This document shows positions 1 through 64,000 of a DNA stretch of 64,000 nucleotides, in pieces. A program made the translations under genes and the position numbers. Where the stretch lies: NCBI GenBank assembly GCA_041580775.1, contig JBFGDF010000001.1, forward strand, positions 22,219 through 86,218. The letters run 5' to 3'. Below the pieces are notes generated by a model. It saw only the letters and a program-made list of their open reading frames with translations, ran no database searches and was not told the DNA's origin. Numbering within the stretch: position 1 is the stretch's first letter; each line of letters starts with the position of its first letter. This DNA is from Gemmatimonadales bacterium (lineage in GTDB: Bacteria; Gemmatimonadota; Gemmatimonadetes; Gemmatimonadales; GWC2-71-9).

Positions 1-1023
1 ACCGGGATCGTGTCGCGCCGCCCGCTGCATGAGGAAACCGAGGCGCAGCGCGCGGAGGATCGACCCGGACATGCCATCCGTGCCGAGACCCACCGCGCAG
101 CCCGCCTCCGCGGCCCCAGCCACGTCGAGCACGCCCACTCCGTTGTTGGCATTCGATTCCGGATTGTGGATGATCACGGCGTCGTGCGCCGCGATGGTCT
201 GGTAGTCCGCTGGCTCGAGGTGAATCCCGTGGGCCAGGAGGCTGCGGGCGTCGAGCAGGCCGTGGGCCTGCAGGCGCTGCACCGGGCCCGCCCCAAACTG
301 CTCCCGCGAGTACCGCACGTCGAGCGGATCTTCGGCGACGTGGATGTGGCAGCCGCCCTCGGCAGGCCGCCGCCGCGCTACCTCGGCCAGCGTCTCGTCG
401 CGCAGCGTGAAACTCGCGTGCAGGCCCAGGGTCCCCCGGATGCGCCGGTGCCCGCGGGTGGCGTCGAGAAACCGCAAGTTCTCCGCGAGGCCCGCCGCGG
501 CCCCGGCGGGTCCGTTCCGGTCGGTCACTTCGTAGCAAAGCACCGCCGACAGCCCGCAGGCGTCCACCGCCTCGGCGAGGCGGTCGAGACTGCCCGCAAT
601 GGCGTTCGGCGATGCGTGGTGATCGAACACCGTCGTGCACCCTGCCCGGATGCAATCGGCCAGCGCGAGCTCGGCGGAGATGCGGATCGCCTCGGCATCC
701 AGCGCCCGATCCAGCCGCCACCACAAGCGGTCCAACACCTGGCCGAAATCGGCGAGGGACGCCCGGGGGTCGAGGCCGCGGGCGAGCGCCGAGTAGAAGT
801 GATGGTGAAGGTTCACGAGGCCCGGCAGGATGAGGCCGCCGCGGGCGTCGAGTACGCGGGCCCCGGGGTACCCGCGGCGCAGGTCCGCCTGCGAGCCGAC
901 CGCCACGATGCGCTCGCCCTCCCACGCCACCGCGCCATTACCGATCACGACCGGCCGGTCGTCGTCCTGGCCGAGTGCTCCGCCGAACACGGTGCCGTTG
1001 GCGACGAGCACCGTCGCGCTCAC
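1..1023 (-). CDS. ssnA: SsnA-like aminohydrolase (amidohydrolase superfamily); 3' end runs off the window
   Basis: Not in the ORF track because it is open at the window edge. My translation of the minus strand from GTG at 1023 gives VSATVLVANGTVFGG...LILPGLVNLHHHFYSALARG...LWWRLDRALD...FDHHASP...EVTDRNG...HIHVAEDP...GTDG. The HxH metal site and the LWWRLDRALD/DHHASP/TDRN blocks match E. coli SsnA as I remember it. GTGA start/stop overlap with the upstream ORF. Confidence 0.8.
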   Translation of the reverse strand, partial: MSATVLVANGTVFGGALGQDDDRPVVIGNGAVAWEGERIVAVGSQADLRRGYPGARVLDARGGLILPGLVNLHHHFYSALARGLDPRASLADFGQVLDRLWWRLDRALDAEAIRISAELALADCIRAGCTTVFDHHASPNAIAGSLDRLAEAVDACGLSAVLCYEVTDRNGPAGAAAGLAENLRFLDATRGHRRIRGTLGLHASFTLRDETLAEVARRRPAEGGCHIHVAEDPLDVRYSREQFGAGPVQRLQAHGLLDARSLLAHGIHLEPADYQTIAAHDAVIIHNPESNANNGVGVLDVAGAAEAGCAVGLGTDGMSGSILRALRLGFLMQRAARHDPG

Positions 1024-3128
1024 GATATCCCCGCCGGATTGACGACGTTCGGCACCCGTGACGCGAAGATGCTCTCCCACGCCGTGCGCATCCGCCACAG
1101 CAGCGCCGTGTCGACAGCCGCGTCCGGATCGGCCTCGCCCGACAGGACGTCGAGTCCGGGCCATGCCACGTCCAGCCGCAGCCCCGGTCCGACGATCGTG
1201 GCGTGTCCGGTCTCCGGGCTCAGGTCGGCCCGCCACACCGCGCCGTCCACTCGGGCATGGAGCACGCCGTCCTCGCGGCAGAACCCGTCGAGGTCCGCGC
1301 ACCGCTCGAAGTCCGCCCGCGACCCGAACACCCGCTCCTTCACAATGAAGGGGGCTCCCCGTTCCGGGCAGTACACCTCGCAGTTCGAGCACGCGTTGCA
1401 TGCTCCTTCATAGACCGCCAGCTGGTGGGCGTCGCGGATCGCGAACCCCGCCCCGGGCTCGCGCCGAAGGCCCGCCGGCCCCGCGCGCACCCGCTCTGTG
1501 GGGACCTCCACGGGACTGACCTGGTAGGCGAACATCGCGTCGTTGGGGCACGCGGGAATGCACAGATCGCAGTTGATGCAGTCGTAGCGCGCGAGCGTAC
1601 GCTCGAGCCGCCGAGGGCCTTTGGCGTTGGCGCGGGCGTGGTACCGTGGATCATCGGACAGGGCGTCGACGATCGCCCGCCCGTTGCGCCGCCCTGCAAC
1701 CGCCACCACCGCGGACACGAGCCGCTCGGGATCGAGGCCGTGAGTCGTGGCGAGCGCCCGGAGCACGCTCGGCAGCTCGTCCGGCCGCTCCCGGGCGACC
1801 GAAGCGATCGCGCCGTGCGCACTCCCCCACACGGCCTTCCCTGCCTCGCCCTGCCCGAGTGCCTCCTCGGCGGCGGCCTCCCCGTGCCCGCCGGCCGCCA
1901 GCACGTAGGCCTCGCGGGTGGTCACACCGAGCTGCGTCATGGCGCGCCCGAGGGTCCGCAGGTACGCCGGCAGGCGGCCGTAGCCGCCCTGGCGGAGCAG
2001 ATCCGTGCACGTCGTCACGGGCACCATGCCACAGGCCACCGCGGCGGGGAAGTTGGTCGCGTCGATTCCGGCCGAGAAGGAGACGGGAAACGCGAACCCT
2101 GCGTCCTCCCGCACACGCTGCATCAGCGTCATCGCGATCACATGCAGCGGCGGTCCCGACAGGTACATGTACGGATCGGTCTGCGTGGGGAAGATGTCGG
2201 GTGCGTTTTCCACCACCAGCGTGTTGGTGAACTTGGCGCCGATCGTGGAGCCGCACCGCGCGGCGACCGCGCGAAGCCGGTGAAGGATGGCGAGCGCATC
2301 ATCGTACTGTAGGTCCTTGTCGAAGGCCTCGCGCCGCAGGGCGAACTGTCGGTACCCCAGGCGCTCGTGCAGCAGGTGCTCGACCTGCTCGAATCCCAGC
2401 AGCGTCGGATTCAGCTTGACGATCGTGCTGAGCCCGCGTTCCTCGAGCAGATAAGAGGCGATCGCCTCGATCTGCTCCGCGGGACAGCCGTGGAACGTCG
2501 AGAGCGTGACCGCATCGGCGACCGGCGCCGGCGGAACCAGGTCGCGGTAGGGCGTGAGCTCGCCGTCCAGCTGCGAGCGCAGCTCGTCGTACAGCCGCTC
2601 GGGTGCGCGCAGCGTATCGAGAAACCGGGTGACCTGGGCCGACCGTATGCCCTCCAGGTCGTAGCCCACGCTGATGTCGAATACCGTGTCGAATTGGGCC
2701 GACGCGGCGTCGTGCAGTACCCCGAAGGCCCGGGTGGTCCGGAGAATGGCGATGAGGTAGGCGGCCTTGGCGTACTCTCGCGCCGACTCCTCGACGCGGA
2801 GCTCCTGCGACCACTCCACGTTGAGCCCGACGTTGGGGGCGTGGATGCACGGGCGGGGGATCTCGAGCCGGTCGTCGACCTGCACCGTCTTGAGCTCGAG
2901 GATCCGCGCGCCCGCGAGCCACGCCAGCACCAGGTTCTGCGCCAGCTGGGTGTGAGGGCCGGCCGCCGGGCCAACCGGCGTGGCCGCCCGCCGGCCCGCA
3001 TGCACCACCCCGAGATCGGGCCCCGCTTCGGGGTGAAACCACTTGCGGACGGGCAGGTCGAAGATGGCCTCGCTCGCCTCGAGCTCGGATCGCATCCGGC
3101 GCACCAGGTCCGCGAACGGAATCGGCAC
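1020..3128 (-). CDS. YgfK-like Fe-S oxidoreductase (N-terminal TIM-barrel-like region plus two 4Fe-4S motifs; apparently lacks the central GltD-like flavin/NAD(P) module)
   Basis: 702-aa ORF with a GTG start. The N-terminus MPIPFADLV...TPVGPAAGPHTQLAQNLV...ELKTVQ resembles the E. coli YgfK N-terminus from memory. C-terminal ferredoxin motifs are CINCDLCIPACP and CNACSNCEVYCP. Confidence 0.6.
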   Translation of the reverse strand: MPIPFADLVRRMRSELEASEAIFDLPVRKWFHPEAGPDLGVVHAGRRAATPVGPAAGPHTQLAQNLVLAWLAGARILELKTVQVDDRLEIPRPCIHAPNVGLNVEWSQELRVEESAREYAKAAYLIAILRTTRAFGVLHDAASAQFDTVFDISVGYDLEGIRSAQVTRFLDTLRAPERLYDELRSQLDGELTPYRDLVPPAPVADAVTLSTFHGCPAEQIEAIASYLLEERGLSTIVKLNPTLLGFEQVEHLLHERLGYRQFALRREAFDKDLQYDDALAILHRLRAVAARCGSTIGAKFTNTLVVENAPDIFPTQTDPYMYLSGPPLHVIAMTLMQRVREDAGFAFPVSFSAGIDATNFPAAVACGMVPVTTCTDLLRQGGYGRLPAYLRTLGRAMTQLGVTTREAYVLAAGGHGEAAAEEALGQGEAGKAVWGSAHGAIASVARERPDELPSVLRALATTHGLDPERLVSAVVAVAGRRNGRAIVDALSDDPRYHARANAKGPRRLERTLARYDCINCDLCIPACPNDAMFAYQVSPVEVPTERVRAGPAGLRREPGAGFAIRDAHQLAVYEGACNACSNCEVYCPERGAPFIVKERVFGSRADFERCADLDGFCREDGVLHARVDGAVWRADLSPETGHATIVGPGLRLDVAWPGLDVLSGEADPDAAVDTALLWRMRTAWESIFASRVPNVVNPAGIS

Positions 3129-3179
3129 CAGCTCGGCTATGGTGTCACCTCTCCAGCCCGGCGTCCGCGGAATGAAGCG

Positions 3180-5840
<2,661 letters not shown>

Positions 5841-5927
5841 CCGAATCCCTGCGCGGGGGTACGCTGCAACATACTAGGGCGCGCCGGGAGACCGCGCCAT
5901 CCGGGTCGCGGGACGCAGCGCACCCGC

Positions 5928-6500
5928 CTACCCGTTGTAGATCTCGCCTCCCCGCTCCCGGTACAACGCGAGCACCGCCGCCGCTTCCGCTCCCAGCACG
6001 CCGCGCACGGACTCGACCCCGCGATCGCGGAGATACTGGTAGGACTCGGGAAACACGGGGCCCTCGTCGAACCCGACCCGGCGCGCCTCGGCGCGACCGG
6101 CGCCGGCGACGATGCGCCGGACTCCGGACCACAGGGCGCCGCCCAGACACATGGCGCAGGGGTCACACGAGGTCACGAGCTCGTGGGCCGGCCCGTCGAA
6201 AAGCGCGAGCGAGTAGTGGCCCAGCCGGCGCTCGGCCAGCATGAGCGCCACCATCTCGGCGTGCAACATCGAGTTCCGGTCGCGGGTGACCAGGTTCACG
6301 CCGACGGCCACCAGCCGGCCCGTGTCCCGCTCGAACACCGCGGCCCCGAACGGACCACCGGTGGCGTGCTCGACGTTGGCTCGTGCCAGCTGGATCGCGA
6401 GCCGCATCCGGTCCTCGACATCCCCGTAGGCGCGGTCCCACGCCACAGCCGACGCCACCCAATCCGGAAGGTGAATCCGGATCTCGTGGGGGGGCGGCAT
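5928..6500 (-). CDS. CDA-fold zinc deaminase (guanine/nucleoside deaminase-like)
   Basis: HAEMVAL and PCAMCLGA zinc motifs. The ORF-track ORF extends to 6824, but its first 108 residues are Arg-rich junk. I place the start at ATG 6500 (MPPPHEIRIHLPDW). Confidence 0.7.
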   Translation of the reverse strand: MPPPHEIRIHLPDWVASAVAWDRAYGDVEDRMRLAIQLARANVEHATGGPFGAAVFERDTGRLVAVGVNLVTRDRNSMLHAEMVALMLAERRLGHYSLALFDGPAHELVTSCDPCAMCLGGALWSGVRRIVAGAGRAEARRVGFDEGPVFPESYQYLRDRGVESVRGVLGAEAAAVLALYRERGGEIYNG

Positions 6501-6774
6501 CTTCACGCGACGACCAGCGGCCGTCGGGCCTGTAGGCTGCGCATGTCGGAAGGCCACTCCAAGGGCTCGACCGTAAGATGGAGCGAAGCGCACCCCGGGA
6601 CCAGCGCGCGGGCCCTGATTGTCGACCGCGGCCCGCTTACGCGCAAGAGCGCGCGTGCCCCATCGTCGGGTGGAGGGCGCTGGGTGCTGCCACAGCGTCA
6701 CACTCGCCAGACGGGGCAACGCGGCCCCTCGATGACGTCGAACCAGCGGTCGAACGGCGCCATGGGCTGGGCCG

Positions 6775-7398
6775 TCAGAAGCTGATCTTCTCCGTGCATC
6801 GAATCGAGGCGGGGTCTTCCCCATCCCACACGCATCTGTCGACGCCGCTGTACGCGGCTCGCTTGCCGTCCGTCCGCACCAGACGCCCCTGGGCCGCGAG
6901 CCCGAAGGCGTTCACGTGCCGGCTGGGATCCAGGAACGCCAGCAGGTCGTTGTCCGTGTAGGTGAGATTCCCCGTTCCCTCAGCGACTTTTCGCTCCAGC
7001 AGCGCGTCGCAGCCGAGCCCCGCCGCGACCCAGCCTGCGGGGTCTCGGTAGACGGCGATGTGCACCCCCCGACCCTGGACGAGTTCGATGACACGCCCGG
7101 CGACCGGGTCGTCAGTGTTGTTCAGGAGGTCCTGCACGTCCAGGAACGAGTAGAAGGTGGGCGTTGCATTGCAGCCGAACTGCCCGTCCGTTGCGGCCTG
7201 GATCGAGAACAGGCTTCGGTCCCAGTCCACGATGAAGTACCCGAACACATCCTGGAACCGCACGATGCGCGGGTGCGCGTTGTCCGGGTTGTTCGTGAAG
7301 TTGAGGCTGACGCCTTCTGCCGCCGTGGGGGGGACGGTCCCGCGGTCGCACGCGACGAGCAGTAGGAGCGGGACGAGGGTGAGGGGGGACGTTCGCAT
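6775..7398 (-). CDS. Lipoprotein of unknown function
   Basis: 207-aa ORF with a signal peptide and lipobox (MRTSPLTLVPLLLLVAC). GGAGG lies 4 nt upstream of the ATG. No family recognised. Confidence 0.6.
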   Translation of the reverse strand: MRTSPLTLVPLLLLVACDRGTVPPTAAEGVSLNFTNNPDNAHPRIVRFQDVFGYFIVDWDRSLFSIQAATDGQFGCNATPTFYSFLDVQDLLNNTDDPVAGRVIELVQGRGVHIAVYRDPAGWVAAGLGCDALLERKVAEGTGNLTYTDNDLLAFLDPSRHVNAFGLAAQGRLVRTDGKRAAYSGVDRCVWDGEDPASIRCTEKISF

Positions 7399-7536
7399 GG
7401 CAGCCTCCGACGTGAGGGGTGGGCTCGCACCGGCGGCGCGGGATCCCGCGATCCGCCAGGGCGCGATCCTACGGAGGCCGCGTCAAGCAGCCGTCAAGTC
7501 ACGGGCGGAGGCTCGGATAGGCAGGCGCGCTTTGCG

Positions 7537-9078
7537 TCACTGGGCGCGCCGCGGGTAGTCCTGTGCACCCTCGAGCGACCAGCGGAGGAAGGCGCGCAGA
7601 TCGTCGTTTGTGCGGGCCAGATCAGCCTTGCGCAGATACATCATGTGCCCGCTCTCGTACCACGCGAACCGGAATCGATCGCGGAATTCTCCGCCCGGCT
7701 GGAGATGCGAGATGGTGTACACGGCGCCGTAGTAGTCCGTCGCCGCGTCGTAGTAGCCGCCCTGGATCAGCACCTTGAGATAGGGGTTGTTCCGCATCGC
7801 CTGGCGCAGCATGTCGCCCACACTCACCGATGCCTCGCGGTTCCAGGGCCGAACGTCACCCCACACGTTGTACGCGAGATCGGGGTTGTAGCGCAGCTCC
7901 TCACGCAGGTAGCGGTTCACCGCGTTGCTGAACGCGCCATTCCAATCCGCGATGGCCGGATCGTACTCGGGGTTCTCCCCGGCGGCGTCCCGATCGATGC
8001 CGAGATAGCGGCTGTCCAGCCGGCCCACCGTGAGGCGCCGGTCGCGCAGCAGCTCCTTCCAGAAACGGCGCGGCTCCAGCCGGAGATTCGCCGCCAGCAC
8101 GTACGCCGGCGTCACGCCGGTGTAGCGGGCCACCCGGCCGGCCACGGCGGTCCGCTCGGCGTCACTCAGCCGATCGCCCCGCACGAGCGCCTGGAGGTAG
8201 TCGCCGAGCGCGAAGGTCTCGACCTCGGCCAGGACGTCCGTCAACGCACGTGCCTGGAGCTCGGGCCCCAACTGGCGGTGATACCACGCCGTCGCGGCGG
8301 CCTGCGGCAGGAACGTGGCGTGCGACACGTCGGGCCCGGACTCCACGTCGAGACCGGTCATGGACACCAGAATGATGCCGTTGAGGTAGATCTGGTGTCG
8401 GCTCTGCAGGTAGCCGGCGAGCCCCGATGCGCGGGTCGTGCCGTAGCTCTCGCCGATCAGGAACTTGGGCGACATCCAGCGGTTCTTCCGCACGATGTAC
8501 AGCCGGATGAATTCGGCCACCGACTGGATGTCGGCCATTTTGCCGTGGTACGCGTGGAGGTCCTCGCCTTCCACCATCCGGCTGAAGCCGGTGGCGATGG
8601 GATCGATGTAGACGATGTCGGCGGCGTCGAGAATCGAGTGCGGGTTGTCTTCCAGCCCGCCGGGCGGGCGCAGCGCGAACCCTTCGTCGTCGTACACGAC
8701 GCGGCGCGGCCCCGTGTACCCCAGGTGCATCCAGACCGACGCCGTGCCGGGTCCGCCGTTGAACGAGAAGATCAGAGGTCGCGTGCTCGGGTCCGAGACC
8801 CCGGCTCGCGTGTAGGCCACGTAAAACATCTTCGCCCGGACCCTCCCGTCCTCCCGGATCGGCAGCCACCCGGCTTCGGCGGTGTAGTTCACCATCTGCC
8901 CGTTGATGCGCTTGGCATGCTGCGTGACGACCGGCTCCGCGGGCAGGAGCTCCGCCTCGGCACCCGCTTTGCCGGCTGCCTCCTGGCCCGCACCGCGCGG
9001 TGCCTGCGCGGCGGACGGCGCGACGGCAAAGCCAACCATCAGCATCGACAGGACAGACAACAGACCTCGGACGCGCAT
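7537..9078 (-). CDS. Secreted serine carboxypeptidase (peptidase S10-like)
   Basis: FSFNGGPGTASVWMHLG and GESYGTTRA blocks. Signal peptide from the internal start MRVRGLLSVLSMLMVGFAVAPSAAQA (ATG 9078). AGGAGGAA lies 4 nt upstream. Confidence 0.7.
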   Translation of the reverse strand: MRVRGLLSVLSMLMVGFAVAPSAAQAPRGAGQEAAGKAGAEAELLPAEPVVTQHAKRINGQMVNYTAEAGWLPIREDGRVRAKMFYVAYTRAGVSDPSTRPLIFSFNGGPGTASVWMHLGYTGPRRVVYDDEGFALRPPGGLEDNPHSILDAADIVYIDPIATGFSRMVEGEDLHAYHGKMADIQSVAEFIRLYIVRKNRWMSPKFLIGESYGTTRASGLAGYLQSRHQIYLNGIILVSMTGLDVESGPDVSHATFLPQAAATAWYHRQLGPELQARALTDVLAEVETFALGDYLQALVRGDRLSDAERTAVAGRVARYTGVTPAYVLAANLRLEPRRFWKELLRDRRLTVGRLDSRYLGIDRDAAGENPEYDPAIADWNGAFSNAVNRYLREELRYNPDLAYNVWGDVRPWNREASVSVGDMLRQAMRNNPYLKVLIQGGYYDAATDYYGAVYTISHLQPGGEFRDRFRFAWYESGHMMYLRKADLARTNDDLRAFLRWSLEGAQDYPRRAQ

Positions 9079-9180
9079 CGGATTCCTCCTGAGTGACGGC
9101 AGATACGCTAGCGCCGGAGCGGCATGGTTGCAATCGGTGCGCGGCAGCCCGTTCATTGGGGGAACCCCAAGGAGGGAGCC

Positions 9181-9855
9181 ATGTCTCAGTCATCGCCGGC
9201 GCGCCGCCCGTCCGGACCCCGGGAGCCGGTCCGCGCCCTGGTCTTCGCCGCATCGCTCCGTAAGGACTCGCTCAACGCCAAACTCGCCGAGCTGGCCGCC
9301 GCTGTGGTGGAGGCGCACGGCGGCAGCGTGGACCGCGCGACGATGCGTGAGTTCGACGGGCCGTCCTACGACGCGGACGCGCAACAGGCCAGCGGGTTCC
9401 CGCCGGGTGCCGAGGCGTTTCGCCGGCGCGTCGAAGCGAGCGACTGCCTCGTCATCGCCTCGCCCGAATACAACTTCTCCATGCCGGGCGCCCTCAAGAA
9501 CGCCATCGATTGGGTCTCGCGCTTCCGCCCACAGCCGTTCAACGAGCGCCACGCGCTGCTGCTCTCGGTCTCCCCTTCGATGGTCGGCGGCAATCGGGGG
9601 TTGTGGGCCCTGCGGGTGCCGCTCGAGCACCTGGGCACGCGCGTGTACCCGGACATGTTCTCGCTGGCGCAGGCACACCAGGCGTTTGACGCGAACGGCC
9701 GCATCGCCAATGCGCAGCTGCAGGAGCGCTTCGAGCGTACGGTGGCCGGATTCCTCGACCTCGTCGAGGCCGCCAAGCACTACCCCTGCGCCAAGAAAGC
9801 GTGGATCGAGTTCCTGGGGGAGCACCCCGATCCGGCAACCGATCGCGTCGAGTGA
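9181..9855 (+). CDS. NAD(P)H-dependent FMN reductase family protein
   Basis: LVFAASLRKDSLNAKLA...IASPEYNFSMPGALKNAIDWVSR. RBS GGAGGGAG at 9171-9178 points to ATG 9181 rather than the ORF-track start at 9124. Confidence 0.75.
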   Translation: MSQSSPARRPSGPREPVRALVFAASLRKDSLNAKLAELAAAVVEAHGGSVDRATMREFDGPSYDADAQQASGFPPGAEAFRRRVEASDCLVIASPEYNFSMPGALKNAIDWVSRFRPQPFNERHALLLSVSPSMVGGNRGLWALRVPLEHLGTRVYPDMFSLAQAHQAFDANGRIANAQLQERFERTVAGFLDLVEAAKHYPCAKKAWIEFLGEHPDPATDRVE

Positions 9856-11006
9856 TTCCCGTCGCCGTGCTGGTCGTCGCAGCGGTACTCCTAATGATGC
9901 TGGCGGTCCCTGTCGCGATCGACGCATTCGCCAACCGGCGGGGACGGGCGGAGTTGGCGTCCGTGTCGCCCGCCGCGCGCACACTGCACGCGCGCCTCTG
10001 GATTGCCGACCTCCACGCCGATTCACTGCTCTGGCATCGCAACCTGCTCGTGGAGCACCGGCGCGGGCATGTCGATCTGCCACGCCTCTTTCGGGGGAAC
10101 GTCGCCCTCCAGGTCTTCACGGTCGTGTCGAAGGTCCCGTTCGGCCTCAACTTCGAGAGCAACGCGGCAACGACCGACATGATCACGCCGCTCACCGTGC
10201 TGCAGCGACGGCCGGTGGCGACATGGTTCAGCCTGTACGCTCGAGCGCAGCACGAGGCGCGCCGACTGCACGCGTTCGCCGCTGCCTCGGATGGCCGGTT
10301 GGCGGTGGTGACGACTGCGCGAGACGTCGAGGCGCTGGCCGCGCGACGCGCGCGCGGCGAGCGCCTGGTGGGCGGCCTCCTCGGCATCGAAGGTGCGCAG
10401 GTGCTCGAGGGGAAGATGGCGAATCTCGACACCCTGTTTGCCGCGGGCTTTCGACTGCTGGCGCTGACGCACTTCTTCGACACGGACGTTGCCGGGTCGG
10501 CCCACGGGGTGCGCAAGGGCGGGCTCACGCCGCTGGGCCGGCAAGTCGTGCCGCGTATGGAGCAGCTGGGGATGATCGTCGACCTCGCGCACGCGTCGTC
10601 CGCCACGATCGACGACGTGACCGCACTCGCCAGCAGGCCCGTGCTGGTCTCTCACACGGGCGTCGTCGGCACCCGTCCGACCCCCCGCAACCTCACCGAT
10701 GCGCAGCTCGACCGGGTCGCGGCCACCGGCGGGCTGATCGGCATCACATTCTTCCCTCACGCCGTGGGCGGGAGGGACGTGGACGCCATCGTGCGGGCCA
10801 TCCGTCATACCGTGGACCGGGTCGGCGTCACCCACGTGGCACTCGGCTCCGATTTCGACGGCGCCGTACGCACGCCGTTCGACGCTGCCGGCCTTCCGGT
10901 GCTGACGGACGCATTGCTGGCCGGCGGGTTCGGCGACGAGGAAATCGCGGCCATCATGGGCGAGAACGTGCGGCGCTTCCTGCTGGCGACCCTGCCGCGC
11001 GATTAG
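9852..11006 (+). CDS. Membrane dipeptidase (peptidase M19)
   Basis: DLHADSLLW, LTHFFDTD, DLAHAS, VSHTG and GSDFDG blocks. N-terminal TM segment. GTG 9852 overlaps the upstream stop (GTGA). The alternative start at 9801 is less likely. Confidence 0.75.
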   Translation: MIPVAVLVVAAVLLMMLAVPVAIDAFANRRGRAELASVSPAARTLHARLWIADLHADSLLWHRNLLVEHRRGHVDLPRLFRGNVALQVFTVVSKVPFGLNFESNAATTDMITPLTVLQRRPVATWFSLYARAQHEARRLHAFAAASDGRLAVVTTARDVEALAARRARGERLVGGLLGIEGAQVLEGKMANLDTLFAAGFRLLALTHFFDTDVAGSAHGVRKGGLTPLGRQVVPRMEQLGMIVDLAHASSATIDDVTALASRPVLVSHTGVVGTRPTPRNLTDAQLDRVAATGGLIGITFFPHAVGGRDVDAIVRAIRHTVDRVGVTHVALGSDFDGAVRTPFDAAGLPVLTDALLAGGFGDEEIAAIMGENVRRFLLATLPRD

Positions 11007-11041
11007 GGGGAACTGAGTTCGGGCGGACGTCGGCCAGTGAT

Positions 11042-11115
11042 GGGGCGGGACTGGCGCAGCGCGACTCCCCGGAGTGGTGGCGGTCGTGGAGTCGAGCCCG
11101 AGCCGGTCCCGCCCC
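11042..11115. terminator. Nested inverted repeats between convergent genes (possible bidirectional terminator)
   Basis: GGGGCGGGAC (11042-11051) pairs with GTCCCGCCCC (11106-11115) and can extend to 13 bp with one G-U. Inner pair CGACTCC (11062-11068) / GGAGTCG (11088-11094). No T-tract. Confidence 0.3.
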
Positions 11116-11145
11116 ACCACGACGCCAATCCCCCGTGGACCTTCG

Positions 11146-12228
11146 CTAGATCACGAGCTGGAGTCTCCGCACCACCGGCTCCTCCGCGGCCTCCGGCTCC
11201 CCGCGCTCGGCCTGGCGCATCAGCCGCCAGATCTCGCGGCCCAGCACGTCCGCATCCGTGGACATGAACTGCTCGCCGCCGAACGCCCGGATCTGCCGGG
11301 TCTGCGTCTCCAGAATCTCCGCATCCTGACGGAAGATCTTGAGCGCGATCGGTTGGAGCACCGGTTTCACCAGCCAGCCGGGGATTCGCACCCGGAGACT
11401 GATCACGGCATAGAGGCGGGTGACAAAATCGGTGACGGGCGTGCACAGCGACGTCACCAGCACGTGGTTCTCGGGACCCAACCGGTACTCGACCTGCGCG
11501 ATGGACGGGAGGATGAAACGGTCGACGTGTTCCACGGTGCCGCCACTGGGCGACAGCACCCGACCGGCCAGCCCCGGCGGGCGCGGCTCCCCCAGGTACT
11601 CCGCCTCCACCCGATCGGCCCACCGCCGCACTTCGACGTCGATGGGGTTGGGCTCACCCTTGCCGCGGAAGAGACCCTTGTGCAGGAACGCCGTATGCGG
11701 GACGTCGAGCGCGTTTTCGATCGTCGCGTGCACCGAGGCCTCGACCTCAAAGGTGCGGACGACCGTGGTATACGTCGGGTCGGACGCGAGGGGGAGCGGG
11801 AACGGTTCAGTGGTCGGCTCCACGGCGGGCCGGGGATACACCCAGACGAAGCCTCCGCGCTCGCGCACCGGGTACGCCTCGACCCGACGGCCCTTGGCCT
11901 CGCCCGTGTCCCGCAGGCCGGGCACCAGCCGGCAGGCGCCGGTCACATCGAACTGCCAGCCGTGGTAACAGCACTCCAAGTGCCCGGACGCGACCACGCG
12001 ACCCAACGACAGCTGGACGTTGCGGTGGGGGCAGCGGTCCAGCAGCGCGCCCACGCCGCCGCCAGCATCGCGAAACAGGACGAGCGGCACGCCGAGCACC
12101 ACGCGCCGCAGCGGCGTGGCGCGCAACTCCGTGGACCGGCACGCCACATACCAATAGTCCGGCAGCTGCGCCACCGACACGTGCCCGCGGGCGGTCGGCG
12201 GCGCGAGATGCGGCTCCAGCTCAGCCAT
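11146..12228 (-). CDS. Rieske [2Fe-2S] non-heme iron oxygenase (PaO/KshA-like)
   Basis: Rieske motif CPHRNVQLS...CCYHGWQF and mononuclear-iron motif DVPHTAFLH. Real start is ATG 12228 (MAELEPHL). The 916-aa ORF-track extension upstream is antisense read-through of the kinase gene. Confidence 0.8.
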   Translation of the reverse strand: MAELEPHLAPPTARGHVSVAQLPDYWYVACRSTELRATPLRRVVLGVPLVLFRDAGGGVGALLDRCPHRNVQLSLGRVVASGHLECCYHGWQFDVTGACRLVPGLRDTGEAKGRRVEAYPVRERGGFVWVYPRPAVEPTTEPFPLPLASDPTYTTVVRTFEVEASVHATIENALDVPHTAFLHKGLFRGKGEPNPIDVEVRRWADRVEAEYLGEPRPPGLAGRVLSPSGGTVEHVDRFILPSIAQVEYRLGPENHVLVTSLCTPVTDFVTRLYAVISLRVRIPGWLVKPVLQPIALKIFRQDAEILETQTRQIRAFGGEQFMSTDADVLGREIWRLMRQAERGEPEAAEEPVVRRLQLVI

Positions 12229-12428
12229 CGACGGCCCGCAGCCTCGGGAGCACCGCCGCCGAGGCGCCGAGCAGGGCGAGTCGGGTGCACATGAGGTCCT
12301 CCCGTGCGTGAGGAGCACGCCACCGGCGCCGGTGCGGGGACGGATCACCCTTGCGGCTACCGCGACGAATTCACTGGATTGGGCGAAGGTAAAGGCGGGG
12401 ACGAGGGCCCGCCAGCGACCATACGTCG

Positions 12429-15053
12429 TCAGCGCCACTCCGCGAGCCAGATATCTCCGCCCTCGGGCGCCCAGCGGTCGAACAGGATCCAGCGCCCATC
12501 GGGTGACCAGACGGGGTAGTCGATGCGCACCTCCGGATCGTCGAAGCTGAAGACGGGATAGGGTGCGCCGCCGTCGAGCGGCGAGATCCAGATCCGCTGG
12601 TGGCCCAAGACGTCGGCGATGTGCGTGCCCGACGGGTTGAACGACATATGCCCCCCACCCTCGACCGTCGTGGGCTCGACGATCCCGTCGGCCACCCCCA
12701 CACGCATCGGGGCCGGTCCATCCGGTCCCGCCGGCCGGAAGTAGATCGTGCGCCCGTCCGCCGCCCACGGGACGAAGTGGCTCGGGCCCACCCCCGCAGT
12801 CGTTAGCGCGCGCTGCTCGGCCCCGTCCGCCCGCATGACCCACAGTTCCATGCGCCCCTGCCGATCCGACTGGAACGCAATGCGCTGGCCATCGGGCGAG
12901 AACGACGGATTGATGTCGAGCCACGGGCTGGTGGTGAGCTGCGTCAACTGGCCCGTCGCGACGTCGGCGAGCCAGATGTCGCTGTTCCCGCTCCGCGCGG
13001 AAAAGAAGACCACGCGCGTCCCGTCGGGGGACCAGCGCGGCTGATAGTCGCCGCCGGGGCCGCGCGTGAGCTGCCGATCGACGTGGCCCGCCACGTCGTG
13101 AATCCAGATGTTCATGTCCCCGGAGCGGTCGGAGTTGAAGGCGATGGACCGCCCGTCGGGCGACCACGAGCCGCGACTGTCCTCCCGGGTCGTCACCACC
13201 ACCGGCTCGGGATTCCCGCGGGGGCGTCCCGTGACCGGATCGACCGGCAGCCGCCACAGGTCGGCGTTGATTCTGAGCACCGTGAACGCGAGGCGGCCAC
13301 CCGCCGGCGACGCGGCGAGTTGCACGTCCTGACCGGCGCCGGTCGTGATCTGCACGGGGAGTCCGGCGGGTTCCCCGCGCGCGCCCACCGGCAGCCGCCA
13401 CACGTTGAGGCCGCCGCTCCGATACGAGGAGAAGTCGATGGCGGTGCCGTCGGCGGTCCAGACGGGGTTCACGTCGAGGAACGGATCGTCGGTGACCCGG
13501 CGCGTTTCCCCGCCGACGGCGTCGACGACGCCGATGTCGAACTTCGTCCGTTCGATGTGCTGATACGCCAGCAGTCGCCCGCCAGGCGACCAGCTCGGGT
13601 CGACGTGGGTCACCGCCTCGGAGCTGTCCGTCGTCACCTGCCGCGCGTTGCGTCCCCGCGCGTCCGCCACCCAGATGCGCCGCGTGCCCGCGAACGACGC
13701 GTCGAAGGCGATCCGGCCGTCGGCCGCGACGGCCGGATTGTACGCGTCCGTGATCAACCGCTCCTCGGTGCGGGCCGTGAGTGCCAGCCGCCAGATGTCC
13801 CCACCGCTGAAGACGGCGAACACGTCGCCCGGCTCGAGGCGGGTTCTCGCGCGCTGCGCCCGGACGAACAGGATCGCCTGCCCGTCGGGCGTCCACGCGG
13901 GCTGGATATGGTCGAACTCCCCGCGCGTGAGCGGCTCCTCTCGTCCGTCCGCGAGGCTCGTCAGCACGAGTTGGCGGAGCCCGTTCACGTCCCGGCTGAA
14001 CACCAATCGCTCACCATCGGGCGCGAGACTGGGATACTCCTCCACTTCCGGGGAGAACGTGACCTGGCGCAGGGTGGTCACCATGGTCCCGCCCGAACTC
14101 GGACCACCGGCGCGCCCGAGCAGCACGACGGCGACCGCGACCGCGACCGCGAGGACGACGGCCGCGCCGACCCAGCGGACCCGCGATCCCGCAAGCCGGT
14201 CCTGCCGGGGCGCGGCGGGCATCCCCGGCTCGATCGCCCGGATCAGCTCCACCGCCGTGGTGTACCGATCGGCCGGGTTCTTGGCCAGCAGGCGATCGAG
14301 CGCTCCCGCGATCTCGCGCGGCACCCGGGGCCGGAGCTGCGTCACGTCGCGCGGCGTCGCCGAGAGATGTTGATGGACGAGACTCTCGACCGTGGGCCCG
14401 CTGAACGGCGGCTCTCCGGTCAGCATCTCGTAGAGCAGGCAGCCGAGCGCGTACAGATCGCTGCGGCCGTCGAGATCCTGGCCGCCGGCGGCCTGCTCGG
14501 GGCTCATGTAGAGCGGAGTGCCCAGCGCGAGTCCGGTCTGCGTGAGGGTCTCGCCCCCGGCCGCACTGACGGCCTTCGCAATGCCGAAGTCGGCGACCAC
14601 CGCGTGCCCGCTCTCCAGCAGGACGTTCTCGGGCTTGATGTCACGGTGGATCACACCCCGCGAGTGGGCGTAACCGAGTGCGTCCGCGACCTCGCGCGTG
14701 ATCTGAACGGCCTCCGCGACGGGCAGCTGCTTCTCCCGATCGAGGCGGTCGCGCAACGTCTCGCCTTCGGCGTAGGGCATGACGTAGAAGAGGAACTCGC
14801 CGGCCTGCCCGCTGTCGTACAGCGGCAGGATGTGTGGATGCCGGAGGTTGGCCGTGGTCTCGATCTCGCGGAGGAACCGCTCGGGACCGAGGGCATGGGT
14901 CAACTCGGGACGCAGCACTTTGAGTGCGACGCGCCGCTTGTGCCGCAGGTCCTCGGCCAGATAGACCGTCGCCATGCCCCCGGCGCCGAGCCCGCGCTCG
15001 ATGCGGTAGCGGTCGGCGAGGGCGGAGGCGAGCGGCGCGGGTACGTCGGTCAT
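12429..15053 (-). CDS. Hanks-type Ser/Thr protein kinase with TM segment and C-terminal TolB-like (PD40) beta-propeller repeats
   Basis: GAGGMATVYLAED, VALKVL, HRDIKPEN, DFGIA and SPEQ. TM segment VGAAVVLAVAVAVAVVLL. Many SPDG/WSPDG repeat units follow. I prefer ATG 15053 (MTDVPAPL) over GTG 15059. Confidence 0.85.
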   Translation of the reverse strand: MTDVPAPLASALADRYRIERGLGAGGMATVYLAEDLRHKRRVALKVLRPELTHALGPERFLREIETTANLRHPHILPLYDSGQAGEFLFYVMPYAEGETLRDRLDREKQLPVAEAVQITREVADALGYAHSRGVIHRDIKPENVLLESGHAVVADFGIAKAVSAAGGETLTQTGLALGTPLYMSPEQAAGGQDLDGRSDLYALGCLLYEMLTGEPPFSGPTVESLVHQHLSATPRDVTQLRPRVPREIAGALDRLLAKNPADRYTTAVELIRAIEPGMPAAPRQDRLAGSRVRWVGAAVVLAVAVAVAVVLLGRAGGPSSGGTMVTTLRQVTFSPEVEEYPSLAPDGERLVFSRDVNGLRQLVLTSLADGREEPLTRGEFDHIQPAWTPDGQAILFVRAQRARTRLEPGDVFAVFSGGDIWRLALTARTEERLITDAYNPAVAADGRIAFDASFAGTRRIWVADARGRNARQVTTDSSEAVTHVDPSWSPGGRLLAYQHIERTKFDIGVVDAVGGETRRVTDDPFLDVNPVWTADGTAIDFSSYRSGGLNVWRLPVGARGEPAGLPVQITTGAGQDVQLAASPAGGRLAFTVLRINADLWRLPVDPVTGRPRGNPEPVVVTTREDSRGSWSPDGRSIAFNSDRSGDMNIWIHDVAGHVDRQLTRGPGGDYQPRWSPDGTRVVFFSARSGNSDIWLADVATGQLTQLTTSPWLDINPSFSPDGQRIAFQSDRQGRMELWVMRADGAEQRALTTAGVGPSHFVPWAADGRTIYFRPAGPDGPAPMRVGVADGIVEPTTVEGGGHMSFNPSGTHIADVLGHQRIWISPLDGGAPYPVFSFDDPEVRIDYPVWSPDGRWILFDRWAPEGGDIWLAEWR

Positions 15054-15061
15054 GGGCACCT

Positions 15062-15067
15062 AAGATA
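15062..15067 (-). promoter_or_regulatory. -10-like TATCTT box 8 nt upstream of the kinase ATG (leaderless-type promoter)
   Basis: The minus strand reads TATCTT-aggtgccc-ATG, with no Shine-Dalgarno in between. Same geometry as at 17833 and 22102. Confidence 0.4.
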
Positions 15068-15162
15068 GGCAGGCCCGCACCGGGCGGCGAGCCGCTGCGA
15101 CGGGCTTGCTCCGCCACCCGGTGATTTCCTACCTTGGGGCGTCCGCCTCTCCGAGGACCGGC

Positions 15163-16200
15163 GTGCGCATCTCGATCGTCTTCGACACCCCGTGGACCGA
15201 CTGGACGCCGGACGATCATCGTCGCCAGATGGAGCGGGAGCTCGCGGGCAAGGAAGCCCACGAGCCCGAGATGGAGTACCAGGTGGCGGGCGCCCTCCTC
15301 GAGAACGGGCACGAGGTCCAGTTGGTGGGCATTCACGCCGACCCGCGCGTCCTGCCGGATCACTGTGACGCGTGGAAGCCGGACGTGGTGGTCAACTGCG
15401 CCGAGTCGTTTCTCGGCGACGGTGCGCTGGATCACGTGTGCGCCACGCTGCTGGAAGTGGGCAAGTACCGCTACACCGGCTCGTCGCCGCTGGCCCTGCA
15501 AGTGACCCGGGACAAGGCGATGAGCAAGAAGATCCTCGCCTACCACGGCATCAAGGTCCCGGCCTTCGTGATGTATCGGACGCGTGAGCGCGTCACCGAG
15601 CCGCCACCCCTCGCGTTCCCATTGTTCGTGAAGCCGCTCGCGTCCGACGCCTCGGCGGGTATCGCGCAAGCGTCAGTGGTGAACGACGTGCCGGCGCTGG
15701 CGGAACGGGTGGCCTTCGTGCACGAGCGCTTCCGCCAGCCGGCAATCGCCGAGCAGTTCATCCAGGGCCGCGAGCTGTATGCGGGCATTCTCGGCAACGA
15801 CGAACGGCTCGCGGTGCTGCCGCTGACGGAGCTGGTGTTCGACAAGGAGAAGAACGAGCCGGAGGAGCGGATCGCGACACAGGCCGCCAAGTGGACCGAG
15901 TCGTACCGCAAGCGGCGGGGCATCCGCACGGTGCTCGCGCGGCCCGTGTCGGCGGTCGCCCGGGAGCGGATCGAGGCGACCTGCCGTGCGGCGGGGCACG
16001 CGCTCTGGCTCCGGGACTACGCGCGGATCGACATCCGGCTCACCGACGACGACGAGGTGTGGGTGCTCGAGGCGAACGCGAACCCGTTCATCAGCAAGGG
16101 CCACGAGATGGCCAACGCGGCGGCCAAAGCGGGGCTTCCCTACCCGCGATTCGTCGAGCGGATCGTCGAGGAGGCCGTCGCCCGGCACGAGCGGGCGTAG
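15163..16200 (+). CDS. ATP-grasp enzyme, D-alanine--D-alanine ligase family
   Basis: VRISIVFD... N-terminal Rossmann-like part, then RDKAMSKKILAYHGIKVP, PLFVKPLASDASAGI and EANANPF. GAGGA lies 5 nt upstream of GTG 15163. Confidence 0.7.
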   Translation: MRISIVFDTPWTDWTPDDHRRQMERELAGKEAHEPEMEYQVAGALLENGHEVQLVGIHADPRVLPDHCDAWKPDVVVNCAESFLGDGALDHVCATLLEVGKYRYTGSSPLALQVTRDKAMSKKILAYHGIKVPAFVMYRTRERVTEPPPLAFPLFVKPLASDASAGIAQASVVNDVPALAERVAFVHERFRQPAIAEQFIQGRELYAGILGNDERLAVLPLTELVFDKEKNEPEERIATQAAKWTESYRKRRGIRTVLARPVSAVARERIEATCRAAGHALWLRDYARIDIRLTDDDEVWVLEANANPFISKGHEMANAAAKAGLPYPRFVERIVEEAVARHERA

Positions 16201-16213
16201 GGCGGCGAACCGC

Positions 16214-17824
16214 CTATCCCCGGAGCAGCCCCGGTGGCGCCGCATGGGGCAGCGCCGGCCGCGCGGAGGCCACCAGCTCACGGGCGACGATCGCCAGCCG
16301 ATCGATGAGCCGCTCCAACTCCGCGATGCGGCGCTTGGTGGCGTAGTGATACGAGGTCCGCGCCACAGCGAACGTGACGCCCAGCCAGAGCGGGAGAATC
16401 ACCGGGATGGCCACCTCGGCCACACCCAGCGCACCGACGAGGATGCCGATGATCGGGCCCGCGCCGCCGCCACCCATCCCCCCCCCGATCCCCCCATAGA
16501 TGCCGCCGATCAGGTTGCCGAGGTTCTCCTGCACGGCGATACGCGTGCGTCCGCCGCGCACCGACACGATCACTTCCAGCGTGCGCCCACCGCCGCTCCG
16601 GGGCGTCGCGGTCCAGGTGAACGACCGGCCGAGCTGGCTCACCTGCCCCACGTTGCGGAGCTCGCGCCGGATCTCGTCCACCAGCACGGGGAAGTCCAGC
16701 TCCTCGACCTCGCCGTCCACGATGCGTTCGTACGCGAGCCGGGTGGGGCCGCCGAGCCAGCGGTTCCGCCGCGGCGGGTCCGGGGGCGGCGCCGGGGACG
16801 TGTGACGCGCGTCCATGGATTGCGCCGCCGAGTGGACGAGGTCCACGGGAATCCCCACTTCCGCCGCGAGCGCCTCGACCCCGCCGATCGTGAGCGCGCC
16901 GCTGGCGGTGGGGTTCGTGGCCTCGAGCTCGGCCGCGCGTCGCACGATCTCCCGTACCTCCTGCTCGGCGAACCGGCGGCGCGGGGTGGCGACACCCCGC
17001 AACTCATCGAGCAGGGCCCCCGGCGTGGGGGTGCGCTGGTCGTGGCGGATCGCGAGGCCGCGCACCAGTGCCCCCTCGATGGTCGGGCCGGCCTGCGCGA
17101 GCCGCGCGCGGTGGGCAGGCGTCGCCTCCAGAAGGCGGCCGACCCGCACCGCCTCCTCAGTGGGCCAGCGTCCGGGCGCTTCCCCTACGAGCATCTCGTA
17201 GACCAGAACCGCCAGGCTGTAGACGTCCGTTCGCTCATCGAGATCCATGAGGCCCGCCGCCTGCTCGGGGCTCATGTAGCCCGGCGTGCCCAACGGGAAT
17301 CCCGTGCGGGTGAGGTTGGCCCCACCGGCCGTGCTGATGGCCTTGGCAATGCCGAAGTCCGCCACCACGGGATGCCCCTGCGAGAAGAGGATGTTCTCGG
17401 GCTTGATGTCGCGATGGAAGAAGCCCATGCGGTGGGCGTAGGTCAGCGCGTCGGCCACCGGCCCGGCCACCGCCAGCGCCTCGTCGGGCTCCAGCCGGCG
17501 CCCACCCTCGAGCCGCTGGCGCAACGAGCCGCCCTCGATGAACGGCATCACGTAGTAGAGGAAGCCGCGCGCCTCACCCGAGACGTACAGCGCGAGGATG
17601 TGCGGGTGGTTGAGCCGGGCCGCGATCTGGATCTCTTTGAGGAACCGCTCGGCGCCGAGCGAGGCGGCCAGGTCGGGCCGGAGCACCTTCATCGCCACCT
17701 CGCGCTGATGCTTGGCATCCCACGCGAGGTAGACTGTCGCCATGCCGCCGCGACCGAGCACCCGCTTCAGGGTGTCGCGATCGGCGACGGCGGCAACGAG
17801 GTCGGGCGGAAGGTCGGACGCCAT
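16214..17824 (-). CDS. Hanks-type Ser/Thr protein kinase with a C-terminal Gly-rich membrane segment
   Basis: GRGGMATVYLAWD, VAMKVL, HRDIKPEN, DFGIA and SPEQ. C-terminal GGIYGGIGGGMGGGGAGPIIGILVGALGVAEVAIPVILPLWL. Real start is ATG 17824 (MASDLPP). Confidence 0.85.
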   Translation of the reverse strand: MASDLPPDLVAAVADRDTLKRVLGRGGMATVYLAWDAKHQREVAMKVLRPDLAASLGAERFLKEIQIAARLNHPHILALYVSGEARGFLYYVMPFIEGGSLRQRLEGGRRLEPDEALAVAGPVADALTYAHRMGFFHRDIKPENILFSQGHPVVADFGIAKAISTAGGANLTRTGFPLGTPGYMSPEQAAGLMDLDERTDVYSLAVLVYEMLVGEAPGRWPTEEAVRVGRLLEATPAHRARLAQAGPTIEGALVRGLAIRHDQRTPTPGALLDELRGVATPRRRFAEQEVREIVRRAAELEATNPTASGALTIGGVEALAAEVGIPVDLVHSAAQSMDARHTSPAPPPDPPRRNRWLGGPTRLAYERIVDGEVEELDFPVLVDEIRRELRNVGQVSQLGRSFTWTATPRSGGGRTLEVIVSVRGGRTRIAVQENLGNLIGGIYGGIGGGMGGGGAGPIIGILVGALGVAEVAIPVILPLWLGVTFAVARTSYHYATKRRIAELERLIDRLAIVARELVASARPALPHAAPPGLLRG

Positions 17825-17861
17825 GGGGCGGGAATATAGGGCGGAACGACGGAACGACGGA
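17825..17861 (-). promoter_or_regulatory. Leaderless-type promoter: TCCGTC (17861-17856) - 17 nt - TATATT (17838-17833) - 8 nt - ATG
   Basis: The minus strand reads TCCGTC-N17-CCCTATATTCCCGCCCC-ATG. The same architecture, with a 16/18-identical core block, recurs at 22094-22130. Confidence 0.5.
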
Positions 17862-17874
17862 ATGGCGGAACGGA
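17843..17874. repeat. Four tandem 8-mers GGAACGAC GGAACGAC GGAATGGC GGAACGGA
   Basis: Read directly from the sequence. Forms a TTCCG-periodic C/T-rich tract on the minus (coding) strand upstream of the kinase -10 box. Confidence 0.9.
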
Positions 17875-17876
17875 AA

Positions 17877-17908
17877 GGTTGGGCGGTTGGGCGGTTGGGC
17901 GGTTGGGC
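17877..17908. repeat. Four perfect tandem copies of GGTTGGGC (G-arm)
   Basis: Read directly from the sequence. Fits the G3-N5-G3-N5-G3-N5-G3 quadruplex pattern and is nearly complementary to the array at 17923-17957. Confidence 0.95.
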
Positions 17909-17922
17909 GGTGCGCTGATTCT

Positions 17923-17957
17923 CCACCCGCCCATCCGCCCATCCGCCCATCCGCCCG
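17923..17957. repeat. CCACCCGC followed by three perfect CCATCCGC copies (C-arm), abutting the stop codon at 17958
   Basis: Read directly from the sequence. The reverse complement GCGGATGG differs from GGTTGGGC-type pairing by one position per unit. Confidence 0.95.
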
Positions 17958-18947
17958 TTAGAACCGCCCTTCCCGCACCTGGCCCTTCCCGAGCCCGCGG
18001 CGGAGGTCGATCACCGTCTGAGGCGTGAGGCTCTCGTTCTCCGGCAGCGGGACGTCGCCCTTCGCCTTCCCCATGGCCACGACGCTCTTCAGGCGCTGGA
18101 GCACGCCCGCGCCCTCGACGGCGGTTTCCCCCTCAGCGTAGTACTCGAACCAGGGGATGTCGGCCCGTGCGTAGTCGCGCGCGGTGAGGGGCGCGGTAGG
18201 GGGCTCCTCTCCGGTGATCGCGCGCCACACCAGCGAGTTGGCCAGGTGGACGAAGCAGCGGTGCCCGTGGTCGAGGTCCCAGACGTCGAGCGGCCGATGA
18301 TCGCGATAGATCTCCTGCCGCATCCGTCCTCCGGGCGCAAGCCCCATGTCGAAGGACTTCGCGAACAGAGCACGGCCCAGCGAGGCACCGGTGACGGACG
18401 CCCCCTCGATCGGCGGCCGGTAATGCTGCCGCTTGATGGGGTACACGTGGAGCTGGAGCCCGCCGTGCTCGGCGGCGCCGGTGATCTGCTCTTCCGCGGA
18501 GTAGCCGGCACCGAGCGGCATGGCCACGAACTGCCGGATTATGCCCTTCTCCACGCAGAAGCCGTCCAGCCAAGGCTGCCCGGGTGTCACCGCGTAGTCC
18601 TGCGGCCCCCGGTGCAGGCCCGGTCGGTAGGCTTCCCCGGTGACGGCGTTGATCTTGCCAGCGGCGATCTTCACGGCGCACGGGTACCCGCCATGGAAGT
18701 TGATCCACAGGGCTTCCGACTGGTACATCGGCAGCAGCACGCCGCCGTGCTCGAGCCAGCGCGCCGGCACCCGCTCGGCGAAATCGTCCACGTGACGGAG
18801 TGGGAATCGGCCCAGGCCCGCCGGCAGCGGGTACTCGCGATCGTCGTCGGGGATGCGCAGCGTGCGCTGGAACTCGATGCGCAGCTCGGCGTCCGCGTGG
18901 ACGTCCGGGAACCGGACGAGCAATTGGTCCTTCTGCAGTTCGATCAT
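17958..18947 (-). CDS. Hypothetical cytoplasmic protein, 329 aa, family not recognised
   Basis: Clean 329-aa ORF with no TM segment or signal peptide. Distinctive blocks are RTLRIPDDDREYPLPAGLGRFPL, MYQSEALWINF, KIAAGKINAVTGE and GIIRQFVAMPLGAGYSAEEQITG. Lies 15 nt downstream of the XRE gene. Confidence 0.7.
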   Translation of the reverse strand: MIELQKDQLLVRFPDVHADAELRIEFQRTLRIPDDDREYPLPAGLGRFPLRHVDDFAERVPARWLEHGGVLLPMYQSEALWINFHGGYPCAVKIAAGKINAVTGEAYRPGLHRGPQDYAVTPGQPWLDGFCVEKGIIRQFVAMPLGAGYSAEEQITGAAEHGGLQLHVYPIKRQHYRPPIEGASVTGASLGRALFAKSFDMGLAPGGRMRQEIYRDHRPLDVWDLDHGHRCFVHLANSLVWRAITGEEPPTAPLTARDYARADIPWFEYYAEGETAVEGAGVLQRLKSVVAMGKAKGDVPLPENESLTPQTVIDLRRGLGKGQVREGRF

Positions 18948-18962
18948 GGGCGCCTCCTCGGC

Positions 18963-19319
18963 TTACCACTTGCCGTCGCGCACGTCGCGCACCAAGCGCA
19001 GGACGGCGCGGTCGGGCATGTCCTTGAGCTCCCGGATCAGCGTGGCGAACAGCTCGGGCCGCTTGCGGATGGCCGCCTGCAGATCCGAGGAGACCTTGCC
19101 CGCAAGGGCGAGGAGCACGTCGGGATCCTCGCCGAGCTCGCCGGCCAAGGCCACGATCTTGGCCTCCGAGGGCGGCGGCGTCTCGTCCCGTTCGACCTTG
19201 CTCAGGAACGAGGGCTCGACGCCGATCCGCTGGGCGACCTGCCGGAGGGAGTAGCGGTCGTTGTGCGCGCGCAGTGCCTCGCGGCGGGTCCGGACGTAGT
19301 CACCAAAGCCGGTGGTCAC
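18963..19319 (-). CDS. XRE-family helix-turn-helix transcriptional regulator
   Basis: 118 aa with a GTG start. HTH region YSLRQVAQRIGVEPSFLSKVERDE. Confidence 0.75.
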   Translation of the reverse strand: MTTGFGDYVRTRREALRAHNDRYSLRQVAQRIGVEPSFLSKVERDETPPPSEAKIVALAGELGEDPDVLLALAGKVSSDLQAAIRKRPELFATLIRELKDMPDRAVLRLVRDVRDGKW

Positions 19320-19325
19320 ATGTGT

Positions 19326-19354
19326 AGTATGTACTACTTAGTACACGCTGTCAA
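19326..19354 (-). promoter_or_regulatory. Promoter with embedded palindromic operator for the XRE operon
   Basis: The minus strand reads TTGACA (19354-19349), a 17-nt spacer, CATACT (19331-19326), then GTG about 7 nt downstream. The spacer contains the perfect palindrome GTACTA-AG-TAGTAC (19331-19344). AT-rich island in GC-rich DNA. Confidence 0.55.
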
Positions 19355-19437
19355 GGGTTGGGGGGCGGACGGGCGGATGGCAGTCCCGTGCGTCGGTGTC
19401 GCTCTACCACCCTCCGCTCACCCGCTCACCCGCCCTT
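19355..19437. repeat. G-arm / loop / C-arm repeat hairpin element abutting the stop codon at 19438
   Basis: G-arm GGGTTGGGGGGCGGACGGGCGGATGG (19355-19380). C-arm CCACCCTCCGCTCACCCGCTCACCCGCCC (19407-19435), which contains two tandem CTCACCCG copies. Same layout and shared GGTTGGG / CCATCCGCCC cores as 17877-17957. Confidence 0.7.
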
Positions 19438-20670
19438 TCACCCGAAGAACAGATACGCGATGAAGATCCCGGCCACGACCGCGGTGAAATCGGCGATCAG
19501 CCCGCACGTCACCGCGTGTCGGGTCTTCCGCACACCCACCGACCCGAAGTAGAGCGCGATGATGTAGAACGTGGTGTCGGTGGACCCCTGGAACGTGCTC
19601 GCCAGCCGACCGACGAACGAGTCCGCCCCGTACGTCTGCATGGCATCCACCATCATCCCCCGCGCCCCGCTCCCGCTCAGCGGCTTCATCAGCGCCGTGG
19701 GCAGCGCCGGGATGAAGTCCGTGTTGAGGCCGACCGCACCGAACGCCTTGCCGATCCCCGCCACCAGGAGCTCCATCGTCCCGGACGCGCGAAACACGCC
19801 GATGGCCACGAGGATGGCCACGAGGTAGGGGATGATCTTGACCGCGACCGCGAACCCGTCCTTGGCGCCTTCGATGAACGCCTCGTACACGTTCACCCGC
19901 CGGACCATGGCCAGCGCGATGAATGCGGCGATGACGCCGAACAGCGTCACGTTGGCCACCACGTTCGAGACCGTCTCCACCTGCGCCTGTGGCAGCCGCG
20001 AGAAATAGCCGAGTGTGGCGGCGACCAGCCCGGTGAGTCCGAGCAGATAGGCCAGGACCACCTTGTCGAACAGATTGATCCGCTGCACGACGGCCACGGC
20101 GACCAGCCCCGCCACCGTGGAGAAGAACGTCGTCAGCAGGATGGGCAGGAAGATGTCGGACGGGTTGGCGGCGCCCAGCTGTGCGCGGTAGACCATGATG
20201 CTGATGGGAATCACCGTGAGACCCGACGTATTCAGCACCAGGAACATGATCTGGGCGTTGGACGCCGTGTCCTCGCTGGGATTCAGTTCCTGCAGCTCCT
20301 GCATGGCCTTGAGGCCCAGCGGCGTCGCGGCGTTATCGAGGCCCAGCATGTTCGCCGCGAAATTCATGATGATCGAGCCGTGCACCGGATGATCCCGCGG
20401 GACTTCCGGAAACAACCGTCGGAAGAACGGGCGCACGACCGTCGCGAGCGCGTTGATCGCCCCGCCCTTCTCGCCAACCTTCATCAGGCCCAGCCACAGC
20501 GTGAGCACGCCGGTGAGGCCGAGCGCGATCTCGAACCCCACCTTGGCCATCTCGAACGTGCTGTTGACCATGGCCGTGAAGACCTGGGTATCGCCGAAGA
20601 AGACCAGCTTGACGAGGCCCACGACCAGCGCAACGAGGAAGAAGGCGATCCAGATGTAGTTGAGGACCAT
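19438..20670 (-). CDS. Fused SpmA/SpmB-like nucleoside-recognition (Gate) domain membrane protein
   Basis: The real start MVLNYIWIAFFLVALVVGLVKL (ATG 20670) matches typical SpmA N-termini. Polytopic membrane protein of 410 aa. NAATPLGLKAMQELQELNP block. Confidence 0.7.
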   Translation of the reverse strand: MVLNYIWIAFFLVALVVGLVKLVFFGDTQVFTAMVNSTFEMAKVGFEIALGLTGVLTLWLGLMKVGEKGGAINALATVVRPFFRRLFPEVPRDHPVHGSIIMNFAANMLGLDNAATPLGLKAMQELQELNPSEDTASNAQIMFLVLNTSGLTVIPISIMVYRAQLGAANPSDIFLPILLTTFFSTVAGLVAVAVVQRINLFDKVVLAYLLGLTGLVAATLGYFSRLPQAQVETVSNVVANVTLFGVIAAFIALAMVRRVNVYEAFIEGAKDGFAVAVKIIPYLVAILVAIGVFRASGTMELLVAGIGKAFGAVGLNTDFIPALPTALMKPLSGSGARGMMVDAMQTYGADSFVGRLASTFQGSTDTTFYIIALYFGSVGVRKTRHAVTCGLIADFTAVVAGIFIAYLFFG

Positions 20671-20675
20671 GGAAC

Positions 20676-21386
20676 TCAGCTCGCGAGGGTGGGATCGGCG
20701 TGCGTGAGCAACTCCACCAGCACGGGCACGTGCGCGCGCACCAAGGCATCCGTGGACGCGAGGGGAAACTCGTAGGTGACGACCGCGAGGCCCTGCTCTC
20801 CGCCCCACGTGCCAAACGAGCCGGGCGTGGGGTAACCGATGTCCCGCACGAGCGGCAGGCCGGTGCGCGCCGCCAACCACTGCCCCAGCGCACTCGCATT
20901 GGCGTCATCGATGCAGGCGAGCGGTGCGTGTAGCGCGATCACGGTTTCGGGCCGTAACTCGGCAACCAGTCGCATCAGCGCCTGCGTCTCGGGCTCCGAC
21001 CCGGCATGCGCGCCCGGGCTCAGCCGCACGTCCTGCGGGTCGTCCAGCGTGGAGCGATGCGCCACCGGCTTTGACTGCCAGTCACGGGTGGGGAAGTTGC
21101 GGTTGAGCTCCACCCCGCGCGCGTTTCCCCGCGTGCCGCGGATCAGGCCGTCGGGATTGGCTGCGAGCACGACTGCGGCGTGAGGCGATGGCGCGGGCAG
21201 CTGACGGAGGGCGCGGGAGAGCGCGAACGTCGTTTCCGCTTCTTCCCCGTGAATCCCGGCAAAGAGCAACAGCGTGCACGGCCCCGCGGGACGCCACACC
21301 TCCAGCGGCACGCCCAAGTGGGACCGGCCGTATGTGTGCGGTTCCCAGAGGATCGTGCCCCAGTCCTGCCGCGGTCGGAGGCTCAT
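20676..21386 (-). CDS. MpaA-like M14 zinc carboxypeptidase (murein peptide amidase family)
   Basis: FAGIHGEEAETT and LAANPDGLIRGTRGNARGVELNRNF blocks. ATG 21386 overlaps the upstream stop (ATGA). Confidence 0.7.
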   Translation of the reverse strand: MSLRPRQDWGTILWEPHTYGRSHLGVPLEVWRPAGPCTLLLFAGIHGEEAETTFALSRALRQLPAPSPHAAVVLAANPDGLIRGTRGNARGVELNRNFPTRDWQSKPVAHRSTLDDPQDVRLSPGAHAGSEPETQALMRLVAELRPETVIALHAPLACIDDANASALGQWLAARTGLPLVRDIGYPTPGSFGTWGGEQGLAVVTYEFPLASTDALVRAHVPVLVELLTHADPTLAS

Positions 21387-22093
21387 GCGGTCGCCTGGTT
21401 CGTGTTGGTGACGAAACGAACGACGATCTCGTCGAGATGGGCCAGCACCACGCTCTTGAGGGCGAGGTCGGCGCCGCGGACCGTGTCGCGCAGCACGTCC
21501 GTGGTGAGGTGCCGCCCGTACGCGGCGGCGGTCGGCCCGTGGCTCAGGTGCCATCGCTCGGGCGCGACCCCGCCGCGATCGCGGTCGTACGGTCGGAAGA
21601 AGCCGTGCGCCGCGCCGGCGGCGATCCGCATGTCGAGCCATGCGTGCAGCGGGCCGAACATCCCGCCGGGATTCACCTCGGCGGGAATGAGCTCGATGTC
21701 GTAGCCCGCGGGCTGGGCAGCCCGGTCGAAGACGTCCAGATCCGTCCCCCAGTGATGGCGCGACGCGCCCGGCAGCGCCGACCAGCGCAGGATCGCAAAC
21801 ACCAGGTCCTTGGCGCTCAGGGTCGCGATGTCGAGGGGCGCCGCGTCACTGTCGAGCACGGCGCGCTGCCCGGTCGCCTTGCGGTTCCAGATGGACAGTT
21901 GCTGCGCGAAGCTGCGGAACCCACTCAGGATCTGGAGATCGAATCCGGCCGCGTGCGCGTCCCGCTGCAAGCGGCGGAATGGCTCGACCACGTCCTGATG
22001 CACCGGGACGCCCAGTGACGCGGCGACGATTGGTGCACAGAGATGCTGCTCCGTCTGACCGGTCAGCACGGCGGGCGGCGGGCGGGGCGGCAT
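21383..22093 (-). CDS. M15-family D-Ala-D-Ala / LD-carboxypeptidase (VanY/LdcB-like)
   Basis: SGFRSFAQQ, SRHHWGTDLD and ERWHLSH blocks, the usual M15B metal ligands. Confidence 0.7.
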   Translation of the reverse strand: MPPRPPPAVLTGQTEQHLCAPIVAASLGVPVHQDVVEPFRRLQRDAHAAGFDLQILSGFRSFAQQLSIWNRKATGQRAVLDSDAAPLDIATLSAKDLVFAILRWSALPGASRHHWGTDLDVFDRAAQPAGYDIELIPAEVNPGGMFGPLHAWLDMRIAAGAAHGFFRPYDRDRGGVAPERWHLSHGPTAAAYGRHLTTDVLRDTVRGADLALKSVVLAHLDEIVVRFVTNTNQATA

Positions 22094-22130
22094 GGTGCGG
22101 GAATATAGGGTGGAAGGACGGACGGACGGA
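22094..22130 (-). promoter_or_regulatory. Leaderless-type promoter: TCCGTC (22130-22125) - 17 nt - TATATT (22107-22102) - 8 nt - ATG
   Basis: The minus strand reads TCCGTC-N17-CCCTATATTCCCGCACC-ATG, a near copy of the kinase promoter at 17825-17861. Confidence 0.5.
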
Positions 22131-22159
22131 AAGACGGACGGACAGACGCAGGGACGGTC
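22116..22159. repeat. GGAC-type tetranucleotide tract (about 11 units: GGAC, GGAA, AGAC, GGTC variants)
   Basis: Read directly from the sequence. C/T-rich on the coding strand, between the RES toxin stop (22173) and the -10 box. Confidence 0.85.
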
Positions 22160-22172
22160 GGTGGGATCGTCA

Positions 22173-22670
22173 TCAAGCAGGGGGAATGGTCTCTCGGCCG
22201 GAGCCGACGGCGAGATCGATCCCCGCCGCCAGGCCGTCCTGATAGACCATCAGGTTGATCGCGCCGGCGAGGGCGGCCGACGGGGCGAGCAGGCCGACGG
22301 CCCCGGCCCGCCGCGCGGCGTCGCTCAGCGTGCGACACAGCTCGATCGCGGCGTCGGTGTCGCGGGTCAAGTCGTCGAGGCGAACGCGAAACCGCTTCCG
22401 CTCCGCCCGGTCGGTGAGATCGAGCACCGGCTCGACGCGGTGCACGTCGATGCTCACGAGCTCGCGCGGGGCGAGCCGGATCCCGGGTGCCCACCCCGCC
22501 ACCAGTTTCCGGTATTCCGCGATCGCGCCCTCGCGGGTCGTCGAGGTATAGAGGCAGCCGTACCGGCCGGCGCGGTTCCACCGGCCGCGCGCTCTGACGA
22601 TGTAGGCGAAGTTGAGGGGAAACCCGCCGGCCGGCACGTGACGCCACACGCGACCGGCCCAGCTGATCAC
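22173..22670 (-). CDS. RES-domain toxin
   Basis: GRWNRAGRYGCLYTS...REGAIAEY...LLAPSAA supplies the R-E-S signature. GTG 22670 overlaps the antitoxin stop (GTGA). The longer ORF-track version (to 22979) is antisense of the antitoxin. Confidence 0.8.
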   Translation of the reverse strand: MISWAGRVWRHVPAGGFPLNFAYIVRARGRWNRAGRYGCLYTSTTREGAIAEYRKLVAGWAPGIRLAPRELVSIDVHRVEPVLDLTDRAERKRFRVRLDDLTRDTDAAIELCRTLSDAARRAGAVGLLAPSAALAGAINLMVYQDGLAAGIDLAVGSGRETIPPA

Positions 22671-23086
22671 GTGTAGGCGCCCGACTCGAGGGTCGCGAGC
22701 ACCTCGATGACCGCCGCGATGTGGCCGCGTGTGATCTCGCCCAGGGGCGAGCGGCCACGGAGGGCCGCCGATGGGGCGTGCGCCCACTCGAGCGCGGCGG
22801 TCCAGTCGGGAAACACCGTCTCGAGCAGATGCCGTGTCTCGCCCAGTTCCTCCAGGCGCCGGCGGTGCGCCGGTGACGGCGCCACCGCTCCGTCGGCCCA
22901 GCGGGCGACCGTGCGGGCCGACGCGCCGACCGCCGTGGCCACTTCCGCCAGGCTCAGCCCGAGGCGGGCGCGGGCCCACGCCACCGCGGCCGCGGCCTGG
23001 CGGGCCTTGAGGGCGGTATGCGCTCCTTCGGCCCTGCTGGGAACCGCGTCAATTCCTACCGCGTTCATTGGCAACGACTTAGCCAC
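22667..23086 (-). CDS. Xre-type antitoxin with C-terminal DUF2384-like toxin-binding domain
   Basis: HTH LSLAEVATAVGASARTVARWADG. C-terminal RGRSPLGEITRGHIAAVIEVLATLESGAY. GAGGAG (23092-23097) lies 5 nt upstream of GTG 23086. Confidence 0.8.
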   Translation of the reverse strand: MAKSLPMNAVGIDAVPSRAEGAHTALKARQAAAAVAWARARLGLSLAEVATAVGASARTVARWADGAVAPSPAHRRRLEELGETRHLLETVFPDWTAALEWAHAPSAALRGRSPLGEITRGHIAAVIEVLATLESGAYT

Positions 23087-23103
23087 CGGTACTCCTCACA
23101 GAT

Positions 23104-23140
23104 AATGACATATTCTATGTCATTATATATGACATTGCAA
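23104..23140 (-). promoter_or_regulatory. Toxin-antitoxin promoter TTGCAA-17 nt-TAGAAT with three ATGTCAT/ATGACAT operator half-sites
   Basis: -35 at 23135-23140 and -10 at 23112-23117 on the minus strand. Plus-strand motifs AATGACAT (23104-23111), ATGTCATT (23117-23124) and ATGACATT (23129-23136). The most AT-rich spot in the window. Confidence 0.6.
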
Positions 23141-23348
23141 GGAGGCGCTTGGAGCGTGTCGCATCACCGGCGGGTGTCGCCGCGCCGGGCCGGCGCTTCG
23201 GACGTTGCACTGAGCAGGCACCCCGCCGAGGTGCGAACCCGGCTCGCGGAGCCGATCGCAATCCCGAGCCCGACGGTCGTCTTCTTTTTCACGGGTTACT
23301 CACGGGCGAGCCACATCGTGACCACCAACCCACATCGCGGAGGGCGCC

Positions 23349-23525
23349 ATGGCCTCGCCGAACCAGCACGTCTCCCTGAAGCTCTCACCCGAGCAGCGAG
23401 CGGCCATCAAGAAGCTCACCGGCCGGGACGCCGATGCGCTGGAACTGTCCGTGCAGGAGCTGGAAGAACGGATCGCGCCGTCGCGTGCGCGGTTCGGCAT
23501 CGATACGGTGCCGCTGCCCGAATAG
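23349..23525 (+). CDS. Unlisted small ORF (58 aa), helical leader-like peptide
   Basis: MASPNQHVSLKLSPEQRAAIKKLTGRDADALELSVQELEERIAPSRARFGIDTVPLPE. GGAGGG lies 4 nt upstream of the ATG. About 84% G/C at third codon positions by my count. Below the ORF-track length cutoff. Confidence 0.55.
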   Translation: MASPNQHVSLKLSPEQRAAIKKLTGRDADALELSVQELEERIAPSRARFGIDTVPLPE

Positions 23526-23531
23526 GCGGAG

Positions 23532-24605
23532 TCAGTCGCTCGCACGCCGTCGCGCCCGCCCCTCGGCCAGGATCCGCTCCACGCGGCGCCCGGCCGCGGC
23601 GGCGGGCGCCTCGCCGTGCGCGCGGGCTTCGGTGAAGATCTCGTCGAGGGTGTGTTCGATGGCGCGCACCCGTGCGAGCACGGCTTGCTCGTCCCCGCCG
23701 GCAGACAGCGCCGGCAGGGCCGCCGCGCCCCCCGCGTTGATCACGTAATCCGGTGCGTAGAGGATGTCGCGCGCGTGCAGCCGATCTCCATCCGCCGGTT
23801 CCGCAAGCTGGTTGTTCGCCGAGCCGGCCACGATGCGGCAGCGGAGTTGGGGCACGGTGGTGCTGTTGAGCGTGGCACCCACCGCGCAGGGGGCGTACAC
23901 ATCGCACGACTGGGTGTAGACGGCGTCCGGCGCCACCACCGTCGCGCCGAGCTCGGCCGCGAGCGGCCGCGCGCGCGCCTCGTCGACATCCGAGAGCACC
24001 ACCGTCGCACCTGCCGCCGCGAGCCGCCGCGCCAACGGAACGCCCACGTCGCCCACACCCTGGACGAGCACGGTACGGCCGGAAAACGCGTCGCTCCCGA
24101 ACACCTGCCGCAGCGCCGCGCGCATCCCGGAGTGCACGCCCAGCGCCGTGTACGGTCCGGGATCGAGCGGCTGGTCGCGCCGGTGATCCCAGCCGTGCGC
24201 ATGCTCGGTCACGTCGTTCACCGTGCGCATGTCCGCGGGCGTCGTGCCGAGGTCGGGGCCGCAGGCATACGCGCCCGCGAACGTGGCGACGATGCGCCCG
24301 ACGCGGTGCAGCACCGCGCGGCGGGCGGCGCCCATGAGCGGCTGCGGCACCGCGAGCACGCTCTTGCCGCCGCCACGCGCGATCCCCAGCGCCGCCCACT
24401 TGTGGGTCATCCCCTCAGCCAGGCGCATCGCGTCGCGAAGGCCGTCGGCCGGCGTCGAATAGGTGTGCATCCGGAGCCCACCGAGCGCCGGCCCCAGGGT
24501 CGTATCGTGGATCGCGATGAAGATCCAGGTGTCGGTCGCGCGGTCCAGCGTCGCGACGACGAACTCGCCATCCCAGCGCGCGATCAAGTCCTGCAGGGTT
24601 TCCAT
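23532..24605 (-). CDS. Leucine/phenylalanine/valine dehydrogenase family (Glu/Leu/Phe/Val DH)
   Basis: GPALGGLRMH, KWAALGIARGGGKSVL and Rossmann VLVQGVGDVG blocks. GGAG lies 5 nt upstream of the ATG. Confidence 0.8.
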   Translation of the reverse strand: METLQDLIARWDGEFVVATLDRATDTWIFIAIHDTTLGPALGGLRMHTYSTPADGLRDAMRLAEGMTHKWAALGIARGGGKSVLAVPQPLMGAARRAVLHRVGRIVATFAGAYACGPDLGTTPADMRTVNDVTEHAHGWDHRRDQPLDPGPYTALGVHSGMRAALRQVFGSDAFSGRTVLVQGVGDVGVPLARRLAAAGATVVLSDVDEARARPLAAELGATVVAPDAVYTQSCDVYAPCAVGATLNSTTVPQLRCRIVAGSANNQLAEPADGDRLHARDILYAPDYVINAGGAAALPALSAGGDEQAVLARVRAIEHTLDEIFTEARAHGEAPAAAAGRRVERILAEGRARRRASD

Positions 24606-24673
24606 GGACGCTCCAAGACACGTCCCCCAACGTAGCGGACGGCGGGAGCGAGGGGAACGACGGGCGGCCCGTG

Positions 24674-25552
24674 TTACCGCGCGCGCCGCACGGCCCGCCC
24701 GACCACGATCGTGATGTTGTCGCTGCCCCCGCCATCGAGCGCGTCCTGGAGCAGGTCCTCGCAGACCTGCTTCGCCGAGGTCATGGTCCGCAGGCGTTCG
24801 GCGATGCGGGCGTCGGGCACGTGCTTGGTGAGCCCGTCGCTACAGAGCAGGGTGACGCTGCTCCACGGCTGGTGGAGCCGCGTGACCACGGGCGCGGCCT
24901 CGGGACCGCCGATCGCACTCGACAGGATGTGCGCCAGGCGGGACTGCTGCGCGTCGCTGCGGGCGAGCGCCCCGGCATCGATCAGGTCCTGGGCGAAGGT
25001 CTGGTCGCGCGACAGCTGGATCAGCGTGTCGTCACGCAGCACGTAGCACCGGCTGTCGCCCACCTGCAGCAGATAGGCGTGGGGCCACACGGTGAGCCAG
25101 AGCGTGAGCGTGGTGGCCATGTAGCCCGGCTCCGGGGTCGCGGAGCCTTGTTCCAGCAGGCCCGCGTGCACGAGGAGCGCGGCTTCCTCGAGCGACTGCG
25201 CGAGCCGCTGCTCGTCGAACGCATCCGCCTGCTCCACACACCGTACGCTCTGCGTCACGTAGCGGGTGATCTCCTCCACCGCCCGGCGACTCGCTTCCTC
25301 GCCCAGATCGCCGCTCACACCGTCGGCCACCATGGCCAGAAAGGCCAGGCGCTCCCGCTGTGCGAGGTCCGCGGCGTTCGGCAGGCTGGTGCGGTAGAGA
25401 TCGACCTGCCGGCGCAGGGCGCAGATGAGAAAGTGGTCCTGATTGGACGCACGGCGGTGGCCCTGGTGGGTCAGGCCGTGAACGTCGAGCTCGGCGTCAC
25501 TGGGCTTGCCGCCGGTCTGGAGGGCGGCACCCAGCTGCTCCATGGACACCAT
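24674..25552 (-). CDS. PP2C-family Ser/Thr protein phosphatase
   Basis: HQGHRRASNQDHF, MVADGVSG, LLCSDGL and GGSDNITIVV blocks. Start is ATG 25552 (MVSMEQ) with GAGGA 5 nt upstream. Confidence 0.8.
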   Translation of the reverse strand: MVSMEQLGAALQTGGKPSDAELDVHGLTHQGHRRASNQDHFLICALRRQVDLYRTSLPNAADLAQRERLAFLAMVADGVSGDLGEEASRRAVEEITRYVTQSVRCVEQADAFDEQRLAQSLEEAALLVHAGLLEQGSATPEPGYMATTLTLWLTVWPHAYLLQVGDSRCYVLRDDTLIQLSRDQTFAQDLIDAGALARSDAQQSRLAHILSSAIGGPEAAPVVTRLHQPWSSVTLLCSDGLTKHVPDARIAERLRTMTSAKQVCEDLLQDALDGGGSDNITIVVGRAVRRAR

Positions 25553-25810
25553 GCGAATCCTCGCGGCGGTCCCGCTCCGCCAGCTCGCGACGACGTGCGT
25601 GGCTGCCGGCGAGCGCGGCGGCACGCAGTCCTGCCCATCAGACGCCGCAGGAAGTATGTCGCCGGCCGGGGAGGTTTGGGAGGGGGGAGGGGAATCCGCC
25701 GTCCCCACGCTCCCCTGGTTCCCCTCAGTTCCGTCGCAGACCATCACGTCGTTCCCTTGCCACGACCGCGCCCCGGCGACAGTCTCGTGTATCTCCCACG
25801 GGGGGCTGCC

Positions 25811-26764
25811 ATGGCTGACCTCGCCGTCCGTGCCGACTGCGTCAACCACCCGGACCGTCTTGCGGTGGCAGCCTGCGATCGGTGCAGGAAGCCTGTCTGC
25901 CCAGACTGCCGGGAGGACGGAGTCGCCGTAGACGCCGAGTTCTGCTCCACCGCCTGCCGCAGTGAAGCGGAGGCGAGCACCGTGCAGCGCCTGCTGGCGG
26001 GACTCGATCAGCCGTTCCTCACCGGCTGGGATCTCTGGCGGCGCGCCTTGCCCGCCCTCACACGGTCCCTCCTGCCCGTCGCTGCCTTCATTGTGGGGAT
26101 CCTCCTGCTCGACACCGTGTTCGGCACGCCGACGGAGCCTGTCGGCGAGACCACCGGGACGGTGAGCCTGCCGACCACCATCGCGTCCCTCACCGGGTTT
26201 GTCTTCGGTCTCGCCGTGGTCGCCACGGTCCTCTCGAAAGAACACACCGGGGTGATCCGCGGAAACGTCTACACGTGGGTCCTCCGGCGCATCGCCTCGT
26301 GGGTCTTATCGTGGCTTCTGGTGCTGATGGCGGTCTTCCTCGGGACGATCGCGCTCATCGTCCCCGGGATCATCGCGGGGCTGCGGCTCTTCTGGGCGGA
26401 CGAGTTCGCCCTCGCGCATCGCTGTGATCCCGTCACGTCGCTCAAGGAGAGTTGGGCGCTGACCAGGGATCAGGCAACCGCCGTGTTCTCGTTTCAACTG
26501 CTCGCGGGTGTCGCCGCTTGGGGCACCATCCTCGCCGGCGTGGCGCTCGCGACCGCCCTCCAGTGGCTCTTCTTGCAGTTGGGCGACGTGGGCGTCGCGC
26601 TCAGCCTGTTGGCCCTCCTCCTCCTGGCCTTCCTGGGATACGGCCTCATCCACGCCCCTGAAGTGGCCAAGTTCTACGGGATGCGGGCCGCGATGCTCGC
26701 CGGGGTGGAACCCGGCGCCCCGATCCGGCTCGGGCTCGCGGGGCGCCGCCCGATGGGGAGTTGA
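25811..26764 (+). CDS. Membrane protein with N-terminal B-box-type zinc finger
   Basis: CVNHPDRLAVAACDRCRKPVCPDC, followed by about six hydrophobic segments. Start is ATG 25811. The 5' part of the 697-aa ORF-track entry is antisense of the PP2C gene. Confidence 0.65.
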   Translation: MADLAVRADCVNHPDRLAVAACDRCRKPVCPDCREDGVAVDAEFCSTACRSEAEASTVQRLLAGLDQPFLTGWDLWRRALPALTRSLLPVAAFIVGILLLDTVFGTPTEPVGETTGTVSLPTTIASLTGFVFGLAVVATVLSKEHTGVIRGNVYTWVLRRIASWVLSWLLVLMAVFLGTIALIVPGIIAGLRLFWADEFALAHRCDPVTSLKESWALTRDQATAVFSFQLLAGVAAWGTILAGVALATALQWLFLQLGDVGVALSLLALLLLAFLGYGLIHAPEVAKFYGMRAAMLAGVEPGAPIRLGLAGRRPMGS

Positions 26765-26822
26765 CGCGACGCGCCGGGCGGCGGGAGCGACGGCTGCGTG
26801 GCTCCCGCCGCGCCCGTGGAGG

Positions 26823-27284
26823 TTATCGCACGGGTCCTGGCGCCCGCCGCAGTCCGCGCAACTGCTGCTGCTGCTCGGCGGACAGCACGTTCTTGATGCG
26901 GAGCAGAGCCGCAAGGTGGGTGCGCTTGATCTGCCGCTCGACCTCGAGCACGCGATCCACCTGCGCCAGCACCGCGGCCTCCTGCGCAGCGGGCTGACCC
27001 AGCAGCTCAGCAAGCTTCTGGTGCTCCTCCTGCATCTTCCACTGGAAGTCCACCACCTGGGCCTGTAACGCTTTGACGGCGTCGGTGATCGTCGTGCGCT
27101 GCTCGGCGGTCAGGCCGATGGCGCGTTGGTGCTGCATCACTAATTCCGGCGGAAATAGCGCGTCTTCCATTGGATCGGGACGCTGCGGCTGTGGCGCGTG
27201 CGCCGGCTGGCCCGGCGTCTGGGCCATGAGCGGGCCGGGCCCCAGCAGGCCGAGCAGCAGCACGAGGGGAAGTCGTGACCTCAT
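26823..27284 (-). CDS. Periplasmic Spy/CpxP-family (LTXXQ) protein
   Basis: Signal peptide MRSRLPLVLLLGLLGPGPLMAQ. LTAEQ and LSAEQ motifs. ATGA overlap with the anti-sigma stop. Confidence 0.7.
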   Translation of the reverse strand: MRSRLPLVLLLGLLGPGPLMAQTPGQPAHAPQPQRPDPMEDALFPPELVMQHQRAIGLTAEQRTTITDAVKALQAQVVDFQWKMQEEHQKLAELLGQPAAQEAAVLAQVDRVLEVERQIKRTHLAALLRIKNVLSAEQQQQLRGLRRAPGPVR

Positions 27285-27664
27285 GAGGGTGTCCTCCGGA
27301 CGGTGTCGTCGGTGAGTCCAGGCGCGTCGGTGACCGTGTCACCGGCGCCCGCGGTGAAGCTGGGCACGTCCCGCATTAGCGCGAGGCCGGGCGTCTCGAG
27401 CAGAACATCGGTGGGCGCCGTCCAGGTGACGGCGGCCAGGTCAATGGGGTACGGCACGGCGGCGCGTGGACGCAGCGTCCACCAGGCGAGCCCAGCCCCG
27501 GCAAGGAGTACCACCGCCGCCGCGGCGGCGAGCGGGCGCACGGCGACACGCCGTCTCCCGGCGACGGGCGGGACGGCGAACGGCGGTGTGGTAGCGGCCT
27601 CTTCGGCAGCGAGCGCGGCGAACCGTGCCCGCAGCACCGCGTCAGCGGGATCGCGCTCAGGCAT
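27281..27664 (-). CDS. Single-pass anti-sigma factor (putative)
   Basis: 127 aa from ATG 27664 with one TM segment (PLAAAAAVVLLAGAGLAWWTL). 8-nt overlap with the ECF sigma gene. Assigned by position only. Confidence 0.5.
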   Translation of the reverse strand: MPERDPADAVLRARFAALAAEEAATTPPFAVPPVAGRRRVAVRPLAAAAAVVLLAGAGLAWWTLRPRAAVPYPIDLAAVTWTAPTDVLLETPGLALMRDVPSFTAGAGDTVTDAPGLTDDTVRRTPS

Positions 27665-28178
27665 TGGTCCCCTCCCCCAGCAGGGCGCGCAGGCGCGTCT
27701 TGCCGCGCTCGTAATGGGTCCGTGCCGTCCCCACCGATACCCGGAGAACGGCGGCGGCCTCGGCGATCGTGAGGTCCTGATAGAACACGAGGTGGAGCAC
27801 CTCCCGCTGCCGGGCGGGCAGCTGGCGCAGCGCCGCGACGAGGCGCGCCGACGCTTCTGCTCGCGCCATCGCGGTAGCGGGATCCAGGCCGGGCGCGTGC
27901 GCGCCCCCCCGCCCATCGAGGCTCGCGAGCGGCAGCAACCGGCGGACCGTCCGGCGACGCCGCTCCTCGGCCGCGGTCCGCCGGATCACGCCGAACAGCC
28001 ACGTGCGGAACGCCGAACGCCCTGCATAGCGGGCGCGGCCGTCGATGATCTTCAGGTACGCCGTCTGCAACACGTCCTCCGCCATCGTGCGGTCCCACCG
28101 GCAGCAGGCGAGCGCCCAGCCGAAGGCCGCGCGATGGTGCTGCGTGAGTTCCGCTTCCAGGTCGCTCCGGGTCATCAC
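27657..28178 (-). CDS. ECF (group IV) sigma-70 factor
   Basis: Region 2 is EDVLQTAYLKI...FRTWLFGVIRRTA. Region 4 is LPARQREVLHLVFYQDLTIAEAAAVLRVSVGTARTHYERGK. Confidence 0.85.
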   Translation of the reverse strand: MMTRSDLEAELTQHHRAAFGWALACCRWDRTMAEDVLQTAYLKIIDGRARYAGRSAFRTWLFGVIRRTAAEERRRRTVRRLLPLASLDGRGGAHAPGLDPATAMARAEASARLVAALRQLPARQREVLHLVFYQDLTIAEAAAVLRVSVGTARTHYERGKTRLRALLGEGTNA

Positions 28179-28235
28179 ACCAGTGCCGGCTCAGACCATG
28201 AGTGGCGCGAACGGGATCATCATATGACAATGGCG

Positions 28236-28241
28236 TATACT
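28236..28241 (+). promoter_or_regulatory. -10-like TATACT box 7 nt upstream of ATG 28249 (leaderless-type)
   Basis: The plus strand reads TATACT-aggggcg-ATG, with no separate Shine-Dalgarno at normal spacing. Confidence 0.35.
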
Positions 28242-28248
28242 AGGGGCG

Positions 28249-28581
28249 ATGGGCATCCTGCTGCTGCTGCTCGGGCTCCTGGCCGCAGGCTCCGGGGTCG
28301 TGAAACTCACATCGCGGGCCCGGCACCATCATGGGGTGTCGCCGCTTGCGTGGATCGAGGGCGGGGTCGGGACGATCGTGGTGCTGGCCTCCGGGGTGGG
28401 GCTCGGGCGGCTGCGGCCACTCGCCTGGACCGTCGTGGGGATCACGGCGCTCGTGGTCGTGGTGTCGTCCGCCGCGTACGTTCGGCGGGGACGGCAGGCG
28501 CGGGAGCGGCGGAGAACGTCGGAAGAAGATCGCCTGCGGCGGTACCTCGGGGGCAAATGGGAACGGTCCCCGCCCCGCTAG
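28249..28581 (+). CDS. Small membrane protein (110 aa, three hydrophobic segments, basic tail)
   Basis: MGILLLLLGLLAAGSGVV..., WIEGGVGTIVVLASGVGL..., WTVVGITALVVVVSSAAYV, then an RRGRQARERRR tail. Confidence 0.55.
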   Translation: MGILLLLLGLLAAGSGVVKLTSRARHHHGVSPLAWIEGGVGTIVVLASGVGLGRLRPLAWTVVGITALVVVVSSAAYVRRGRQARERRRTSEEDRLRRYLGGKWERSPPR

Positions 28582-29129
28582 ATGTCGAGGGGCGATCCGA
28601 AGGTGTCGTCGAACTGCCGGTCTCGGGCTCGCTCCTGCGCCTGCTGCTGGCGCAGGATGTACATGCCAAACGAGCTCGCCTGCCCCACGTTGAATCCATA
28701 GGCCGCGACCTCAAACTGGTCCCCGACGTCGAGCCGGGTTCGACCCCTGTGCACATCCGGCTGCTCGATTCCGTCCCGCCAGTCCCCCCAATGCACCAGC
28801 TCGTGAAGCACAATGGCCTCCAGCGCCAGCTGATTCCGCCGGATGCGCGGAGCCCGCTCGTACGCTCGAGCGAGTGAACGGGAGATCATCACCGCCGTTG
28901 GGGCCTGGGGAACAAATAGCCCGAGCTTCTTCAAGCGCACGATACGAACGAACGGACCTTCCCCCCAAGTCAGGACCCGGGTCGCCTCGTGTGGCGTGAA
29001 CTGGCCGTAACGCAGGAACGCGCGCCAGATCTGTCCTCCATCACGACGAGGGATCGTGTCCCGCGCCTGACGCAGCCAGTGAGCGGTCTGCGGGTAGACC
29101 TGCGCCTGTAACGGATACATGCGGGCCAT
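28578..29129 (-). CDS. Small HExxH zincin-like protein, no signal peptide
   Basis: The only recognisable motif is AIVLHELVHWGDW. Start is ATG 29129 (MARMYPLQ) with GGAG 6 nt upstream. Confidence 0.55.
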   Translation of the reverse strand: MARMYPLQAQVYPQTAHWLRQARDTIPRRDGGQIWRAFLRYGQFTPHEATRVLTWGEGPFVRIVRLKKLGLFVPQAPTAVMISRSLARAYERAPRIRRNQLALEAIVLHELVHWGDWRDGIEQPDVHRGRTRLDVGDQFEVAAYGFNVGQASSFGMYILRQQQAQERARDRQFDDTFGSPLDI

Positions 29130-29737
29130 GGGTCGCTCCGGTTTCAGCAGTTGCGCGCACGGTGCACGAACGACTACCGCATCTGCTGCAAACATGGCCC
29201 GGGGTCACGGGGCTGCAAGTCGACGACGGATGTGGTCGTCGTCAGCCGCACCGCGCGGAATCGTGCCTGGCCTACGCGTTCGGCACGCCTCGCCGAAGCC
29301 CGCTGGTCCCAACGGCCAGTGTGACGCCGAACACCAAAACGGCCAGCGGCTGCACGCCCCATCGCCGCGCAATGTGCCACGCCTGTTTGCCAACTGCCGT
29401 GCCGTGCATGCGGCACTCCATCCTCCCCGGCCCCGGTGTTGTACGGTGGCTCACACTGGCAAGTAACGCTCGCCGCTCGCGCAACAACGAGGCCGTCTCG
29501 GGCGCGTGACGGAAGCGCTTGCCGACGCGACGGTTGGCTCGCTCCGCTCGCTGGGCCGGGAGGGACGATCCGACCCTGCGTGGCCGAAACGACTAGGACG
29601 GCACGCCTCTTGTTCCTTATTCGTACGGTACCGCCGCGCAGGGTTGCAGCGGCGAACAGCGACGATACGGGCGCTCCCCTTTTCGGGTAGCCGCCCCGCG
29701 ACGGTAGACGCGGGACCCTGGGGTCCAGGAGTGACAC

Positions 29738-31102
29738 GTGCCCCGACTCTGTGTGGTGAGACTCTCCGAGGCGTTCGAGCGCTTCTGGCACGACGTGGCG
29801 GCCGACCTTGCCGTCACGCTGCGAGGCGCCCGGGCCAACGGCGCCGTCACGCCCGAGCGCGACACGATCGCCATCGTGCTGGCGGCCGGCGGTGCGGAGC
29901 GCGATGCGTTACGGTGGCTCCAGAATCACGACGTCCCGGCGACGATCCCGACACTCGTGGTGGGCGCGGATCCGTGCCGTCGGCTTGCGATGCAGATGGT
30001 GCGGTATGGCGCCGGCGACTACTTCGCCCTGCCCGAAGACGTCGAGGTCCTGCGGAGCGCGCTCGCCACGGCGCTGACCCGGAGTCGGGAACGGGGGGAC
30101 GAGTCCGTCGTCGGCGACGGACCGGACGCATTCGGCGCGATTGTCGGTGGGAGTCCACTGATGCGAACCGAGATCGAACGGGCAGCCACGCTGGCCCGTC
30201 ACCGCAACGCATCGGCCCTGATCCTGGGCGATACCGGGACGGGGAAGGAACTGCTCGCCCGGGCGATCCATGCGGCCAGCCCCCGCGCCGCAGCGCCGTT
30301 CGTGGCCGTGAACTGCTCGGCACTCCCGGAACACTTGGTCGAATCCGAGCTGTTCGGCCACGAGCGTGGCGCGTTCACCGACGCCCACGCCGCCAAACCC
30401 GGTCTGTTCGAGGTGGCAAACGCCGGCTCGCTGTTTCTCGACGAGATCGGTGACATTCCGCTGCTGCTGCAGGCCAAACTGCTGCGCGCGCTGGATGACA
30501 AGGAGATTCGTCGAGTCGGCGGCACGAAGTCGCGGGCCGTGGACGTGCGCATCCTCGCGGCCACCAACGAGGATCTGGACCGCTGCGTGCGCGAGGGGAC
30601 GTTCCGAGAAGACCTCTACTTCCGACTGAGCACGGTCGTCTTCCGGCTGCCGCCGCTCCGGGATCGGGGGGACGACGTGCTCCTCATTACGTCCGCCTTG
30701 CTGGAACGCCTCGCGTCCGAGCACGAGGTCCCCGTCCCACCGCTGACGGACGAGGTGCGGCACCGGCTGCTCACGCACCCCTGGCCGGGGAACGTGCGTG
30801 AACTCAAGAATGCCATCGAACGCGCGCTGTTGCTGTCGCCCCCGGGGCGCCTGAATGCCGCGGAAATCCTGCCCGAGACGGCGCCTCCGCTCCAGAACGG
30901 TGGACCCATCCCCTTCCCCGCCCCACTCGCCGATATCACGTGCGCCGCCGCGCGCGCGACGGTGGAGTGGTGCCATGGGAACCGCGCCGAGTCGGCCCGC
31001 CGCCTGGGCATTTCGCCTCGCCGGCTCCGGCGGCTCCTCGCGGGCGCCGACGGTGAAGGCATCGAGGACGATCAGCCCGAGCCCGAGACCGTTTCGGCCT
31101 GA
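29738..31102 (+). CDS. Sigma-54-type AAA+ transcriptional activator (NtrC family) with degenerate receiver-like N-domain and C-terminal Fis-type HTH
   Basis: Walker A GDTGTGKE, ESELFGHERGAFTDA, Walker B LFLDEIGD, and C-terminal NRAESARRLGISPRRLRRLL. AGGAG lies 6 nt upstream of GTG 29738. Palindrome GGACCC-TG-GGGTCC at 29713-29726. Confidence 0.85.
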   Translation: MPRLCVVRLSEAFERFWHDVAADLAVTLRGARANGAVTPERDTIAIVLAAGGAERDALRWLQNHDVPATIPTLVVGADPCRRLAMQMVRYGAGDYFALPEDVEVLRSALATALTRSRERGDESVVGDGPDAFGAIVGGSPLMRTEIERAATLARHRNASALILGDTGTGKELLARAIHAASPRAAAPFVAVNCSALPEHLVESELFGHERGAFTDAHAAKPGLFEVANAGSLFLDEIGDIPLLLQAKLLRALDDKEIRRVGGTKSRAVDVRILAATNEDLDRCVREGTFREDLYFRLSTVVFRLPPLRDRGDDVLLITSALLERLASEHEVPVPPLTDEVRHRLLTHPWPGNVRELKNAIERALLLSPPGRLNAAEILPETAPPLQNGGPIPFPAPLADITCAAARATVEWCHGNRAESARRLGISPRRLRRLLAGADGEGIEDDQPEPETVSA

Positions 31103-31368
31103 TCCTCCCCAGCGGCAGTCCCAACCGAGCGCGACGCGTGGTCGATTCGACCACGCCCATGGTCAACATGACCCTGCGGCCCCCGCCGTCCTGCGCCCGC
31201 CCGTCGCCGTAACTCCAAGTCCCCAAAACACCTGCCTCGACCGAGCCGGCGCGGAACGCTTCGTGCCACCTCGCTGCATCACACAATTGCGGCGTGGCGT
31301 GGGTCACCAACCTCGCGGATCGACGCGGGAAGCCGCAGCCACCGGACAGAAAGGGAAACGACACACGT

Positions 31369-32070
31369 ATGTCTCGACACTGGATGCTCGGATCGGTGGC
31401 TGTTGCCGCGGTGCTCCTGGCCTGTGCGGACTCGGCGGCCCCGTCGGCCGACGGGCTGCCGTCACTCGGCCGCGCGCCGCAGCAGGTGCGCTGGGCGGAT
31501 GGCCCACCGGCGCTGCGGGCGCTGGGGCTCACCCCCACGACCCTGATCGGTGGTGACCCCGTGGTGGAAGGACTCTCTTTCTCCGCCACCAGCCTGGAGC
31601 TCGACGCCTACACCGTCTCGTTCTGGGCGGTCGCGGGTCAGGACCGCGGCGTCCAGATCAACTGGCTGGATGACGGGACGTGGCAGCCGTACCTGATCTT
31701 CGACGTGCCCGAGGACGCTCTCAAGGCCATGCCCGACGGGCGACCGATGGTACCCGGCGATTCGGTGCTGATCACCGTCACGATCGATACGCTGGACATG
31801 GTGGCGCACTTCGAGCCCACCGGGCTCGCCTTCAAGTCCAACGAACCCGCGCGGCTGCAGATGTGGTACGCGGGGGCGCGGGGCGACTTGAACGGCGACA
31901 GCGGTGCGGACGCGACCGACTCGGCCATCGAGCTCACGGCCCTCGGCCTCTGGTATCAGGAAACGACCGCAGACCCGTGGAACCGACTCGACGCGGTCGC
32001 ACAGTCCGTGAGCGACGACTGGTTCCGCGCCGCGCTCGAGCACTTCTCCGGCTACGCCATTGCGTGGTGA
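31369..32070 (+). CDS. Lipoprotein, paralog A of a three-member tandem family (unknown function)
   Basis: Signal peptide with lipobox MSRHWMLGSVAVAAVLLAC. Shared blocks AYTVSFWAV, PDGRPMVPGDSVLITVTID and a C-terminal EHFSGYAIAW. Asp-rich GDLNGDSGADATD loop. Confidence 0.75.
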   Translation: MSRHWMLGSVAVAAVLLACADSAAPSADGLPSLGRAPQQVRWADGPPALRALGLTPTTLIGGDPVVEGLSFSATSLELDAYTVSFWAVAGQDRGVQINWLDDGTWQPYLIFDVPEDALKAMPDGRPMVPGDSVLITVTIDTLDMVAHFEPTGLAFKSNEPARLQMWYAGARGDLNGDSGADATDSAIELTALGLWYQETTADPWNRLDAVAQSVSDDWFRAALEHFSGYAIAW

Positions 32071-32086
32071 AGGAACGGGGACTGCC

Positions 32087-32701
32087 ATGACACGGCGCGC
32101 ATTCCGACGCATCGGGCTGGCACTGATCGCGGGCGTAGGGGGCTGCGCAGACCTCGGCGTGCCTCCCGACGGGACCTCGAGTGGCGAGATCGCCCTTTTC
32201 GGGGGACGCCACGCACCCGTGGTCGTCGCCCTGGCGGACAGCGCCCCGCGCCTCGAGGCCTACGCCGCAGCGTTCTGGGCGGTACAGGGTCGCCGCACGA
32301 CGTTCCGGCTGCACTACCTCGCGCCGGACCCGGAGCGGAGCGGCGGAGAGTTGCAGAAGTACCTCGTGCTCACGATCCCGGCCTTCACGCAGATCGTCCA
32401 CCCTGACGGCACGCCGCTCGTCGCGGGCGACTCGCTCCTGATCACCGTGACGGTGGACGGACTGGACCTCGCCGTGGAGCTCGGGCCGGACGGCGCCATG
32501 TTCGCCGGCGACCCCCTGCAGCTCGCGCTGTGGCTGGTCTACGCGGACCTGAATCCTCAACTCGGCGCGAGCGACCTTCGGATTTGGTATCGGCCGCCCG
32601 GCCCGGACGCGTGGACACCGCAACCGACCAGAGTGATCGCGGGCGGCAAAGCGCTGATCGGCGACCTGCGGCACTTCTCGAATTATGCCGTCGCCTACTG
32701 A
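32087..32701 (+). CDS. Lipoprotein, paralog B (divergent, lacks the Asp-rich loop)
   Basis: MTRRAFRRIGLALIAGVGGC lipobox. AYAAAFWAV, PDGTPLVAGDSLLITVTVD and a C-terminal RHFSNYAVAY. Confidence 0.7.
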   Translation: MTRRAFRRIGLALIAGVGGCADLGVPPDGTSSGEIALFGGRHAPVVVALADSAPRLEAYAAAFWAVQGRRTTFRLHYLAPDPERSGGELQKYLVLTIPAFTQIVHPDGTPLVAGDSLLITVTVDGLDLAVELGPDGAMFAGDPLQLALWLVYADLNPQLGASDLRIWYRPPGPDAWTPQPTRVIAGGKALIGDLRHFSNYAVAY

Positions 32702-32735
32702 TGCCTGGAACCGACGACGAACTGAGGGCCATTCG

Positions 32736-33467
32736 ATGCCACGACGCCCATTCCTGACCTCGATTCTGGTCGGCGCCGCGCTCCTGAGCTGCGGCGAGAG
32801 CGCCGGACCCCGGCTGGACGGACCGTCGCTGAGCCGGCACCCGCGGTACCTGGCCTGGGGCGGAGACGCGCCCCTCGTGATTCGCGCGATCGGCACGAGC
32901 GTGGCCACCCGCGGGACGGGCACCGGCACGGGCAGCGGCGAGCTGCCGCACGGATTCTCGGCCTCCCTGCAATTGAGCGCGTACCAGGTCGGCTTCTGGG
33001 CCGTGAAAGGCGAAGCACGGGGTGTGCAGATCGACTATGAGACGTGCGTTGCTTGGGAGGGGGAGCTCTGCACCGCCCGGACCTGGCATCCCTATCTGCT
33101 GCTTGACGTGCCGGCCAGCGCGCTGGCGCAGTGGCCAAACGGCAGCGCGATCGCCACCGGGGACTCCGTCTTCATCGAGCTGACCGTCGATCCGCAGAGC
33201 ATGGTCGTCGAGCTCGAGCCGTCCGGTCTGCGGTTCGGCGCGGGCGGGGCCGCACTCCAGATGTACTACACCGGCGCTCACGGGGATTACGACGGCGATG
33301 GTGACGCCGACACCGTCGATGGCGACATCGAGCGGCAGTGGATGGGGATGTTCTACCAGGCCGCGCCGACGGAGCCATGGGTGGCCATGGGCAGCCAGCA
33401 CTCGGTCTCCGGCCGCTGGTTCACGGCCTGGCTCGAGCACTTTTCGGGCTACGCCATCGCGTGGTAG
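32736..33467 (+). CDS. Lipoprotein, paralog C
   Basis: MPRRPFLTSILVGAALLSC lipobox. AYQVGFWAV, PNGSAIATGDSVFIELTVD, GDYDGDGDADTVDGD and a C-terminal EHFSGYAIAW identical to paralog A. Confidence 0.75.
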   Translation: MPRRPFLTSILVGAALLSCGESAGPRLDGPSLSRHPRYLAWGGDAPLVIRAIGTSVATRGTGTGTGSGELPHGFSASLQLSAYQVGFWAVKGEARGVQIDYETCVAWEGELCTARTWHPYLLLDVPASALAQWPNGSAIATGDSVFIELTVDPQSMVVELEPSGLRFGAGGAALQMYYTGAHGDYDGDGDADTVDGDIERQWMGMFYQAAPTEPWVAMGSQHSVSGRWFTAWLEHFSGYAIAW

Positions 33468-33560
33468 CACGGCCGATCATGCCGACGCGACCCCTGCGCC
33501 CGACGCGGTTTCAGAACTTCGCGATCGCCTGTCGTCGCGGTCACTGCTGAGGATGGACGC

Positions 33561-35561
33561 ATGACCACAGCTACGCTCTCCCCCGTGGACCATGAGGCGG
33601 CGTTCCGGCTCGCCGAGGCCGGTCGGCACGCGGAGCTGCTGACCTTCCTCCAGAGCTGGCCGGTGGAGACCGTGGAGGCGTCGCCGGCCCTCGCGCTGCT
33701 GTGCGGCACGGCGCACGCGCGTCTCGGGCGGCATGCCCTTGGGTTGCGCTGGGTGGAAACGGCCCTCAGCGGGGCGCGCCGTGAGGGCGACGGTGCGATC
33801 GAACGCCGTGCGCTGAACGCGCGGGGCGCCATCTCCCTGGTGACCGGTCGGGTGGACGAGGGTGCCGACTATTTCACGCAAGGCCTGCTCGCCGCCAGCC
33901 GGGACAACGACCTGGCCGGGATTGGCCGGTGTGCCAGCAATATCGGCGTGATCAACAACCTGCAGGGCCGGCAGGCCGAGGCAATCTCTTCGTACGCCAT
34001 GGCGGTGGCCGCGTACGCGAGCGCTGGGATGCACGGGGGCGTGGCCGAGTGTCACCACAACCTCAGCATCACCTATCGGGAACAGGACCATCTGGACCGG
34101 GCATTGGCCGAGGCACTGCGGGCGGCCGACGCCGCCGAGGCCTCGGGGGACGCCGGACTGCAGGCCCTCACGCTGCGCGGTCGCGCCGAGGTACGCGTGG
34201 CTCGGCAGGAATGGACGGCGGCGCGCCGGGAGATCCAGCTCGCGCTGGAGCGGCAACGGGCCCTCGGCGACCGGCTCCAGGAAGCCGAGAGCCTGCGCAT
34301 CCTGGCCGCCGTGCTGGCGGCCGAGGGGCAGCTCGCCGACGCGGAAGCCACCCTGCGGGACGTAATCGCGCGCGCCGAGGAGATGGAGCGCCCCCAACTC
34401 GTGGCGGAAGCAACGCGTGACCTAGCGCTGTTGCTGCACAAGCAGGGTCGGGACCGGGAGGCACGAGACGCCGCTCGCAAGGCCAAGCGGATCTTCGCGC
34501 AATTGGGCGCCGTCTACGAGCTGCGGAAGCTGGCGGAGCACGAGTGGGAGGACGAGTTCGCCGCGGAGCTGCGTCAGGTGCTTGCGCCGCTTCACGCCGC
34601 CCAGCGGATGGCGGACAGCGGACATTACGCCGAACTGGTGCGGTACCTGAGCGTGCGTCCGTACGACGAGCTCGAGCGCTCCCCGACCCTGTCGCTCCTG
34701 CGGGCCGTGGGACACGCGCGGCTGGGCCAGACGGACGCCGCGCGGCAGTGGGCACTGATCGCGCTGACGCGCGCTCGGGCGCGTGGCGACCGGGCGGTCG
34801 AGGTGCGGGCGCTGAACGTGAGCGGTGCCATCGCGCTGGAGATGGGCGGTGTCGACGAGGCCGTCCACTTCTTCGATCGGGCCCGGGAAGAAGCGATGCT
34901 GGAGAACGACCTTTCGACCGTGGGGCGCGCGTCGAACAACCTGGGTGTGATCGCCAACATGCAGGGCGACTACGGGCGGGCGGTCGGCGCATATACGATG
35001 GCCATCGCCGCGTATCAGCACGCACACGCCGAGCGCGGGGTCGCCGAGTCGCAGCACAATCTGGGGATTACGTTCCGCGATCAGGGGAAGCTCACCAACG
35101 CGCTGCAGGCCGCGGACGAGGCGATTCGCGGTGCCACCCGGGCGGGCGATGCCAGTCTGAAGGCGCAGGCGCTGGCCGGCCGCGCCGAGATCCGGGTCGT
35201 GCAGGGCGATGCGCGCGTGGCGCGCCGCGAGGCGGAGCGGGCGGCCGAGGCGCATCGGACGCTGAACGATCCAGTCCGCGAAGCGGAGGACAAGCGGATC
35301 CTCGCCAATGCCATGGCCGCCAGCGGGCAAATCGACGAGGCCATGGCGCTGCTGCGCGAGGTGACCGAACGGGCGCGCGTGTACACCCGGCCGCTGCTGG
35401 TGGCCACCGCCCAACGCGACCTGGCTCTCCTGCTGGCCCGCACGGGGGCGCGCGGCGAGGCGCGGGACGTCGCAGAGCAGGCGCGAGCGACGCTGCTCGA
35501 GCTGGGCGCCGCGGTCGAGGCCCGCAAGCTCGAGCACTTCCTCGGCGGCTCGGCCGCGTGA
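33561..35561 (+). CDS. TPR-like all-helical protein made of two colinear ~333-aa halves
   Basis: 666 aa. The two halves align by eye, for example NIGVINNLQGRQAEAISSYAMAVAAY...ECHHNLSITYREQ against NLGVIANMQGDYGRAVGAYTMAIAAY...ESQHNLGITFRDQ. GAGGA lies 7 nt upstream of the ATG. Confidence 0.75.
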   Translation: MTTATLSPVDHEAAFRLAEAGRHAELLTFLQSWPVETVEASPALALLCGTAHARLGRHALGLRWVETALSGARREGDGAIERRALNARGAISLVTGRVDEGADYFTQGLLAASRDNDLAGIGRCASNIGVINNLQGRQAEAISSYAMAVAAYASAGMHGGVAECHHNLSITYREQDHLDRALAEALRAADAAEASGDAGLQALTLRGRAEVRVARQEWTAARREIQLALERQRALGDRLQEAESLRILAAVLAAEGQLADAEATLRDVIARAEEMERPQLVAEATRDLALLLHKQGRDREARDAARKAKRIFAQLGAVYELRKLAEHEWEDEFAAELRQVLAPLHAAQRMADSGHYAELVRYLSVRPYDELERSPTLSLLRAVGHARLGQTDAARQWALIALTRARARGDRAVEVRALNVSGAIALEMGGVDEAVHFFDRAREEAMLENDLSTVGRASNNLGVIANMQGDYGRAVGAYTMAIAAYQHAHAERGVAESQHNLGITFRDQGKLTNALQAADEAIRGATRAGDASLKAQALAGRAEIRVVQGDARVARREAERAAEAHRTLNDPVREAEDKRILANAMAASGQIDEAMALLREVTERARVYTRPLLVATAQRDLALLLARTGARGEARDVAEQARATLLELGAAVEARKLEHFLGGSAA

Positions 35562-35577
35562 TCCGCGGGTGAAGGCT

Positions 35578-35610
35578 CCCCACGCCCCGGGCCGTCGCCG
35601 GGGCGCGGGG
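35578..35610. terminator. GC-rich hairpin between convergent genes
   Basis: CCCCACGCCCCGG (35578-35590), 7-nt loop, CCGGGGCGCGGGG (35598-35610). 13 bp with one mismatch and no T-tract. Confidence 0.35.
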
Positions 35611-35650
35611 CGCCGCGCCGCAACCGTCCTTCCCGCGTGAAGTCCGGGGC

Positions 35651-36757
35651 CTACGCCCGCAGCGCCGCCAGCAGATTCTGGCGCCACGCCGTGCGCCCGG
35701 GCGGGGTGCCCGGCCAGCGCCACCGCAGGTACTGGCGGGGGGGCGCCATCACCTCGCGCACCAGCCGGCTCAGCCGCGCCTTATCCGCAAGCAAGTACCG
35801 CCGCCAGGCGAGGGAGCGGGTCACCGTCACGTGCTGAGGGCCGGTGGTACCGTGCCGCGCCGCGCGGACGAGCCAGTCCCGGAGCCGAAGCTCGCGCAGC
35901 GCGGCGCGGTCACGTCGGTCGCTGGGGCCGAGACGGACACCGCGCAGGGGATAGCGGCGCAGATCGTCCACCAGTACGCGGCCGACGACGCGGAGCGCTC
36001 GCTCCACCCCGAGCACGCGGGCGAGATATGACAGCTCCTGCCCCGCTTCGCGCGGGATCGCGTCCCACAGCAGCGCGAAGTCGAGCAGGCCGCGCACGTG
36101 CAGCATGTCGTGACGCACGAGGTGATGCAGCACGACCGCAGCGTGGTACTCGTCCGGCAACACCGGCAGGCCCTGCTCCGTCCGGACCCGCGCCCACACC
36201 GGCGGCGGCAAGGCCACCTCCTCGTCCGGCAGCAGGGTCCCGAGCGATTCGAGTCCCCAGTGCAAGTCGAGCAGCAGCTCGGTATGGTCGTTCGCGACAC
36301 TCGTGTCGGTGCGCGCCAGGGTGACCCCCGGCCGACCCGTCGCGGGCCCCCAACGCCGGGCGTCGCCGAGCTCTCCGTAGCCGACGGCGTGCAGGGCGGT
36401 GAGCGCGCGGGTGCGGTCGGCGCGATCGATCAGCAGGTCGATGTCGGCGAGGTGGCGCTCGTCAATGCGGTAAAACCGTCCGATCAGGGCGATCCCCTTG
36501 AAGAAGCAGTGCCGCACGTCCGCCTCGGTCAGCGCGCGGGACACCTGGCGCGCCTCCTTGCGGAGGCTCGCCCCCTGCTGGAGCCAGGGACTCGGCGGCA
36601 GCTCGCCGTCGTCGTGGAGGTGCCGCTCGATCCAGCGACGCACGCCGAACCGGCCGGCCAACTCCAGCGCGGGATCCGGGCCTCGCAGTTTGAGCCGCTG
36701 GGCCACTTCGCCAAGGACGTCGTGCAACCGCTCGTACACGGCAGTCGGGGATGGCAT
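35651..36757 (-). CDS. Uncharacterised nucleotidyltransferase-family protein (NTP_transf_5-like)
   Basis: 368 aa from ATG 36757. The FFKGIALIGRFY...RHLADIDLLIDRAD...LLDLHWGL pattern is as I remember for PF14907-type proteins. Confidence 0.55.
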   Translation of the reverse strand: MPSPTAVYERLHDVLGEVAQRLKLRGPDPALELAGRFGVRRWIERHLHDDGELPPSPWLQQGASLRKEARQVSRALTEADVRHCFFKGIALIGRFYRIDERHLADIDLLIDRADRTRALTALHAVGYGELGDARRWGPATGRPGVTLARTDTSVANDHTELLLDLHWGLESLGTLLPDEEVALPPPVWARVRTEQGLPVLPDEYHAAVVLHHLVRHDMLHVRGLLDFALLWDAIPREAGQELSYLARVLGVERALRVVGRVLVDDLRRYPLRGVRLGPSDRRDRAALRELRLRDWLVRAARHGTTGPQHVTVTRSLAWRRYLLADKARLSRLVREVMAPPRQYLRWRWPGTPPGRTAWRQNLLAALRA

Positions 36758-36832
36758 CCATCTCACGCGGGTGGGGGTGAATCGAGTCGCGCACAACATG
36801 CACACTCGGCGCGTGAGGCTGTGTGACGGAGG

Positions 36833-37141
36833 TCACGATGGGGGCGACGGGTCTTCGGGCACGATCGTCGTCACCCGCTGCTGCTCGTCCGCGAGCACCA
36901 TGATTCCCGTGCCTTCCGGCCGCACCACCAGGGCCACCCGCGCGGTCCCATCGGGCGCCGACAGCTGGATCTGGGGCATCTCACTCCAGGCGAGTCCCAC
37001 GATCACGCGCGTCGTGCCGGCGGCATCGAGCAGCGAGAGCGAGGGCAACCCCGACGTGCCCTCGCAGGTCAGCACGGCCCGACGCCGACCCTGCTGGTCC
37101 GTCAGCTCCAGGCGCTCGGTGCGCACGATCTTCTCTTCCAT
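36833..37141 (-). CDS. Small protein (102 aa) built from four hxhxDxxGxxRhxh beta-hairpin-like repeats
   Basis: RLELTDQQGRRRAVLT / LSLLDAAGTTRVIVGL / IQLSAPDGTARVALVV / IMVLADEQQRVTTIV. AAGGAGA lies 6 nt upstream of the ATG. High GC3. Confidence 0.65.
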   Translation of the reverse strand: MEEKIVRTERLELTDQQGRRRAVLTCEGTSGLPSLSLLDAAGTTRVIVGLAWSEMPQIQLSAPDGTARVALVVRPEGTGIMVLADEQQRVTTIVPEDPSPPS

Positions 37142-37156
37142 GCTCGGTCTCCTTCA

Positions 37157-37227
37157 CGACGGGAGTGACGGAGGCGCACGGGGTACGATGTGGACGTGAG
37201 TCCGTGTGTCCCTGCCAACTCCCGTCG
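37157..37227 (-). other. Intercistronic structured element (10-bp perfect inverted repeat enclosing further pairings)
   Basis: CGACGGGAGT (37157-37166) pairs with ACTCCCGTCG (37218-37227). Lies between the SH3b gene stop (37247) and the 102-aa gene start (37141). Confidence 0.35.
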
Positions 37228-37246
37228 AACGACTTGATGCTGCGCC

Positions 37247-38656
37247 TCAGTCAGTCGACGGCGCTCCGAATCTGCGGTAGGGATGTTGCCGCAGATGAAC
37301 GCAAATCTCGCGGACCGTCCCGTCCGGATTCAGGACCCTGAACCCATGCGGTGGCAACTCCTCCAGGCGTGCCCGGCCCGCATGCTGAATCCACTTCGCC
37401 TGGTAGGATTCCACCATGCTGTCGCCCCACGTTTGGTTCAACCTGAAGTCCACCGGCCTCCCGCCGCCCTCGAGGTACTCGTGCAGCGTGTTGGCCTGGG
37501 CCTCCGTCAGCGGCTCGGTGCGCAGGCCACTCGGGGGATTGGCGGGGAGCGGGCTTGCCGAGGCCGCACCGGGCGGGCGGGGGCCCGGACCGATACCGGG
37601 CAACGTCGCTCCGCTGCGCGCTGTCGGGAGCATCCGGACGGTTACGGGTCGCTCGCCACTACCCACGATTCGCCTCACGTGATCAGCCAACGTGCGTGCA
37701 CGCACGCGTAAGGCCGCCAGCAAGGCCCGCACGTGAGCGAGTACCCGGCCATACGCGGCGCCAATCGTGGTGACGCTACGGCCCGCGGCACGCGCCGCGG
37801 CGCTGGCACCGGGCCTCCCGGCCGCGCGAGCCGCGCGACCGACGCCCCGCTGGAGGAGTTCCTGGATGATCAGGAGTAGAATCTCCTCGATCAGCTGGTC
37901 GCGGGACACATACGTCCAATGATCGCGCACGGCCTCCGTGAAGTCCGCACGGAAGTCGGGGTCGCGCTCGAGTTCGAGGTACTCAGGAGTCGCAGGCACG
38001 GCCGACCGCCACCGACCGGTACCACGCTGGGTGATGTAGCCGGCGGCCCGCGCCTGGTCGAATTGCTCGATGAACTCCCGGTCCCTGCCGGAGATTGGGT
38101 CTGGTGCGTCGCCACCGAACACCCCTCGCGCGCCCGGTGCCGTTTCGAGTCGCGGGAAATCGTCGGGGTTGTAACGCTGGGCCAGAAACATGAGGGTGGC
38201 GTGGAGTCGCCCCAAGGCGCGGGCGGCCCTTCGCAGTTCCATGGACAGGCGGTGCCGCTCCATCCCGTCGGCTGTGAAGTGGCCGGCCCGATCCTGTGGA
38301 TAGCGCGGATGGGCCTCGCCCCACATGCTCCTCGCACCCAGCGGCGGACCGACTCGGCCCCCAGGCTGCGGACGGAACATCAGAAACGGCGGTGGGCCAA
38401 GGGGCGGCAGGTCTCGATCCGACCCCGCGTCGACATCGGGAGCCGAGCCGTAGATGACCTCGGTGTTCGGGATCGCGACGACGCCCTCGGGCTGAAGATA
38501 GTCTCCTTGGACCCACCCCCCGGCCCGGAGCTTCCTCCACCCCCCTTGGGACTCGGCGACTTCGACTCGCACCCCCCGATCGAGGTTGCGCAGCCACCTG
38601 AATTGCCGGCCGGGTCCGGAGCGGACGGAGACGGCACGCTTGACGATGTAGGCCAT
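37247..38656 (-). CDS. Protein with N-terminal bacterial SH3 domain and an unrecognised ~400-aa remainder
   Basis: Start is ATG 38656 (MAYIVKRAVSVRSGPGRQFRWLRNLDRGVRVEVAESQGGWRKL, an SH3b-like pattern). GGGGAGG lies 7 nt upstream. No signal peptide. Confidence 0.65.
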   Translation of the reverse strand: MAYIVKRAVSVRSGPGRQFRWLRNLDRGVRVEVAESQGGWRKLRAGGWVQGDYLQPEGVVAIPNTEVIYGSAPDVDAGSDRDLPPLGPPPFLMFRPQPGGRVGPPLGARSMWGEAHPRYPQDRAGHFTADGMERHRLSMELRRAARALGRLHATLMFLAQRYNPDDFPRLETAPGARGVFGGDAPDPISGRDREFIEQFDQARAAGYITQRGTGRWRSAVPATPEYLELERDPDFRADFTEAVRDHWTYVSRDQLIEEILLLIIQELLQRGVGRAARAAGRPGASAAARAAGRSVTTIGAAYGRVLAHVRALLAALRVRARTLADHVRRIVGSGERPVTVRMLPTARSGATLPGIGPGPRPPGAASASPLPANPPSGLRTEPLTEAQANTLHEYLEGGGRPVDFRLNQTWGDSMVESYQAKWIQHAGRARLEELPPHGFRVLNPDGTVREICVHLRQHPYRRFGAPSTD

Positions 38657-38999
38657 GGTTGGGCCTCCCCGTGGACCCCGGCAGAGAGCCGTAGGCTTCC
38701 TAGGGCCCTGGAGTACGGAGCGGGCATGCGCGAAGATCGCGGAACGGGCGCGTTCGGCGCGCCGCCGACATTCTCGGTGGTGGTGCCGAGAGCCGAATGC
38801 GGTCTCGCTGGCAGGCCAGGTCGCGAAACAACGGCGGATGGGCGTGCCTCGGCGAGACAGCCGGCAGCTCTCAAGGCGACAGGCGAACATGGCCCCAGCG
38901 GGTGGCGCCCGCAAGCCCAAGAGCGCAGGGGGGCGAACCGGTGCCTCTGCGGCCCTCGGGGGTTGGCCAATGCCATCGCGATGTACTACATCAGACCAT

Positions 39000-39194
39000 A
39001 TGTCCGAGGACGGGCCCGTCCGGCTGTGCCCCTACGTGGTGGGCTACGAAACGGAGCCCGCGGGGAGCGACGTGGCCGACCCGCGGATCCGCTGCGGGCA
39101 GCCGGCAACCGTCCGACTCGACGACGGCGCGTGGCTGTGCGCGGCGCACGCCCGTTTGGTGCGGGCCGAGCGGGACGGACCGAGCGGTAGCTGA
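39000..39194 (+). CDS. Small Cys/His-containing protein (64 aa), hypothetical
   Basis: MSEDGPVRLCPYVV...RIRCGQP...WLCAAHARLV. About 90% GC3 from ATG 39000, whereas the codons upstream in the same frame are AT-ending. No Shine-Dalgarno. Confidence 0.45.
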   Translation: MSEDGPVRLCPYVVGYETEPAGSDVADPRIRCGQPATVRLDDGAWLCAAHARLVRAERDGPSGS

Positions 39195-39281
39195 GGGGCG
39201 CGCGGAGCCGCCGCGGCCACCGATCGATCGATCCGTCGACCCCCTCTTGCCGTCACTCGGCGCGGCCACGACGTTCCGGGC

Positions 39282-39449
39282 ATGGAATTCCTCACCTTTC
39301 TTCTGATTCTCTGGGCCGGCTGGCTCGTGTGGCGGCGGCCTGAGCGCGAGCGGCTCGCGTTCGGCCTGCTCGTGGCAAGCAGCCTGCTGATGGCGCTGCT
39401 GTTCCTGATCGGCACCCACACGTCGTTCGTGCCGGGCGTGAACCTGTGA
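39282..39449 (+). CDS. Unlisted small two-TM membrane protein (55 aa)
   Basis: MEFLTFLLILWAGWLVWRRPERERLAFGLLVASSLLMALLFLIGTHTSFVPGVNL. About 89% GC3. Its stop overlaps the GTG of the next gene (GTGA at 39446-39449). Confidence 0.6.
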   Translation: MEFLTFLLILWAGWLVWRRPERERLAFGLLVASSLLMALLFLIGTHTSFVPGVNL

Positions 39450-40921
39450 CGGCTCTGGCGCCGGACCGGTTGCGCACCGTCCTCGCGTGGGTCGTGATCG
39501 CGCTGATCGCGATCCCGGTGGGTGGGGCGGTGGTGCTGTGGGTCGCGCACGGCGACACCCCCTGCATCCTCTGCTGGTCGCAGCGGACCTCGATGATCCT
39601 GATCGCGCTGGTCGGGCTCTTCGTGCTGCGCTACGGCCCGCGTCCCCGCTATCTCGGCACGGCCGTCCTGCTCGGGACCTGGGGCGTGTTCATGGCCTTG
39701 CGGCACTCAGCCCTCCACCTGGCGCGCGACGTCGGCCAGGGCTTCGCGGCCCCCATCTTCGGTGTCCACACCTATGTGTGGTCGTGGTTCATCCACTGGA
39801 TCGTCCTCGCCGTGATCGGCGTGCTGATGCTGCTCATGCGGGGAGGATTCGGGGAGTGGGGAACGAGGGACACCGGTCGCACGGGCCGGTTCGCATTTGC
39901 GCTGTTCGTGATCGTGGTCGGCGCGAACGCGCTCCAGGCGATCGTCACGACGGGACCACCTCCCTTCATCGGCCAGGCCGATCCAGTCCGGTTCACGCTC
40001 AATCCCCGCCACTGGGTGTGGATGATGGAGGAATTGGAGGGCCGCGTCTCGCTGCGCGGATCGTGGACCATCCCGCGGCCGGACCCCGAGGCCGCCGACC
40101 CCGATCCCACGCACGGGCCACTGGCGGCGCTGCCAGCGCTCCCCGTGCTGGGCTGGGAGCGGATCGGCCCGCCGCTGCACGGGCGGCTCACCGACCTGGC
40201 CCGCGACTCGGCATCGGGCCGGTTTCTCGCCGTCACGGATCGCTACGGCACGTACGTGCTGGACAGCACCTTGTCGCGGGTCGAGCACCGCGTCGTCCTC
40301 GACCCCGGATACAGCATCGATCTGTCACCGCTCGCCGGGGCCGCCTTCCTGACCGGCGACACGCTCGCCCTCCTGGCAACCAACAAGAGCTACGTGCTCC
40401 TGCGGCCCGACCCCCAGGCGGATCCCGACCGCGAGTGGCGTCACTTCCTGGAGACGGACGGCGGCATTACCGAGCTGCGTCGCTCCCGGTTTGCGACGGT
40501 GCGCGCCCGCCAGATGTACGTACTGTCCTTGGCGTTCGACCCTGACACGGACGAGCTGATCACGGTGGCGGTGCCGAGCCCTCGGCACCGACGGCTGGTG
40601 GTGTCCCGGGTTGCGCGGGGGGACTTGGTGTTGGCCTCCGAGTTCGAGCCGCGCCTCGGCGCGGGTCTCACTCCGCTCGGTCCGGAGCGGTCGGCGGCGG
40701 AGTACGTGGTGACCGGCGCCGTGGTGGCCGACGGTCTGCTCTACGCGATGAGCGCGGCCTATTCCACGCTGCTGATGATCGATCTTCAGGACAAGGTCAC
40801 GCGCGGTGCGTATACCGTGCCCGGCATTGCGGATCCGGTCGGGCTCGCGGCCCGCGGTGCCCAGCTCCTCGTGGCGCAGGCCGATGGACGGGTCGCGGTG
40901 GTGGAGCGGCCCATGCCGTAG
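39446..40921 (+). CDS. DsbB-family-like membrane domain (single CxxC) fused to a ~300-aa C-terminal, probably periplasmic, domain
   Basis: The TPCILCWSQRTSMILIAL motif matches the DsbB/BdbC PCxLCxxQR signature. Five hydrophobic segments. These are the only two Cys in 491 aa. The C-terminal region has strand-rich repeats. Confidence 0.65.
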   Translation: MTALAPDRLRTVLAWVVIALIAIPVGGAVVLWVAHGDTPCILCWSQRTSMILIALVGLFVLRYGPRPRYLGTAVLLGTWGVFMALRHSALHLARDVGQGFAAPIFGVHTYVWSWFIHWIVLAVIGVLMLLMRGGFGEWGTRDTGRTGRFAFALFVIVVGANALQAIVTTGPPPFIGQADPVRFTLNPRHWVWMMEELEGRVSLRGSWTIPRPDPEAADPDPTHGPLAALPALPVLGWERIGPPLHGRLTDLARDSASGRFLAVTDRYGTYVLDSTLSRVEHRVVLDPGYSIDLSPLAGAAFLTGDTLALLATNKSYVLLRPDPQADPDREWRHFLETDGGITELRRSRFATVRARQMYVLSLAFDPDTDELITVAVPSPRHRRLVVSRVARGDLVLASEFEPRLGAGLTPLGPERSAAEYVVTGAVVADGLLYAMSAAYSTLLMIDLQDKVTRGAYTVPGIADPVGLAARGAQLLVAQADGRVAVVERPMP

Positions 40922-40967
40922 CCGCGCAGCGAGGCCGGGACCTGCGGGGCGCCCCCCCGCGGCGCCG

Positions 40968-43109
40968 CTAGGGCTGCTGCCCCGCCTCGCCCAACTGGCT
41001 CCAGAGATAGGCGTACGTGAGTGCCAGCATCCGGGCCCGCTGCTGGGGAGTCACCCCGGCACCGTGGCCACCCTCCGTGTTCTCGTAGTAGAGCACGTCG
41101 TGTCCCTGCGCCAGCATCCGCGCCGCCATCTTCCGCGCGTGCCCCGGATGCACCCGGTCGTCGCGCGTCGTCGTGGTAAATAGGGGCCGCGGGTAGTCCC
41201 GGTCCGCGCGCACGTTCTGGTACGGCGAGTAGCGAGAGATATAGGCCCACTCCTCCGGGATGTCGGGATTGCCGTACTCCGCCATCCAGCTCGCGCCCGC
41301 CAGCAGCTTGTTGTACCGCCGCATGTCCAGCAGCGGCACGTTCACGACGACCGCGCCGAACAGCTCCGGCCGTTGTGTCATCGCGACACCCGTGAGCAGC
41401 CCGCCGTTGCTCCCGCCCTGAATGCCCAGGTACGCCGGCTGCGTGATTCCTCGAGCCACCAGGTCTTCCGCCACGGCCAGGAAATCGTCGTACGCCCGCT
41501 GCCGGTGCTCCTTGAGTGCCGCCCGATGCCATGCCGGGCCGAACTCGCCCCCGCCCCGGATGTTCGCCACGGCGTACACCCCACCCTGCTCGAGCCACGC
41601 CTTGCCCACGACGGAGCTGTAGGACGAGGTACGACTGATCTCGAACCCGCCGTAACCGTACAGCAGCGTCCGGTTCCGACCGTTGAGTGCGACATCCCGC
41701 CGGCGTACGACCCAGTACGGCACCGCCGTCCCATCTGCCGATTCCGCCTCATACTGCTCGATGATCAGTCGCTCGGCGTCGAACTGGGCCGGCAGGCGGC
41801 GCACCTCGTCCACGCGCCCGTCGTCACGATGGACGTACAGGGTCGTGGGCTGCACGAAACTCGAGTAGGTGAAGAAGAACCGATTGGAACGCAGATCGAC
41901 GTCCACCGTATTCACCGACCCGAAGTCCGGCGCCTGCACCCGCTCGCCGACCCAGCGGGTCCCGTCGAACCGGTATTTCCAGAGCTGGCCCCGTACGTTG
42001 TCGAGCACGCTGACCAGCAGGTAGTCCCGCGTGGGGCTGGCGCCTTGCACCGTGGAGCGCGGACCTGGCTCCACGACCACGCGGAAGTCGCGGCTCCCCC
42101 CCAGGAAGGCCTCGAGGTTCATGGCAATCACAGAGCCGGTGGCGTACGTGCGCCCACCCACGGTCCAGGGGTCGCGGACGTACACGGTCAACTGGTCGCC
42201 CACGAAGCCCGGGTCGGCGTCCAGCGGGATGTCGAGCCGCACGAGCGAGTCGCCGCGCAGCAAGTGCAGCGTGCCCTCAAAGAAGCTCGGCCGATGATAG
42301 AGCACCGGCTGCGTGCCCCACGCGGCTTCGAAGGACGCTGCGAAGACGGCCACGTCCGTCGGCTTCCCCTCGAACAGCGTCACCGCTGAGTCGAGCGGCG
42401 TGCCGCGGCGCCACAGCTTGGCGGTCCGGGCGTAGCCGGAGGCCGTGAGCGATCCGGTGCCCCAGTTGGTCGCGACCAGGAGCGTGCTGTCGTCCACCCA
42501 GCCCATCGAGCTCTTGGCTTCCGGGAGGAAGAACCCGTCCTGCACGAAACGGGCGTTCGGAAGGTCGAACTCCCGCCGCTCCACCGCATCCGATCCCCCG
42601 CGCGAGAGACTCGCGACACAGTGGCGGTACGCCGGCGCCAGACACGTCATGCCGCGGTACGCCCACGGGACCCCCTCCCGCTCGGCCAGGGCGTCGATGT
42701 CCAGCACGGTCTCCCACGCGGGCGTGCCCGACAGGTAGGACGCGAGCGTCGCGCGGCGGTAGATGCCGCGCGCGTGCGCCTCGTCGGTCCAGAAGTTGTA
42801 AACCGTCTCGCCCCGCGTGTTCGGATATGGGATGCGGTCCTCCGTGGTGAGGATCCGGAGGATGTCCTGCTCAAGGGTCGCAAACCCGGAATACGCCTGC
42901 AACTCGGCCACCGACTTCGCGTTCTGTTCCTCCACCCAGGCCAGCGCGCGCGCGCCTTCCACCTCCTCGAGCCAGAGGAACGGATCGTCCTGGACCGTCG
43001 CAGCCCCTGCGGGCGCTTGGGCCGCAAGACCGGGCACCGTCAGCAGGGCCAGGGCCACGAGCGACAGGTACGACGTGGGCAGGATACGGGGGCGATGGGT
43101 GTGGATCAT
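40968..43109 (-). CDS. Prolyl oligopeptidase (peptidase S9A), secreted
   Basis: N-terminal propeller, then the catalytic part with GGSNGGLL, RDDRVHP and EGGHGAG. Signal peptide from ATG 43109. GAGGAAGGA RBS. Confidence 0.85.
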   Translation of the reverse strand: MIHTHRPRILPTSYLSLVALALLTVPGLAAQAPAGAATVQDDPFLWLEEVEGARALAWVEEQNAKSVAELQAYSGFATLEQDILRILTTEDRIPYPNTRGETVYNFWTDEAHARGIYRRATLASYLSGTPAWETVLDIDALAEREGVPWAYRGMTCLAPAYRHCVASLSRGGSDAVERREFDLPNARFVQDGFFLPEAKSSMGWVDDSTLLVATNWGTGSLTASGYARTAKLWRRGTPLDSAVTLFEGKPTDVAVFAASFEAAWGTQPVLYHRPSFFEGTLHLLRGDSLVRLDIPLDADPGFVGDQLTVYVRDPWTVGGRTYATGSVIAMNLEAFLGGSRDFRVVVEPGPRSTVQGASPTRDYLLVSVLDNVRGQLWKYRFDGTRWVGERVQAPDFGSVNTVDVDLRSNRFFFTYSSFVQPTTLYVHRDDGRVDEVRRLPAQFDAERLIIEQYEAESADGTAVPYWVVRRRDVALNGRNRTLLYGYGGFEISRTSSYSSVVGKAWLEQGGVYAVANIRGGGEFGPAWHRAALKEHRQRAYDDFLAVAEDLVARGITQPAYLGIQGGSNGGLLTGVAMTQRPELFGAVVVNVPLLDMRRYNKLLAGASWMAEYGNPDIPEEWAYISRYSPYQNVRADRDYPRPLFTTTTRDDRVHPGHARKMAARMLAQGHDVLYYENTEGGHGAGVTPQQRARMLALTYAYLWSQLGEAGQQP

Positions 43110-43247
43110 GGGGTCCTTCCTCGGAATCCGAGCAACGTGGGTCCTGGTACGCGACAGGGGAAGTCGCTGGGGCGCTCGGCGGTGCCCGCGTAGGCGGCGG
43201 TCAACGCCGACCACGGACCGTGGCCCGCCCCACGGACTGCCTTTCGA

Positions 43248-46200
43248 TCAAGACAACTCCGCCAGCGCCTCTCGTACGCGACGCACCCACACGCACGCCG
43301 GTTCGGCGTGCTGGAAGACCTCCATGGCTTGCCGCAGCAGGCGCACGGCGTCCTCGCGCTTCCCCGTACGGCTGTAGACGAGCGCAAGCTCATACAGCCC
43401 GCGCGGGTGGTAGGGGCGTCGCCGCAGATACTCCGTGAGGCGCCGCTGTGCGTCGCCGTATTGCCCCAGCGCGCGCTCACAGCGCGCGAGATCGATGTCG
43501 GTGGCGGTGAGGGTCGGATTCAGCGCACGGGCCTGCTCGTAGTGCGAGACGGCGCGTTCGCAGCTGCCGCGGAGTTCCCACACCAGGCCCTGGGCTCGCT
43601 CCCGGTCCCCCCGGAGCACGCCGAGCCCGAAACGGGCGATGAGCGTATCCAGCTGCGGGAGCGCCGCTTCGAGACTGTCCGCGTGCTCCAACTCCTCGGC
43701 TATGCCGAGGCGACCGATCGCCAGAAGCGCGTCGAGGGCGCCACTGACTTGCCGCCCCAGGGCCGCCAGGGAATCGCGTGCCACCTCCACGCGCCCGGCG
43801 CGGACGTATTGGGCGAGCCCTTCCAGCTTGAGCTGCAGCAGCGCGAGCGGCACCGTGGCGTAGGCCCCTTCCGCCCAGCCACGCTCCATGTAGCGGACCG
43901 CCAGCGACACCTCACCCCGTCGGTCGTGGAACCCTCGGAGCGCGTCGAACACCCTGGTGCGCTCGCTCGGCGTCTCGGCGACGGCGAGCGCATCATCGAA
44001 CCGCGCGCGGGCGTCGTCGAACCGCCCGATGTCAGTCAGGACCCAGGCCGCACCGAGGATCGGATCGACGTCTTCTGCATCGAGGAGCGACGCCCGCTCG
44101 TACTGCTCCAGTGCCCGCGCATGGTCGCCGATCCGGGCATAGAGCTGGCCGAGGTCGGTGAACGCACGCGCGTCCTCCGGAAACCGATCGGCATACCGGC
44201 GGAAGTAGCCGAGGGTGCGCTCGTCGTCGCCCCGCTGCATGGCGAGGGACCCGAGAGTCCGTAGCAGCTCGTGGCGCGTGGTGTCGAGCGCATACATGCG
44301 TTCGACTTCGGCGCCGGCGCTGTCGAACTGCCCGGCTGCCGCCCACAGTTGCGCCAACATGGAGCGCGCCTGGAGGTCAAAGGGATAGAGCTCCGTGTGC
44401 ATCCGAGCGACCGCGAGCGCCCGCTGTGGATCTTGCTGCGCGATCCGGTAGTGGTATGTCCGGATGATGAGCTGGTAGATCTCCGGCAGCTTGTACGCCA
44501 GGCGGCGCGCGCGCTCGAGCGCCGCCGGCGCAACGTCCGCCTGATTCGAGAGGATGCGCGCCTGCCACAGCGCAACGTAGGCGAGCGCGAAGAGTGAGTC
44601 CTCGGCAACGGCCGCCGCGAACGGGACTGCCGCTGCCGCAGTCTCCAGACGCAACAGCCGCACCGCCCCGTCCACATAGTGGCGATACGCGGGCAGGGAG
44701 GCAGTCAGCGTCTCCGCAACCGGGAGGTCACGGCTGCCCTCGATCTGGGCCTCTGGTACTTCGAGGTCCGCCTTGAGCGCCATCGTGATCTGATCCACGA
44801 GAGCGAAGACGTCGGAGCCCGCAAAGCGCCGCTTCGCCACCACCTGACCGCTGCGCGTCTCGTAGAGCTGCGTCGACACCGTGAGCTCGCGGCCAGCCCG
44901 ATCGACCGTGCCAGCAAGCAGCCACCCCAGGTGCGCATCCTGGGCGATCTGCCGCTTGAGCGCGAGCGGGACGTTCCGCCCGTCCGGGAACCCCTCGCGT
45001 TGGAGCCATTCCCTAAAGGACAGGGGATCCTGCACATAGAAGAACAAGTCCTGCAGGAGGTCATGCTGAACCGCCCAGGGGATCCCATACTGCAGCCACG
45101 TGAGCGCCGTATCCGCAGTGGGGTTGTCGAAGAAGAACACCGCGAGGTTCTTGCGGTAGCCTTCCTTCGGCACCTGACGCGTGATGAGGTTCCCCTCCTC
45201 GTCCCGAAGTGTCACGGCGGTCGTGGCGGCGCCGAGGTCCTTCCCGCCGAACACGAGAAACAGCACCGCGATCGCGATCAGCGCGTTGGCCGGAATGCCG
45301 ACCTTCTCGATCACCGACCAGCCGTCGGCGCGGCGACGGGACGCGAGGAGCGTCACCGTGGGCAGGAACAGGAGCAACGTGAGCCCCACGAGACCTGTGA
45401 GATGCGGCGACAAGGGAAGGCGCGTGACCCACCACTTGAGGACGGCCAGTGCAAGCACACCAAGGAGCGCGTACGCCGCAACCACGCGCACGGCGCGCCG
45501 GCTCAGGACCTCGCTCCACCACGCGCCGGATCCGACGGTTCGCTGGGGGCCACTCACGGCGGCGGCATCGAGCGCCTGGGCAAACGCCGACGCGGTCGCG
45601 TACCGGTCGCCCGGCACCTTGGCCAGCAGCCGCTCTACGACCGTCGCTAGGGGGCGCGGCACGTCCGCACCGGTCGTCGCGAGCGGCGGCGCGCGATCCA
45701 CCACCTGCCGAGCCAGCGTGCGCTGAGGGGTATCGCCGCCAAACGGCGGGCTGCCGGCGAGCATCTCATACACCACACACCCCAATGCGTACAGATCGCT
45801 CCGGCCGTCGACATCGGACTGGCCGCTGGCCTGCTCGGGACTCATGTAGGCGGGCGTGCCGACGGCGAGACCCACGGCGGTGAACGGCTGGCCGGCCGAC
45901 GCGGCCTGCGTCGCACGAGCGATGCCGAAGTCGGCCACGAGGGCCGTGCCACCAGCGAGCAGGATGTTCTCGGGCTTGATATCGCGATGCACAACGTCGC
46001 GCGCGTGGGCAAACTCCAGCGCCGTGGCGACCTGCCGCGCGATGCGCACGGCATCGGCGACGGGAATCCGCGCGTCCCGGTCCAACCGGGCGCGGAGGCT
46101 CTCGCCCTCCACGTACGGCATCACGTAGTACAGCAGGCCATCGGCTTCGCCAGAGTCATACAGCGCGACGATGTGCGGATGCTGCAGGTTGGCCGTGAGT

Positions 46201-46394
46201 CGGATCTCGCGCAGGAACCGGTCCGCCCCAAGCGCCTGGCCCAACTCGGGTTTGAGGACCTTGATCGCGACCTGGCGATCGTGTTTCAGGTCCTGTGCGA
46301 GGTAGACCGTGGCCATGCCGCCGCGGCCCAACTCGCGCCCGATCGCGTAGCGGTCAGCCAACGCCTCGGCGAGGCGATTCACCAGCGTCTCCAT
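43248..46394 (-). CDS. Hanks-type Ser/Thr protein kinase with TM segments and a long C-terminal TPR region
   Basis: GRGGMATVYLAQD, VAIKVL, HRDIKPEN, DFGIA and SPEQ. Hydrophobic segments lie around residues 300-390. The C-terminal half is TPR-like. Confidence 0.85.
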   Translation of the reverse strand: METLVNRLAEALADRYAIGRELGRGGMATVYLAQDLKHDRQVAIKVLKPELGQALGADRFLREIRLTANLQHPHIVALYDSGEADGLLYYVMPYVEGESLRARLDRDARIPVADAVRIARQVATALEFAHARDVVHRDIKPENILLAGGTALVADFGIARATQAASAGQPFTAVGLAVGTPAYMSPEQASGQSDVDGRSDLYALGCVVYEMLAGSPPFGGDTPQRTLARQVVDRAPPLATTGADVPRPLATVVERLLAKVPGDRYATASAFAQALDAAAVSGPQRTVGSGAWWSEVLSRRAVRVVAAYALLGVLALAVLKWWVTRLPLSPHLTGLVGLTLLLFLPTVTLLASRRRADGWSVIEKVGIPANALIAIAVLFLVFGGKDLGAATTAVTLRDEEGNLITRQVPKEGYRKNLAVFFFDNPTADTALTWLQYGIPWAVQHDLLQDLFFYVQDPLSFREWLQREGFPDGRNVPLALKRQIAQDAHLGWLLAGTVDRAGRELTVSTQLYETRSGQVVAKRRFAGSDVFALVDQITMALKADLEVPEAQIEGSRDLPVAETLTASLPAYRHYVDGAVRLLRLETAAAAVPFAAAVAEDSLFALAYVALWQARILSNQADVAPAALERARRLAYKLPEIYQLIIRTYHYRIAQQDPQRALAVARMHTELYPFDLQARSMLAQLWAAAGQFDSAGAEVERMYALDTTRHELLRTLGSLAMQRGDDERTLGYFRRYADRFPEDARAFTDLGQLYARIGDHARALEQYERASLLDAEDVDPILGAAWVLTDIGRFDDARARFDDALAVAETPSERTRVFDALRGFHDRRGEVSLAVRYMERGWAEGAYATVPLALLQLKLEGLAQYVRAGRVEVARDSLAALGRQVSGALDALLAIGRLGIAEELEHADSLEAALPQLDTLIARFGLGVLRGDRERAQGLVWELRGSCERAVSHYEQARALNPTLTATDIDLARCERALGQYGDAQRRLTEYLRRRPYHPRGLYELALVYSRTGKREDAVRLLRQAMEVFQHAEPACVWVRRVREALAELS

Positions 46395-46917
46395 GCTCCC
46401 TCACCCGCGCTGATCCCATTTGTACCATAGGACGCCGGGCGCATCGCGGCTAGTTCCGTGGCGGAATGGTGACGGGGACGGACAAGCATGCCGGTGGGGC
46501 GCTGGGGCGCTAGGTGGACGAGACCCCTCACCGACGGGCGTCGAGCGGCTCCAGCGCACGGGTCGGCGCGGCGTGAGCCATACTCGGCTTTGGCAGCGCC
46601 GCGTGGCACTAGCAACCCTCGCCAAGGCTTCCGCTTCGCTCATTGCCCCACCGACCGCGCCGGAGGGCGGCCCAGGCCGCGTCCTGCGGTACCCATCCCC
46701 CCCCGCGGCAGTCGTGGAGTGGTTCACGCACGTTACCCTTGCACATCGCTGCGAACCGTGCGGTGACCCCCCTCCCCCGACCTGGACACCACGCGAGTCC
46801 CCCCCGATACTTCCATCTCAGCAGTGACCGTCTAATCCCGACAACTTGCTTCGTGTTTGTCGCCCCGCGGTGGCGTAACACCGCCCACATGCTCCTCATG
46901 CTCCTTCCGGAGTGACC

Positions 46918-49014
46918 ATGACCCTGCCTCGTCGTAACGGCCCGCGCACCGAAGAGTGGCAGCACAAACTTTTCATCGCCGTCTCCGGCCTGCTGTTGTT
47001 CGAGACGCTCACGGGCCTCTCCATCTTCCTGCTCCCGTTCTCCGTGTCCAACCAGGTCATGGTGCTGCTGCACACCGCCGTGGGCATCGTGTTCCTGGGC
47101 CCGTTCGCCTGGTATCAGCTGCGCCATTGGCTGCTCTACCGCCCGCTCCGCATGTCGCACGTGAAGCTCACGGGTTACTTCGCCATGGTCGCGACGATCG
47201 TCGCCATCGTGTCCGGCGTGGTACTCACCGTGCAGGCGCTCTGGGCGACGCGGATCAGCTACGCCTGGGACCTGGTCCACATCGTGGCGACGTTCGCCCT
47301 GATCGCGTCGGTGGTGCCCCATGTGGTGGTGCTGATCGTCCGGGCGACCCGCGCGACAGATGCGGCGAACGGCGAGCCCGTCCTTGCGGCCGCCCGGCGC
47401 GGGGGCGTGGGGTCGCTCGTAGTCATGGCCGCGCTGTTCGTCGCGGTGGCGCTGGTGGCGTACTGGTACGAGCCGCCACGGCTGCAGAACGCGCTGCCGG
47501 ACGACTACAGCTACCTCTACGGCGCGGACCGGCCGTTCGCCCCGAGTCTGGCGCGCACGAACACCGGCACCGCGTTCGATGCGCGCTCGATGAGCGGCTC
47601 GGAATCATGCGGCACCTCGCGCTGCCACGAACAGATCTACGACGAGTGGCAGGTGAGCGCGCACCGCTACTCGGCCATGGACGCGGCGTTCCAGTCGGTG
47701 CAGGAGGTGATGGCCAAACAGAACGGCGCCGAGTCCACCAGGTACTGTGGCGGCTGCCACGACCCCATCTCACTGTTCTCCGGCACGAAGAACGTCTTCA
47801 CGGAAGACCTCACGAACCTGGTGGGCTACCAGGAAGGGGTGTCCTGCATCGTCTGTCACGCCATCGAGGAAACCGACGTCAAGGGGAATGCCAACTACGT
47901 CATCCGGCAGCCTGAACGCTACATGTTCGAGCTGGATGAGGGCTCCACGGCGCGGTTTTTCCGGGACTTCCTGCTTCGGGCCTACCCGCGGCATCACGTC
48001 AAGTCGCTGCAGCACAAGCTGTTCAAGAGCGCCGAGTTCTGCGCCGCATGCCACAAGCAGTTCATCGACGAGGAGATCAATCAGGTGGGCTGGGTGCAGC
48101 TCCAGAACCAGTACGACAACTGGCGCAAGAGCCGCTGGAACGAGCCGGGCGATCCCACCAAGACGATCGAGTGCCGCGAGTGCCACATGCCCCTGGATGA
48201 CTCGCACGACCCGGGCAGCGGCGACGACCTGGACTACAACCGCCGGCCGCGCGACGGCAAACACCGCAGCCATCGGTTCCTTGCGGCGAACCAGTTCATG
48301 CCGCTCGCGCTCAAGCTCGAGGGTGCCGAAGAGCACGCCAGGCTGACGGAGCAGTGGCTTCGAGGAGAGATCGAGATCCCCGAGATCGCTGACAAGTGGC
48401 GTACCGGCCCCGCCGTGCCCGTGGAGCTGGTGGTCCCGGACACCGTGTATCCGGGCCAGGACGTGAAGATCCAGGCCGTCGTGACCAACAACAAGGTCGG
48501 CCACGACTTCCCCACCGGCCCGCTCGATATCATCCAGGCCTGGGTGGAGATCGAGGTACAGGACCAAGCCGGCAACCTGGTGTACGCCTCGGGCCGCACG
48601 GACCGGAGGCACTTCATCGAGCCTGGCTCGTTCATCTTCAAGGCGGAGCCGGTGGATCAGGCCGGCAATCTGATCGACCGACACAACCTCTGGGAGATGG
48701 TCGGCGTGCGCTACCGCCGCTCCATGTTCCCCGGCGCCTCCGATCGGGCGGAGTTCGGCTTCTCGTGTCCGGCCACCTCGCTCCTGGGGCAGAGCGCGGG
48801 CGGCGAGCGCGCGCCACTCGATACCACCGTCGCGTTCCGCGTGCCCCGTGGCCAGAGTGCCACGCTCCACGTGTCGGCCAAACTGAAGTACCGCAAGGTG
48901 GACCAGTTCCTCCTGAACTTCCTGTTCGGCGAGGAATCCGGCCTGACCTCGCCGGTGACCGTGATGTCGGAGGACCAGAAGACGATCGTGGTGCGGCCGC
49001 GCCGCGCGTCCTAG
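46918..49014 (+). CDS. Membrane-anchored multiheme c-type cytochrome (five-TM His-containing N-domain plus 4 CxxCH and 1 CxxxxCH)
   Basis: Heme motifs CGTSRCH, CGGCH, CIVCH, CAACH and CRECH. N-terminal TM helices carry His residues (LLHTAVG, LVHIVATF, VPHVV). GGAG lies 5 nt upstream of ATG 46918. Confidence 0.8.
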   Translation: MTLPRRNGPRTEEWQHKLFIAVSGLLLFETLTGLSIFLLPFSVSNQVMVLLHTAVGIVFLGPFAWYQLRHWLLYRPLRMSHVKLTGYFAMVATIVAIVSGVVLTVQALWATRISYAWDLVHIVATFALIASVVPHVVVLIVRATRATDAANGEPVLAAARRGGVGSLVVMAALFVAVALVAYWYEPPRLQNALPDDYSYLYGADRPFAPSLARTNTGTAFDARSMSGSESCGTSRCHEQIYDEWQVSAHRYSAMDAAFQSVQEVMAKQNGAESTRYCGGCHDPISLFSGTKNVFTEDLTNLVGYQEGVSCIVCHAIEETDVKGNANYVIRQPERYMFELDEGSTARFFRDFLLRAYPRHHVKSLQHKLFKSAEFCAACHKQFIDEEINQVGWVQLQNQYDNWRKSRWNEPGDPTKTIECRECHMPLDDSHDPGSGDDLDYNRRPRDGKHRSHRFLAANQFMPLALKLEGAEEHARLTEQWLRGEIEIPEIADKWRTGPAVPVELVVPDTVYPGQDVKIQAVVTNNKVGHDFPTGPLDIIQAWVEIEVQDQAGNLVYASGRTDRRHFIEPGSFIFKAEPVDQAGNLIDRHNLWEMVGVRYRRSMFPGASDRAEFGFSCPATSLLGQSAGGERAPLDTTVAFRVPRGQSATLHVSAKLKYRKVDQFLLNFLFGEESGLTSPVTVMSEDQKTIVVRPRRAS

Positions 49015-49015
49015 C

Positions 49016-50824
49016 GTGGCCGGCCTCCCCCGGCGCCGTCGCCTGCTCTTCCGGACCGCGGGCTTCGGCGCGCTGTTCGTGGTCGCTGCCGGTGTGGCCG
49101 TGTGGCTCGCCACGCGGCCCAAACCCACCTACCGGCCGGGCGAAGCGGTTCAGGGGCTGACGGCCGACCTCGCCCGCGACCTCCCGCCGGACTACCCGCG
49201 CGTCACGTTCAGCGACGTCACGGCGCAGGCGGGCATCACGTTCCGGCACTTCACCGGCCACCGCTCGTCGCAGCTCCCGGAAGACATGGGCTCCGGCGCC
49301 GCCTGGGGCGATTACGACGGCGACGGCTGGTTGGACCTGTACGTGGTGAACGCGGTGGGCCCGCTCACGGCCGCGACGCCGGACGAGGTGGCGCGGTCGC
49401 CGGCCCACGCGGCGCTGTACCGCAACCTGGGCGACGGCACGTTCCGCGACGTGAGCGCCGAGGCCGGCGTCCAGTTCCGCGGCTGGGGCATGGGTGCCAC
49501 CTGGGCCGACGTCGACAACGACGGCCGGCTCGACCTGTTCGTCACGGCCTACGGCGATAACGTGCTGTACCGTAACAACGGGGACGGCACGTTTACCGAC
49601 CGCACCCGGGCGGCAGGCCTCGGCGGCCGGCCCGGGTTCTGGGCGGGCGCCGCCTGGGGCGACTATGACCGGGACGGCTTCCTGGACCTCTACGTCACGG
49701 GCTACGTGCAGTACCGCCAGCTCGCCGACCAGGGAGCCACGCGGCAGTACGACGTCGAGCAGCCCGCCGGCATCAACCCGTCGTCGTTCGAGCCGGAGTC
49801 CAATCTCCTGTTCCGCAACCAGGGGAACGGCACGTTCACCGAGGTGGCCGTCCGCGCGGGGGTCGCGAACCCCACCGGACGGAGCCTCGGCGCCGTGTGG
49901 GCGGACTTCGACGACGACGGCTGGCCCGATCTCTACGTCGCCAACGACGTGTCCGACAATGTGATGTTCCGCAACCTGGGCGACGGGACCTTCGCGGACG
50001 TGAGCCACGCCGCACGCGTCGCCGACTACCGGGGCGCCATGGGCCTCGCCGTGGGCGACTGGGACGGGGATCAGGATCTGGATCTCTTCGTCACGCACTG
50101 GATCGCCCAGGAGAACGCGTTGTACAGCAACCTCCGCGCGGAGCTCGAGGCCCGCGGCGCGTACTTGCGTCAGCCGATCCAGTTCACCGACGAGGCCGAC
50201 CGCTACGGGCTGGGACAGATCGCGCTCGATTTCGTGGGCTGGGGCACGTCGTTTGTCGACTACGACAACGACGGCCGGCCGGACCTGTTCGTCGTGAACG
50301 GCAGCACCCTGGAAGAGAAACGGGATCGGCGACTCCTCGTTCCGATGCGCAGCCTGCTGTTCTGGAATCGCGGCGCGGGGGACGGGTTCTACGACGTGTC
50401 GCCCGTGAGTGGAGCGTACTTCAAGGAAACGCACGTCGGCCGCGGGGCGGCCTTCGGGGACTACGACAACGACGGCGACGTGGACGTTTTCATCGTGAAC
50501 AACGGCGGGCCGGGCCTCCTGCTCAGGAACGACGGCGGCAACCGCCAGCGCTGGCTCGGGGTCGCGCTCGAGGGCACGAAGAGCAACCGGTTTGGCGTGG
50601 GCGCGCGGGTGCGGCTCGTAGCGGGCGGCACCGTACAGGTCCGCGAGGTCGGCGCACAGACGTCCTACTTGTCGCAAAACAGCCTGATCGAACATTTCGG
50701 ACTTGGCGCTGCCAACGGCGTGGATACGCTGGAGATCCGCTGGCCCAGCGGCACTCGGCAGATTGTGTCGGCGCCCGCGCCAAGTCGGGTGCTGCACGTC
50801 GTGGAGCAGGCGGCCCGGCGATGA
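49016..50824 (+). CDS. CRTAC1-family protein (FG-GAP/VCBS repeats plus C-terminal ASPIC/UnbV domain)
   Basis: Repeated GDYDGDGWLDLYV / DVDNDGRLDLFV / GDYDRDGFLDLYV units. C-terminal NRFGVGARVRL...QTSYLSQNSLIEHFGLG...IRWPSG. Confidence 0.8.
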   Translation: MAGLPRRRRLLFRTAGFGALFVVAAGVAVWLATRPKPTYRPGEAVQGLTADLARDLPPDYPRVTFSDVTAQAGITFRHFTGHRSSQLPEDMGSGAAWGDYDGDGWLDLYVVNAVGPLTAATPDEVARSPAHAALYRNLGDGTFRDVSAEAGVQFRGWGMGATWADVDNDGRLDLFVTAYGDNVLYRNNGDGTFTDRTRAAGLGGRPGFWAGAAWGDYDRDGFLDLYVTGYVQYRQLADQGATRQYDVEQPAGINPSSFEPESNLLFRNQGNGTFTEVAVRAGVANPTGRSLGAVWADFDDDGWPDLYVANDVSDNVMFRNLGDGTFADVSHAARVADYRGAMGLAVGDWDGDQDLDLFVTHWIAQENALYSNLRAELEARGAYLRQPIQFTDEADRYGLGQIALDFVGWGTSFVDYDNDGRPDLFVVNGSTLEEKRDRRLLVPMRSLLFWNRGAGDGFYDVSPVSGAYFKETHVGRGAAFGDYDNDGDVDVFIVNNGGPGLLLRNDGGNRQRWLGVALEGTKSNRFGVGARVRLVAGGTVQVREVGAQTSYLSQNSLIEHFGLGAANGVDTLEIRWPSGTRQIVSAPAPSRVLHVVEQAARR

Positions 50825-51678
50825 GGTGGATCGCGGGGTGCCTGGTCGTCGTGGTCCTGCTGTTCGCCGTGGTCACCCTGCTGAAGCGAGGGCCCAGGGG
50901 CGCCCTCGATGACACGGAAACGTCGCGGATCTCGACCGAGGATCGTGAACGGGTACAGCAGTTCTGGGAGACGTACCGCCAGGCCACCGACCATCGCATC
51001 GCCGGGCGCTTGGCCGACGCCCGGGAAGCGTACACCCGGGCCCTGGCACTCAATCCGGGACACCAGGATGCGCTCTATTACCTCGGCAACATGGCGTTCG
51101 AGCTAGGGGATCTGCCTGGTGCCGAGCGCGCGTGGCGGCGGTTGGTGGAGGTGGACCCCAGCAACGCCCGCGGGCACTCGCAGCTGGGCGTGCTGTACTC
51201 GTGCGTGGGCGCGCCGGCGTTGCTGGACCTGGCGAGCGCCGACGCGGAGTTTCGACGCGCCCTGGAGATCAACCGCGAGGAGACGGGCCCGTTGCTGCAT
51301 CTGGGCGAAGTGGCATTGCTGCGCGGCGATCTGGAGGAAGCACGCACGTGGTTCGAAAAGGTCACCGGGTCAAACTACACCAGCGTCGAGGCACACTTCT
51401 ACCGGGGCTACGTGGCCTGGAAGGCCGGGGCGTCGCGCCGGGCCACGGAGCTCCTGGCGGCCGCGGTGGGGTTTGCGCGCCCCGCGGCACCCGCCGAAGG
51501 GGTGGCGGGGGAAGGCGATACCCGAGCCGGTAGGCGCCCGATGGTGGCCGAACCGGCGGCGGGCTGCCGGCCTATGCGCGTGCGCGTCGAGGATCTGCGC
51601 GCGCTGGACGACACGGACCTGTCCCGAGGGATGGACTCGGTTTATCGAGCGCTGGACGGGCTGCTCGCCGGACGGTAA
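50821..51678 (+). CDS. Membrane-anchored TPR protein
   Basis: ATG 50821 overlaps the upstream stop (ATGA). N-terminal TM segment IAGCLVVVVLLFAVVTLL. TPR-like AREAYTRALALNPGHQDALYYLGNMAFELGD. Confidence 0.7.
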   Translation: MRWIAGCLVVVVLLFAVVTLLKRGPRGALDDTETSRISTEDRERVQQFWETYRQATDHRIAGRLADAREAYTRALALNPGHQDALYYLGNMAFELGDLPGAERAWRRLVEVDPSNARGHSQLGVLYSCVGAPALLDLASADAEFRRALEINREETGPLLHLGEVALLRGDLEEARTWFEKVTGSNYTSVEAHFYRGYVAWKAGASRRATELLAAAVGFARPAAPAEGVAGEGDTRAGRRPMVAEPAAGCRPMRVRVEDLRALDDTDLSRGMDSVYRALDGLLAGR

Positions 51679-51705
51679 CCCGGCGAGTCGCCGCCCGCAG
51701 TTCCC

Positions 51706-52386
51706 TCAGTCGTCGAGCAGCTCCAACGACGCCTGGATGTTGCCCTCGATGACGGACCGGTTGGCCTCGTCTCGCGGGTCGAGCGTGGCAGTCGGGCCGA
51801 CGAACCAGCCGGTCGGGTCGATCACCAGCTCCACCAGCAGCGGCCGTGGCTCACCATCCACGAACGTCCGGGGTGAGGCAAACGGCAGCTCGAGATCGAC
51901 ATCCAGGGGCGCGGTGAAGGTGAACGGGGCGCCGTCCACGGTGCCCTGGATCAGCACACTGGCGTCGGCGAGGGCCGGATACGCCACGATCAGCGGCTCT
52001 TCGGCCGGATTGCCGACTTCGAGCTTGTCGATCGACACTTCCAGCTCTTTATACGTCCCCGCTGGCACGTCCGTGTCGAACACGAGGATCGGGTCGCCCG
52101 TCAGATCGAGCGGGACCACCTCCGATTGCTCGTGGATCCAGTCCACGGTCTCGTCGAGCCCGGCAGTCTCCAGCTTGAGGCCGCCGAGCACGAACGACAC
52201 GCTCTGGATCTCGACCGTCGCGGCGCTTCCCTGCACCGGGGCCAGGGTCCCGGCGGGCGCCGCGCCCGTCGGAATCACCCGGACGGTGACCTGGACCTGA
52301 CGGTCCCCGAGCGGGGCGAGTGAATCGGAGCAGGCGGCCAGCACGCCGGCCGCGGCGAGTAGCGGTGTGAGTCTCAACAACGTCAT
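51706..52386 (-). CDS. Lipoprotein, DUF4382-like
   Basis: MTLLRLTPLLAAAGVLAAC lipobox. The VEIQSVSFVLGGLKLE...DVPAGTYKELEVSIDKLEV pattern resembles DUF4382 from memory. GGAAGG lies 8 nt upstream of ATG 52386. Confidence 0.6.
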   Translation of the reverse strand: MTLLRLTPLLAAAGVLAACSDSLAPLGDRQVQVTVRVIPTGAAPAGTLAPVQGSAATVEIQSVSFVLGGLKLETAGLDETVDWIHEQSEVVPLDLTGDPILVFDTDVPAGTYKELEVSIDKLEVGNPAEEPLIVAYPALADASVLIQGTVDGAPFTFTAPLDVDLELPFASPRTFVDGEPRPLLVELVIDPTGWFVGPTATLDPRDEANRSVIEGNIQASLELLDD

Positions 52387-52525
52387 GTCACGCACCTTCC
52401 GTCTCGAGATCGTGGATCGAAGCTAATCGATGGGAGCGGCAAGTGGCATTCCACGCGCTGTGAAGGCAGGAACCGGTTGACCGGCAGGGAGTTGCAGCGG
52501 GGCTGCGCTCCTCCCGACCTGACTC

Positions 52526-52561
52526 AAAAGGGGACGCCCTGCCTCAGAACGAGGCAGGGCG
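52526..52561 (-). terminator. Intrinsic terminator-like hairpin downstream of the 52589 gene
   Basis: Perfect 11-bp stem CGCCCTGCCTC / GAGGCAGGGCG (52535-52561) with a 5-nt loop. On the minus strand it is followed by tccccTTTT. Confidence 0.55.
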
Positions 52562-52588
52562 CCGGTGCGTCCGGATCCGATTCGGCTA

Positions 52589-53008
52589 CTAGCGCTGCAT
52601 CCGGATGATCAAGGTCGCGGCCTCACTGCTCCCGTCGCCATCGAAGTCGTAGGCGCTGGACCGGTCGGTGAGTGTCAGCACATCACCAGACCGCTGCGCC
52701 TGGAACGGCGTTCCGGAGAGTGTGAGCGTCGTGGCGTCCCCGCTGAGGGTGCCGGAATCCGAGCTGGTCCCGCCCTGCGGATTGGTGTACAGGGTGGAGG
52801 CCGTCCCGTCCGCCACCACGGTCAACGTGAAGCTGGCCCCGAGACTGATGACATCCACCTGTTGGGTGGTATCCGCCGCATTGATGTAGCGATACTGTGT
52901 GGCACTCCAGTCGCCGACTAGATCCTGCACCGTGATGCCGGTGGAGTCGCCGCACGCCAGGGTGACGGCCCCAGCGAGCGCGAGCGAGAACAGACCTGCG
53001 TACCGCAT
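52589..53008 (-). CDS. Small lipoprotein, unknown function
   Basis: MRYAGLFSLALAGAVTLAC lipobox. GGAGGAA lies 6 nt upstream of ATG 53008. Thr/Ser/Gly-rich beta-type sequence. Confidence 0.65.
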   Translation of the reverse strand: MRYAGLFSLALAGAVTLACGDSTGITVQDLVGDWSATQYRYINAADTTQQVDVISLGASFTLTVVADGTASTLYTNPQGGTSSDSGTLSGDATTLTLSGTPFQAQRSGDVLTLTDRSSAYDFDGDGSSEAATLIIRMQR

Positions 53009-53098
53009 CTTGCATTCCTCCAGATGCCGAGTGGTGGCCATGTGCTTGCCGACCAAGATACGCGGCCATCAGGGAGGAAACGTGCCGCCGGTCACACC

Positions 53099-55582
53099 TC
53101 AGGGCGCCGCCAAACGGTCGAGCAGAAACCGGACGGCCAGGTCCGTCACGTTCCACAGCTGAATGTCGGAACTCGTCCCGTAGCGCACGGGGCGCAGCGT
53201 GTCGCCTTCGATCCGGTAGCTCCACAGCTCGTTGTGCTTGAGGCCCGAGGCCTCGACGGCCGCGCGCGCGCCATCGAGGGAGCGGCGCAAGCCGTTCACG
53301 TACGCGCGCATCGCGTCACCGTCAGACCGCAGTCTGCCGAACGCGTCGTACGCGGCGTGGATCTGTCTGGCGAGCCCCAGGAACAGCAGGTTCACTTCGC
53401 GACCCCAGACTACGCGCGGCGAGTGGTACAGATCGTCCCGGAAGGCCTGCTGGACCTCGGGGCTCGCATAGACGTCGTTGGCGACCAGGGGCCCCAGGCC
53501 GTCCACGAAGAGGCCCACCGGATAGGGTCGGGCCACCACGTCGAGCAGCGACCCAACGGCACCCGGAGTGGCGGCGCCGCGCAGGATCTGCTCCGTGTAG
53601 TCCCCCAGGAACAGGTCCGTCGCGGGGTCGGTGTTGGCGACCGCGATCGGCCGGCCCACGCTGTCGAGCGCCACCGCAAGGAAGCGCAGGGCCCGCGCAG
53701 CACTGGGGTGATGCAGGTACTGCCGCCAGTAGGATCGTTCCGGCTCGCTCATCGCCTCAAGCGCTGCGGTCACCTGCGCGCGGATCTCGTCCGGCGTGCG
53801 CTCGACCTCGAAGTGCCGCCGCGCCGCGTGCCACGTGGCAAGCGTCGACTGCCACCGGGCGGCGTCGTGCAGCAGCGCCGTGAGCGCCACCGCATCGCCG
53901 GGCACGCGGGACACGGCGGCTTCCGCGGAGAACCCGAGGGCGTCTATCGCCCAGAGAATGGTCTCCGCCGCCTCCAGCGCCTTGGGCACCCACACGACGT
54001 TCACATCCATCGCGAACCTGCCGCCGCCGTACCCCACGCGGCTGTCCCGCCAGCTGCCCGGCAGCCAGCCGCGGTCATCCCGGTACTGAAAGCCCACCAG
54101 ATTCGTGGCCACCGGCTCCTGGGCATACGGCCATGCGAGCCGCGCCACGAACGCGAGGTTCCGGACCAGCGCGTCCAGCCGCGTGACGCCGCTCCCGGCG
54201 GCGGCGGTCAGGAAGCGTCGCTTTCGCTCGGCCGGCACGTCGGTCCGCGCCAGATAGCGGCCGGCGAGCACCGGCAGCTGGAAGTCGTCGTCGATCATGC
54301 GGTAGTTCTCGCGCACCCGCGACAGCGTCCCGAGCAGCGCACGGGCGTCAGCCAGGTGCTGGGCGGCAGCCGCCGGGTCCGTCCGGGTCGCGTCCGCCCA
54401 CTCCCGGATCAGGGCGCTGTATTCCGCGGCGTTCTCGCGGATCGCCTGCCCGCCGAGTGCTTCCTCGTGACTCGCTTCGCCGGCCGGTGAGAGCTTGCGC
54501 AGCACGCTCGCGATCACGTGCTCCTGGAGCTCCACCGACGAGATGGGCTCCAGCATGAGCGCCGTCATCATCATGTCGCGACCGAAGTACGTCGCGTAGT
54601 TGGGCAGGGCGGCCATGAGCTTCTCTTGGTAGCTCAACAGCTCGAGCCCACGGATCTCCCGCTCGAACCGGCGGAAGGACAGGACACGCGCGTCCCGTGC
54701 CAGCCCCTCGGGCGTCAGCGCCCGCCGCAAGCTGTCGGCCAGGCGGCGCTGGCGCTGGTAGAACGCCTCGAATGCGTCGTTGAAGATCTGGCTCCGTTCG
54801 AGCGGCGTGAGCGCCGGGGCGTCGGTGGTGCCAGTCACCTCGAACCGGGTGCCGCCGGCGCCGCGCGCCCGAATCCGGATCACGTCGCCCGCCACATCGG
54901 CCATGCTGGTCCTGGCGTCGCCGGACAGCACGAAGGTCATGCGGTTCCGGCCGTCCAGGCTGATGTGCTCCACGACGACGGTCCACAGCGTGTCGCCCTG
55001 TGTGAGGGTGAGCCGCGGGTAGAGCCGTCCCCGCAGATCGGTCACGCTGCGGGCACCGAGCAGTGACAGATGGCGCCGCCGCTCCGCGGTGGGCAGCCGC
55101 TCCACACTGGCGATCAAGTCCGTCAGCTCCTCCAGCGCAAAGCGGCCGTCGCCATAGGGTTTCCGGTGCCAGCCCCAGTGCTGGACATCACGCTCCTGCC
55201 GCATCGTGCCGAGCACGAACCAGCCGATCTCGAGAGCCCCCGCCGCCGACGCGAGCCGATGCCGCACCGCCCGGCGTGGTCCGTCGTCAAACACCTCGAC
55301 ACCCGACCCACCCCACGTGAGCGGCGCCGGCCGGCCCAGCGTATCGCGCACCGTGAAGGCCGCGCTGACATTGGACGCGTCGGCCCACACGTGGACCACC
55401 CGTCCGCTCCGGGTATCGAGGTAGATCTGGAAGGCGTTGCGCCGCGAGTCACGGAAGAAGCGGGTCGCATAGCCTTCGTAGGCCACCGAATCGTCCAGAC
55501 CCGCTTCCGGGAATTCGAGCACCGGCGCTTGCACCCCCTGCGCGAGCGCCTGGACCACGAAGAGCGATGCGAGCACGTGCAT
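53099..55582 (-). CDS. Secreted (alpha/alpha)6-barrel glycoside-hydrolase-like protein (GDE_C / amylo-alpha-1,6-glucosidase-like), function uncertain
   Basis: 827 aa from ATG 55582 with signal peptide MHVLASLFVVQALAQG. NYATYFGRDMMMTALML and GYGGGRFAMDVNVVWVP blocks are reminiscent of the GDE_C family. Confidence 0.5.
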   Translation of the reverse strand: MHVLASLFVVQALAQGVQAPVLEFPEAGLDDSVAYEGYATRFFRDSRRNAFQIYLDTRSGRVVHVWADASNVSAAFTVRDTLGRPAPLTWGGSGVEVFDDGPRRAVRHRLASAAGALEIGWFVLGTMRQERDVQHWGWHRKPYGDGRFALEELTDLIASVERLPTAERRRHLSLLGARSVTDLRGRLYPRLTLTQGDTLWTVVVEHISLDGRNRMTFVLSGDARTSMADVAGDVIRIRARGAGGTRFEVTGTTDAPALTPLERSQIFNDAFEAFYQRQRRLADSLRRALTPEGLARDARVLSFRRFEREIRGLELLSYQEKLMAALPNYATYFGRDMMMTALMLEPISSVELQEHVIASVLRKLSPAGEASHEEALGGQAIRENAAEYSALIREWADATRTDPAAAAQHLADARALLGTLSRVRENYRMIDDDFQLPVLAGRYLARTDVPAERKRRFLTAAAGSGVTRLDALVRNLAFVARLAWPYAQEPVATNLVGFQYRDDRGWLPGSWRDSRVGYGGGRFAMDVNVVWVPKALEAAETILWAIDALGFSAEAAVSRVPGDAVALTALLHDAARWQSTLATWHAARRHFEVERTPDEIRAQVTAALEAMSEPERSYWRQYLHHPSAARALRFLAVALDSVGRPIAVANTDPATDLFLGDYTEQILRGAATPGAVGSLLDVVARPYPVGLFVDGLGPLVANDVYASPEVQQAFRDDLYHSPRVVWGREVNLLFLGLARQIHAAYDAFGRLRSDGDAMRAYVNGLRRSLDGARAAVEASGLKHNELWSYRIEGDTLRPVRYGTSSDIQLWNVTDLAVRFLLDRLAAP

Positions 55583-55744
55583 GGGAAGAACCGCCGTGAT
55601 GCTGGTGAGGGTCGACCGGTCGAGATCCCAAATGTATCCGGCATGAGCCGTGCCCGCGACACACTCGGCCGTGTCACCGCGTGTTGTCCGCGGGCGGCCA
55701 CGCGGGTACGTTTTCCGCGTATCCCGCTTCGAGGTCATGGCCGC

Positions 55745-57388
55745 ATGTCGCCCCACCGCTCGTGGATCCTTCCGTTCACCGTCGCCCTCCTCGTCCTTCC
55801 CGCGCCGGTTGGTGCGCAGGACTCGGCTCACGCCGCGGTGGACAGCTGGAAGCGCGGTGCGGTGTGTTACGAGGTCTTCGTCCGCTCGTTCTTCGACAGC
55901 GACGGAGACGGGATCGGCGACCTGAACGGGCTCACGGCCAAGCTCGACTACATCAACGACGGCGATCCTGGCACGGCCAGCGACCTAGGGGCCCGGTGCG
56001 TCTGGCTCATGCCGGTGGCGGAGTCGCCGAGCTATCACGGTTACGACGTAACGGACTACTACCGCATCGAGCGCGACTACGGCACCAACGACGACTTCAA
56101 GCGCTTCGTGGCCGAGGCGCACCGGCGCGGCATCCGGGTGCTGGTGGACCTCGTGCTGAACCATGCGTCGAGCGAACACCCGTACTTCCAGGAGGCGCTG
56201 CGGGATTCCGCCTCGCCATATCGGAGCTGGTTCCTCTGGTCGCCGACGCACCCGGGGGTCAAGAACCCCTGGGGCGGCGACAACTGGCACCGCTCCCCCG
56301 TGCGGGACGAGTACTACTACGGGTTCTTCTGGGGCGGCATGCCGGACCTGAATTACGAGACCCCCGCGGTCCTGGAGGAGGCGAAGAAGGTCGCCACCTT
56401 CTGGCTGACCGAGCTGGGCGTGGACGGATTCCGGCTCGATGCTGTGAAGCACCTGGTGGAGCTGGAGCAGGGCCGGATCGTCGAGCACGTCCCGGCGACC
56501 CACGCCGCCCTGCGAGCGTTCGCCGCGCACGTCCGGCGCGTGGCCCCCGCGGCATTCACCATCGGCGAGGTGTGGGACAGCATCGGCGCGATGCTGCGGT
56601 ACTATCCGGATCAGCTGGACGCCTATTTTGCCTTCGAGGCGTCGGACGCGATCGTGGAGTCCGTCCGCTTGGGGTCGGCGCAGTCCCTGCTGGGTCCGTT
56701 TCTGCGGCTCCAACGCGAGCTGCCCGCCGAGCGCTGGGCACCGTTCCTCAAGAACCACGACCAGACCAGAACGCTCACCGCGCTCGGCGGCGATGTCGGG
56801 AAGGCCAGGGTGGCGGCCACATTGCTGCTCACGCTGCCCGGGCTGCCGTTCGTCTACTACGGCGAGGAGATCGGCATGACCGGCGACAAGCCCGACCCCC
56901 GGCTGCGGACGCCGATGCAGTGGGCCCCCGAGCGGGGCGCCGGCTTTACCGAAGGCCAGGCGTGGGAGCCGCTCCAGCCGGACTCGCTCACCACGAACGT
57001 CGCGCTGCAACACGCCGACCCGGCCTCGTTGCTCAACCGGTATCGCCGACTCATCCACCTGCGGGGCACCAACGCGGCCCTGGCCGGCGGCGAGCTGATC
57101 CCGCTCCGCGCGAGCAACGATGCCGTCGCCGCCTACCTGCGGCGCGACGGCGAGGGCGCGGTGCTGGTGGTCGCCAACCTCGGGACCGCCCCCATCGTGA
57201 ACGCGCACCTCACGTCATCGGACGGCGTCCTGCCGGCGGGACGGTACCGGGCGACCAGCCTGCTTGACGGGCCGGCCGGGACACCGCTCCAGGTCGGACG
57301 GGGCGGCCGGATTCACGCCTACGTGCCGGTCGTGTCCCTGCGCCCACTCGAGAGTCAGGTGTTCGAATTGACCGTGGAGGGACGGTGA
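55745..57388 (+). CDS. Secreted GH13 alpha-amylase-family enzyme
   Basis: Signal peptide MSPHRSWILPFTVALLVLPAPVGAQ. YEVFVRSFFDSDGDGIGDL, HGYDVTDY, VLVDLVLNHAS, GFRLDAVKH and FLKNHD blocks. Confidence 0.85.
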   Translation: MSPHRSWILPFTVALLVLPAPVGAQDSAHAAVDSWKRGAVCYEVFVRSFFDSDGDGIGDLNGLTAKLDYINDGDPGTASDLGARCVWLMPVAESPSYHGYDVTDYYRIERDYGTNDDFKRFVAEAHRRGIRVLVDLVLNHASSEHPYFQEALRDSASPYRSWFLWSPTHPGVKNPWGGDNWHRSPVRDEYYYGFFWGGMPDLNYETPAVLEEAKKVATFWLTELGVDGFRLDAVKHLVELEQGRIVEHVPATHAALRAFAAHVRRVAPAAFTIGEVWDSIGAMLRYYPDQLDAYFAFEASDAIVESVRLGSAQSLLGPFLRLQRELPAERWAPFLKNHDQTRTLTALGGDVGKARVAATLLLTLPGLPFVYYGEEIGMTGDKPDPRLRTPMQWAPERGAGFTEGQAWEPLQPDSLTTNVALQHADPASLLNRYRRLIHLRGTNAALAGGELIPLRASNDAVAAYLRRDGEGAVLVVANLGTAPIVNAHLTSSDGVLPAGRYRATSLLDGPAGTPLQVGRGGRIHAYVPVVSLRPLESQVFELTVEGR

Positions 57389-57389
57389 G

Positions 57390-59420
57390 ATGATCCCGAC
57401 CCTCCCCACGTCCGCCTCCACCCCAACCCACCGACGGACTACGACTATGCCTCGCATCACCGCTGAGCTGCGGGTTTCCAGCCTGCTCGCCCTCATCCTG
57501 CTCCCCGCCTGCGCCGGCCCTGGCGACGCGCCCGAATCGGTCACCTGGCCCCGCATCACCAGCCGTGTCCCGGTCGATGCCGCGCTCGAACGCCGCGTGG
57601 ACTCGATCCTGGCGCGCCTCACGCTGGAACAGAAGGTCGGGCAGATGGTCCAGGGCGAGATCCAGAGCGTCACGCCGGCGGACCTCCGGCAGTACCATCT
57701 GGGTTCGGTGCTGAACGGGGGCGGGTCGTTCCCCAACAAGGTCAAGCGCTCGCGTGTGGCGGACTGGGTGGCGTTGGCCGACGCGTACTACGATGCCTCG
57801 ATGGACACGGCCCAGGGCGGCGCGGGGATCCCGGTGATCTGGGGCATCGACGCCGTCCACGGACACAACAACGTCATCGGCGCCACGCTGTTCCCCCAGA
57901 ACATCGCCCTGGGGGCCACCCGCAACCCGGACCTGATCCAGCGGATCGGCGAAATCACGGCGCTGGAGGTCCTGGCCACGGGCATCGATTGGACGTTCGC
58001 CCCTACGCTCGCCGTGGTGCGGGACGACCGCTGGGGCCGCACCTACGAGGGCTACTCGGAAGACCCCGAGATCGTGCGGGAGTATGCGGGCCGCATGATC
58101 ACGGGGCTCCAGGGGCGAGCGGGCACGCCGGACTTCCTGAGCGCGTCGCACGTCGTGGCGACGGCCAAGCACTACCTGGGTGACGGTGGCACCGATCGCG
58201 GCGACGATCAGGGAGACAACCTCTCCACCGAACAGCAGCTCCTGGACATCCACGCGCAGGGTTACCTCACGGCGCTGGAAGCCGGCGCCCAGACCGTCAT
58301 GGCGTCGTTCAACAGCTGGCGCGGCGAGAAAGTGCATGGCAGTCGCTACCTGCTCACCGAGGTCCTCAAAGAACGGCTGGGATTCGACGGCTTCGTGATC
58401 GGAGACTGGAACGGCCACGCGCAGGTGCCGGGGTGCAGCAATCAATCGTGTCCCCTGGCCATCAATGCCGGTGTGGACATGATCATGGTGCCGGAGGATT
58501 GGCAGGCCTTGCGCACGAATACCCTGGCGCAGGTCCGGTCAGGCGAGATCACCGAATCGCGGGTCGACGAGGCGGTGCGGCGCATCCTGCGCGTCAAGCT
58601 GCGAACCGGGCTGTTCGCCAGGGGGCGTCCGTCGTCCCGCCCGCATGCGGGCGATACATCGCTGATCGGGGCGCCACGCCACCGGGAGGTGGCGCGTCAG
58701 GCGGTGCGCGAGTCCATGGTCCTGCTCAAGAACCGGGGCGGGCTGCTGCCGCTGCGCCGCGACCAGCACGTGCTGGTCGCCGGGGACGGCGCGGACAACG
58801 TCAGCAAGCAGTCCGGGGGATGGTCGATCACCTGGCAGGGCACCGAGAACACCAACGCCGATTTCCCCGGCGCGACCTCGATCTGGGCCGGCGTCCGGAC
58901 GACCGTGACCGCCGGTGGCGGCCGAGCGACGCTCAGCGCGGACGGCTCGTTCAGCCGACGGCCGGACGTCGCCATCGTGGTCTTCGGTGAAGACCCCTAC
59001 GCGGAGATGGAAGGCGATCTCGAATCGCTGAGCTACTCGGCGAAGTATCCGGAGGGCCTCGCGCTGCTGCGGCGGCTCAAGGCGCAGAACATCCCCGTCG
59101 TGGCGGTGTTCCTGAGCGGACGGCCGCTGTGGGTCAATCCCGAATTGAACGCCTCCACGGCCTTCGTGGCCGCGTGGCTGCCCGGTACCGAGGGCGGCGG
59201 CGTGGCGGACGTTCTATTCCGCACCGCCGACGGTGCGGTGAACGCCGACTTCAGGGGCACGTTGTCCTACAGCTGGCCGGCCGCGCCGTCTCAGACGCCG
59301 CTCAATCGCGGCGACGCCGATTATCGGCCGCTGTTTCCCTACGGGTTTGGCCTGACGTACGCGACCGCCGACACGCTGAGCGATGCGTTGCCTGAGACCG
59401 ACACGGCCGCGGCGCGCTGA
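57390..59420 (+). CDS. GH3 beta-glucosidase / glucan exo-hydrolase (BglX-like), exported lipoprotein-type signal
   Basis: GIDAVHGHNNV, FAPTLAVVRDDRWGRTYEGYSEDP, KHYLGDGGT and GFVIGDWNGH blocks. GGAGGGA lies 7 nt upstream of ATG 57390. Alternative start is ATG 57447 (MPRITAELRVSSLLALILLPAC). Confidence 0.8.
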   Translation: MIPTLPTSASTPTHRRTTTMPRITAELRVSSLLALILLPACAGPGDAPESVTWPRITSRVPVDAALERRVDSILARLTLEQKVGQMVQGEIQSVTPADLRQYHLGSVLNGGGSFPNKVKRSRVADWVALADAYYDASMDTAQGGAGIPVIWGIDAVHGHNNVIGATLFPQNIALGATRNPDLIQRIGEITALEVLATGIDWTFAPTLAVVRDDRWGRTYEGYSEDPEIVREYAGRMITGLQGRAGTPDFLSASHVVATAKHYLGDGGTDRGDDQGDNLSTEQQLLDIHAQGYLTALEAGAQTVMASFNSWRGEKVHGSRYLLTEVLKERLGFDGFVIGDWNGHAQVPGCSNQSCPLAINAGVDMIMVPEDWQALRTNTLAQVRSGEITESRVDEAVRRILRVKLRTGLFARGRPSSRPHAGDTSLIGAPRHREVARQAVRESMVLLKNRGGLLPLRRDQHVLVAGDGADNVSKQSGGWSITWQGTENTNADFPGATSIWAGVRTTVTAGGGRATLSADGSFSRRPDVAIVVFGEDPYAEMEGDLESLSYSAKYPEGLALLRRLKAQNIPVVAVFLSGRPLWVNPELNASTAFVAAWLPGTEGGGVADVLFRTADGAVNADFRGTLSYSWPAAPSQTPLNRGDADYRPLFPYGFGLTYATADTLSDALPETDTAAAR

Positions 59421-59426
59421 CGGACC

Positions 59427-61037
59427 GTGGCGATCGGAGCGCCACCCCCATGGTGGCAGGCCGCTGTCATCTATGAGATCTACGTCCGGAGCTTCCAGGA
59501 CACGACCGGGAACGGCGTCGGCGATCTCCAGGGCATCATCGACCGGTTGCCGTACGTCGCCGGGACGCTCGGCATCGATGCCGTCTGGCTGACGCCGTTC
59601 TACCCGTCCCCGATGGCCGACTTCGGGTACGACGTGTCGGACTATCGTGACGTGCATCCCCTGTTCGGGGATCTCCCGACGTTCGACCGCCTGGTCGCAC
59701 GGGCCCACGCCCTCGGGCTCAAGGTGCTCGTCGATTTCGTGCCGAGCCATTCGTCCGATCAGCATCCCTGGTTCGAGGAATCGCGCAGCGCTCGCGACCA
59801 TCCGCGCCGCGACTGGTACGTGTGGCGCGATCCCGGGCCGGACGGCGCGGCGCCCAACAACTGGCTCAGCGTGTTCGGCGGATCGGCGTGGGAGCTGGAC
59901 GGGCGGACGGGGCAGTACTACCGCCATTCGTTTCTGAAGGCGCAGCCCGATCTCAACTGGAGGCATCCTGGCCTCCGCGCCGCGATGCTGGACACGATGC
60001 GCTTCTGGCTGGAGCGCGGTGTGGACGGATTCCGGCTGGACGCGGTGCAGTTCCTGCTCAAGGATCCCGCCGAGCGGGACAATCCCCTCAACGACGAGCG
60101 TGCGCCGCCCGCGCACAAGCCGCTGGGCGCGTTCGACTCACAGGTCCACCTGTACGACGTGGCGCACCCCGACATTCACGACATCTTCCGGGACATGCGG
60201 GCTTTGGTGGAGGCCTACGAGCCGCCGCGGATGACGTTGGGCGAAGTGCACGTCTACGACCCAGTGGAGCTGGGGAAGTATTACGGCGCGCGCCTCGATG
60301 GACTGCACATGCCGACCAACTTCGGGCTGTTCAAGGTGCCGTGGACGGCGGCCGGCGTGCGGCGCATCGTGGACGGCATCGAGCGCAGCCTCCCGACCGG
60401 TGCGTGGCCCAACTACAGCCTGGGGAATCATGACGATCCGCGTCTCGCCACCCGCCTCGGCGAGCACGGGAGCCGCCAGGCAGCGGTGCTGCTGCTCACG
60501 TTGCGGGGGACGCCGATCCTCTACTACGGCGACGAGATCGGGATGCGCGAGGCGAGCGTGCCGCTGGACCAACGGCAGGATCCGTGGGGCATCACCGAAC
60601 CGGAGCTGGGCCGCGACGGGTGCCGTACGCCGATGCAGTGGTCGGCGGAGCCCTCCGCCGGGTTCACGCCGACGACCCACCCCTGGCTGCCCGTGAGCGA
60701 CGACTACGCCGAGCGGAACGTGGAGGCGCAGCGGCGCGATCCCGATTCGCTGCTCAACCTGTATCGCCGGTTGCTGGCCTTGCGGCGGCGCTCGGCGGCG
60801 CTCCAGACGGGGACGTATCGCCCGGTGGATCCGGTCCCCGACGATTGCCTCGTGTTCCAGCGATCCCGCGGCGCCGAGCGGGCGCTCGTGGCGGTGAACT
60901 TCGCGGCCGAACCGCGGGCGGTCGAGGTCGGAGGATCCACCGGCCGGATCGCGGTGTCCACCCACCGGGCGCGTGAGGGACGTGAGATCAGGGATGGGAT
61001 CCGCCTCCAGCCGCACGAAGCGCTGGTGATCGCCTGA
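59427..61037 (+). CDS. GH13 alpha-glucosidase / oligo-1,6-glucosidase-type enzyme (cytoplasmic)
   Basis: WWQAAVIYEIYVRSFQDTTGNGVGDLQG, DFGYDVSDY, VLVDFVPSHSS, GFRLDAVQF and GNHD blocks. GTG start. Confidence 0.85.
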   Translation: MAIGAPPPWWQAAVIYEIYVRSFQDTTGNGVGDLQGIIDRLPYVAGTLGIDAVWLTPFYPSPMADFGYDVSDYRDVHPLFGDLPTFDRLVARAHALGLKVLVDFVPSHSSDQHPWFEESRSARDHPRRDWYVWRDPGPDGAAPNNWLSVFGGSAWELDGRTGQYYRHSFLKAQPDLNWRHPGLRAAMLDTMRFWLERGVDGFRLDAVQFLLKDPAERDNPLNDERAPPAHKPLGAFDSQVHLYDVAHPDIHDIFRDMRALVEAYEPPRMTLGEVHVYDPVELGKYYGARLDGLHMPTNFGLFKVPWTAAGVRRIVDGIERSLPTGAWPNYSLGNHDDPRLATRLGEHGSRQAAVLLLTLRGTPILYYGDEIGMREASVPLDQRQDPWGITEPELGRDGCRTPMQWSAEPSAGFTPTTHPWLPVSDDYAERNVEAQRRDPDSLLNLYRRLLALRRRSAALQTGTYRPVDPVPDDCLVFQRSRGAERALVAVNFAAEPRAVEVGGSTGRIAVSTHRAREGREIRDGIRLQPHEALVIA

Positions 61038-61124
61038 TACCCACCCATCGCGAGCGCGTGCGGCGATATCGTGGATGGAGCGCGAGCAACACGGCCAGCC
61101 ATGACTCGCCGCACGTAGGGCACG

Positions 61125-62105
61125 ATGCCGGCTAACCTCACGCCCGCCTATCGCGAAGCCGAAGCGCGGTACCGGAGCGCCGTGACCCGCGAGGAGAAGA
61201 TCGCGGGCCTCGAGGAGATGCTCCGGGTCATTCCCCGGCACAAGGGCACGGAGAAGCTCCAGGCCGACCTGCGCACCCGTCTCTCGAAGCTGAAGCGCGA
61301 GCCAAAGAAGAAGGGCCCTAAGGGGCACAGTCACAAGATTCCCCGGGAGGGCGCCGGCCAGATCGTCCTGGTCGGCCCGCCGAACGCCGGGAAGTCCAGC
61401 CTCGTGACCGCGCTCACGCACGCCACCCCCACGGTCGCGGACTACCCGCTCACGACGCGGGACGCCACCCCCGGCATGATGCCCTACGAAGACATCGCCT
61501 TGCAGCTCGTGGATCTGCCCCCGCTCTGCGAGGAGCATGTGGAGCCGTGGGTCTACGATCTGGTGCGCGGGTGTGACCTCGTGTGGCTCGTGCTCTCGAT
61601 CGCGCATCCGCTCGTCGGGCTCGAGCTGGCCACCGCGCTTCTCACGGCAAAGGCCGTGGGGCTCTTTCCGGCAGGGAGCGCGGCGCCGGACGACGGACGT
61701 GCGGGATGGCGCTACCGGCCGGCCTTGCTGGTCGTCACCGGGATGGACCGCCCCGGTGCCGACGCGGACCTCGAAGCACTCCGGGAGCTACAGGACATCC
61801 CGTGGCCGACCGTGCCCGTTTCCTGCGTGACCCGCCGCGGACTCGACGAGCTGGGGCAGCGGAGCTTCGCCGCGCTGCGAATCATTCGGGTCTACACCAA
61901 GGAGCCCAGAGAGGACCCGGACCGCGAGCGCCCGTTCACGCTGCCGCAGGGGTCCACCGTCGGCGACCTCGCGCGGACGATTCACCAGGACGTGGCCGCC
62001 AGCATGAAGTTCGCCCGAGTCTGGGGCCCGAGTGCGTATGACGGGCAGTCGGTCCACGCGGCGCACGTGCTGGAGGAAGGGGACGTCGTGGAGATTCACT
62101 TCTGA
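61125..62105 (+). CDS. DRG/Rbg-like Obg-family GTPase with C-terminal TGS domain
   Basis: N-terminal helical region ending LQADLRTRLSKLKRE. G1 motif GPPNAGKS. TGS domain RVYTKEPREDPDRERPFTLPQGSTVGDLARTIHQDV...KFARVWGPSAYDGQSV...EGDVVEI. Confidence 0.75.
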   Translation: MPANLTPAYREAEARYRSAVTREEKIAGLEEMLRVIPRHKGTEKLQADLRTRLSKLKREPKKKGPKGHSHKIPREGAGQIVLVGPPNAGKSSLVTALTHATPTVADYPLTTRDATPGMMPYEDIALQLVDLPPLCEEHVEPWVYDLVRGCDLVWLVLSIAHPLVGLELATALLTAKAVGLFPAGSAAPDDGRAGWRYRPALLVVTGMDRPGADADLEALRELQDIPWPTVPVSCVTRRGLDELGQRSFAALRIIRVYTKEPREDPDRERPFTLPQGSTVGDLARTIHQDVAASMKFARVWGPSAYDGQSVHAAHVLEEGDVVEIHF

Positions 62106-62132
62106 AGGCGGGGTCGAAGGCCGCGCCGCCCG

Positions 62133-63020
62133 TCAGTTCCCTCTCACACCGATTCCCACGAGATCCCCGGCCGACAGGTCGGGCATGGCCCCCGTCCGAC
62201 TCGCGACGAGCGCCGCGTACCGGTTCGCGGTAGCCAGCGTCTCCGCCGGCGTGGCACCGCGCACCAACTGGTGCGCCAGCGCCGCCGTGAACGCGTCACC
62301 CGCGCCCACCGCGTCCCCCGCCGACGTGTCGATCTCCACACCAGGCGCGGAGACCGTGCCCTGCCGCGTGGTGAGCGAGGCACCGTCCTTCCCCCGCGTG
62401 ACGCACACGGCGGTGACGCCCACCTCACCCAACAGCCAGGGCAGCAGGGTCGGCCGCCCGAGTAGCGCCGCAAGTCGATCGACCTCCGTCTCGTTCAGCT
62501 TGATGACGTCGGCGAGGCGGCAGGTGGCGTCCAGGACATCGCGATCGACGAAGGGAGGCCGGAGGTTCCCGTCGAACACGACGAGCGCGCGGCTCTTCGC
62601 ATCGCCGAGCAGTTGCTGGATGGTCGCCCGGCTCGCATCGCTCCGCTGTGCCAGCGAGCCCACGCACACCGCGTCGGCGGCCTGCACGAACGTCCGGGCC
62701 GCATCGTCCGGCGCGAGGTAATCCCAGGCCACCGGTTCGGGGATCGTGTAGCGCGGCTCGCCAGCGGCGAGCGTCACGTGCACCGTGCCGGTGGGGTGCG
62801 TGGCGTCGCGTTGCACCAGGCCGGTTTCCACCCCGCGGTCCCGGAGAAACCTGACCAGCTCGTCACCGAGCGTATCGGTGCCGACGCGCGTGACGATGGC
62901 GCCGCGGTCGCCGAGGCGGGCGGCGTGGAACGCCACGTTGCACGGCGCTCCGCCCGGGAGGCGCCGATCGGGGAACACGTCCCACAGCGCCTCACCGATG
63001 GCGACGATCGTCTTCCGCAT
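62133..63020 (-). CDS. PfkB-family carbohydrate kinase (fructokinase-like)
   Basis: IGEALWDVFP...PGGAPCNVA at the N-terminus and DAVGAGDAFTAAL near the C-terminus. Confidence 0.8.
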   Translation of the reverse strand: MRKTIVAIGEALWDVFPDRRLPGGAPCNVAFHAARLGDRGAIVTRVGTDTLGDELVRFLRDRGVETGLVQRDATHPTGTVHVTLAAGEPRYTIPEPVAWDYLAPDDAARTFVQAADAVCVGSLAQRSDASRATIQQLLGDAKSRALVVFDGNLRPPFVDRDVLDATCRLADVIKLNETEVDRLAALLGRPTLLPWLLGEVGVTAVCVTRGKDGASLTTRQGTVSAPGVEIDTSAGDAVGAGDAFTAALAHQLVRGATPAETLATANRYAALVASRTGAMPDLSAGDLVGIGVRGN

Positions 63021-63041
63021 CCGCAGGGTGGACCCGCATCC

Positions 63042-64000
63042 TCACCACCACGCGATGACGAACAGCGCAATCACGACCAGCATGGCGACCGACTGGTACC
63101 GGTAGTTCTTGTACCAGGGCAGCAGCGCCAGGGCCGGCGTCTCTTCCGCCAGGAGGGCCGGGGACCACGTCAGCGTCCGCACGACCTCCGCAGGGGGCTT
63201 GGCCGTGGCGAGGCTCACCACCGCCATCGCCAGGAGCGAAATCGCCAACAGGATCGGCGCCAGATACAGAAAGTGGATCACCGGCGTGCCGGCCTGTGCC
63301 ATCTGCAGCTGTTCCGGCGACAGCGCGTGGGTCTGGACGATGATCGAGCGCGAGAGCGCGAGTCCGAAGATGACGGCCGCCGCGAGATGGCCAGCCACGA
63401 GGGCGGCGAGCGCGCCGTTCCCGTTGGCGCGTTTCCAGAACACGCCCCCAAAGAAGCACGCCACGATGGGCGGCGCCAAGTAGGCCAGCATCTGCTGCAG
63501 GTACGTCCAGATGTTCGGGAACTTGACGATCTGCGGCGCCCACAGGATGGCCAGTCCCATGAACACGAAGGTCACGACGCGGCCGGCGATGACGAGGGCC
63601 CGATTGGACGCCCGGGGCTTGAGTTTCTTGATGAAGTCCATCGTGACGAGGGTGGAGGCGGAATTCAGCGTCGAGTCCACGCTCGACATGATCGCCGCCA
63701 CCAACGCGGTCATGATGAGCCCCCGGACACCCACGGGCAGCAGGTCGAACATCAGCGTCGGGAAGATCAGATCCGTGTTCTCGGCCAGGCGCGGGTACTC
63801 GGCGGCCGGATAGAGCAGCCGCCCGAAGATGCCCGGCAGCACCATGATGAAGATGACGGGGAGTTTGAGCAGGCCCGCGAACAGCGCGCCCCAGCGGCCA
63901 TGATTCAAATCCTTTGCGGCGAGCGTGCGCTGCACCATGAACTGATTGGTCCCCCAGAAGTAGAACCCCAGGAGGAAGACCCCGGTGACCAGCCCCGGCC
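63042..64000 (-). CDS. Sodium:solute symporter (SSS/SGLT family), 5' end outside the window
   Basis: FMVQRTLAAKDLNHGRWGALFAGLLKLPVIFIMVLPG and further TM segments. The reading frame stays open up to the window end. Confidence 0.8.
   Translation of the reverse strand, partial: PGLVTGVFLLGFYFWGTNQFMVQRTLAAKDLNHGRWGALFAGLLKLPVIFIMVLPGIFGRLLYPAAEYPRLAENTDLIFPTLMFDLLPVGVRGLIMTALVAAIMSSVDSTLNSASTLVTMDFIKKLKPRASNRALVIAGRVVTFVFMGLAILWAPQIVKFPNIWTYLQQMLAYLAPPIVACFFGGVFWKRANGNGALAALVAGHLAAAVIFGLALSRSIIVQTHALSPEQLQMAQAGTPVIHFLYLAPILLAISLLAMAVVSLATAKPPAEVVRTLTWSPALLAEETPALALLPWYKNYRYQSVAMLVVIALFVIAWW

Follow-up and report, generated by a model that had tools for sequence, protein, structure and literature searches.

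A hypermutable octamer-repeat hairpin at a gene boundary in a Gemmatimonadales bacterium, and similar repeat-built hairpins in Gemmatimonadota

Introduction

The REP elements and BIMEs of enterobacteria occupy transcribed intergenic spacers as imperfect palindromes, many of them just past stop codons and within operons, and the element described here resembles them in form and setting. REP elements give rise to RNA hairpins that stabilise the upstream message, and their number at a given site varies between strains; a REP within ~15 nt of a stop codon reportedly lowers translation of the upstream gene. A genome carries hundreds of them, all dispersed copies of a single ~35-nt consensus associated with RAYT transposases. 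Rickettsia palindromic elements (RPE) are said to be able to sit in frame inside protein-coding genes, as do some of the hairpins considered below.

A second point of comparison is provided by the "I-shaped" terminators of GC-rich bacteria, which, like the present element, place a GC-rich stem-loop directly past a stop codon, and in which, as apparently here, the U-tract is weak or missing (the I-shape/L-shape classification is summarised in PMC8355165). Termination at U-less hairpins is disputed by Czyz et al. 2014, as that study is cited in PMC8355165, where mycobacterial RNA polymerase is represented as requiring a U-tract. Short non-triplet tandem repeats that are lineage-specific and variable in number are also known, as the STRR heptamers of cyanobacteria (Nostoc) and the TAACTGA repeats of Beggiatoaceae; these are mainly intergenic, lie near promoters and start codons, and have either no known role or one presumed to be post-transcriptional (PMC4679880; bioRxiv 10.1101/2022.06.06.494920). 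Finally, the CTCTT repeats of Neisseria opa genes are slippage-prone non-triplet repeats in a signal-peptide region (PMC3960869).

Here we analyse an array-built spacer in a 64-kb stretch of Gemmatimonadales DNA, the whole of which is called the window below. An original prediction made from the same letters had described three back-to-back octamer arrays that together form a hairpin or, alternatively, a dual G-quadruplex element at the 3' end of a gene.

Results

The element lies between two genes on the minus strand, one encoding a 329-aa protein (17958-18947), with its TAA stop codon at 17958-17960 identified from the ORF list and the sequence, and the other, downstream of the element, encoding a 536-aa Ser/Thr protein kinase that starts MASDL (16214-17824; Pfam Pkinase, E = 3e-43). 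No Pfam, NCBIfam or PADLOC family was found for the 329-aa protein. Tandem Repeats Finder (TRF) returns three arrays of period 8 in the spacer: array 1 (17842-17872, unit CGGAACGA, 3.9 copies, 86% matches), array 2 (17877-17911, unit GGTTGGGC, 4.4 copies, 100%) and array 3 (17923-17956, unit CCATCCGC, 4.2 copies, 96%). The three arrays that had been predicted are therefore present, with coordinates agreeing to within 1-2 nt. Arrays 2 and 3 constitute an imperfect inverted repeat with arms of 30-31 nt, which an inverted-repeat search placed at 17881-17910 and 17927-17956 (30 nt each, 90% complementary, 16 nt between them). Their near-complementarity with one periodic mismatch per unit is thus as originally described, the mismatch being A-A in minus-strand RNA and U-U in plus-strand RNA.

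Read in the sense (minus-strand) direction, the hairpin has a G-rich 5' arm, CGGGC(GGAUGGGC)x3 GGG, at 17927-17957 (TRF, inverted repeat, hairpin scan and alleles), a loop within GUGGAGAAUCAGCGCA at 17911-17926 (fold, inverted repeat and alleles), and a C-rich 3' arm, (CCGCCCAA)x4 CC, at 17877-17910 (TRF, inverted repeat and alleles). The 5' arm has a period-8 self-match of 1.0, and partial pairing within the loop in the minimum-energy fold leaves a 9-nt loop. The expected long hairpin right after the stop codon is borne out, the stem starting 0-3 nt past the TAA. We define the proposed class of hairpins discussed below by two complementary tandem arrays of 7-8-nt units, G-rich arm 5', with a loop between them and the 5' arm at most ~15 nt from a co-directional upstream stop codon, and the element has this arrangement throughout. 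Chance is excluded: with as many as 3 mismatches allowed, the 16-mer is found 7 times where 1.5 occurrences are expected, and no shuffle gave a count of 7.

Folding of the 150-nt region predicts a strong structure, as anticipated, with an energy of -86.3 kcal/mol for the minus strand (z = -5.3; equalled by 0 of 200 shuffles) and -86.2 kcal/mol for the plus strand (z = -4.1); the core hairpin in the sense RNA is predicted at about -66 kcal/mol. It is the strongest hairpin in the window according to our own hairpin scan (score 67 vs 54 for the runner-up), and the window holds one copy only. The spacer thus provides the GC-rich sense-strand stem-loop after a stop codon that characterises intrinsic terminators, with CCUUUCCGUU directly 3' of the stem, and its periodicity exceeds what a simple terminator needs, in agreement with the original prediction. 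A canonical U-tract is not evident after the stem, where the sequence is UUUCCGUU in the window (U at 5/8) and UUUCCGUC in the L081 assembly (4/8), and a consensus promoter/terminator scan called no terminator or promoter at the element. Rfam at gathering scores gave no match anywhere in the window; the E-value mode returned miRNA-precursor families only, at about half the threshold, and these were rejected as generic long-hairpin matches. A plasmid collection yielded no match to the element, and matches in viral contigs were mostly 2-unit and coding. No record of the exact window protein was found in assemblies; P0123 is identical to the window protein.

Six independent assemblies (the window, L081, L089, L001/L082, L090 and L091) carry the hairpin, and the possibility that the arrays are assembly artefacts is therefore excluded; three of the six contigs end inside the arrays, and the loop sequence is unchanged in all six. 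The copy-number variation anticipated among relatives was found: across alleles the 5' arm has 3, 3, 3 or 2 units, the 3' arm 4, 3, 1 or 2, and the TTCCG array discussed below 5, 4 or 6. The 3' arm counts 3 units in L081 and 1 in L089, and the TTCCG array 4 and 6, respectively, and yet the flanks of these two are identical, with 0 differences over 1368 nt of the kinase gene. Because head-to-tail unit numbers differ between close strains even on identical flanks, the element is a hypermutable VNTR. Predicted hairpin energies of the alleles are -66.2, -54.7, -38.1 and -26.5 kcal/mol, a minimal hairpin being kept in all, and a 2.5-fold variation between strains with identical flanks implies that stem length is not tightly selected. 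In L090, every 3'-arm unit contains CCGUCCAA (C->U), while the upstream 990-nt gene differs by 1 nt; G-U pairs are kept in the sense RNA, whereas A-C mismatches are predicted in the antisense RNA. This one-sided change is the only pairing-relevant change seen at the window locus. We withdrew an argument for purifying selection on the hairpin (0 substitutions vs 12.7-25.7% third-position divergence), since local divergence of the block upstream of the hairpin is only ~1.5% and L089 is a mosaic of the L081 lineage, so that the absence of substitutions is uninformative. The arrays are absent from orthologous loci at 62-84% protein identity (L002, L003, L083, L084, L086 and L087/L088), and the element is confined to one shallow lineage.

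The remaining array is best considered apart from the hairpin. The TTCCG-unit array (17842-17876, minus strand; TRF, alleles and a block in common with 22091-22140), CCUUUCCG UUCCGCCA UUCCGUCG UUCCGUCG UUCCGCCC, is the block of which the GGAAYGRC array is the reverse complement, and it runs into TATATT-N8-ATG, where TATATT is a -10-like hexamer at 17833-17838 (minus strand), 8 nt before the kinase ATG. The window contains the motif TTCCNCCCTATATTCCCGCNCCATG at two places, with 0 expected, and a sigma-70 consensus scan detected nothing at the TATATT box. The promoter-like block TTCCGTC-N17-TATATT-N8-ATG recurs before an unrelated VanY gene 4 kb away (22091-22140). This second copy, together with a (GGAC)n period-4 array, spans 22091-22161 on the minus strand directly before the VanY-family gene (21383-22093), as established by TRF and the shared block; in L081 the module is missing from that position and a GTGAGAAC x6 array is there instead. 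Further gene starts of the form TANNNT-N6-8-ATG are located at 15053, 28249 and 37416, and in alignment the MASDL start of the kinase coincides with that of the paralogous kinase at 15053. In relatives, the TTCCG block goes with the divergent downstream (kinase) block, and the hairpin goes with the upstream gene. The original notion that three arrays make up one element is not upheld by this recurrence and co-segregation; to judge from sequence, the TTCCG array belongs to a promoter-like module, as its upstream part, and is separate from the hairpin, and TATATT-N8-ATG is a candidate promoter of a leaderless kinase mRNA. Promoter-proximal units and the TATATT-N8-ATG spacing are constant in all alleles, so that unit changes leave the core promoter geometry intact. 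Copy number did not behave as an expression switch acting through frame or promoter spacing, the arrays lying outside ORFs.

The window's octamers recur at >120 metagenome sites, mostly in other organisms, and similar hairpins, with tandem 7-8-mer arms, the G-rich arm first, beside stop codons, are common in soil Gemmatimonadales contigs. Among GG(A/T)TGGGC arrays of at least 3 units in metagenome contigs, 23/87 have a complementary array downstream and 1/87 has one upstream, partner arms being defined by gapless complementarity; a minimum-energy criterion was dropped as too permissive. The 713 kb of those contigs contain 46 more strong hairpins independent of the search motif (18 G-first vs 2 C-first), many of them made of other tandem units. 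In other phyla (557 kb), period-8 arms were present in 0 of 24 strong hairpins, and G-first and C-first arrangements numbered 4 and 3. Stop codons are a frequent landmark, 25 of 45 G-first hairpins starting -13 to +36 nt from the stop of a co-directional coding ORF compared with 4.7% for random positions, an enrichment that is partly trivial because control positions included non-intergenic DNA; most distances in the class fall between -13 and +16 nt. Over the 8 nt that follow the stem, class members have a mean of 1.6 T. Those inside operons (holA-SPOR-mutS) cannot terminate transcription efficiently. Mismatches in the metagenome hairpins are more often G-U (34) than A-C (9), but this is not evidence on the strand because, with loci found by means of the window's own motif, such an excess is expected.

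Support for maintenance of pairing is provided by hairpins at orthologous positions. The 5' end of the SPOR gene contains arrays of GGTTGGGC, GGTTGGAC, GGTCGGAC or GGATCGGC, each with a matching 3' arm, in folds of -72 to -90 kcal/mol; 10 of the 36 consensus pairs are changed on both sides, corresponding to ~3 independent positions. Both L158 and L191 have hairpins upstream of coaE, built of unrelated units, and in L004 an (ATTGCAG)n/(CTGCAAT)n hairpin is found 5 nt past the stop of the orthologue of the 329-aa gene. Overall, class members persist at orthologous positions across 75-80% protein identity with unit changes compensated, even within coding sequence. Some lie inside signal-peptide coding regions, where orthologues use different units with compensatory changes and the reading frame is kept. 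In soil Gemmatimonadales the window's octamers code for the n-region and the c-region of signal peptides (..GRLGGWAV.. and ..TAQPPNRLTAQ). An in-frame antisense test at the protein level on 98 N-termini gave a weak excess (5.4 vs 4.5 of 8), and a peptide search with a 42-aa signal-peptide-like sequence returned no candidates.

Discussion

We propose that the element acts as an RNA hairpin at a cistron boundary, shaped by replication slippage, which stabilises, attenuates or insulates the transcript, and we would give this reading an even chance of being correct. Under this model, the segment 17877-17957 would be transcribed together with the upstream HTH/329-aa gene pair, and the sense RNA would fold, immediately past the stop codon, into the hairpin of about -66 kcal/mol, with RNA rather than DNA as the probable active form. 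The hairpin may mark and protect the 3' end of the upstream message, attenuate read-through, or both. The kinase gene, which apparently has its own leaderless-mRNA promoter 50 nt further on, would thereby be insulated. Because the stem abuts the stop codon, the hairpin could also interfere with termination of translation of the upstream gene. The arm repeats would be the product of replication slippage, each arm gaining and losing units independently and faster than point substitutions arise, with unit variants spreading along the array. In favour of this reading are the strong fold statistics, the position right past the TAA, the minimal hairpin kept by every allele and the sense-strand G-U pairs of L090, together with the class hairpins at orthologous positions. 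Against it we count the variable stem strength, the absence of the element from relatives at 84% protein identity or less, and the apparent lack of a canonical U-tract, given the requirement for one ascribed to mycobacterial RNA polymerase.

An alternative that we consider unlikely is that the hairpin is a neutral by-product, i.e. a slippage-prone quasi-palindromic minisatellite in a tolerant spacer, with complementarity arising from templated repair and no function for the cell. The allelic data agree with this idea in that copy numbers differ between L081 and L089 on identical backgrounds, a unit variant has swept the entire 3' arm of L090 next to a gene with a single difference, and the element is limited to one shallow lineage. 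Moreover, the 5' arm unit GGGCGGAT is similar to the gene's own last codons, GGGCGGTT, of which the 3' arm is the exact complement, suggesting local origin by duplication. A by-product of this kind does not readily explain, however, why class members with compensated units occupy orthologous positions across 75-80% protein identity, why the G-rich arm so strongly tends to come first (23 to 1 and 18 to 2), or why such arrays are absent from 557 kb of other phyla.

It is very unlikely, in our view, that the element works at the DNA level, with the inverted arrays extruding as a cruciform or hairpin and serving either as a hot spot of recombination or replication pausing or as a protein-binding site of periodic layout. 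Both strands fold equally well, and identity between the window and L081 drops at the element, from 97-99% over 18000-21150 to 87-92% below 17850; other array-bearing spacers are also found at window/L081 rearrangements, in the region upstream of VanY and at an in-frame insertion in the second kinase. On the other hand, this is a single junction, which may be a coincidence for that reason, and no transposase or recombinase gene was seen in the flanks of the element. In addition, the change in L090 is more compatible with pairing of the sense RNA (G-U, as opposed to A-C on the other strand), and an 8-bp period is unlike the helical repeat expected for protein binding to one face.

A coding role, in which the arrays would either add a variable stretch to the N-terminus of the kinase or be the decayed 5' end of a lost gene with a hairpin-encoded signal peptide, is highly improbable. 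The kinase frame on the minus strand is stop-free from the upstream stop to the kinase ATG in 3/3 complete alleles, three GGATGGGC units supply an ATG in every frame so that one is always in frame, and the same octamers do encode signal peptides in soil Gemmatimonadales. The open frame means little, however, because G-rich and C-rich arrays are stop-free in any frame. We reject the coding reading because the spacer is 133 nt in one allele and 120 nt in another, a difference of 13 nt that shifts the frame of the predicted peptide in its hairpin part, because the loop encodes no hydrophobic core, and because the MASDL start aligns with that of the paralogous kinase, with a TANNNT-N8 box before both. 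Finally, it is very improbable that each array serves as a regulatory three-tetrad G-quadruplex, one per strand, in DNA or sense RNA: the predicted G3-N5-G3-N5-G3-N5-G3 pattern (at least 4 G3 runs with 1-7-nt loops) does exist on both strands (17881-17907, plus; 17926-17956, minus), at least 4 GGG runs are found in the sense-strand 5' arm of all alleles, and L089, with its 3' arm down to one unit, keeps its G-array mostly without a partner, but such motifs show no enrichment over the window (9 vs 9.1 +/- 2.9 expected), each G-array has its complementary C-array on the same strand at a distance of 16 nt, within the predicted stable hairpin, and the class units GGTCGGAC, GGTTGGAC, GGATCGGC and ATTGCAG have no GGG runs, so that complementarity is conserved and G-runs are not.

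Returning to the boundary hairpin, the window element belongs, on the comparisons made here, to a wider class of hairpins common in Gemmatimonadota, as a member that is young, non-coding and confined to its lineage. The class differs from REP elements in that units are specific to each site, the arms are tandem with a period of 8 or 7, the G-rich arm leads and some members are coding, and the element itself differs from them in being present as one copy in 64 kb. Unlike I-shaped terminators, it has a 30-bp stem with periodic mismatches, a 9-16-nt loop and tandem arms of variable copy number. The cyanobacterial and Beggiatoaceae repeats are mostly direct and use one genome-wide unit (169 direct sets and one indirect set in PMC4679880), whereas complementary array pairs, a site-specific unit and a period of 8 are seen here. 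Coding class members such as those of SPOR resemble the opa repeats in their location, but in opa a single direct array switches the frame on and off, while in the class the frame is kept and the array is paired with its complement; the window element, moreover, is non-coding. RPE share with these coding members the placement of palindromic repeats in frame, although they are 100-150 bp dispersed copies from few consensus families, without tandem octamers and not tied to gene ends. Our literature search returned nothing relevant on Gemmatimonadota terminators, leaderless mRNAs or repeat hairpins, and a class of repeat-built boundary hairpins in this phylum is apparently undescribed so far. We tentatively propose, placing the claim a little short of an even chance, that such a class exists as one with hypermutable 7-8-mer arms, G-first order and a complementarity that survives full turnover of the units, and that, at overlapping genes, it is placed within the signal-peptide coding region of the following gene, whose signal-peptide n- and c-regions would then be reverse complements of one another (..GRLGGWAV../..TAQPPNRL.., ..SDGRTV../..PTVRLS.. 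and ..ADRRI../..PAIRLS.. as examples).

If the class is real and functional, it would provide a searchable marker of cistron boundaries for Gemmatimonadota, a major and little-studied soil phylum, and would amount to an RNA (or DNA) device specific to the phylum that works on mRNA boundaries, on the coupling of translation or on the access of Rho. The natural allele series, with 1-4 units per arm, would offer a test of what hairpin strength beside a stop codon does to termination, to mRNA decay and to expression. Because the arrays break short-read assemblies and are found at a recombination junction, they have a bearing on the quality of MAGs and on strain typing. In the coding members, if the proposal is correct, nucleic-acid structure would dictate the amino acids of signal peptides, with consequences for signal-peptide prediction and for the calling of gene starts in metagenomes.

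Architecture of the spacer and its folding

The window has a G+C content of 70% and, judged by its closest relatives, is Gemmatimonadota DNA. The spacer of interest belongs to a run of three tandem minus-strand genes encoding an HTH_31 regulator (18963-19319), a 329-aa protein for which no family is found in Pfam, NCBIfam or PADLOC (17958-18947), and a Ser/Thr kinase (16214-17824). Three period-8 arrays (17842-17872, 17877-17911 and 17923-17956) occupy the 133 nt between the TAA at 17958-17960 and the kinase ATG at 17822-17824 (minus strand). On the sense strand the spacer reads TAA-CGGGC-(GGATGGGC)3-GGGTGGAGAATCAGCGCA-(CCGCCCAA)4-CC-TTTCCG-, and continues through the TTCCG-units as -TTCCGCCA-TTCCGTCG-TTCCGTCG-TTCCGCCC-TATATT-CCCGCCCC-ATG. 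The kinase frame is open through the spacer (17825-17957, minus strand) in all three complete alleles, and the remaining two sense-strand frames, judged by eye, also lack stops. The ATGs of the three GGATGGGC units fall in all three frames, so every allele has an in-frame ATG whatever its number of units. The 329-aa protein shows 53-65% identity across many phyla (Planctomycetota, Krumholzibacteriota, Poribacteria, Chloroflexota, Proteobacteria), and a 118-aa HTH_31 protein is encoded directly 5' of its gene at every inspected Gemmatimonadota locus (window 17958-19319 and L081-L088 in relatives); the two genes form a conserved module.

The original prediction of a hairpin in this spacer holds, given that the arms at 17881-17910 and 17927-17956 are complementary at 90% over 30 nt. 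The region folds much more stably than shuffled sequence, at -86.3 kcal/mol (z = -5.3) and -86.2 kcal/mol (z = -4.1) on the two strands, and the element is the strongest hairpin of the 64 kb in our own scan. Dual quadruplexes had also been proposed; the pattern is indeed present on both strands, but its count in the window shows no excess above chance (9 versus 9.1 +/- 2.9 in Markov-simulated sequence).

A promoter-like block distinct from the hairpin

The view that all three arrays make up one element has to be abandoned in favor of two different things, a TTCCG block and the hairpin. On the sense strand, the first array is a run of TTCCG-units followed by TATATT, 8 nt and the kinase ATG. At 22091-22140, 5' of an unrelated VanY-family gene (21383-22093), some 50 nt show a matching layout; both blocks read TTCCGTC-N17-TATATT-N8-ATG, with ...TTCCGCCCTATATTCCCGCCCCATG at the kinase and ...TTCCACCCTATATTCCCGCACCATG at the VanY gene, and the 25-nt motif occurs twice in the window versus 0 expected. 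The second block is accompanied by a (GGAC)n period-4 array (22091-22161, minus strand). A sigma-70 consensus scan gave no match at the promoter-like block. Since TANNNT is located 6-8 nt 5' of the start codon at further probable gene starts of the window, including that of the paralogous kinase at 15053, we infer that the block may be a promoter for leaderless mRNA. In relatives, the promoter-like block goes with the diverged downstream segment and the hairpin with the near-identical upstream segment.

At the VanY-family gene, relative L081 has an GTGAGAAC x6 array instead, from which a GGAGG-like site and a GTG start codon derive; between these genomes, which are 92-94% identical, the gene's translation-initiation region has been replaced. 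Immediately upstream of the VanY block is a RES-domain (toxin-like) ORF (22173-22979), and the low-GC spacer near it contains an AT-rich 17-nt near-perfect palindrome (TCACAGATAATGACATA / TATGTCATTATATATGA, 23096-23132) that may be an operator. The L081 sequence departs from that of the window in this region.

Array variation in close relatives

Five further assemblies of the locus were reached via the 329-aa protein. The 5' arm, 3' arm and TTCCG-units number 3, 4 and 5 in the window, 3, 3 and 4 in L081, and 3, 1 and 6 in L089. L001 (= L082) has two units in each arm and a contig end just past the hairpin, while L090 (three units in the 5' arm and at least three, each CCGTCCAA, in the 3' arm) and L091 (three, then at least one) end within the array; such arrays break short-read contigs. 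Core hairpin energies are -66.2 kcal/mol for the window, -54.7 for L081, -38.1 for L001 and -26.5 for L089. Copy-number variation, which the original prediction suggested looking for, is therefore found among close relatives, and its caveat that the arrays might be assembly artefacts is answered by their recurrence across these assemblies; this comparison of alleles establishes that the arrays are real and hypermutable. L081 and L089 show no differences in 1368 nt of kinase sequence or in the final 720 nt of the gene upstream and carry different arrays, so unit-number change outpaces point substitution. A single nucleotide of the 990-nt gene sets L090 apart from the window, and all 3'-arm units of L090 share a C-to-T substitution, a rapid concerted change that preserves G-U pairing in sense RNA alone. 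These octamer arrays are absent from relatives of 62-84% protein identity, in which the downstream genes differ. Selection inferred from the lack of hairpin substitutions was considered and dropped, because L089 is a mosaic whose upstream block near the hairpin is only ~1.5% from the window, and zero changes in 57-73 nt are expected at that divergence.

Identity between the window and L081 is 97-99% over 21150 to 18000 and 87-92% below 17850, a sharp step at the element, with third-codon divergence of 3.9% on the upstream side versus 25.7% on the kinase side. This step (17850-18000, and also 21300-22050) suggests recombination with a junction at the hairpin or beside it. Elsewhere, the second kinase gene (12429-15059) has in L081 57 nt inserted in frame within a kinase-domain loop (L081 8120-8195, window ~14800-14815) and composed of octamer-like units (ATGACGGG x3, then ...CCGCCCACCCGCC...). 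Also missing from the L081 gene is ~1.6 kb separating the kinase domain from the PD40/Tricorn part, perhaps through a deletion or because the assembly is chimeric.

A proposed class of boundary hairpins

A metagenome scan for GGWTGGGCGGWTGGGCGG returned at least 120 loci, mostly soil contigs of 62-70% G+C. Among the matches listed, 23 of 87 arrays of at least three units are followed at a distance of 12-80 nt by a complementary array and one is preceded by such an array, the G-rich arm thus being 5' in 23 paired-array hairpins versus 1, and about 12 of these hairpins are internal to an ORF, at its 5' end, with the ORF's start codon overlapping the stop codon before it (ATGA or GTGA). In these ORF-internal hairpins the G-array codes for ..AVGRLGGWAV.., the loop for a hydrophobic stretch and the C-array for ..LTAQPPNRLTAQ|D, in combination a signal peptide. 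They fold at -72 to -90 kcal/mol, with the n-region and c-region mutually reverse complementary and the hydrophobic core as the loop. Examples come from soil Gemmatimonadales (L114 2202-2300, L232 10001-10100, L234 9348-9440, L237 10001-10100; also L124 11630-11735, L094 and L096/L136), and the secreted proteins include a SPOR-domain protein, whose gene is flanked by holA and mutS, and an outer-membrane-like protein. Short-loop intergenic hairpins at L093/L135 and L206 resemble the window element.

Scanning 713 kb of the listed metagenome loci free of search-motif bias gave 46 further strong hairpins (18 G-first, 2 C-first), many built from other tandem units (GGTCGGAC, GGCCGGAC, GGTTGGAA, GGTGTCNG, GGGGCTNG, GTGAGAA). 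Twenty-five of 45 G-first hairpins begin at -13 to +36 nt relative to the stop codon of a coding ORF in the same orientation versus 4.7% of random positions, an enrichment that partly reflects mere intergenic location because the control positions, not being confined to spacers, included other DNA. Among 24 strong hairpins in 557 kb of other-phylum loci, period-8 arms are absent and the two arm orders are balanced (4 G-first, 3 C-first).

Sediment contig L112 (Ga0224497_10000700; 418-507, 9138-9276, 10190-10207), with an accession number near that of L082, has several GGTTAGGC / GGTTGGGC arrays of up to 12 units, and a hairpin with 43-nt arms from the same units; given these several arrays, some genomes may hold many copies of one unit type. 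Two IMG/VR viral contigs of 51% G+C (L213, L214) carry 7-8 perfect GGATGGGC units beside other G-rich short repeats at the contig end, a context not related to the Gemmatimonadota elements.

Evidence for conserved structure, and possible function

Diverged orthologues provide evidence that structure rather than sequence may be kept in class members. The SPOR-domain gene of soil Gemmatimonadales (the L114 ORF) has four orthologue types with differing tandem octamers at the equal position (GGTTGGGC, GGTTGGAC, GGTCGGAC, GGATCGGC), each with a matching 3' arm and folding at -72 to -90 kcal/mol. RNAalifold finds 36 consensus pairs, with both-side changes in 10, equivalent to about three independent compensated positions because array units change together. 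Across 120 orthologous proteins, n-region type goes with c-region type, the four matched combinations numbering 72, 8, 7 and 6, an association confounded by phylogeny. Orthologous spacers adjoining the coaE start codon (MLNVALTGNI...; L158 3631-3701, L191 12860-12929) contain G-first tandem-repeat hairpins of unrelated units (GGGGCTNG-type versus GGTGTCNG-type); the upstream gene ends ...DEDQTALL*, and the layout is stop codon, few nt, hairpin, ATG. In a Gemmatimonadetes MAG (L004, 4012-4150), an (ATTGCAG)n ... (CTGCAAT)n heptamer hairpin (-61.5 kcal/mol, z = -4.8) begins 5 nt past the TAA of the 329-aa orthologue; beyond it comes a short stem-loop of classic form (GGAGAGTCC-ttca-GGACTCTCC).

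This persistence and compensation, for the class as a whole, argue against the main rival, a neutral, self-maintaining quasi-palindromic minisatellite, which we consider rather unlikely; the wide variation in stem strength on identical backgrounds speaks in its favour. The best-supported reading, to which we give about an even chance, is a cistron-boundary RNA hairpin with arms made and continually remodelled by slippage. Such a hairpin would stand in the window at the 3' end of the upstream message, against the stop codon and 50 nt ahead of a separate kinase promoter, where it might shield the message from 3' exonucleases, cause partial termination or insulation, or, by analogy with REP elements, for which such an effect close to stop codons has been reported, interfere with translation termination. 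Efficient termination is disfavoured because the U-tract is weak in the window and absent in the class, members are found within operons, and mycobacterial polymerase does not terminate at U-less hairpins, according to a reference cited in PMC8355165. That the G-first rule reflects shielding of the C-rich arm from Rho is speculation.

The closest systems include REP/BIME elements, U-less 'I-shaped' terminator hairpins, cyanobacterial and Beggiatoaceae heptamer repeats (PMC4679880; bioRxiv 10.1101/2022.06.06.494920), opa-type repeats in signal-peptide regions (PMC3960869) and Rickettsia palindromic elements. Unlike all five, the class combines paired complementary tandem arrays, site-specific units, fixed arm order and stop-codon/signal-peptide placement. 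Literature searches turned up no account of elements of this type in Gemmatimonadota, which is absence of evidence only, most subscription journals being outside our coverage. We rate the window element itself as a new form of an already known kind, the intergenic palindromic or terminator-like hairpin; the class behind it has a fair chance of being new.

Follow-up and report, generated by a model that had tools for sequence, protein, structure and literature searches.

Several described bacterial systems are close enough to the locus analysed here to invite comparison. In HipBA, a small XRE-family helix-turn-helix (HTH) gene precedes the gene of a larger effector within one operon, and palindromic operators overlap the promoter. 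A universally conserved C-terminal tryptophan of the XRE antitoxin HipB is seen in a pocket of HipA, and proved to matter for degradation by Lon rather than for HipA affinity (PMC3376134). The Xre-RES pairs ParST and MbcTA also have an XRE-type gene first and the effector second. In the CapH-CapP/DdrO-IrrE systems, the C-terminal domain of CapH is needed for oligomerization and DNA binding, and CapH is cut near its C-terminus by CapP. Bacterial gasdermin operons are protease-associated effector operons.

The locus is a two-gene cassette in the window, the whole 64-kb stretch of Gemmatimonadales DNA that was analysed. It shares with HipBA the gene order within one operon, palindromic, operator-like sequences overlapping the promoter and a strictly conserved tryptophan at the end of the XRE tail (HipB W88; PMC3376134). 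Unlike HipA, the product of the second gene, denoted the payload, has neither a HipA Pfam match nor kinase motifs, and it carries an XRE-type tail motif that HipA lacks; the conservation of the cassette across phyla is also far above that of usual toxin-antitoxin (TA) pairs. As in CapH-CapP and DdrO-IrrE, the XRE protein matches the capH model, has a predicted layout of HTH plus C-terminal oligomerization region and probably acts at a promoter site to repress the gene that follows. However, the cassette has no CapP/IrrE metallopeptidase, its downstream "operon" is a single gene, and an RDGxW tail is not among the described features of CapH. In contrast to the effectors of Xre-RES pairs, the payload is not a RES domain, and no Xre_MbcA_ParS_C toxin-binding domain is present in its XRE partner. 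The likeness to gasdermin operons comes from a tail-less, distant payload homologue on a Bradyrhizobium conjugative plasmid, whose gene opens an operon that also encodes M12, caspase-family and trypsin-like peptidases, and from the C-terminal extension of the payload family, which could be inhibitory; the cassette in the window, in contrast, contains no protease gene. This plasmid homologue is the only one with an adjacent protease. No Pfam match of the payload to gasdermin was obtained, and none of the 50 Foldseek PDB matches listed is a gasdermin or reaches E = 0.1.

Organization of the cassette

The cassette is read from the minus strand in the order promoter, xre, 15-nt spacer, payload gene and strong hairpin. 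In the list of open reading frames, the predicted XRE-family repressor gene occupies positions 18963-19319 (118 residues, GTG start) and the payload gene positions 17958-18947 (329 residues). The spacer between them, GCCGAGGAGGCGCCC (18948-18962, minus strand), provides a GAGGAGG Shine-Dalgarno sequence for the second gene and has exactly the length proposed in a sequence-only reading of the locus. That reading had left open whether an XRE gene is always the partner; it almost always is. Among 80 genome loci spread over many phyla, 77 have a co-oriented xre gene directly upstream of the payload gene, the partners in these 77 loci being 60-83% identical to the XRE protein of the window, and short same-strand intergenic gaps are the rule. 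The partner is also present, at 38-50% identity, on the actinobacterial and alphaproteobacterial plasmids of Euzebya and Bosea. Among the carriers available in culture are Sedimenticola selenatireducens DSM 17993, Stieleria tagensis, Aeoliella straminimaris, Euzebya pacifica (WP_114594674.1 / WP_114594673.1) and Bosea sp. RAC05 (WP_069052717.1 / WP_069052716.1). No third conserved gene adjoining the pair was found across the related loci, and none of 391 family proteins is a Rosetta-stone fusion of XRE and payload. Promoter, operator and leaderless layout are kept from Gemmatimonadota to Gammaproteobacteria and Actinomycetota. The two genes do form a self-contained unit equipped with its own promoter, and these adjacent, co-oriented genes under a single promoter, with a 15-nt gap and a 3' hairpin, have the arrangement by which type II TA pairs are recognized.

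A search for sigma-70-like sites confirmed the promoter proposed earlier, with a −35 hexamer TTGACA (19349-19354) and a −10 hexamer CATACT (19326-19331) separated by 17 nt on the minus strand. It is the sole such site in the region 17700-19600 (10 of 12 matches; shuffled sequences give 0.2). The −35 hexamer has a conserved position in most of 72 related loci, where the −10 hexamer reads TATACT, TATAGT or CATACT. The GTG start of xre follows the −10 hexamer after 6 nt here and after 4-8 nt in most loci; since the start codon thus coincides with the predicted transcription start, the xre mRNA is probably leaderless.

The promoter contains a putative 25-bp operator, GTGTACTAAGTAGTACATACTACAC (19322-19346, minus strand), whose three half-sites of the type TGTAsTA form two overlapping perfect 6-2-6 palindromes. 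The first of these, GTACTA-AG-TAGTAC (19331-19344), had previously been taken for the whole operator; it is present as described, but it is only part of the larger element, which continues into the second palindrome, GTAGTA-CA-TACTAC (19324-19337). The element fills the promoter spacer, the −10 hexamer, which lies inside it, and the predicted +1 position. Its pattern is unique in the 64-kb window, against a chance expectation of 0.11 matches, and of 73 loci, drawn from many phyla, 72 have an element with the consensus GTGTACTGTGTAGTATATACTACAC upstream of xre. Given this conservation of a putative operator in the spacer and −10 region, autoregulation by the XRE protein at its own promoter is very likely, and we infer that the protein binds the 25-bp element. 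A half-site, ATGTACTAC, had in addition been placed at 38983-38991, whereas its actual position is 38981-38989. It is a lone half-site and hence no evidence of a second operator, a candidate that we rejected; other lone copies (at 33261 and 46126) lie in GC-rich, coding-like sequence (ATG TAC TAC) and resemble Met-Tyr-Tyr codons.

Hairpins of one repeat family had been described as bracketing the unit on both sides, which proved correct for the downstream side only. Immediately 3' of the payload stop codon, a G-arm/C-arm hairpin of tandem octamers (GGTTGGGC ×4.4 and CCATCCGC ×4.2) spans 17877-17956, with 30-nt arms that are 90% complementary and a folding energy of −67.8 kcal/mol (z = −7.8). 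It is likely to act as a terminator or insulator, albeit one without a T-run; microRNA-like Rfam matches on it were dismissed, as they remained far under the gathering scores. The upstream counterpart (19358-19443), situated between the stop codon of a preceding Gate-domain gene and the promoter, consists of octamers similar to the downstream ones but is no more stable than shuffled sequences (z = −1.3). It is a boundary feature and only a putative member of the cassette. In the close relative L084 its equivalent is replaced by 579 bp containing an unrelated 136-residue gene; we considered this gene as a third component and discarded it, as its product is lipoprotein-like and the gene is absent from the window.

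The XRE protein matches HTH_31 at 3.8e-9, with the HTH at residues 5-69, followed by a conserved helical C-terminal region. The PADLOC capH model matches residues 1-112 at 9.6e-10.

The payload family and the C-terminal tails

The payload belongs to a family that is undescribed in public family libraries. Scans against Pfam-A 2025, NCBIfam 20.0, PHROGs v4 and PADLOC-DB v2.0.0 (dated 2023, with later defence systems outside its coverage) gave no match, the criterion being a score above the family threshold. The best Pfam match, DUF4235, had E = 0.18 and lay below that threshold, and a Pfam scan of 78 diverse members revealed no family in common, not even a weak one. A search of PDB sequences with the payload found no relative; an enoyl-CoA hydratase obtained in a PDB-sequence profile search was spurious (E = 1.9). 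The family is very large: more than 8,000 homologues were obtained, and at 50% identity it comprises 4,667 clusters or more. Payload sequences of different phyla are 55-68% identical, about as conserved as core enzymes, and dN/dS values of 0.14 and 0.36 indicate purifying selection. The sequence blocks singled out before any homologue had been collected (RTLRIPDD..YPLP.GLG.FPL, MYQSEALWINF and GKINAVTGE) are conserved motifs of the family.

The payload is predicted to be a beta-rich, cytosolic protein whose residues 182-197 form a disordered loop. In agreement with the sequence-only reading, it showed no TM-like segment. AlphaFold2 yielded a model with a pLDDT of 91.3; the alignment mattered, as 31 close homologues gave a pLDDT of 43, which rose to 91 when representatives of the 50% clusters were added. 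With this confident model, Foldseek returned nothing from the PDB below E = 0.1, and TM values were below 0.2. The structure comparison and the family searches thus both uphold the earlier view that the payload cannot be assigned to a described type. Glu, Asp, Gln and Arg make up the polar residues conserved throughout the family, which include neither Cys nor His. Catalytic Cys/His candidates were rejected, since the invariance of C131, C231 and H234 is limited to Gemmatimonadota-like sequences. Likewise, neither HExxH-like conserved residues nor a peptidase match was found in the payload.

A feature that the sequence-only reading had overlooked is the tail common to both proteins. The XRE protein ends in VRDGKW (codons at 18966-18983, minus strand) and the payload in VREGRF (codons at 17961-17978, minus strand). 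A terminal RDGxW is present in all 72 XRE partners, and VR[DE]Gx[FW] ends 61 of 80 payload homologues, a looser pattern fitting 70 of the 80; distant and phage homologues terminate in V-x-x-G-x-W. The XRE tail is retained where XRE identity drops to 37-50% and the operator has diverged, and also beside long payload variants that have no terminal tail of their own. At tail position −4, both proteins of Euzebya and Bosea change jointly. The near-identical last six residues hint that the two proteins touch each other or have a common partner. The payload's own tail (residues 321-329) has a moderate pLDDT of about 62 in the AlphaFold2 model, so that docking in cis is not predicted. Readings of the tail as a clamp-binding motif, an SSB-type tail or an HbYX motif were set aside because the motifs, as generally known, do not match.

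Genomic context and interpretation

A RES/Xre pair does lie about 3 kb away, as had been pointed out (22176-23086, 2.8 kb from the cassette), and this proximity is not a conserved feature among the related loci. The canonical pairs, including that of the window, sit among ordinary chromosomal genes at native GC content, and synteny of the cassette region is stable relative to a close relative. In nucleotide identity to L084, the payload gene (97-99%) exceeds its flanks (85-93%); in L010 and L012 the flanks diverge less than the cassette. Possible allele exchange at the cassette was counted toward the conflict-module reading given below.

Variants of the family occur in other surroundings. In one locus, L132, the XRE-payload pair has a RES gene immediately downstream; another variant lies in an integrase+DUF3987 island and a further one beside AbiH, AbiEi, kinase and PP2C genes. 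Payload-family fusions include VWA, kinase+FGE, Sel1, DUF932 and Ub+RING, and protist members carry fused ubiquitin, UBA and RING domains. In multidomain relatives the payload domain is always N-terminal, with TPR-like, transmembrane, VWA or kinase parts after it. The corresponding domain of an Entosiphon protein, used as a query, returned only bacterial hypothetical proteins, and a metagenome scan with the Bradyrhizobium homologue yielded one short contig. Homologues are also carried by 33 IMG/VR loci, many on contigs of 200-600 kb, and occur in jumbo-phage and giant-virus contigs. In 18 of the 33 viral loci, and on Streptomyces and Bradyrhizobium plasmids, the payload has no XRE partner. Such orphan homologues are frequent, which shows that the payload is tolerated without this repressor and argues against obligate toxicity. 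Across phyla the family is patchily distributed, without conserved metabolic neighbours.

We favour, at a probability of about 0.4, an autorepressed, HipBA-like conflict module with an uncharacterized payload. The XRE protein, an HTH joined to a CapH/DdrO-like and probably oligomerizing C-terminal domain, would occupy the three half-sites and thereby block spacer, −10 and +1, leaving both genes almost silent. The xre message would begin at its own start codon, and the payload would be translated from the strong Shine-Dalgarno sequence. The payload itself would be a cytosolic, beta-rich protein that elsewhere forms a module of biological-conflict systems. By copying the V-x-x-G-x-W/F tail of the payload family, the RDGxW tail of the repressor could dock on the conserved domain of the payload, coupling payload level to repression and holding the payload inactive in the fashion of an antitoxin tail; loss or titration of the repressor would then release transcription and payload alike. 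The HipB tryptophan in the HipA pocket is a precedent for such docking, and its importance for Lon degradation instead of HipA affinity speaks against it (PMC3376134). Tail docking, a toxic or defensive activity and the biochemistry of the payload are the parts of this scheme that we infer. The TA or defence reading of the cassette derives from the context of family variants, namely those beside RES, AbiH/AbiEi, integrase+DUF3987 and peptidase genes, and from the conflict-type domain fusions. The likeness to TA or defence modules proposed earlier holds to this extent; the ordinary neighbours, the 55-68% identity between phyla and the XRE-less homologues speak against a classical toxin. Such identity is unusual for toxins or immune effectors and counts against a conflict module, as does the failure of every PADLOC model to match the payload.

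The same conservation, together with the dN/dS values, fits a stress-inducible accessory enzyme or binding protein for which the XRE protein is merely the repressor, the tails being a common degradation or recognition tag that a host factor (for instance Lon or Clp) reads, so that both proteins turn over together. We consider this rather unlikely, yet a good deal speaks for it: the housekeeping neighbours, native GC content and stable synteny, the occurrence of the payload without xre in many genomes, the Lon degron formed by the HipB tail with its conserved tryptophan (PMC3376134), and conserved Glu, Asp, Gln and Arg residues that would suit a hydrolase or a binding groove. It is opposed by the patchy distribution without conserved metabolic neighbours and by the variants in defence and mobile contexts with conflict-type fusions. 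A degradation tag, moreover, fits poorly with V-R-D/E-G-x-W/F, which is far more specific than known protease tags, and with an XRE tail that stays invariant while the host phylum changes.

Alternatively, the payload could be a sensor or anti-repressor that, on binding a signal, sequesters the XRE tail and so relieves repression, with the real targets elsewhere in the genome. The common tails with their invariant XRE version would suit this role, as would the N-terminal position of the domain in multidomain relatives, which is frequent among sensor modules, and the RES toxin after the pair in L132 could be the actual effector. We regard this explanation as improbable, because the operator occurs just once in 64 kb, no other gene is conserved beside the pair, orphan homologues lack an XRE protein that they could act upon, and strong conservation of a 330-residue protein regulating itself alone is hard to explain. 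Least probable is a CapH/DdrO-type damage-inducible unit, in which DNA damage would cause an unlinked CapP/IrrE-like metallopeptidase to cut close to the C-terminus of the XRE protein and so induce the payload as a damage- or phage-response factor. The capH match over nearly the whole XRE protein and the CapH-like layout of HTH and oligomerizing C-terminus point in this direction; against it, CapH and CapP are normally adjacent, no peptidase gene is found in or beside the cassette here or in related loci, and the matching tail of the payload is left unexplained.

The conflict-module reading can be extended to a broader proposal, which we hold to be doubtful as a whole. The payload would be an ancient, undescribed domain, possibly with a new fold, acting in conflict systems of bacteria, jumbo phages, giant viruses and protists, and controlled in bacteria by tail mimicry of the repressor, whose RDGxW would compete with or replace the payload's V-x-x-G-x-W/F at a tail-binding site. 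If true, the proposal would connect bacterial modules with the ubiquitin/RING proteins found in protists and giant viruses, and the arrangement would represent a novel form of coupling between a transcription factor and its effector, and possibly a C-terminus-recognition module from which eukaryotic E3 substrate receptors derive.

The family comprises thousands of members without a model or a solved relative, and the tails common to both proteins hint at a particular mechanism of protein-protein contact. A role of the domain in conflict systems would make it a new class of effector or sensor; even as an ordinary enzyme, it would be a widespread one that has never been named.

A probably autoregulated two-gene operon

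The cassette consists of two minus-strand genes: a GTG-initiated gene for a 118-residue XRE-family HTH protein (18963-19319; HTH_31, 3.8e-9; HTH_3, 3.5e-6) and a large gene for a 329-residue protein, the payload (17958-18947). Exactly 15 nt, GCCGAGGAGGCGCCC, containing a Shine-Dalgarno sequence, separate the two open reading frames, and the GC content of the cassette (0.69-0.71) is the same as that of its surroundings. The promoter and palindrome proposed in the sequence-only reading are both present. A -35 element TTGACA (19349-19354) and, 17 nt from it, a -10 element CATACT (19326-19331), both on the minus strand, form the only sigma-70-like promoter in 17700-19600, where shuffled sequence gives 0.2 such sites. 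The perfect palindrome GTACTA-AG-TAGTAC (19331-19344) is overlapped by a second one, GTAGTA-CA-TACTAC (19324-19337), the two together providing three TGTAsTA half-sites; the palindrome pattern has no other copy in the 64-kb window (0.11 expected). A further half-site claimed at 38983-38991 was discarded as an operator: it is part of an 11-mer, GATGTACTACA, that occurs twice in GC-rich sequence (33260-33270 and 38980-38990) and reads as Met-Tyr-Tyr codons, and is probably coincidental.

Alignment of the DNA upstream of XRE genes revealed a common architecture in 72 of 73 loci, with the conserved order TTGACA, 2-3 nt, GTGTACTGTGTAGTATATACTACAC carrying the -10 element at its centre (TATACT, TATAGT or CATACT), and the start codon. 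The distance from -10 to start codon in related loci is 4-8 nt, most often 6. As G19319 of the window's GTG codon sits 6 nt past the -10 element, where transcription should begin, the xre message is probably leaderless; four loci have a short leader with AGGAGG instead. At 19316-19321 (minus strand) ATGTGA forms an ATG-TGA start-stop pair with a 1-base overlap with the GTG start, an arrangement also seen in locus L003 and in L084, the locus of a close relative; in most of the remaining loci the predicted +1 coincides with an ordinary ATG. Distant relatives on phage contigs have an altered palindrome sequence, but some palindrome is still found at the same position. Because the element lies at the promoter of a DNA-binding protein's own gene and is kept from Gemmatimonadota to Gammaproteobacteria, the comparative evidence for autorepression is strong. 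We infer that the XRE protein binds this operator-like element; the cassette is almost certainly autorepressed.

Hairpins of one repeat family had been suggested on both sides of the cassette. The downstream one, a long hairpin of 8-nt tandem repeats directly 3' of the large gene's stop codon (17877-17956; -67.8 kcal/mol, z = -7.8), stands, whereas the upstream hairpin of similar octamers (19358-19443) folds no better than shuffled sequence (z = -1.3). The intergenic arrays at 17842-17956, 19358-19443 and 22112-22161 comprise CGGAACGA x3.9, GGTTGGGC x4.4 and CCATCCGC x4.2; G-rich and C-rich octamer arrays pair into very stable hairpins devoid of a T-run, and similar octamer or tetramer arrays occur at other gene ends. 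The only Rfam matches on these arrays, microRNA-like and sub-threshold, were regarded as spurious.

Conservation of the gene pair and its surroundings

Within the 90%-clustered collection the payload has over 8,000 homologues, each annotated as hypothetical; in the 50%-clustered library, a profile search gave 4,667 clusters at E <= 1e-3, of which 1,278 reach E <= 1e-30. Scanning a single genome for each species yielded at least 594 loci, the best 80 of which (55-72% identity to the payload) served as the comparison set. These 80 span Gemmatimonadota, Planctomycetota, Myxococcota, Acidobacteriota, Krumholzibacteriota, Desulfobacterota, Gammaproteobacteria, Kiritimatiellia, Poribacteria and others. 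The XRE partner, whose constancy the sequence-only reading had queried, is nearly always present: in 77 of the 80 a 60-83% identical homologue is encoded immediately upstream in the same orientation, usually with a gap of 7-60 nt, and one of the three remaining loci is interrupted by a contig end. A search begun from the XRE protein gave the same picture, and the pair also occurs on a Euzebya and a Bosea plasmid at 38-50% identity. A Miltoncostaea oceani plasmid (L093) shows the opposite gene order, with the large gene (product tail VRDGSW) in front; the second gene overlaps the large gene's stop codon and encodes a different, tail-less HTH protein of 129 residues.

Clustering of all flanking open reading frames revealed no third conserved gene beside the pair. 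Its neighbours vary from one site to the next, most being ordinary genes for efflux pumps, transporters, kinases or oxidoreductases; in the window they encode a Ser/Thr kinase, a Gate-domain transporter, an M14 peptidase, VanY and a Ddl-like ATP-grasp enzyme. Genes related to cell-wall peptides (Ddl-like ATP-grasp, M14 carboxypeptidase-like, VanY D-Ala-D-Ala carboxypeptidase) surround the cassette at 15106-22093 together with the Ser/Thr kinase and Gate-domain transporter genes, a neighbourhood retained in L084 and absent in other phyla. The RES-Xre pair said to lie about 3 kb away is real: a genuine Xre/MbcA/ParS-type antitoxin and RES-domain toxin (22176-23086, minus strand; RES, 1.6e-15; Xre_MbcA_ParS_C, 2e-4), 2.8 kb from the cassette, with an AT-rich repeat immediately upstream (23105-23136).

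Between the window and the syntenic L084 the payload gene (5782-6771 in L084) has 97-99% nucleotide identity (dS 0.04), and the flanks have 85-93% (dS 0.10-0.40; kinase 0.40), with identity boundaries sharp at the gene ends. In the L010/L012 pair of loci the cassette diverges more than its flanks. Both sequence patterns are consistent with, and suggestive of, cassette alleles being exchanged through recombination. In L084 the Gate-domain gene is separated from the XRE promoter by 579 bp (4782-5361), where the window has just 53 bp of repeat hairpin (19369-19422); this stretch of L084 holds a gene for a 136-residue product that resembles a lipoprotein or membrane protein.

A payload family without a name

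The earlier failure to assign the 329-residue protein was borne out. It has no match in Pfam-A, NCBIfam, PADLOC or PHROGs, nor in the PDB by single sequence or profile; no Pfam domain was found among the more than 8,000 homologues, and 78 diverse members shared no weak Pfam family. In line with the earlier claim, no TM-like segment was detected. AlphaFold2 reached a pLDDT of only 43 with 31 close sequences, and 91.3 (pTM 0.89) with 78 diverse ones. The model comprises ∼14 strands with a few short helices, and residues 182-197 form a disordered loop; confidence is lower over the final 10-20 residues. The best PDB match by Foldseek had an E of 0.18, with TM-scores <0.2; among predicted viral structures the model matches proteins of giant viruses, from Harvfovirus (E = 1e-21) and from Hyperionvirus (a 'ubiquitin-like domain-containing protein'). 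Conserved family-wide are Arg28, Thr29, Arg31, Asp34, Glu78, Gln124, Asp128, Gln139, Glu152, Gln154, Gln165 and Gln211, besides several Trp, Gly and Pro residues. No Cys, His or Ser position is shared by the whole family. The payload family is without a name, and the cassette is securely a conserved, self-contained operon whose products are a repressor and a payload from an undescribed family.

Longer relatives are fused to a C-terminal VWA domain, to a preceding protein kinase together with a following FGE-sulfatase domain, to Sel1 repeats or to DUF932. A transcript of the euglenid Entosiphon sulcatum (P0258) encodes a domain ∼50% identical to bacterial members, with an N-terminal ubiquitin, a ubiquitin-like insert and a C-terminal RING. 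The insert (residues 384-498, ending LRLRGG) falls exactly at the bacterial disordered loop, directly before the conserved MG..AGG strand. In another member the N-terminal segment is, judged by eye, a candidate UBA domain. A 534-residue variant lies between an XRE gene and genes for RES, WG repeats and RNase T, near a PIN/Phd pair; a variant of 1,162 residues follows an integrase, DUF3987 and an HTH gene; and one of 670 residues precedes a kinase, AbiH, AbiEi, FHA-kinase, PP2C and an AAA+ protein. The first gene of one operon on a conjugative plasmid of Bradyrhizobium encodes a tail-less homologue, and the operon also specifies an M12 peptidase, a caspase-family protein and a trypsin-like protein of 1,788 residues. 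This operon lies in a peptidase-dense island (L130; Bradyrhizobium barranii plasmid pBb1S5b, 62-90 kb), which contains S8, three trypsin-like, caspase-family and two M12 peptidases, as well as a non-specific endonuclease, Ku and IS1380 copies. IMG/VR holds 33 family loci, many on contigs of 190-620 kb, with an XRE gene in 15; the deposited phage Rctr197k has a homologue and no XRE gene.

Shared C-terminal tails and the nature of the module

The sharing of a C-terminal tail between repressor and payload is a new finding. RDGxW ends all 72 XRE partners compared (VRDGKW in the window), and VR[DE]Gx[FW] ends 61 of 80 large proteins (70 in a looser version; VREGRF in the window), the repressor almost invariably finishing in Trp and the payload in Phe. 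Since distant payloads bear V-x-x-G-x-W with or without an XRE gene (Streptomyces VDDGDW, Miltoncostaea VRDGSW, many phage contigs), the tail is an ancestral trait of the payload family, one that the repressor appears to copy. Two cases of joint change were found: Euzebya has lost Arg from both tails (VADGDW, VTDGTW), and Bosea has -EG- in both (IDEGEW, VSEGVI). The repressor tail is retained at only 37-50% repressor identity and with an altered operator. It is also kept beside long variants that have no tail at their own end, which suggests that it meets the payload domain rather than the payload's own tail. No XRE-payload fusion occurs among 391 family proteins. Repressor and payload are likely to be physically coupled through the repressor's tail. 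A precedent exists in the XRE antitoxin HipB, whose unstructured tail ends in a universally conserved Trp that was seen in a surface pocket of HipA but that experimentally matters for Lon degradation (PMC3376134).

We favour a HipBA-like model for the cassette, at a probability of about 0.4. Its functional layout is like that of HipBA or of an Xre-effector cassette. Very high conservation between phyla, ordinary neighbours, native composition and numerous orphan homologues count against a classical toxin. The payload may instead be an accessory enzyme or binding protein, the common tails serving as degrons, which we consider rather unlikely. That it acts as a sensor or anti-repressor is improbable. 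The repressor resembles CapH and DdrO; a CapH-type unit with an unlinked protease is slightly less probable still. Because the defining partners (HipA kinase, CapP/IrrE peptidase and RES) are absent from it, the cassette lies outside the HipBA, CapH-CapP/DdrO-IrrE and Xre-RES families. It is doubtful that the payload and its control by tail mimicry are categorically new. The module likely belongs among conflict systems, whether toxin-antitoxin, abortive infection or defence, in keeping with the suspicion of the sequence-only reading.

Follow-up and report, generated by a model that had tools for sequence, protein, structure and literature searches.

The block at positions 29738 to 35561 of the window, that is, the whole 64,000-nucleotide (64-kb) stretch of DNA analysed, is best explained as a conserved Gemmatimonadota envelope-signalling module that would combine a pseudo-receiver activator, a sigma-54 operon, putatively self-cleaving lipoproteins and feedback by a TPR protein, a reading to which we give roughly even chances. 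Amid differing flanking genes, it is found again in some 60 species genomes and metagenome contigs of Gemmatimonadota. Its most informative feature, the family-wide lipoprotein C-terminal motif H-F-[S/T/C]-x-Y-A-V-x-W, was overlooked in the original prediction. The features concerned are the following:

29196 to 29737, no strand: non-coding leader of ~540 nt, separating the activator gene from the divergent Tox-MPTase3 gene
29738 to 31102, + strand: sigma-54 enhancer-binding protein (bEBP), 454 aa, assigned from Pfam domains and PDB matches
31139 to 31153, no strand: candidate UAS palindrome 1, TGGTCGATTCGACCA; its extended form GCGTGGTCGATTCGACCACGC spans 31135-31155
31160 to 31173, no strand: candidate UAS palindrome 2, TGGTCAACATGACC, centred 21 bp from palindrome 1
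31252 to 31267, + strand: -24/-12 element CGGAACGCTTCGTGCC of a sigma-54-type promoter; the Lpp1 start follows about 100 nt downstream
31369 to 32070, + strand: Lpp1, 233 aa, Ca-loop class, lipobox LLAC (Cys19)
31885 to 31920, + strand: dockerin-like loop of Lpp1, DLNGDSGADATD, loop then helix, aa 173-190
32041 to 32049, + strand: HFS of Lpp1
32047 to 32067, + strand: tail SGYAIAW of Lpp1
32087 to 32701, + strand: Lpp2, 204 aa, paralogue without Ca-loop, lipobox GGC
32678 to 32698, + strand: tail of Lpp2, C-terminus HF-SNYAVAY
32736 to 33467, + strand: Lpp3, 243 aa, paralogue with Ca-loop DYDGDGDADTVD, lipobox LLSC
33444 to 33464, + strand: tail of Lpp3, C-terminus HF-SGYAIAW
33561 to 35561, + strand: TPR protein of 666 aa, cytoplasmic, in which a TPR_12/MalT-like unit of ~333 aa is tandemly duplicated
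33561 to 34559 and 34560 to 35558, + strand: the two halves of the TPR protein, 47% identical (E=6e-76)
35578 to 35611, no strand: GC-rich hairpin where the TPR and NTP_transf_5 genes converge

The five co-directional genes (bEBP, Lpp1 to Lpp3 and TPR, separated in gene order by 266, 16, 34 and 93 nt) were found as originally described, together with the long non-coding DNA on their left. The three paralogous lipoproteins of an unrecognised family (37-48% pairwise identity, no model matched in Pfam or NCBIfam) and the duplicated cytoplasmic TPR protein were likewise recovered. The convergent hairpin described on the right has a visible stem and is a possible bidirectional terminator, but it carries no T-run and folds no better than shuffles of this 76% GC region (z=-0.53), so that it cannot be distinguished from chance and is by itself evidence for nothing. 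No hairpin was found in the 93-nt gap between Lpp3 and TPR. The block would form two transcription units, the activator alone and a sigma-54-dependent operon Lpp1-Lpp2-Lpp3-TPR. The leader, which is 88% identical to that of a relative (L001), and about 95% in its first ~330 nt, presumably holds the activator's own promoter, and a weak -24/-12-like site (CGGCACGCCTCTTGT) lies at 29599-29613. No conserved ORF was found in the leader, its sole TM-like small ORF being broken by a 1-nt indel compared with the relative; an Rfam search of it gave no match, and its RNA structure was not in excess.

The activator consists of a degenerate receiver (aa 1-~125), an AAA+ sigma-54 interaction domain (aa 135-300; Sigma54_activat PF00158, E=4e-65), a lid (AAA_lid_14 PF25601) and a Fis-type HTH (aa ~411-432; weak HTH_8 match, E=7e-4), and it matches NifA, ZraR, FleQ and NtrC1 in the PDB with E values of 1e-66 to 1e-73. 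Its AAA+ domain is canonical with a conserved GAFT[D/G]A loop, here GAFTDA instead of GAFTGA. Searched as a profile, the N-domain finds solved receiver domains (best E=2.7e-6), and its alignment places Ala at the phospho-Asp position, Gly at Thr/Ser and Leu at Lys, with family-specific 'AAGGxE' and 'DYFALP' motifs. By this alignment the N-domain is a pseudo-receiver without the Asp, Thr and Lys residues, consistent with the activator without a normal phospho-acceptor that had been noticed before. As an orphan bEBP with a receiver domain that would not be phosphorylatable, it is therefore proposed to be controlled by a protein or ligand and not by a histidine kinase. All NCBIfam equivalog scores were far below their cut-offs; TIGR02915 is among the best matches, yet with 304 bits against a cut-off of 503. 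The PEP-CTERM/exosortase regulatory set PrsK-PrsR-PrsT resembles the module in linking a sigma-54 activator with a TPR protein and envelope proteins bearing a common C-terminal motif, but the module has no PEP-CTERM motif, TM tail, exosortase or histidine kinase, and its TPR protein is cytoplasmic instead of a lipoprotein.

The activator very probably drives the lipoprotein genes, as the original prediction had supposed, because the -24/-12 element and the palindrome pair upstream of them keep both their sequence and their spacing across at least 14 divergent loci. The element has the form GG-N10-GC, more precisely YGGAACG-N4-CTGCY, upstream of the first lipoprotein gene, the -12 region here being GTGC, not TTGC. 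The two palindromes, about 90 bp upstream of it, are the only occurrences of TGGTC-N5-GACC in the window, both between bEBP and Lpp1, and an equivalent pair stands at the same promoter distance in L006, L008, L019, L049, L070, L105, L084, L065 and L007. No sigma-70-like site was found in 28900-35900, nor rpoN within the window; the latter, like the GTGC of the -12 region and the GAFTDA loop, counts against the reading. The activator would bind the two palindromes, 21 bp apart, and remodel sigma-54 RNA polymerase, leading to expression of the operon.

The module is a conserved linked unit and not a chance neighbourhood, since the same order of bEBP, one to four lipoprotein genes and TPR repeats amid unrelated flanks in many Gemmatimonadota genomes. 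The proposed activator-lipoprotein-TPR linkage holds firmly for its second half: of 59 testable loci, 57 have the TPR gene directly after the lipoprotein gene(s), often separated by just 5-20 nt. It holds less for its first half, the same bEBP standing directly upstream in 23 of 43 loci. In fifteen of the 43 no bEBP is adjacent, and one finds in its stead a divergent HTH-like protein of ~210 aa together with a promoter of the sigma-70 type. The invariant partnership is thus lipoprotein-TPR, not activator-TPR; the TPR protein cannot be merely the activator's partner, and feedback on the bEBP, which about a third of the loci lack as a neighbour, cannot be its whole function. The Ser/Thr kinase suggested earlier as a controller of the activator was not borne out, no such kinase being conserved in the module.

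All three lipoproteins combine a positively charged N-terminus with a hydrophobic stretch and a lipobox Cys, and they would be exported and lipid-anchored. They would form a domain that is mainly beta and carries one Ca2+ loop of the dockerin/EF-hand type. At least two classes are conserved among the paralogues, which the original prediction had read as putatively interchangeable variants, with and without this loop. As in type I dockerins and EF-hands, the loop reads D-x-[ND]-x-D-G-x-x-D-x-x-D followed by a helix, and for that of Lpp1 many solved dockerins come up as weak matches in a profile search (best E=0.005); unlike type I dockerins, it is a single loop inside a beta domain, not a duplicated 22-residue module, it is missing from Lpp2-type paralogues, and no cohesin partner is known for the lipoproteins. 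A Big_2 fusion was seen in one relative.

At the C-terminus the family reads [H/G]-F-[S/T/C]-x-Y-A-[V/I]-[S/A]-[W/Y]-COOH. Among 180 representatives the Phe is invariant. It is preceded by H, G or S, with Gly replacing the His in one quarter of the family, and followed by S, T or C in 179, never by Ala or Gly; the tail is exactly 7 aa long in 167. In the AF2 model of Lpp1 (pLDDT 85.3, pTM 0.79), HFS is predicted in the turn between strands 218-223 and 228-232, before the last strand. The GPS/Stachel consensus is H-X-S/T, a hydrophilic residue, then F/Y-A/G-V/I-L-M (PMC13470171), bacterial MAIN domains were shown to cleave at HF|S (Brogan & Rudner 2026; bioRxiv 10.64898/2026.05.12.724683), and in Nup98/PIDD HFS and CARD8 SF|S the Phe and Ser are essential and the His dispensable (PMC3210808). 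At the motif level the lipoprotein tail resembles this GAIN/MAIN/ZU5/Nup98 class of self-cleaving beta-sandwiches, which belong to the ZU5/GPS/Nup98 autopeptidase superfamily (Zhang et al. 2012), and in particular the cleavage site and "tethered agonist" in the GAIN domains of adhesion GPCRs: as in GAIN/MAIN, the last two strands of a beta domain outside the cytoplasm are joined by a turn with an H-hydrophobic-S/T(/C) triplet, which continues with a hydrophilic residue and [F/Y]-A-[V/I]; the Phe is invariant as in the HFS of Nup98, PIDD and MAIN, and the His replaceable as in the SFS of CARD8/NLRP1. Searches against Pfam GPS/GAIN/ZU5 and profile searches of the PDB gave nothing significant, two members of the small subfamily having Pfam ZU5 as their only hit, below threshold, and Foldseek with the confident model found no PDB match (best E=0.095, TM 0.21; GAIN, ZU5 and Nup98 all absent), so that the link to self-cleaving domains relies on the 9-residue motif and a predicted turn. 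The lipoproteins also differ from GAIN/MAIN in showing no similarity that sequence profiles or Foldseek could detect beyond the motif, in their small size (about 200-245 aa), in an anchor that is an N-terminal lipid and not a C-terminal TM segment, sortase signal or S-layer anchor, and in ending right after the Stachel-core-like strand; putative cleavage would therefore free a heptapeptide and not shed an ectodomain. The tail is proposed to be a GAIN/MAIN/Nup98-type autoproteolytic site that would be cut between Phe and Ser via an N-O acyl shift, the cleaved last strand (SGYAIAW or SNYAVAY) being held non-covalently until the domain is strained or unfolded.

Alternatively, the block could be a plain envelope operon of structural or adhesive Ca2+-binding lipoproteins without self-cleavage, the C-terminus being simply the last strand or a ligand of a periplasmic PDZ or tail-specific protease, and the TPR protein a generic scaffold or an anti-activator for negative feedback. 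Lipoproteins and other exterior components are commonly under sigma-54 regulons (PMC3162934), of which this would be one more, and the missing fold or profile match to any autoproteolytic domain, the generic TPR_12 type of the repeats, the dockerin-like loop and the Big_2 fusion all fit this possible but rather doubtful explanation. On the other hand, an S/T/C right behind an invariant Phe of the buried type, at a set 7-residue distance from the C-terminus, is hard to ascribe to folding alone, and the constancy of TPR after the lipoproteins, even with a differing regulator, is left unexplained.

The TPR protein matches Pfam TPR_12 (E=3e-34; TPR_MalT sub-threshold), and no signal peptide was found in over 50 orthologues examined. 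In related loci a second TPR is fused to an HD-GYP domain, and in four of them a small Lpp-like gene immediately upstream of the TPR-HD gene makes a second Lpp-TPR pair; by these fusions, seen at the level of sequence, TPR units of this type are shown to act as input domains. Presumably made from one transcript with the lipoproteins, the TPR protein would be the module's cytoplasmic receiver and would most likely feed back on the activator via its degenerate receiver domain, as PspA does on PspF, HrpV on HrpS, FliX on FlbD or Rap on Spo0F. Control of the activator by the TPR protein, through a contact between the two, is a reasonable inference. The PspF-PspA, HrpRS-HrpV, FlbD-FliX and FleQ-FleN systems, which are of the NtrC/PspF type with an anti-activator in the regulated operon, share with the module the AAA+ domain, the GAFTGA-type loop, the Fis-type HTH and a -24/-12 promoter preceded, at about 90 bp, by tandem palindromic UAS; like the module as proposed here, they have an activator not controlled by phosphorylation and a soluble partner encoded in the controlled operon. 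They differ in that the bEBP N-domain is here a conserved pseudo-receiver of its own type, the putative partner a large TPR protein and the cargo a new lipoprotein family. The module genes include no membrane protein able to relay a signal from the exported lipoprotein to the cytoplasmic TPR protein.

No transmembrane component would be needed if the TPR protein bound the hydrophobic C-terminal tail of the lipoproteins in the cytoplasm before export, like class II TPR chaperones of type III secretion, and acted when cargo-free as a co-regulator of the activator, so coupling export flux to transcription. Many TPR domains act as clamps for C-terminal peptides, and chaperones of the SicA/IpgC type are co-activators of transcription. 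The TPR protein is cytoplasmic, and its invariant, closely spaced adjacency to the lipoproteins also fits. We nevertheless hold this very unlikely: the signal peptides are ordinary, short and of the Sec lipoprotein type (median 18-22 aa, an RR pair in about 30-40%), so that no dedicated chaperone is expected, a TPR protein of 333-666 aa is unlike the ~160-aa type III chaperones, and the S/T/C position is unexplained.

TPR domains are also the peptide receptors of the Rap/NprR/PlcR systems, and Rap proteins act on receiver domains. In an RRNPP-like scheme that we hold unlikely, the lipoproteins would be signal precursors whose exported, self-cleaved heptapeptide is released upon, for example, envelope damage or high cell density, taken up by an Opp-type transporter using a linked family-5 solute-binding protein, and bound by the cytoplasmic TPR protein, which thereupon frees or activates its target, here the bEBP and in other lineages the HTH protein or the HD-GYP enzyme, in a positive feedback loop. 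Its elements can be pointed to in the 7-mer with a free C-terminus and S/T/C following the invariant Phe, the invariantly adjacent TPR protein, the TPR-HD-GYP fusions, the putatively regulator-dependent promoter, which makes autoinduction possible, and orthologous orphan SBP_bac_5 genes (E 1e-115 to 1e-195 among one another), which 8 loci carry next to the module in varied position and orientation. These have no permease genes beside them, however, and neither SBP_bac_5 nor HD-GYP genes are present in this window; lipoprotein and TPR unit copy numbers do not match. Quorum-sensing peptides usually diversify; the tail here is almost invariant, which a core beta strand explains equally well. Compared with RRNPP systems of Bacillota (Rap-Phr, NprR-NprX, PlcR-PapR), the module similarly pairs a cytoplasmic TPR protein with an exported neighbour from which a 5-8-residue peptide could arise, has an Opp-type binding protein linked in some loci, and has a target with a receiver-like domain, cf. 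Rap acting on Spo0F. It differs in its diderm host phylum, in a precursor that is a folded ~230-aa lipoprotein and not a ~40-aa pro-peptide, in a TPR protein not fused to an HTH or phosphatase domain, in a nearly invariant peptide and in its output, a sigma-54 activator.

The lipoproteins are a large unstudied family without a name, comprising at least 1,255 clusters at 50% identity, with a sister subfamily of at least 1,465 clusters at 90% identity.

The described block is really present, since its ORFs, domains, paralogy, TPR duplication and flanks were all found, and all five co-directional genes of the original prediction lie on the forward strand. The genes in the ORF list, together with the convergent gene to their right, are as follows:

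29738-31102, forward strand, activator gene, 454 aa
31369-32070, 32087-32701 and 32736-33467, forward strand, three lipoprotein genes (Lpp1, Lpp2 and Lpp3) with lipoprotein-type starts
33561-35561, forward strand, TPR gene, 666 aa
35651-36805, reverse strand, convergent gene, NTP_transf_5 'uncharacterised nucleotidyltransferase'

The region of the block has a GC content of about 70% with no compositional break. The long non-coding DNA expected on the left was seen as a leader of about 540 nt upstream of the activator gene (29196-29737), which is 88% identical overall, and about 95% identical over its first ~330 nt, to that of L001, a locus of a close relative. This conservation exceeds that of the neighbouring proteins, as the Lpp1 protein and its orthologue share only 86% identity. 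The leader had no Rfam match, and a search for structured RNA in the leader and in the gap between Lpp3 and the TPR gene gave no signal, the leader being without excess RNA structure. The only small TM-like ORF in the leader was rejected, because a 1-nt indel disrupts it in the relative. On the right, a GC-rich hairpin exists as had been proposed, but it folds no better than shuffled sequence and was not retained as a terminator. No hairpins were found in the 16-, 34- and 93-nt gaps within the block, and we infer that Lpp1, Lpp2, Lpp3 and the TPR gene form a single transcript.

Several neighbouring genes were also recorded. The reverse-strand stretches 28578-29195 and 26823-28178 contain a stand-alone homologue of the Tox-MPTase3 metallopeptidase (Pfam E=3e-19), without a toxin-delivery domain in front, and beside it a gene set made up of a Metal_resist (LTXXQ-type) gene, an ECF sigma factor and a probable anti-sigma factor. 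This Tox-MPTase3/ECF/Metal_resist set is common to the close relative L001 only and therefore lies outside the conserved module. A toxin-immunity or defence system was rejected, the Tox-MPTase3 neighbour being common to close relatives only and the PADLOC matches being generic AAA+ and TPR models only. The NTP_transf_5 gene, convergent with the TPR gene, is likewise common to L001 only, and beyond it lies a 557-aa ORF (37247-38920, reverse strand) with a weak, sub-threshold SH3 match.

The predicted triplication of the lipoproteins was borne out, the three products being paralogues of 37-48% identity, in each of which a basic N-terminus and a hydrophobic stretch precede the lipobox Cys (LLAC, GGC and LLSC at aa 16-20). 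This Cys is at least 90% conserved in a 41-sequence alignment; across the family, 144/176 and 74/115 members have a lipobox, and the signal is 18-22 aa long at the median. With a predicted signal peptide and a lipobox Cys, Lpp1-Lpp3 are putative bacterial lipoproteins. Tat export was rejected, an RR pair being present in only ~30-40% of signal peptides and these being of Sec length. The family had been called unrecognised, and indeed no family was assigned by Pfam, NCBIfam or PADLOC, while a word-indexed protein search with a profile of the three window lipoproteins retrieved 39 relatives, all from Gemmatimonadota and all unnamed or 'hypothetical'. An exhaustive HMM search extended this to 1,255 representatives of 50%-identity clusters at E<=0.001, 398 of them at E<=1e-30. 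Homology extends to a sister subfamily of lipoproteins ~170-200 aa long (hhalign 98.9%, E=2e-17), whose clusters are all unnamed; one of its members is the first gene in some loci and elsewhere stands just upstream of a gene for a TPR-HD protein. The size of the superfamily is thus given as lower bounds, at least 1,255 clusters at 50% identity plus, for the sister subfamily, at least 1,465 at 90% identity.

Lpp1 and Lpp3 contain a Ca2+ loop, D-x-N-x-D-G-x-x-D-x-x-D, followed by a helix, which is absent from Lpp2-type paralogues. The loop shows weak similarity to many dockerin loops (PDB, E=0.005-6, ~20 residues), but dockerin type I was rejected because there is a single loop rather than the two tandem loop-helix repeats of PF00404, and Dockerin_1 reached no better than E=0.0067, in one relative. 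A 'GDS(L)' lipase motif was also discarded, as the model, which is largely beta, places it within a beta strand. Foldseek with a good AlphaFold model gave no meaningful match among PDB structures (best E=0.095) or viral structures.

The comparative-genomics check proposed for the original prediction, whether the activator-lipoprotein-TPR linkage recurs, had a positive outcome: the order activator, lipoprotein(s), TPR is repeated on contigs of other Gemmatimonadota with differing surroundings. The loci first compared were:

L001-L003: close relative with the same flanks as the window
L004: MAG with one lipoprotein and a single-unit TPR protein of 319 aa
L006: four small lipoprotein genes on one contig, together with genes for a 701-aa TPR protein and a TPR-HD protein
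L007: array of lipoprotein genes only
L008-L010: further loci repeating the order activator, lipoprotein(s), TPR

A back-translated GDSVLITVT DNA pattern, run against a single genome for each species, matched 111 loci, of which Gemmatimonadota contributed about half; every ORF in these loci was screened with the lipoprotein HMM and the window activator and TPR sequences. Where at least 600 nt were available downstream, a TPR gene directly followed the last lipoprotein gene in 57 of 59 loci, whereas the activator was directly upstream of the lipoprotein genes in 23 of the 43 loci with at least 1.6 kb upstream. Therefore, the lipoprotein and the TPR protein are the constant pair; in the window's branch and many others, the part of regulator falls to the sigma-54 activator. 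Among the same 43 loci, 15 had only a divergent ~210-aa protein upstream instead of the activator, four had both (counted within the 23) and five had neither. In a few loci the activator stop codon overlaps the lipoprotein start, so that all three gene types make up one unit there. One locus, L027, has the unusual order activator, TPR, three lipoproteins, TPR, and its activator paralogue (4706-5953, reverse strand), which reads ..DSVGGG.. there, has lost the GAFTGA loop; this regulator may be degenerate, or may act without sigma-54.

The ~210-aa family has an N-terminal HTH-like segment (ISLSYRQFAAALG..VTEAAIKKW), no Pfam match, and is always divergent from the lipoprotein-TPR pair or the activator. 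It was not found in the window and occurs in L016, L018, L024, L031, L037, L042, L095, L099, L100, L102, L109, L111, L114 and L118, and also in L006, L008 and L105. The intergenic region of these HTH-type loci contains TTGACA-N17-TACTTT followed by a single GGGAC-N6-GTCC palindrome, a pattern that suggests a sigma-70-driven variant of the module.

The AAA+ domain of the window activator (Pfam Sigma54_activat PF00158, E=4e-65, aa 135-300, with Walker motifs, plus AAA_lid_14) aligns end to end with NifA, ZraR, FleQ and NtrC1 in the PDB (E<=1e-66), and the C-terminal HTH_8 match is weak, its E of 7e-4 missing the gathering score. The loop that contacts sigma-54 is GAFTDA in the window; linked orthologues have GAFTDA, GSFTDA, GAFTGA, GAFTNA or GAFTSA and keep both the Phe (Tyr in one) and the Thr. 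The AAA+ domain, the GAFTGA-type loop, the Fis-type HTH and candidate cognate upstream activator palindromes (UAS) all mark the protein, at the level of sequence, as a bacterial sigma-54 enhancer-binding protein (bEBP). It falls far below the cut-offs of all NCBIfam equivalogs. The PEP-CTERM regulator PrsR (TIGR02915) was accordingly rejected at 303.8 bits versus a cut-off of 502.6, and no PEP-CTERM proteins or exosortase genes occur in the window's block.

The N-terminal 125 aa gave no Pfam hit with single sequences, Response_reg included. A profile of this domain from 20 orthologues, on the other hand, matched solved receiver domains (8svz_A at E=2.7e-6; 80 receiver chains at E<=1). In the resulting alignment, Ala/Gly/Leu occupy the positions of the receiver phospho-Asp, Thr/Ser and Lys, with Ala at that of the phospho-Asp, and the 20 orthologues keep these substitutes within the motifs 'AAGGxE' and 'DYFALP'. 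This makes the activator a pseudo-receiver bEBP, in agreement with the proposal that it lacks a normal phospho-acceptor, and a phosphorylated NtrC-class response regulator was rejected on the same replacements. No kinase gene adjoins the activator and none is conserved nearby; presumably the pseudo-receiver bEBP is controlled by a partner or a ligand.

A textbook TGGCAC-N5-TTGC scan of the window gave matches at chance level, and the promoter was visible only by comparing the activator-lipoprotein intergenic regions across loci. This comparison yielded two features. One is a GG-N10-GC element with the consensus YGGAACG-N4-CTGCY, which lies 50-110 nt ahead of the start codon of the first lipoprotein gene; the other is a pair of palindromes ~21 bp apart, about 75-95 nt upstream of that element. 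The paired palindromes and the element are conserved in at least 14 loci, among them:

31139-31153, palindrome 1, window: TGGTCGATTCGACCA
31160-31173, palindrome 2, window: TGGTCAACATGACC
31252-31267, forward strand, -24/-12 element, window: CGGAACGCTTCGTGCC
-24/-12 element, L006: TGGAACACTTCCTGCT
-24/-12 element, L008: TGGAACGATTCCTGCT
-24/-12 element, L049: TGGAACGCTTCCTGCT
-24/-12 element, L013: TGGAACGGGTTCTGCG

In other loci the palindromes are GGGAC-N5-GTCCC/GACCC variants, and within the 64-kb window TGGTC-N5-GACC occurs at these two sites only. No sigma-70-like site was found in the block. The putative -24/-12 element and palindromes have the standard anatomy of an enhancer-dependent promoter. 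Exact matches to GGAACG-N5-TGC number four in the window versus 0.9 expected; those at 8310-8323 and 11685-11698 (forward strand) could be other sigma-54 promoters, and the fourth, at 32072, overlaps the ribosome-binding region of Lpp2. A search for rpoN in the window and the related loci found none, so its presence in the source genome is assumed.

The TPR protein is duplicated as predicted, its two halves being 47% identical (E=6e-76). Pfam finds nothing in it but TPR repeats, which belong to the generic TPR_12 / MalT / AfsR-sensor kind, and no signal peptide was found in more than 50 orthologues. Membership of the RRNPP peptide receptors was rejected, since the TPR protein has no fused HTH or phosphatase and its neighbours are folded lipoproteins of ~200-245 aa rather than short pro-peptides. 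An HD-GYP-type (HD_5) gene lies near the module in eleven related loci and, in those scanned, is fused to a TPR array of the same kind. Linked TPR-HD_5 genes were recorded in L006 (10350-11903), L019, L049, L052, L070, L073 (5658-7196), L108 and L115, and a stand-alone HD_5 gene in L004 (7304-8254). A small lipoprotein-like gene is immediately upstream of the TPR-HD gene in four loci, which is the lipoprotein-TPR pairing again. This recurrent HD_5 linkage hints that in sister lineages the output may be a cyclic dinucleotide.

Nowhere is the lipoprotein family as conserved as in its C-terminal motif. In 180 representatives its Phe is invariant, preceded by H (125), G (45) or S (6) and followed by S (145), T (27) or C (7), never by Ala or Gly; then come, in order, G/N/R/E, Y/F, A, V/I/L, S/A and a last residue W/Y, and in 167 of the 180 the S/T/C residue begins a tail of exactly seven residues. 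Such an interchange of S, T and C after Phe is that expected of a nucleophile, to judge from the alignment. In the pLDDT-85 model of Lpp1, the last two strands span 218-223 and 228-232, and the turn that joins them is made by H225-F226-S227. In HTH-type loci the tail carries ~10 extra residues (e.g. HFCEYAIA-ALLELAVSW), resembling a second copy of itself; this was seen in L016, L020, L023, L024, L030, L031, L037, L042, L095, L099, L102, L109, L111 and L118.

These features recall known self-cleaving domains. In GAIN domains the GPS site reads H-X-S/T; next come a hydrophilic residue and the core of the Stachel, the tethered agonist of adhesion GPCRs, which is five residues long with the consensus F/Y-A/G-V/I-L-M/L/A (PMC13470171). 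The latrophilin Stachel peptide starts with TNFAVLM (PMC6137404). Bacterial MAIN domains, described in 2026, have an HFS in a beta turn and are cleaved there between the Phe and the Ser; replacing this Ser by Ala stops cleavage, replacing it by Thr retains it, and the fragments stay associated (bioRxiv 10.64898/2026.05.12.724683). Nup98 and PIDD have HFS versus SFS in CARD8 and NLRP1, and in these proteins the buried Phe and the Ser are essential while the preceding His/Ser is nearly dispensable (PMC3210808). ZU5, GPS and Nup98 domains have been grouped into one autopeptidase superfamily that also occurs in bacterial surface proteins (PMC3482391). The lipoprotein tail fits the GAIN/MAIN/Nup98-type pattern at 7/9 positions, and H-X-S/T(/C) with a hydrophobic X is predicted to lie in the turn before the last strand.

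Foldseek against the PDB found no GAIN-B/ZU5-type fold for the lipoprotein model, Pfam ZU5 was a sub-threshold top match for two small-subfamily members only (E=0.057 and 0.11), and lipoprotein profile searches of the PDB for self-cleaving domains gave nothing. With approximate query sequences, hhalign aligned only the HFSKYGL segment of Nup98 (E=0.014) and nothing significant of ankyrin ZU5. Because ZU5 is only sub-threshold, hhalign is confined to little more than the motif and the PDB profile searches are empty, self-cleavage of the lipoproteins at the motif is graded as a well-motivated hypothesis, with a chance slightly short of even, and not as superfamily membership. MAIN proteins are large and have their anchor C-terminal to the cleavage site, whereas the window lipoproteins have a predicted N-terminal lipid anchor and end right after the Stachel-like strand. 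Consequently, cleavage here would free a heptapeptide, predicted as SGYAIAW (Lpp1 and Lpp3) or SNYAVAY (Lpp2), rather than shed an ectodomain.

The original prediction, a self-regulating envelope module, is as a whole partly supported. Its regulatory frame, an orphan bEBP with UAS and a -24/-12 promoter, is of a kind already known, and it agrees with the broader view that sigma-54 controls the cell exterior (PMC3162934). The best supported step, and a highly probable one, is that the activator at the two palindromes drives the sigma-54 promoter of the Lpp-Lpp-Lpp-TPR operon. The lipoproteins would then self-cleave at F|S, and the TPR protein would be a cytoplasmic signalling partner whose feedback acts on the activator's pseudo-receiver. 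The main puzzle is that an exported lipoprotein and a cytoplasmic TPR protein would have to communicate without a membrane component. The pair might not communicate at all, the block then being a plain envelope operon with a generic anti-activator. Alternatively, the TPR protein could bind the tail before export, as a chaperone and co-regulator.

A third answer is re-import, whereby the freed heptapeptide is taken up and bound by the TPR protein in an RRNPP-like manner. It fits the linkage of orthologous orphan SBP_bac_5 (OppA-class) genes, which lie beside the module in eight loci (L004, L006, L013, L032, L044, L073, L084 and L096) in variable position and orientation. No permease genes were found next to these SBP_bac_5 genes, and neither an HD-GYP gene nor an SBP gene lies within the window. 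In its full form, which we consider improbable, the lipoproteins are self-cleaving 'Stachel' carriers whose HF|S heptapeptide is imported via the linked Opp-type binding protein to the TPR receptor and thence acts on the activator. The peptide would leave the beta sandwich on envelope strain or at high density, and the TPR protein would gate the non-phosphorylatable sigma-54 activator or, in sister lineages, the HTH regulator or HD-GYP phosphodiesterase. If this were true, it would be peptide signalling from a GAIN-like cleavage site, with no membrane receptor and in a diderm phylum, and the tethered-agonist principle of adhesion GPCRs would reach bacteria in soluble form.

Taken together, the lipoprotein superfamily with its GPS/Stachel-like C-terminus, its near-obligate TPR partner and the conserved pseudo-receiver appear undescribed in the libraries and literature searched. 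The module defines a very large unannotated lipoprotein superfamily whose C-terminus echoes the GAIN cleavage site and agonist core, as well as a sigma-54 activator family with a conserved pseudo-receiver, and the near-obligate pairing of an exported lipoprotein with a cytoplasmic TPR protein calls for a mechanism across two compartments. If cleavage is not confirmed, the module would still be a well-defined sigma-54 regulon of the envelope. If self-cleavage is true, bacterial GAIN-like (MAIN) domains would gain an architecture that releases a peptide and not an ectodomain. Gemmatimonadota are abundant in soil and their genetics is almost unstudied; in that case, the promoter, UAS, activator and peptide would offer a direct handle on envelope signalling in this phylum.
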